From assembly GCA_016839515.1 (NCBI GenBank), contig JAEOUE010000130.1:1-15072 (forward strand): a stretch of 15,072 bases of DNA, given 5' to 3'. Both the position numbers and the translations under genes were made by a program. How positions within the stretch are numbered: the stretch's first letter is position 1; every line of letters begins with the position of its first letter. Origin of the DNA: Candidatus Hodarchaeum mangrovi (lineage in GTDB: Archaea; Asgardarchaeota; Heimdallarchaeia; Hodarchaeales; Hodarchaeaceae). A model generated the notes under the pieces. It was not told where the DNA came from, did no database searches, and was given only the letters and a program-made list of their open reading frames with translations. This document shows positions 1-15,072 of the stretch, in pieces.

Positions 1-384
1 ACTCGGATTAGCCGGCTCACGCTTTCGCGCATTGGCCAGTTTTCGCGCCTGCTGCACCCCATAGGGCCTGGCCCGTTGTCTCAGTGGCCATCTCCGGGCT
101 ACCACTCTCATGGCCCGTACCGATCGTCGCCTTGGTGGTCCAAGACACCGCCAACAAGCATAATCGGACGCAGGCTCATCCTGTGGCGTTTCCTTTGGAT
201 GTGTAGCCATTCCAGGAAAACACATTTATCAGGGTTTAGGCCCAGTTTCCCGGGGGTATCCCTGACCACAAGGTAGATTACCTACGTGTTACGGAGCAGT
301 TCGCCAGGCGAGACAAGCCCGCCTTGACTTGCATGACTTAATCCTAATCCGATAGCAGTGGGCTCCGTCAGGATCAAACGGAGT
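1..384 (-). rRNA. rrs: 16S rRNA, archaeal, 5' portion (runs off the left edge of the window)
   Basis: Reverse complement begins ACTCCGTTTGATCCTGACGGAGCCCACTGCTATCGGATTAGGATTAAGTCATGCAAGTC (archaeal SSU 5' end). It also contains CCCTATGGGGTGCAGCAGGCGCGAAAACT, the conserved archaeal ~340-370 region. Confidence 0.98.
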
Positions 385-860
385 TACACGGAAGTTTGTT
401 CTTTCTTTGAGAACAGGAATTATTTGCTACCTACTTTGGTGTAGGTTGCGGAAGTTTTTTCGAACCTTCTTTCCTGAAGATTGAATTGTTCCTTCATCAA
501 TTTGGATTGGACTTGTATGTTTCTCATTACGCTTCTGATCTTTTGTCTCTACGCTGTTTGGACGTCGGTCGAGTGGTTGATCATCTAAAAGAGTCTATCT
601 GTTTCCAGATTCCTGTCGCCAGGACGACCTCACCGTTGCCCAGTCCGATTTTCACCGCACTGCCCAGATTGTTTCTTTTTTTACTGGGGATTCCAGCTAC
701 GCTTGACCCACGTTTTAGGGATAACGTTTCCTAACCGCTGGTTGGCTGTGAGCCGTGTGCTGTCGCACAGGATTTAATTAATTAGTTCACCAGTCGTTTG
801 CTCACCCACACGCTGGTGGTTTAATCATTAGCGGGCCTCAGAAAGGGTCTTCTAAGCCCG
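385..860 (-). other. pre-rRNA 5' leader (external transcribed spacer), long and structured
   Basis: Lies between the TATA box (882-890) and the mature 16S 5' end. It is more GC-rich than 900-1400 and has many hairpins (832-860, 788-818, 753-771, 715-734, 641-662, 597-610, 429-446, 397-415). Confidence 0.7.
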
Positions 861-881
861 TATTTAGCTTATCTCAATCGC

Positions 882-899
882 TTATATAAATCTTACCTC
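882..899 (-). promoter_or_regulatory. archaeal BRE/TATA promoter of the rRNA transcription unit
   Basis: Minus strand reads GAGGTAAGA-TTTATATAA. About 31 nt from the first T is a C-G step (860/859) that starts a GC-rich hairpin, a plausible transcription start. Confidence 0.75.
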
Positions 900-1418
900 T
901 CGAACTTTTCACCTTATTTGGTTATTTGTTCGTTTTGTTTTTCTACGAGGGTTTTTTTTCGAATGAGCGCTTACCCTTTTTTTTGGGGGCAAACCTAGCT
1001 GCATCTTGAATGCCTTTTAAATTTTCATGAGTTGGTAGAGCTGGGTATTTTGTGTAATATCAATATTTTTGCTTTTCCTTCGTAAGGTCATTTTACTTTT
1101 TTCTCATAGCTTCGTATTTCTATCTTCAATACTTTTTCTGCGACTTTTTTTTGATTGCGTAACAGGCTTCAAGGTACTGGTAGGATTCTCTTTTTTTTAT
1201 TCCTCATTTCCCAAATGGTTTTTCAGTGCTTTCTTGTGACTAATCTCTCTTTTTGTCCTTTTTTTCTTCTTTTAGTCTTTTGATGTAATAATTTACTGTT
1301 CTAGATGAGACTCCTTCTTTCATTTCTATGGGGGGTGCTTTTTTGCGAAATTATGAGAAATAACTTGAAAAGATTTGGGCGAATAGTATTCCTTGGATAA
1401 GTGATATTGTCTTAATGA

Positions 1419-2405
1419 ATGTTTGGTGATAATTTGAACTCTTTTGATGTTATTGTGGTGGGTGGTGGTCCTGCAGGGTTATCCGCTGGTATTGTCGCCT
1501 CTATCAAGGGTTTGAAGACTGCAGTTTTTGAAGGGGGTAGTTGGGGTGGTTTATTAAGTACTATTTATCCCTATAAGAAAATTTACAATTATCCTGGAAC
1601 CCCTCGTATTCGTGCTGATCATCTTGTCTCCGAATGGGTTCGACAAGCTGCTGATCATGGTGTTTTGCTTATTAAAGAACGAATTGTTAGAATTCTCTCT
1701 AATTTACAGGTTGAGACTATTGACGGGCTTTCCTATTCTTCCAAAGCTATTATTATTGCGACTGGGATGACGCCTAATGAGCTTGGTGTTCCTGGTGAGA
1801 CTAAATTTTCCAAGAAGGATCGAGGGGTTTATCCTTATGTTACGGAACCTCGGATTTTTCGTGATGAGAATGTTCTTGTAGTTGGGGGTGGTGATACTGC
1901 TATTGATGCAGTTCTTGATCTTCAAAATATTGCCAAATCCATTTATTTGGTCCATCGTAAAGCGGAATTCCGTGCTTCCGAGACGAATCTGGCCAAGGTT
2001 AAATCAGAAAATATGGCTACTATTCTAACCAATATAAATCTTGTTGAAATTGGCGGGGGACAACGGGTTGAGTTTGCTATTCTTGAGGATGTAGTGACTC
2101 ATGAGCTTCGTCGGCTAGATGTCAGTAAAATTATCCTTGCTGTTGGGTTACGACCCAATACTGAGATTTTTTCCGATTTAGGGTTATCTTTTCGAGGTAA
2201 ATTTTTACAAGTTGATGATTTAATGCGTACTAATGTGGAGGGAATTTTTGCTGCTGGTGATATTGTTACTCCCTATCAATTAGCTGCAGTGGCTGCTGCT
2301 CAAGGAGCGTTAGCCGCCCATGGTGCCCATTTATTTATTAAAGATCCTTATTGGAAACAGGAACATCTTTCTGGTGAGGTTGAACCTTCTCGGCAAATCA
2401 TTTAA
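1419..2405 (+). CDS. TrxR-fold NAD(P)/FAD oxidoreductase, ferredoxin-NADP+ reductase (YumC-like) type
   Basis: FAD motif GGGPAG, YumC-like GGLLSTIYPYKKIY, NADPH motifs GGGDTA and HRKAEFRA, and TNVEGIFAAGD. The CxxC position reads YPYVTE and the protein contains no Cys. Confidence 0.88.
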   Translation: MFGDNLNSFDVIVVGGGPAGLSAGIVASIKGLKTAVFEGGSWGGLLSTIYPYKKIYNYPGTPRIRADHLVSEWVRQAADHGVLLIKERIVRILSNLQVETIDGLSYSSKAIIIATGMTPNELGVPGETKFSKKDRGVYPYVTEPRIFRDENVLVVGGGDTAIDAVLDLQNIAKSIYLVHRKAEFRASETNLAKVKSENMATILTNINLVEIGGGQRVEFAILEDVVTHELRRLDVSKIILAVGLRPNTEIFSDLGLSFRGKFLQVDDLMRTNVEGIFAAGDIVTPYQLAAVAAAQGALAAHGAHLFIKDPYWKQEHLSGEVEPSRQII

Positions 2406-2419
2406 TGGCTTTTTTTCCT
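2310..2419 (+). repeat. copy 1 of the repeated FNR 3' end (within the gene, plus stop and T-tract)
   Basis: By manual alignment 2311-2410 matches 6501-6600 at 92/100, and 2341-2400 matches 6531-6590 at 59/60. Confidence 0.97.
2410..2416 (+). terminator. oligo-T archaeal terminator
   Basis: T7 run 5 nt after the FNR stop codon. Confidence 0.5.
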
Positions 2420-2543
2420 CACAATATTATTTGAGTCATTGTTTTATAACCTTATAATTTTCATGAATTAGAATATAAATTAACGACCCAAAAAAATAGA
2501 ATAAAGATGGTTTAAATTCACATAATTCGAGTTGTGTAGCTAA

Positions 2544-3455
2544 ATGGATGGATTAGATCGACAAATCCTATTAGATCTTAGTGATAATTGTCGTGTTACG
2601 TATCAAGGAATGGCCCAAAAGCATAATGTTTCCGCTAATGCGATAAAAAAGCGTGTGATGAAATTACTGTCATTAGGTGTAATTGAAGGTTTTTTTGTTG
2701 AGTTAACTTACGCTATGATTGATGCAGAACCTTGCATGGCCATTGTGACAACTGATGGTACTGAAGATGAAAGTTTTATTGAAACGATAGGTAATAACCC
2801 TCTTGCTGGACCTATTGGAAAATTGACAGGGAGTATGTACAATATAATTGGTGTTTATCAAGGAAGTTCATCGTTAGCAGAATTAGGTTCTTCAATTAGG
2901 AATATACCTTGTGTTATCAATGTTGAACTACACCCCTTAATATTATTTAAAGGCAATAAAATAGATTTCTCTGTTACTGAGAAAAAAGTTCTCCAATATT
3001 TGGTATCAGATCCAAGAATGGCTATTAGTGAGGTTGCTAAAAAGTCTGGTCTTACCTCTAGAACGGTGCGTAATACTATTAATGAACTTATTAGTGGGAG
3101 CGGTGTTCATTTTGGTATACACATGAATCCTTCTGCAGGAACTGGGATAACAGTAATGATTAGAATCCATTGGGAAGAAAAGGCGATAAATGTAGGAGAA
3201 GTACTCACTTACCTTTCTAAAACTTTCCCTGAGGAGTTTTTTGTTCCTCTTCTGTCAGCAACAAATCCATTAGTGTTTGCCATCTTTTTAACTTCTGATT
3301 TAAGAAGAATACAGGAAATTAATCAAATCCTAAGACAAAAAACCGAATTCACAACAATCATAACTTATTTAGGAGAACCTGCACGTCTATTTCCTGATCT
3401 AAAACAACTTAGACTCAAAGAAATACTTTCTGAGGCTGGATTTCCAGCTAAATAA
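2544..3455 (+). CDS. Lrp/AsnC-family transcriptional regulator with two tandem wHTH units
   Basis: Two AsnC-type HTHs: DGLDRQILLDLSDNCRVTYQGMAQKHNVSANAIKKRVMKL and EKKVLQYLVSDPRMAISEVAKKSGLTSRTVRNTINEL. Each is followed by a RAM-sized domain. Confidence 0.9.
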   Translation: MDGLDRQILLDLSDNCRVTYQGMAQKHNVSANAIKKRVMKLLSLGVIEGFFVELTYAMIDAEPCMAIVTTDGTEDESFIETIGNNPLAGPIGKLTGSMYNIIGVYQGSSSLAELGSSIRNIPCVINVELHPLILFKGNKIDFSVTEKKVLQYLVSDPRMAISEVAKKSGLTSRTVRNTINELISGSGVHFGIHMNPSAGTGITVMIRIHWEEKAINVGEVLTYLSKTFPEEFFVPLLSATNPLVFAIFLTSDLRRIQEINQILRQKTEFTTIITYLGEPARLFPDLKQLRLKEILSEAGFPAK

Positions 3456-3830
3456 TATGAACCTTTTAGTTCGAAAATGTGCCTCAAATTCAGCTTATGA
3501 AGTTCAGTTTTCAGCTAACAAAAAATCAGCTAATAATGCATTCAAGCAAGTGAAAAATTGTTCCAACCATTGCGTAATTTGTACACTAGAAGTGTAACAT
3601 TTAGTTGCCTTTTTTAGATTCCAACTGTATATAGAACTTTTCTCTTTAAATTTTGGCAGATTTCTTTTCGATAATTTTAGCTCAAAATTGTCCTCAATAT
3701 TTCACTTTTTTGCACTAAAAGCGGATGAATACGTCCCAATTCTGAACATGCCTACTCCCAATACTATTAATTAGTAAAAAAGAATGATTTAGACGGTTGT
3801 AAAACCAAAGAATTAAAGAATTGATAAAAA

Positions 3831-4034
3831 ATGAGTGAAAAAGCAAATTGGTCTAAAATCCAGAATTATGTTTTGTTAGCACTTCCGCTGGCAATGGGAG
3901 TCTCAACAATCGTTTTAGCAATAGTATCCGCAGTACAAGGTACCCCACAACCAGATATGAGCTTAGTATTGGGATTAGGAATTTCTTGTTTAGCGATTTA
4001 TGGTTTAGATAAAGAAATAGATACCGAATCCTAA
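3831..4034 (+). CDS. small two-TM membrane protein, hypothetical
   Basis: ATG start, two hydrophobic segments (YVLLALPLAMGVSTIVLAIVSAV and MSLVLGLGISCLAIYGL), followed by a T-tract. Confidence 0.75.
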   Translation: MSEKANWSKIQNYVLLALPLAMGVSTIVLAIVSAVQGTPQPDMSLVLGLGISCLAIYGLDKEIDTES

Positions 4035-4094
4035 ACTAGGTTTTTTATCAGTTTTAAAGTGCAGTGACAATCAAAAACAAGGATTAAAAATGAA

Positions 4095-4502
4095 ATGGAC
4101 ATAATAAATCTTCAAGATCACTACTCTAAACTTAAAAAAGATCTCAATCAGTTTCAAAATGCATCAGGATCTCCAGATGAACTAACAAGGATGTTATTTT
4201 ATTCTGATTGGATTAGAATATTTTTTACAGGAAATACCTCAACGAAACAGATTTCTATTCAAGTTGAAGTCATAACTGCAAAGATCCCAACCCTGAAAGA
4301 TAATACCAAAATGCATCTTGTATTGGAAACACATATACATCATCTACACTACCTTTTACATCTTTTTGATAAAGGATTCACCCTTGATTTTATAGTTGAA
4401 GAAGGAATATGGTTTGCTGTAAAAAATATTTCAATCGAACCATCTCAACAACTTATGGAAGAGTTATTTCATTCTGAATATCAAGTCTTTAAGTGTGGTT
4501 AA
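4095..4502 (+). CDS. hypothetical protein
   Basis: 135-aa ORF with ATG start, co-oriented with and closely spaced to the ABC genes. No recognisable motif. Confidence 0.75.
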   Translation: MDIINLQDHYSKLKKDLNQFQNASGSPDELTRMLFYSDWIRIFFTGNTSTKQISIQVEVITAKIPTLKDNTKMHLVLETHIHHLHYLLHLFDKGFTLDFIVEEGIWFAVKNISIEPSQQLMEELFHSEYQVFKCG

Positions 4503-4548
4503 TTCAAATGATAGAAAAATAATGGATTGAAAAATGGAGATAATTTAA

Positions 4549-5289
4549 TTGAAGCAAAATGGAATAAAAGTAACTAATCTAGTTAAAAAATTTGGTGATT
4601 TACTAGCAGTAGATGATTTGAGTTTTGAAGTTAAATCAGGTGAGTTGTTTGGTTTGTTGGGACCAAATGGGGCTGGTAAATCTACTACGATCAATATTAT
4701 GACTGGGTTATTACACCAAACATCAGGTACAGCAATAATTGGAGGGTATGATGTTAGGAGTAATCCCCAGAAAATTCGGGAAATGATCGGTGTTTGTCCT
4801 CAAGAACCTGCATTTTATCCATATCTTACTGGTCGTGAAAATGTAGAGTTTTTTGGTAATCTTCATGGGATGCCAAAAGATTTATTGAAACAACGGACTG
4901 ACAAATTATTAGAATTGGTAGGTTTAGTTGAAGGTGCAACCCGGCAAGCTGGGAAATATAGTGGAGGGATGATTCGAAGGATAAGCTTGGTTATGGCTCT
5001 TATTAATGATCCTGAAATCGCATTCTTAGATGAACCAACTGTTGCCATGGATGTACAATCAAGAAGAGCTACTTGGGAATTTATTAAGGAATTAAAAAGT
5101 CAAGGAAAAACTGTTATATTAACAACCCATTACATTGAAGAAGCAGAATCACTTTGTGATAGGGTGGGTATAATTGATCATGGAACCTTGATTGCTCTTG
5201 ATACCCCACAAGCTTTAATGCAAGAATATGAAGCAAAGGACTTAGAAGAGGTCTTTATCAAAATTACGGGGCGAAAAATCAGAGAATAG
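4549..5289 (+). CDS. ABC exporter ATP-binding subunit (DrrA/NodI-like)
   Basis: Walker A GPNGAGKST, Q-loop, signature YSGGM, Walker B FLDEPT, H-loop TTHYIEEAE. TTG start with GGAG upstream. Confidence 0.95.
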   Translation: MKQNGIKVTNLVKKFGDLLAVDDLSFEVKSGELFGLLGPNGAGKSTTINIMTGLLHQTSGTAIIGGYDVRSNPQKIREMIGVCPQEPAFYPYLTGRENVEFFGNLHGMPKDLLKQRTDKLLELVGLVEGATRQAGKYSGGMIRRISLVMALINDPEIAFLDEPTVAMDVQSRRATWEFIKELKSQGKTVILTTHYIEEAESLCDRVGIIDHGTLIALDTPQALMQEYEAKDLEEVFIKITGRKIRE

Positions 5290-6443
5290 TGGTGAAAAAG
5301 ATGAAAATACAAAGAATTAATGCAATTGTTAAAAAAGATATGAAGAAACTCATAAGGGTTCCTGCGACTCTCTTTATGGCCCTTTTATTTCCACTTATAT
5401 TAACGGGTGCATTTGGATTCGCATTTGGAGGAGGAAGTGGCGTTGGAGATACTGTATACACCATTGGTATTGTTGATTTAGATAACTCGACATGGTCAAA
5501 TTTATTTATAGGAAACCTTTCTACAAGTGAAGTACTCATTAATATGCTTTATGATTCAAATAACACTGCTCAAGTTGATTTATCACAAGGAAAAATAGAT
5601 GCAATTATTATAATTCCCGATAATTTTGGAATTAGTCTGGATTCTTATTGGTTAAACCCATTAAATGCTAGTACATGGGAAAATTCTACCATCGGAGTGT
5701 TTGTTGATCAAGGGTCTCTGATAGTAAGTAATGCATTACCCCCATTGATTCAACGAATCCTTTTGATAACCCTGTATGGTGAACAGGCATTGACTGTTGC
5801 TCAACCTGTAACATTAGATAACCCATTAGGAGTTCAATCTTCACATAACACCCAGTTTGATTTTATGGCTCCAGGGATGTTTGCCTTTGCAGCTATCTTT
5901 CTAATCTTAATTGTCGCAGAAGGATTTACTGAGGAACGCACTGCTGGGATTCTAAGACGAATTCAATTAACCCCAACAACCTCAGCGGAGGTTATCACTG
6001 GTAGTACTATTGCTTATATGCTAACAGGGATAATCCAGATTTCTATTGTGTTCTTAGCTGCTGGGTTTATGGGATTTAATATCGGAACAGATCCAATTAG
6101 AATATTTTTCGCTTTTCTTATAGTATTATTACTAGTATTATGCAATGTAGGATTTGGATTAATTGCAGCAACATTGGCAAAAACCCCAGGAGCAACAACG
6201 GGAATTAGTTTCATATTCATTCTCCCTCAAATGTTTTTTGGAACGTTTGTACCGATATCTAGTGAGTTAATAAAACTAGTTCCAAGCTATTATGTTACAG
6301 ACGCCATAACCTCGATTTTTCTTCGAGGAGCAGAAATAACCAGTGAAATAGTCATTTTTGATTTCTTTGTTATGTTTGGTTATTGTATAGTCGTTGTTAT
6401 CGCTGGAATATTTATTTTTGCTAAATTCGGACGAGAAAAATAA
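5289..6443 (+). CDS. ABC-2 type exporter permease (true start may be 5292 or 5301)
   Basis: N-terminal TM, large extracytoplasmic loop, five C-terminal TMs, and the ABC-2 motif EERTAGILRRIQLTP. Abuts the ATPase stop. Confidence 0.92.
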   Translation: MVKKMKIQRINAIVKKDMKKLIRVPATLFMALLFPLILTGAFGFAFGGGSGVGDTVYTIGIVDLDNSTWSNLFIGNLSTSEVLINMLYDSNNTAQVDLSQGKIDAIIIIPDNFGISLDSYWLNPLNASTWENSTIGVFVDQGSLIVSNALPPLIQRILLITLYGEQALTVAQPVTLDNPLGVQSSHNTQFDFMAPGMFAFAAIFLILIVAEGFTEERTAGILRRIQLTPTTSAEVITGSTIAYMLTGIIQISIVFLAAGFMGFNIGTDPIRIFFAFLIVLLLVLCNVGFGLIAATLAKTPGATTGISFIFILPQMFFGTFVPISSELIKLVPSYYVTDAITSIFLRGAEITSEIVIFDFFVMFGYCIVVVIAGIFIFAKFGREK

Positions 6444-6452
6444 TTTTTCTCA

Positions 6453-6608
6453 TTTTTTTCTTTCTTCGTCTTATTGCTTAAATAATTATTACACCTAATT
6501 TAGCTGCCCTTGGTACTCACTTATTTATTTAAGATCCTTATTGGAAACAGGAACATCTTTCTGGTGAGGTTGAACCCTCTCGGCAAATCATTTAATGACT
6601 TTTTTCCT
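6453..6608 (+). repeat. copy 2: 48-nt AT-rich arm plus FNR 3'-end copy (attR-like)
   Basis: 6501-6600 matches gene 2311-2410 (8 mismatches, including AAA->TAA). 6453-6574 matches 12555-12676 (7 mismatches in 122). Confidence 0.97.
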
Positions 6609-6920
6609 TTATTCAGAATACTGTATAATCTACGTTAAATGACATTAAGGGGAAAAAAATTCCCACAAATAACAACGAATAACAGCGAGACATCAGACCT
6701 AAAATTCTTCTATAAATGATCTTATCTAAAATTGATTTGACCAACATTCAAATTAATATTCGTATTGAAGAATATTGTAGAATCAGTTTCTGGAAGGATT
6801 TCGCCATTTAACTGGTTTATGATTTTTTCACCAGAACCAGAAATAAGTTCAGAGGCATATGTGGGATTAAAGTCGAAAACAGTTTTTCATTGGCTATATG
6901 AATGAGTTCAAGAATATTTT

Positions 6921-6973
6921 TTTACCAAAAATAGTAAACTTTATATAATAGTTTACCAAAGATTGTAAACTAT
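6921..6973 (+). promoter_or_regulatory. TATA promoter flanked by two palindromic operators; probably leaderless
   Basis: TTTAC-N8-GTAAA (6921-6938), TTTATATA (6940-6947), and the perfect palindrome ATAGTTTAC-N8-GTAAACTAT (6948-6973) overlapping the ATG at 6972. Confidence 0.85.
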
Positions 6974-7439
6974 GTTTGCATATCCTCGTAAAGTGAAATA
7001 CCCCTCTAAAACACAAATCGATTTCTGGTCCCTTAACCGGAATCAATTCTCGGGAAGGGAAATTGCGGCAAAGAAAGATGTTACCCCTGGAATGGTCAGT
7101 AAAACGCTTTCTGAGGCTAATAACCGTGTTAAAGCATTGTTACAGAACGCAGCACGTATGAACAAGATCACTCTCAAAGTTATTAGTCCAGAGCTTGGGT
7201 ATGCACGCGGAACCAGTCATATATTTAACGTGAATGCCTATATCACGTTTTCCCCTGATAATGGTGTGCAAGTGTGGTACGATCATAAAGGAAGTTGTGT
7301 TCAATGTGAAAAATTTGCCTTCTGTCGCGATATTATTCTTCAGGAGTTTAAAGAAAGGAATATAGAGGTTGAAAATCCAAGTTTACGACCAACAGATTTA
7401 ATAGAGATATTACTCAATACTTTAGAGGAGATGCTTTAA
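6972..7439 (+). CDS. HTH transcriptional regulator with C-terminal Cys cluster
   Basis: HTH SGREIAAKKDVTPGMVSKTLSEA and C-terminal H-x3-CxxC-x5-C (HKGSCVQCEKFAFC). Confidence 0.8.
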   Translation: MFAYPRKVKYPSKTQIDFWSLNRNQFSGREIAAKKDVTPGMVSKTLSEANNRVKALLQNAARMNKITLKVISPELGYARGTSHIFNVNAYITFSPDNGVQVWYDHKGSCVQCEKFAFCRDIILQEFKERNIEVENPSLRPTDLIEILLNTLEEML

Positions 7440-7443
7440 AAAT

Positions 7444-10400
7444 ATGGAACTGGTGACTAAAAGAAGCACGGCTACTAAATTGGAGCCTATGTGTCTTGAA
7501 CATCCTCCAACTTCTAAAAAAATCGTACTGCCAAAAAAAGGACCTTTTGTAACTCTTGTAATCTTGTCAATATTTTTATTTAGTGTAATAAATGGGTCAG
7601 ATCAGTCTTCGATCAATCTGATCATCCCTCCAACAGATAGATCAGATTTAATTGGATATACAGCAAGAATCATTGATCTTGTCGCAACAAATGATGGGGG
7701 TCTAATATTTATCTATCGAACAGAAACCTGTGGAGGTATTGAGTATTTATTAGTAAAAACAAATAGTTCAGGTATGATTCAGTGGAAAAAATCTCTGATC
7801 GAAACTGGATCAGATTTGAACCTTTATCATATAATTCAAACTCTCGATGGATATGTTCTTGCTGGTGACAAAACTATCAAATACAGAAACTCGGAAATAT
7901 GTTTATTCAAAATCGATATGGAAGGTAACAAATTATGGGAGGTTATTTATAAAAATAATACGATTACCGAGATAATCCAATTAGAAGATGGAGGGTTTGC
8001 AATAGTTGGAAGAAATGGGGTAACAACAAGCTTGGGGTCAATTCCTATATTAATAAGAACTGATAAAAATGGAAATATGGTATGGAATCAGACTTTCAGT
8101 TCTTCCATTCAATTAAAGTCCTTAATTCAAATAGACGATGGATTTGTTCTCCTCGGTGGAAAACTTTCAGGATATAGAACTTACGCTGGAGGGGTTATTT
8201 TAATTAAGATAGATGAGGAAGGAAAAGTCCTTTGGAATAAAGATTACAATGAATTTGGACATCCAGGATATGTAGTAGCAAATAAGATTATTCAAACTGT
8301 AGATGGCATCATTTTCACTGGATTTGGGAAATGGACATCTACATATCAAATACTGATGATTAAAATTGATTCTGATGGGGAAGAAATCTGGAGAAGAGAA
8401 TTCGATTTATATGGACTTTTTGAGGAAGATCTGGATTTTCTTGATCAAATTCAAAACTTAATGCAAACTAAGAGCGGAGACTTGCTTTTTACTGGTTATC
8501 GCATGGCAGTACCTCTACGTACTCAGTTGATAAAAACTAACGACAATGGGACTATGCAATGGAATCAAAGTTATGTTGGCGTGTTCAGTAATTTAGTCGA
8601 AATGTCCGAGGGAAGTTATGCTCTTGCAGGCTATATTTCGATAGAGGGAACCACAGAGGCATGTGTAATCAATGTGGATAGAGATGGAACTGTACTATGG
8701 AGACGAGTCTACACAGGATCTGCTGTGGATGAGGACTGGGCAACAAGTGCAATACAGACTCAGGATGGAGGGTTCGCTTTTGCAGGCACTACTAGTTCTT
8801 ATGGGGCTGAAAAAACTGATATATGGCTTGTAAAAACTGACGCTTATGGACAAGTTGAATGGAATATAACTTTTGGGGCGGAGGGGGATGATGAGGCAAA
8901 TTATCTTTTCCAAACAGCCACGGGAGACTTTTTCCTAGTTGGATCTACCAAATCCCCGGGTTGGGTAGGGGATTGGTGGGGACCCACTAATAATTGGGAA
9001 ATCTTTATTGCAAAAGCAGATGCAACAGGCAATAGATTGTGGGAGAAGACCTACAAAGATTATCGGCCAGCGATATCTGGCCCGTACGCAGTTCAAACAT
9101 CGGATGGAGGAGTTGTTTGTGCGTGTATTTCGGATAGTGAAGGATTATGGCTAGCCAAAATTGATGGAAAAGGAGGGATTAAATGGGAGCAAACTTATAA
9201 CACTTGGCGTTGGGGTCGGTTTAAAGACAACTTATTCCAAGCAACTACTGATGGATTTATCATCGAAGGGGCTTTTGTCATGGGAGAAAAAACCATTGGT
9301 CCGAACGTATTTTCTGTACATGGAATATCAGCGATACAATTAGATTCCTACGGAAATATCTTATGGACTAAATTCCATAATAGTGAAACTAGCGAGTCTT
9401 TAGTCAAATTGGACGGACTCGGGAATATTGAATGGATCCAAAATTTTAGCAAAGTAACCAATTTCGTTTCCAACCTATTACGCTATGTTCAAAAAACTCC
9501 CGATAATGGCTTTATTTGCATCCTAGAAGAACATTATGATCCAATTCCAGCTGATCTTTTTGAACCAAATGAAGAGGAATATTACTATCTAGTGAAAGTA
9601 GATGCTCAAGGGATGATTACTTGGACAAAAAAATATCTATTTACTAAATTGAAAGCTGGACAGGGCATTGGTAATAAAATTTTAAATATGTACATAACCT
9701 TAGAAGGTGACTATCTCCTTATTCATGAAATTAATTTCGAATATCCTGAAATCCCTTTTTTCTTCTCCAATTTAATATTGGAGAAAGTGAATGCTCAAGG
9801 GGTCAGCCAATGGACTCAAACGTGGAATGGAACCTTATTCGAACCAGATTGGCGGGTACAATTATTTGATAAACATTCACCTATGGGTGGATATCCGTTA
9901 GCATTATTTCAATTGGAGGATGAAGATATTCTATTAGCAGGAGTTTTTACAACAGGAAGACTGTTCATTTCAAAAATTTCCTTGGAATTTGGGACTATCT
10001 TATGGAATCAAACATTACCTGAAGACTATTTAGGAGGTTTTAATGATCAGCTCAGTGAGCATTTTCTAGCCAAGTACAATCCATCCTTGATAGCAATTGG
10101 TGATTCATGGATAGTAAATATCCATCAGAATGGATCGCTTTTATGGAATTATTCCTTCTATCCTTTTCAGTTTTCCTCAGTAGTTCCAACTAATGATGAT
10201 GGATTTATCTTAGCGGGTCATGTATCAGCTATGCCAGGTCAGTATGGGGTCTCACGAGATGCTTTTGTTATGAAGCTCGATAAACATATGACAATTGAAT
10301 GGAGTCGCATTTATGGTTCGTCTAGTTCAGGAGTTTTTTGGAGCTATGAAATAGAGGAATCAACTCCTTCAAATGATTCTAATTTCGCTTCCTCGTTTCC

Positions 10401-10500
10401 TTTTCTATCTATTCTCTTGGTTCTTTGTGCTACGTCCTTTTATAAAAAAAAATCATCTTTCATGAATCGTTTTATTAAAAATCCACAGAAAGACAATTGA
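7444..10500 (+). CDS. large secreted multi-beta-propeller repeat protein with C-terminal membrane anchor
   Basis: N-terminal hydrophobic segment and many ~45-55-aa repeats (LxKxDxxGxxxW ... QTxDGGFxxxG). Ends in a Ser-rich linker, a TM (FPFLSILLVLCATSFY) and KKK. Start codon uncertain. Confidence 0.85.
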   Translation: MELVTKRSTATKLEPMCLEHPPTSKKIVLPKKGPFVTLVILSIFLFSVINGSDQSSINLIIPPTDRSDLIGYTARIIDLVATNDGGLIFIYRTETCGGIEYLLVKTNSSGMIQWKKSLIETGSDLNLYHIIQTLDGYVLAGDKTIKYRNSEICLFKIDMEGNKLWEVIYKNNTITEIIQLEDGGFAIVGRNGVTTSLGSIPILIRTDKNGNMVWNQTFSSSIQLKSLIQIDDGFVLLGGKLSGYRTYAGGVILIKIDEEGKVLWNKDYNEFGHPGYVVANKIIQTVDGIIFTGFGKWTSTYQILMIKIDSDGEEIWRREFDLYGLFEEDLDFLDQIQNLMQTKSGDLLFTGYRMAVPLRTQLIKTNDNGTMQWNQSYVGVFSNLVEMSEGSYALAGYISIEGTTEACVINVDRDGTVLWRRVYTGSAVDEDWATSAIQTQDGGFAFAGTTSSYGAEKTDIWLVKTDAYGQVEWNITFGAEGDDEANYLFQTATGDFFLVGSTKSPGWVGDWWGPTNNWEIFIAKADATGNRLWEKTYKDYRPAISGPYAVQTSDGGVVCACISDSEGLWLAKIDGKGGIKWEQTYNTWRWGRFKDNLFQATTDGFIIEGAFVMGEKTIGPNVFSVHGISAIQLDSYGNILWTKFHNSETSESLVKLDGLGNIEWIQNFSKVTNFVSNLLRYVQKTPDNGFICILEEHYDPIPADLFEPNEEEYYYLVKVDAQGMITWTKKYLFTKLKAGQGIGNKILNMYITLEGDYLLIHEINFEYPEIPFFFSNLILEKVNAQGVSQWTQTWNGTLFEPDWRVQLFDKHSPMGGYPLALFQLEDEDILLAGVFTTGRLFISKISLEFGTILWNQTLPEDYLGGFNDQLSEHFLAKYNPSLIAIGDSWIVNIHQNGSLLWNYSFYPFQFSSVVPTNDDGFILAGHVSAMPGQYGVSRDAFVMKLDKHMTIEWSRIYGSSSSGVFWSYEIEESTPSNDSNFASSFPFLSILLVLCATSFYKKKSSFMNRFIKNPQKDN

Positions 10501-10510
10501 GGAATTAAAA

Positions 10511-11866
10511 ATGAAAAGTACATTTAATACTGATACAATCAAAAAAATAGTTCTTTTACTAAGTTTTATTGGATTAATCCTAGGTTTCCAGAATTTGAAT
10601 AATTTTGCTGTAGGAGAACCGAATGGAAGAAATAACGTAAATTCTACGTCAACAATAATGTTCAATATGGAGTGGAATCAAACCTTTGGTGGATTAGCAA
10701 ATGACGGGGCAAGATCAATAATTGGTACAAGTGATGGGGGGTATGCCATTATCGGTTGGACCTATGGGTATATCAGTAATGAAGACATATGGCTAGTAAA
10801 AACGGACGCTAACGGTCAAGCACAGTGGAATACCACCTATGGAGGAATGAATACTGATAGTATTCGTCATCTTGCCACGGATACCCTGATTCAAACAGCT
10901 GATGGAGGATTTGTACTCTTCGGAGGCACTAAATCATATGGTGCGGGTGACAATGATTTCTGGCTAATAAAAACGGACGCTAACGGTCAAGTAGAATGGA
11001 ATACCACCTATGGAGGAGCACTTGCTGATTGGCCAGGATCGTTTATTCAAACAGCTGATGGGGGGTATGCCCTTACAGGAAATACTGATTCGTACGGTGC
11101 AGGTAATGTTGATGGCTGGTTGGTAAAAACGGACGTTAACGGTCAAGTAGAATGGAATACCACCTACGGAGGAACAGAATATGATAATTTATGGTCGGTT
11201 GTTCAAACAGCTGATGGGGGGTATGTCCTTGCAGGGAATACTGAGTCGTACGGTGCAGGTAATCGTGATGGCTGGTTGGTAAAAACGGACATTAACGGTC
11301 AAGCACAGTGGAATTATACTTACGGGGGAATAGAAACTGATTCCATTCCTTTCTTGATTCAGCTGGTTGATGGGGGTTATGTACTCGCGGGGAATACCGA
11401 ATATTATGGGCAAGCGGATTGGGGAGGCGCATGGCTACTGAAAATGGATGTTACTGGCCAAGTCCTGTGGAATTACACCTACGGGGGAAGAAATGTATTC
11501 TCATTGATCCAGACAGCTGACGGGGGATATGCCCTCACGGGGTATATTGCAATCGAAGGATCAGGGAAAGCAGAAGATTCTTGGTTGATAGATTGCTGGT
11601 TGATAAAGATAGACGCTAACGGTAAGATGGTTTGGGAAAAAATATTCGGTGGAAAAGAAATCGATGTCGGTAGTGATCTGCTCCAGGCTGCTGATGGAGA
11701 CCTAGTCATCGCAGGATGGACCGGTTCATACGGTGCAGGTAATAATGACATGTGGCTTTTGAAGACTGCTGATTCCCCGCCTCCTCCTGCTGCTCCGGGA
11801 TTGGAAGTCGTCCCACTGCTACTCGCTGTTTCAGTCCTGGTTTTCTGGCGTAGATGGAAAAAATAA
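10511..11866 (+). CDS. secreted 7-repeat beta-propeller surface protein with PGF-CTERM-like sorting signal
   Basis: Signal peptide, seven WNxT(Y/F)GG-type repeats, Pro linker, then APGLE + TM + RRWKK. Confidence 0.9.
   Translation: MKSTFNTDTIKKIVLLLSFIGLILGFQNLNNFAVGEPNGRNNVNSTSTIMFNMEWNQTFGGLANDGARSIIGTSDGGYAIIGWTYGYISNEDIWLVKTDANGQAQWNTTYGGMNTDSIRHLATDTLIQTADGGFVLFGGTKSYGAGDNDFWLIKTDANGQVEWNTTYGGALADWPGSFIQTADGGYALTGNTDSYGAGNVDGWLVKTDVNGQVEWNTTYGGTEYDNLWSVVQTADGGYVLAGNTESYGAGNRDGWLVKTDINGQAQWNYTYGGIETDSIPFLIQLVDGGYVLAGNTEYYGQADWGGAWLLKMDVTGQVLWNYTYGGRNVFSLIQTADGGYALTGYIAIEGSGKAEDSWLIDCWLIKIDANGKMVWEKIFGGKEIDVGSDLLQAADGDLVIAGWTGSYGAGNNDMWLLKTADSPPPPAAPGLEVVPLLLAVSVLVFWRRWKK
10788..11353 (+). 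repeat. intragenic tandem repeats, ~156-171 nt period
   Basis: Four occurrences of TAAAAACGGAC(G/A)(C/T)TAACGGTCAAG. 11046-11147 and 11202-11303 are identical at 95/102. Confidence 0.92.
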
Positions 11867-11867
11867 A

Positions 11868-12212
11868 AAAAATATCGATGGCGGTTATGCTATTGGAGCT
11901 GTAGGCAGTAGCGTTTGGAGTCCTTTATTAGTGAAAACGAATGTTAATGGTCAAAAAGAATGGGAAAAAGAATTTGGAGGAATGGATTCGGCCAAAGCAT
12001 TAGTCCAAACAACCGATGGTGGATATGTCATTACAGGGAATATAGATGGAGATGTGTGGTTATTCAAGATTACTCTATCGGAAATGACATCAACGACTCA
12101 ATCTGGACCAGGTTTTGAATATAACATCCTGATTCTCAGTATTAATCTCTTGTACATTGCACAGAAATGGAAACGAAGACATAAACTCGTCTTTCCCTCC
12201 TCTTTCTTATGA
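11868..12212 (+). pseudogene. orphan 3' fragment of a third beta-propeller paralog with intact PGFE anchor
   Basis: The frame is homologous upstream of the GTG (IDGGYAIGAVGSSVWSPLLVKTNVNGQKEWEKEFGG...GPGFE + TM + KWKRRHK). It starts mid-repeat right after the previous stop and has no signal peptide. Confidence 0.8.
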
Positions 12213-12239
12213 TCTGTCTTTGTTTTTATTATATTATAA

Positions 12240-12408
12240 GCGATCCTTATTAATCTTAATCAGGTTGCTCATGCCAAATATTATTTCCTACTATTTCGAG
12301 ACAGAATGAACAGTATACGAAAATCTATTTGATCATTTGCTATTTCAAAAGTGGTCTCTGATTGGGAGATCTGACCTTTAGGATTTTAAAAAAATTCTGA
12401 GTGAGCAT
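12240..12408 (-). pseudogene. probable decayed Lrp/AsnC HTH gene
   Basis: Minus-strand translation NDQIDFRILFILSRNSRK*YLA*AT*LRL fits the AsnC HTH pattern with three stops. The ATG at 12408 is out of frame across a homopolymer run. Confidence 0.45.
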
Positions 12409-12554
12409 TTATTGATTGAATGGTAGCTATAAATAAAAAGCATAAGATATATAACCAATAATGCTCGATTTGGGACCCCAAACAACTCACATTTTGATTA
12501 GCAAATTGTCTTACAACAATCTTTCATTAATTTTTATACTCTTAATTTTATGAC

Positions 12555-12676
12555 TTTTTTTCTTTCTTCGTCTCATTGCTTAAATAATTATTACATCTAA
12601 TTTTGTTGCCCTTGGTACTCATTTATTTATTTAAGATCCTTATTGAAAACAGGAACATCTTGCTGGTGAGGTTGAA
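12555..12676 (+). repeat. copy 3: AT-rich arm plus truncated FNR 3'-end copy
   Basis: 115/122 identical to 6453-6574, with an extra TGG->TGA. Similarity ends abruptly after GGTTGAA (12676). Confidence 0.96.
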
Positions 12677-12753
12677 TAATCGCTCCACGTAAGGTACAGA
12701 AAGAGCGCGGTGAGCGCACCACTAAGAAGCCCTCCATAAAATGCACCATCCAA
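12677..12753 (-). pseudogene. possible 5' fragment of a membrane-protein gene, cut off at repeat copy 3
   Basis: A TTG-started frame reads (M)DGAFYGGLLSGALTALFLYLTWSDY, one clean TM helix in locally GC-richer DNA, just downstream of a BRE-TATA. It then runs into the antisense of the repeat. Confidence 0.4.
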
Positions 12754-12811
12754 TGTTAAATTAATTAATAAATAACATTTTATATAAAAACTTTCGCCTA
12801 CCCAATGTTAA
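12750..12811 (-). promoter_or_regulatory. BRE-TATA promoter with operator-like repeats
   Basis: Minus strand CGAAAG-TTTTTATATAAAA (12796-12778). Inverted repeat AATGTTA-N14-TAACATT (12752-12779). Direct repeat CCAATGTTAA at 12750 and 12802. Confidence 0.65.
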
Positions 12812-13142
12812 TGAAGGCTTTTTATGCAAATTTTCTAAGATCATCCAGTTTGTAAGTTAAACAAAGTTACAGGCTATATTATGTATGTTCAGTTTTGGAT
12901 GTCAGATATTTCCACTCTGTTGATACCAATAATGTTGTAGTGTTACTGAAAATGTTAGATAGTGTCATACAGTAATTTAGGAGAGGTAAGTTACAAAAGG
13001 AACTTCTGTGACCCAAAATAGCCCCTTTTTCTACTCTATTGAAAATTTGAGTAAAAAATTCATTGAAAAGCTTTTTAGTTACTTCTTTCTAATTCTAGAG
13101 TATTGAAAAATCGGACAAAACAGATTAAAAAAGGTAAAATTA

Positions 13143-15072
13143 ATGGAAATAACAGAAGCTATTGAATTCTTCAAACAAGGACAATTAAAAAAGGCTTTAC
13201 AGGAACTAAATCAAGAAATAAAGAAATCAAATAGTAGTAAACTCCTGAAAGCTTTAATTCTTTATTATCAAGGACAATTTAAAGACGCCTATCAACTAGC
13301 GGACCGAGTACTTACTGAAGATCCTTCTAACATTGAATTGGAAGATGAATTCAAAGCTCATATTGTAAAGGTACATTCCAGTACTATTATTGCTCCTAGG
13401 AGAGATTCATTTACAGAGTTAAATACGGCTGAAAACTTGATTGAGGAATTACACCCAACATTTCTGGAAAGTGAGAAGATTTGGGTTGCAGAACTAAAAC
13501 TTATAAAAGGATTGCTCATTGAATTATTTTTTGGAGAAATAGATTTAGCCATAAATATTGAACATCAAGCATATGATCTTTTTACTGAAATTGGAGATTA
13601 TCGTGGAGCAGGTCGGGCACTGAACTTTATTAGTTGGATATATTTCTTTGAAGGCTTTTTAGAGGAATCTAAGAAATTCGCAGAGCAAGCTTTAGCTTTT
13701 TCTGAAAATGAAGGCATTAAAAGTGAATTAGTCTTTTCGTTAATTCGAATTGGGGACTATTATCTTTCTATAGGTAATCTTGAAGCTGCTCATAAAGCAA
13801 TACAGAAGGGAATCAATCTAATTCATGACACTGAAGCCAAATGGTTTGAGGGGGAGTTACGATTACTTCTGGGAAAGGTTTACTATCGTCAGGGAGAGTT
13901 TCAACAGAGTAAGGATGAATTTCAACATAGTATTCGATTAGCTGAGGAAATTGGTGACCAGCATCTTATGGCAAAAAGCATCCTTAACTTAGGAGATATT
14001 TTACTGATTAATGGGGATGTTCATGGAGCAATAGAAAAATTTCATCAAAGCTTCCGCATTTTTAGAGGATTAAAAGATTCAAATTGTTCTATTGATACTA
14101 ATTTAAAGCTGGGAAAAGCTTACATGCTTTTAAGGGAATTAAAATTGGCTTATCAACAATTTCAAAACAGTTTTACTCATCGTTTATGGAATAGGGTTGA
14201 TAATCAACCGACAAATGATATTCCTCTACACACTTTCGCTTATCCTGAAACTCTTTTTCAGCTTGTATTAGTCACCCTGGAATTAGAATTGATTAATCAA
14301 GCGAAGGAATACCTTGAGAGATTAGAAAAATTTCATGTGCGAGAAACTAATTCCCTCATTCGTTTTCAAACTAGATTAGCGAAAGCCTTGATTTTGAAAC
14401 GAAGTACACGACTCACTAGAAAAATAGAGGCTCAAAAAATCTTATATGAACTAGTAAATGAAAGAATGGTGGACCATAGCTTAACAGTTATTGCCATTCT
14501 GAATTATTGTGATATGCTAGTGGCTGAATTAAAATTTTCTGGGGAAGTAGAAGTTTTAAATGAAATTAACATCTTATTTCAAATGCTGATCGACTTAGGT
14601 CGGTCCAAGAATGCACCATTTGTTGAGATTGATGCTCTTCTCCTATGTTCTAAAGTGAGTTTAATTGAAGGAGATATTCGAAAAGCGAAGGCGTATCTTA
14701 CCCAAGCTCAAAATACTGCAGAAGATAAAGGACTTTCTTATTTATTATCAAAAATTATTCGGCAACAAGAGGCATTCGATAGTGAAGCAATCCAGTATTC
14801 TGATAAAACCCTTCTGAAGGAGCGACTTGAAGGAGTTCAACTTCAAGATTATATCGTTGAAACCCTGAAAGCAAGTTTTATTCAAGATCTAGGACGGCAA
14901 TTCTTTCCGATTTCGAGAATGGATCTCCAAGAAAAATACCAACTGATCTATCAAGACTATCTAAAAGAGCAAATTGATGCTCAGAAAAGTAAATATCGAG
15001 TGGGGATTGCTCAAATTGGCCTTTCAACACAACAGGATCTTCTTAGTGAATTCTATGAAGAATTTCACCCAG
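13143..15072 (+). CDS. TPR-repeat protein, probably fused to a C-terminal carbon-nitrogen hydrolase domain (partial, runs off the right edge)
   Basis: Open frame from ATG 13143 (MEITEAIEFFKQGQLKKA...) to the window end, 643 codons. It has ~40-aa TPR units (ALNFISWIYFFEG, SLIRIGDYYLSIG, LLLGKVYYRQG, SILNLGDILLING) and ends ...KYRVGIAQIGLS... The ORF track omits it because there is no stop. Confidence 0.88.
   Translation, partial: MEITEAIEFFKQGQLKKALQELNQEIKKSNSSKLLKALILYYQGQFKDAYQLADRVLTEDPSNIELEDEFKAHIVKVHSSTIIAPRRDSFTELNTAENLIEELHPTFLESEKIWVAELKLIKGLLIELFFGEIDLAINIEHQAYDLFTEIGDYRGAGRALNFISWIYFFEGFLEESKKFAEQALAFSENEGIKSELVFSLIRIGDYYLSIGNLEAAHKAIQKGINLIHDTEAKWFEGELRLLLGKVYYRQGEFQQSKDEFQHSIRLAEEIGDQHLMAKSILNLGDILLINGDVHGAIEKFHQSFRIFRGLKDSNCSIDTNLKLGKAYMLLRELKLAYQQFQNSFTHRLWNRVDNQPTNDIPLHTFAYPETLFQLVLVTLELELINQAKEYLERLEKFHVRETNSLIRFQTRLAKALILKRSTRLTRKIEAQKILYELVNERMVDHSLTVIAILNYCDMLVAELKFSGEVEVLNEINILFQMLIDLGRSKNAPFVEIDALLLCSKVSLIEGDIRKAKAYLTQAQNTAEDKGLSYLLSKIIRQQEAFDSEAIQYSDKTLLKERLEGVQLQDYIVETLKASFIQDLGRQFFPISRMDLQEKYQLIYQDYLKEQIDAQKSKYRVGIAQIGLSTQQDLLSEFYEEFHP

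Follow-up and report, generated by a model that had tools for sequence, protein, structure and literature searches.

Two of the three direct copies of a gene end found in a genome of Candidatus Hodarchaeum mangrovi are, with a probability that we put at roughly 0.55, dead fragments of a host gene, left as duplication and recombination scars in a rearrangement- and exchange-prone island beside the 16S rRNA promoter. The gene encodes a thioredoxin-reductase-like flavoprotein (FNR-like hereafter), and the copies of its 3′ end are separated by two blocks with wholly different gene content. No present function of the repeats has been demonstrated. The sequence-only reading had interpreted this arrangement as an array of integrase-less cassettes; that interpretation is weakly supported by our analysis, and the simpler alternative offered alongside it, decayed tandem duplication with turnover of the intervening content, fits the data better than a cassette mechanism.

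Layout of the window and support for its junctions

The window, that is, the whole stretch of DNA that was analysed, comprises positions 1–15,072 of the forward strand of contig JAEOUE010000130.1 (assembly GCA_016839515.1), a MAG of 348 contigs, 4.0 Mb and 91% completeness assigned to Archaea; Asgardarchaeota; Heimdallarchaeia; Hodarchaeales; Hodarchaeaceae (GTDB). Its features are as follows.

1–384, minus strand: 5′ end of the archaeal 16S rRNA gene (Rfam RF01959, 342 bits); the contig terminates inside the gene
to ~769: rRNA leader, as delimited by homology (1–769 matches relatives at 72–77%)
1419–2405, plus strand: FNR-like gene, 328 aa (Pfam Pyr_redox_2, E 8.5e-41)
2310–2432, plus strand: copy 1, the functional gene end (2310–2405) with its native downstream flank
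2529–6461, plus strand: core of block 1, Lrp-ABC (Pfam; comparison with the relative G011)
2544–3455, plus strand: block 1, double-wHTH AsnC/Lrp-type regulator (Pfam)
3831–4034 and 4095–4502, plus strand: block 1, two small ORFs
4549–5289, plus strand: block 1, ABC ATPase (Pfam)
5289–6443, plus strand: block 1, ABC-2 permease (Pfam)
6441–6499, plus strand: arm of copy 2, the T-rich terminator region that natively follows the ABC operon (3′ flank)
6500–6614, plus strand: copy 2, pseudo gene end including the stop-codon position and ~10 nt beyond
6972–12212, plus strand: block 2 (ORF translations, Pfam)
6972–7439, plus strand: block 2, 155-aa HTH-like/Cys-motif protein (Pfam PCYCGC, 25.3 bits against a 25-bit cut-off)
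7444–10500, plus strand: block 2, 1018-aa repeat-rich membrane-anchored protein
10511–11866, plus strand: block 2, 451-aa repeat-rich membrane-anchored protein
11931–12212, plus strand: block 2, 93-aa one-repeat remnant
12543–12601, plus strand: arm of copy 3, duplicating the ABC-operon flank but lacking an ABC gene upstream
12602–12676, plus strand: copy 3, pseudo gene end truncated after 75 nt
12677–12812, minus strand: breakpoint neighbour, with a promoter-like module (12748–12812) and then the start of a short, G+C-richer ORF

The gene content proposed from the sequence alone for each unit, an Lrp regulator with an ABC exporter and an HTH-like protein with membrane-anchored, surface-type proteins, was borne out by Pfam and the translations, with no Pfam family found for the large repeat-rich proteins of block 2. 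Next to the breakpoint, the start of the minus-strand ORF runs antisense into copy 3; no fold signal was found in 12677–12812, and the promoter-like module has 83–86% matches in four relatives (G007, G009, G011 and G014).

The layout is identical across Logan contigs from four runs of three studies; one of these runs may be the source sample of the window itself. The passage from the gene end into block 1 is bridged by X1 record 2 (2378–5151) and X4 record 27 (2341–3698), that from the ABC end through the arm into copy 2 by X2 record 19 (3967–6560) and X4 record 28 (5172–6502), that from copy 2 into block 2 by X2 record 20 (6568–7535), and copy 3 with both flanks by X1 record 7 (12209–13344) and X2 record 24 (12389–14938). 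The notion that the repeats are chimeric joins of a metagenome assembly, to which the fragmentation of the MAG and the breaks inside the repeats in contigs of other runs might lend some colour, is hardly credible, given that contigs from at least two further studies bridge each junction and that the copies differ by 6–9%, as expected of distinct loci. No well-supported skipping or circular joint was seen in the contigs of the four runs, from which rare excised or empty forms would escape; the lone joint skipping across the blocks (6454 to 12373) has a side of 20 nt and lies in a contig of different depth.

Three copies of one gene end

The last ~106 nt of the FNR-like gene are repeated at 6500–6605 and, in shortened form, at 12602–12676. 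A repeat search confirmed the three same-strand copies described from the sequence alone, with start-to-start spacings of 4190 and 6102 nt. Copy 2 is 94% identical to copy 3 over 122 nt (6453–6574 and 12555–12676, E 9e-49) and 92% identical to the gene end over 106 nt (6500–6605 and 2310–2415, E 8e-39), by both BLAST and alignment. When the repeat was compared with the whole MAG, it proved to be real and unique to the window contig, the next best of the 40 matches listed having an E value of 0.05. Likewise, among the 29 same-contig repeat pairs kept in a self-BLAST of the MAG (60–600 nt long, 0.5–40 kb apart), only the three pairs of the window contig exceed 90% identity, the next pair reaching 87.7%. 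The homology between copies 2 and 3 is confined to 122–134 nt, with nothing more in common on either side, and neither blastn nor tblastx detected additional similarity, be it between the blocks or between their flanks. Given that copies 2 and 3 are 91–92% identical to the host gene end, compared with 74–78% to the gene ends of other species, they arose within the host lineage.

Both distal copies are degenerate. Copy 2 carries H to L, A to T and K to stop changes; copy 3 shares these three disabling changes, adds W to stop and S to A, and ends at 12676, 30 nt short of the stop-codon position, where it gives way to unrelated DNA. Altogether, five changes relative to copy 1 are common to copies 2 and 3, each of which also has private changes; three of the five create a stop or strike residues apparently conserved in relatives. 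None of the five is more than 31 nt from the junction (p ~0.02, two-ended permutation test), a clustering compatible with error-prone junction repair or with gene conversion that later affected the rest. Copy 2 preserves its final 21 codons apart from a single synonymous difference, as though selection still acted on them. The copies are mosaic: they have an identical 44-nt core, their left part has diverged, and their right part agrees fully with the gene.

The native end and the shared upstream arm

The FNR-like gene is the sole copy in the MAG and apparently intact, with a TIGR01292 score of 223 bits (cut-off, 343 bits) and no CxxC seen in the translation. Its orthologues, at 70–73% amino acid identity, align to the last residue, and copy 1 is full length, as in 10 of 10 orthologues. 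Downstream of it, 2407–2432 matches the orthologue flank in G002/G013 (score 28 vs 14.4, sd 2.0, for shuffles) as well as the flank of the G004 orthologue, and behind copies 2 and 3 the corresponding positions do no better than shuffles; beyond ~15 nt, the sequence to the right of copy 1 is unrelated to that to the right of copy 2. By sequence comparison, then, copy 1 is the functional, native gene end. Integrative elements with gene 3′ ends as their targets reconstitute the gene, place the displaced end at attR and can stack in tandem, and the sequence-only reading had appealed to such elements; here, however, the native flank accompanies copy 1 and not the distal copies.

The 48-nt upstream arm that the same reading had attributed to copies 2 and 3, and found missing at the gene, is present as described (6453–6500 vs 12555–12602, 46 of 48 positions identical); the similarity spans 48–60 nt, and the left arms are 96% identical. 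The first 21 nt of the arm of copy 2 are also present in G011. Over its full length, the arm can be aligned with the sequence that follows the orthologous ABC permease gene in G002/G013, with a score of 28 attained by 3 of 409 control flanks and, with a span of at least 50 nt, by 1 of 409; this is one gapped alignment to two closely related relatives, with an empirical p of ~0.002–0.007. The arm is therefore the ordinary, native flank of the ABC operon, its junction with the gene end is a rearrangement junction, and copy 3 derives from copy 2; blastn and tblastx detected no vestige of block 1 ahead of the arm of copy 3.

Hypervariability and gene exchange

The region beside the rRNA leader contains largely different genes in the 10 relatives examined. 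Homologues of both blocks nevertheless neighbour the leader, or the same conserved genes, in some relatives: an Lrp-ABC homologue lies 7.5 kb from the leader in G009, another is found on contig C27 of G002 together with C187-like genes, and the homologous trio of block 2 (PCYCGC) adjoins the leader in G002 (contig C88) and partly in G018 (contig C10), in the opposite orientation. The comparison of this locus across relatives that had been proposed as a check thus revealed largely different genes in a hypervariable region, and no arm-plus-gene-end boundary in 21 congeners.

Block 1 shows a separate signature of exchange. Positions 2529–6461 align with contig C38 of G011 over 3933 nt without gaps, with 189 mismatches (95% identity), whereas 40 kb of control DNA is 63–82% identical to that genome (~70%), so that the gene exchange is real. 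The identity is ~99% over 2529–5128 (2.6 kb) and ~87% over 5129–6461, with a sharp shift at ~5128. These sequence comparisons indicate recent recombination by which another species either supplied or received part of block 1. The G011 copy has no flanking repeats, and the homology stops at the operon borders. Of the accretion hotspot previously suggested beside the rRNA promoter, then, the hypervariability and the exchange of block 1 are supported, and the integrative mechanism is not.

A probable origin by rearrangement

Tandem or segmental duplication and unequal crossing-over can leave pseudogene fragments. In the scenario that we favour, the gene, with ~30 nt of its native downstream flank, would first have been placed upstream of the Lrp-ABC operon. 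A duplication of the unit 2310–6499 could then have produced the junction between operon flank and gene end, the outcome of which is seen at copy 2, and most of the second unit would have been lost, leaving only that copy. A second duplication, of a unit spanning ~6453–12554, may have put the flank and gene end at 12555, and a later deletion would have clipped copy 3 at 12676, together with the start of the neighbouring minus-strand ORF. Equivalent routes would be a tandem duplication with subsequent deletion, unequal crossing-over of the repeats, or insertion by a single crossover within the ~110-nt homology, and a dedicated site-specific recombinase would be unnecessary for the repeat geometry.

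Consistent with such scars, the fragments are degenerate pieces of a gene of this very lineage, and the novel junctions join two resident chromosomal stretches; like other pseudogene fragments left by duplication, they are partial, in direct orientation and restricted to one lineage, with junctions of native flank. Conversely, blastn and tblastx found no remnants of the duplicated units beyond the short repeat. Unlike typical duplication scars, two successive events are involved, the remnants amount to only 75–115 nt, and the intervening blocks are wholly different, so that extra steps of loss or replacement are needed; two independent duplications, each followed by the loss of almost the entire second unit, make four events, which is not parsimonious.

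Several observations run against duplication scars: no second-copy remnant of block 1 or block 2 survives, the mosaic pattern is equally expected from a crossover in an att-like core, the tail of copy 2 is intact, and block 1 is transferable between species.

Alternative explanations

The foremost alternative, though an unlikely one, is that the repeats are relic att sites and the blocks decayed CIME-like elements that lost their integrase after insertion, stacked in tandem, at the 3′ end of the FNR-like gene. The direct-orientation series of gene end, block, gene end, block, gene end, with three copies of the target 3′ end at 91–94% identity, has the expected geometry; the mosaic copies with their identical 44-nt core are as left by a crossover inside an att-like core; and the intact coding tail of copy 2, the interspecies movement of block 1 and the hypervariability of the region are all compatible with it. 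Integrated elements of archaea can lose their integrase and can lie in tandem, according to a review (PMC8371274). However, the repeats do not have sibling arms on both sides: the left arms are ordinary ABC-operon flank, and the right flanks of copies 1 and 2 are unrelated past ~15 nt despite the 96% identical left arms. Furthermore, the native downstream flank lies behind copy 1 rather than the distal copy, copy 3 is truncated with unrelated DNA beyond, and block 1 of G011 lacks flanking repeats, its homology stopping at the operon borders. Nor do the recombinases fit well. As had been noted, the window encodes none (Pfam, 10 ORFs scanned), and the search of the MAG recovered one tyrosine-type gene (PF00589), which scores 278 bits with the XerA model, above its cut-off of 220 bits, and no serine type (PF00239), an absence not proven by a 91%-complete MAG. 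Finally, the arm-plus-gene-end junction occurs in 0 of 21 other genomes of the genus and yields 0 matches in exact-pattern scans of the metagenome_contigs, viral_contigs and genome_contigs collections.

It is rather improbable that incoming DNA carrying the gene end, from a sister strain or a circularised donor, was inserted by host homologous recombination through the ~110-nt homology (Campbell type). Such insertion would yield the same geometry and the same mosaic crossover signature, and interspecies recombination is evident from the switch from 99% to 87% within block 1. An archaeal integrase, Int-pTN3, recombined identical segments down to 104 bp (PMC8371274). However, the donors must already have joined the ABC flank to the gene end, which merely shifts the origin of the junction, the donor arrangement is in no genome or collection searched, and the Logan contigs hold no well-supported alternative joints. 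On this account, direct repeats arise without a site-specific enzyme, and the three repeats could now shuffle the blocks.

We consider it doubtful that the copies are, or recently were, active recombination sites of a cassette system without an integrase, in which multi-gene blocks, bounded by a core of 44–75 nt from the 3′ end of a housekeeping gene, would be looped out and put back by XerA, by the homologous-recombination machinery of the host or by a recombinase on an unbinned element. Such a system would account for the near-identical block 1 in another species. Yet the proposal that non-autonomous cassettes were mobilised in trans is not supported, XerA being the sole tyrosine recombinase found in the MAG, the shared arm being operon flank, and the junction being absent from the 21 congeners.

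A functional role for the repeats, with arm and gene end serving as a reused terminator plus promoter or small-RNA module selected at operon borders, is very improbable: the arm has a T-run and a TATA-like TTAAATAA, and a 9-nt inverted repeat (CTTAAATAA / TTATTTAAG) is found only in copies 2 and 3, but folding arm plus gene end as DNA yields no signal for either strand (z −0.6 to +1.2), there is no Rfam match, the module is conserved in 0 of 21 congeners, the downstream genes have their own promoter-like boxes near their starts, and the copies have diverged by ~5–6% from one another.

Comparison with known systems

The islands related to ICESt1 at the 3′ end of fda in Streptococcus thermophilus reportedly exemplify tandem accretion. 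As in tandem accretion of CIMEs, direct repeats of the 3′ end of a protein gene separate integrase-less tandem blocks at the locus described here. CIME repeats, by contrast, correspond to attL/attR of a known integrase family, have the displaced native end on the distal side and come with related ICEs; at the present locus, which belongs to an archaeon, copy 1 retains the native flank, the arm consists of operon flank, and neither an integrase nor, in the genomes and collections searched, a related element was found. CIMEs are defined as cis-mobilizable elements (PMC5704250). In archaeal integrated elements, direct repeats likewise result from integration; several elements may stack at a single site, and the integrase may be lost (PMC8371274). 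The Asgard elements described in two reports (PMC8813620, PMC11529989) are inserted at tRNA genes or at an 11-bp motif and carry genes for integrases or for replication/partition. The blocks described here carry none of these, and their homologues in relatives are chromosomal neighbours of the rRNA operon.

The locus resembles integron gene cassettes in that cargo units are arrayed with a similar boundary sequence behind each, and in that the G011 homology of block 1 ends tightly at the operon borders. It differs in that no attC-like folded site (the z scores given above), no adjacent integron integrase and no attI are present, in that each unit comprises several genes with intergenic regions between them, and in that a fragment of a host gene forms the boundary. 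A survey of Thaumarchaeota is said to be a further source on integrated mobile elements of archaea.

If the cassette-array reading, which we do not favour, were true, this would be, to our knowledge, the first integrase-less, gene-end-bounded cassette array in archaea. The ordinary reading involves no new mechanism and, if it holds, provides an example of rRNA-adjacent turnover in Asgard archaea of the Hod/Heimdall group by duplication, deletion and interspecies recombination. The 99% identity over 2.6 kb between species that are otherwise ~70% identical is useful for studies of the pangenome and gene flow of the archaea closest to eukaryotes.

Three copies of one gene end

The 3′ end of the FNR-like gene is present in three copies on one strand of the window, spaced 4190 and 6102 nt apart, and we favour reading this feature, which is real, as one of an ordinary kind, namely, duplication scars in a variable, exchange-prone island. 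Copy 1 is the functional end of the gene itself, whereas copies 2 and 3 close off the Lrp-ABC operon (block 1) and a group of PCYCGC/HTH-like and repeat-rich proteins (block 2), respectively.

Features of the window (coordinates, strand, description)
1-384, minus: 16S rRNA gene, 5′ end (rRNA search)
1419-2405, plus: FNR-like gene; thioredoxin-reductase-like flavoprotein, 328 aa (Pyr_redox_2, E 8.5e-41)
2544-3455, plus: regulator, 303 aa, with two AsnC-type winged HTH domains
between regulator and ABC ATPase, plus: two small ORFs
4549-5289, plus: ABC ATPase
5289-6443, plus: ABC-2 permease
6972-7439, plus: HTH-like/Cys-motif protein, 155 aa (PCYCGC at the Pfam threshold)
7444-10500 and 10511-11866, plus: two repeat-rich proteins, 1018 and 451 aa, with hydrophobic anchors at the N- and C-termini
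11931-12212, plus: apparent one-repeat remnant, 93 aa
13143 onward, plus: TPR protein, running off the contig

The FNR-like protein scores under the TrxB equivalog cut-off, and a CxxC motif was not seen in its translation.

Copy 2 (6500-6605) and copy 3 (12602-12676) are 92% and 91% identical, respectively, to the gene end (2310-2415), and 94% identical to each other over 122 nt, a span that includes the arm, i.e., the 48-60 nt that precede the gene-end sequence in these two copies and are missing from the gene. The sequence-only reading had reported the same-orientation recurrence at these spacings, which is borne out by a repeat search, BLAST and bridging contigs, as well as a 48-nt arm shared by copies 2 and 3, in which 46 of 48 positions are indeed identical (6453-6500 versus 12555-12602). 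In BLAST against the whole MAG (4.0 Mb in 348 contigs, 91% complete and 6% contaminated, with the window as one entire contig), copy-to-copy E-values are at most 1e-39, the next best match has an E-value of 0.05, and no further copies were found elsewhere. A self-BLAST of the MAG gave 29 short repeat pairs within single contigs, of which only the three copy pairs exceed 90% identity.

Origin of the copies and of the arm

Copy 1 matches ten orthologues of the genus in the length of the C-terminus and in ending with RQI[LIV] before the stop codon. Copies 2 and 3 have in common five changes relative to copy 1, including H to L, A to T and K to stop, the first two of which strike residues seemingly conserved in the ten relatives (as judged by eye, not tallied); copy 3 additionally carries W to stop and S to A. 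With these disabling changes in common, and with 91-92% identity to the host gene against only 74-78% to the gene ends of other species, copies 2 and 3 must be degenerate pieces of the gene of this very lineage, both derived from a single arm/gene-end junction. All five shared changes lie within the first 31 of 75 nt, on the junction side (two-ended permutation p ~0.02), and over the remaining part the copies still matched the gene exactly at the time of their separation from each other. Such a mosaic fits a crossover in the core, later gene conversion, or error-prone repair beside a breakpoint, and discriminates only weakly among them.

The first 21 nt of the arm fall in a stretch shared with G011, another genome of the genus, past the stop codon of the ABC permease, and the arm can be aligned over its full length with the DNA 3′ of the orthologous permease gene in the congeners G002 and G013, with a score that 3 of 409 control flanks of genes in the genus reach, one of them with a span of at least 50 nt. 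On these alignments the arm belongs to the ABC operon as its native 3′ flank, and the arm/gene-end boundary is a rearrangement junction of two resident sequences. In front of copy 3 the arm stands without any ABC gene or trace of one, and this copy was in all likelihood made from copy 2. We also considered copies 2 and 3 as internal-deletion derivatives of a whole upstream-plus-gene unit, given that the arm resembles 1250-1293, 5′ of the gene (37/45 in a gapped alignment; BLAST 80% over 45 columns, E 0.011 genome-wide, the tied second-best non-self match of the arm in the genome). This likeness is T-rich, has similarly scoring counterparts elsewhere and is possibly due to low complexity alone, and the unproven proposal was dropped.

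A proposed duplication history and its rivals

We assign a probability of about 0.55 to the family of explanations in which the copies are duplication scars in a rearrangement-prone region. Under this history, the FNR-like gene with ~30 nt of its flank would first have moved to a place 5′ of the Lrp-ABC operon; a duplication of the unit 2310-6499 would have made the ABC-flank/gene-end junction, most of the second unit then being lost; a second duplication, of the unit ~6453-12554, would have made copy 3; and a deletion would have clipped copy 3 at 12676 along with the start of a minus-strand ORF, the promoter-like module of which would survive at 12748-12812. The weak point here is that about four events are required, and the same picture would result from unequal crossing-over, or from insertion by a single crossover, through the repeat.

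The sequence-only reading had instead proposed integrative elements that target the gene 3′ end and leave the displaced end at attR. The classic att model would have the native gene end, together with its native flank, moved to the distal end of the array. In the window, the native flank follows copy 1: the sequence right after it, 2407-2432, matches the orthologue flank in G002 and G013 with a score of 28 (300 shuffles: mean 14.4, sd 2.0, max 24), and also that in the congener G004, whereas the sequences 3′ of copies 2 and 3 score no better than shuffles against any of the four relatives tested. Together with the operon origin of the arm, this arrangement speaks against the proposal. Copy 3 is cut 30 nt short of the stop position and abuts unrelated DNA, and to the right of copies 1 and 2 the flanks show no relationship past ~15 nt, a divergence that would not be expected of sibling elements with 96%-identical left arms. 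The gene-end part is matched in 7 of 21 other genomes of the genus, and in 4 of these 7 the match coordinates coincide with the 3′ end of the orthologue; the other congener matches are short T-rich pieces of the arm, and the arm is joined to the gene end in none of the 21. Exact-match scans of metagenome, viral and genome contig collections, from which records near the window's genome may be excluded, returned neither the arm/gene-end junction nor the gene-end core.

The earlier observation that the window carries no recombinase holds for the 10 ORFs scanned. Genome-wide, one tyrosine recombinase does exist, the single PF00589 match of the MAG being a protein of 296 aa that scores above the cut-off of the archaeal XerA model, and no serine recombinase (PF00239) was found in the 91% of the genome that is represented; mobile elements, however, often go unbinned. 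A minus-strand remnant peptide at 1243-1368, which matches HTH_24 only below threshold (E 0.0022) and has no paralogue in the MAG, was ruled out as a recombinase remnant. Contigs of four runs, which would miss rare forms, contain no well-supported joint that skips or circularizes a block. The only block-crossing joint listed, 6454 to 12373 in run X2, is a single contig with a 20-nt side, a depth of 24.8 against ~11 for this organism, and unrelated loose ends at 6434 and 12392, and was judged a low-complexity match from another organism. The Asgard mobile elements described in PMC8813620 and PMC11529989 use tRNA genes or an 11-bp motif as insertion sites, and what they encode includes integrases, partition genes or giant genes; archaeal integrated elements may be stacked in tandem and may be without their integrase (PMC8371274). 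The window has the bare repeat geometry in common with such elements, and none of their defining features beyond it was found in the sequences and contigs compared; we consider it rather unlikely that the copies are relic att sites of decayed integrative elements, CIME-like in the sense of PMC5704250.

Somewhat more doubtful still is a homology-driven insertion of foreign DNA, which the crossover picture would accommodate. A functional regulatory role of the repeat is very improbable; there is no single-strand fold signal in the repeat or in the G+C-richer stretch after copy 3, and the non-coding stretches match no Rfam family at E<=1. Finally, every junction is bridged by contigs from runs of three studies (one run may be the source sample), so that an assembly error is hardly credible.

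Interspecies exchange of the Lrp-ABC operon

The interspecies transfer of block 1 is a by-product of this analysis that is more solid and more interesting than the repeats themselves. Window positions 2529-6461 align with contig C38 of G011 over 3933 nt without gaps and with 189 mismatches; identity is ~99% from the regulator to the ABC ATPase (2529-5128), including a mismatch-free run of more than 600 nt, and ~87% in the permease (5129-6461), although the other DNA of the two species is only ~65-73% identical. The FNR-like genes of the two genomes are 68% identical in nucleotides and 73% in amino acids, 15 of the 18 ORFs around the G011 gene match the MAG at 31-91% amino acid identity (median ~69%), and in a control of 40 kb, taken from two further contigs and compared with G011, G017 and G002, all listed matches are at 63-82%, except one 30-nt match at 93%. 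Homology to G011 stops 15 nt before the regulator start codon and 18 nt past the permease stop, and no direct repeats flank block 1 in G011. Judging from these identities, block 1 looks like an operon replaced or transferred by recombination, with two layers that differ in age; the exchange does not look like movement of a repeat-bounded unit.

A variable neighbourhood beside the rRNA leader

The rRNA leader is recognizable in relatives as far as ~769. The FNR-like gene is the newcomer at this locus: leader and orthologue lie apart in all 7 relatives with both matches, either on different contigs or, in the single-contig genome G009, 1.6 Mb from each other. Orthologue neighbourhoods show two or three arrangements among the six compared by ORF content; G002 and G004 have a convergent-gene context in common, with which the window shares the flank remnant. 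Upstream of the FNR-like gene, the sequence is not significantly similar to the corresponding regions of five orthologues, and relatives have no counterpart of the T-rich (plus strand) spacer at 900-1418, which separates the gene from the rRNA promoter region.

Gene content at the leader flank differs widely among the 10 relatives compared there, and homologues of both blocks are found near the leader in some relatives. In G009 the Lrp-ABC operon is 7.5 kb away from the leader and oppositely oriented, and in G002 it is on the same contig as genes that flank the rRNA operon in G009. The PCYCGC/large-protein trio adjoins the leader in G002 (contig C88) and, in part, in G018 (contig C10), again in the opposite orientation, and a TPR gene with the same promoter-like module is 3.4 kb from the leader in G007. 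The region is a hypervariable stretch of chromosome, but the genes of both blocks are residents of the neighbourhood and not imported cargo. The XerA gene is on contig C187 of the MAG (5162-6052); since genes of this contig are neighbours of the rRNA operon in G009, XerA may lie at a short physical distance from the window.

The two surface-type proteins of block 2, which match no Pfam or NCBIfam family, consist of ~52-aa repeats (W-L-x-K-T-D-x-x-G-x-x-x-W-N-x-T-Y-G-G), with five 156-nt DNA repeats at 10790-11507; a paralogous pair, PCYCGC plus a large protein, is on contig C202 of the MAG. The 93-aa ORF comprises one repeat unit and a PGF...hydrophobic...KWKRR tail, which we take to be a candidate PGF-CTERM-like sorting signal, and looks like the 3′ remnant of another surface-protein gene. 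Beyond it, a ~50-nt stretch (12227-12277) recurs at 87-94% identity in three congeners (G007:C53, G003:C49, G011:C31). A TATA-like box inside the perfect palindrome GTAAAC-TTTATATAAT-AGTTTAC (6934-6956), 16 nt 5′ of the start codon of the 155-aa HTH-like protein, is likely an operator/promoter for autoregulation of this protein. The promoter-like module at 12748-12812 (minus strand) consists of a BRE/TATA-like AAAGTTTTTATATAAAA flanked by AACATTGG direct repeats and recurs at 83-86% identity at several loci of G007, G009, G011 and G014, including, on contig C9 of G007, a position just 5′ of the TPR gene.
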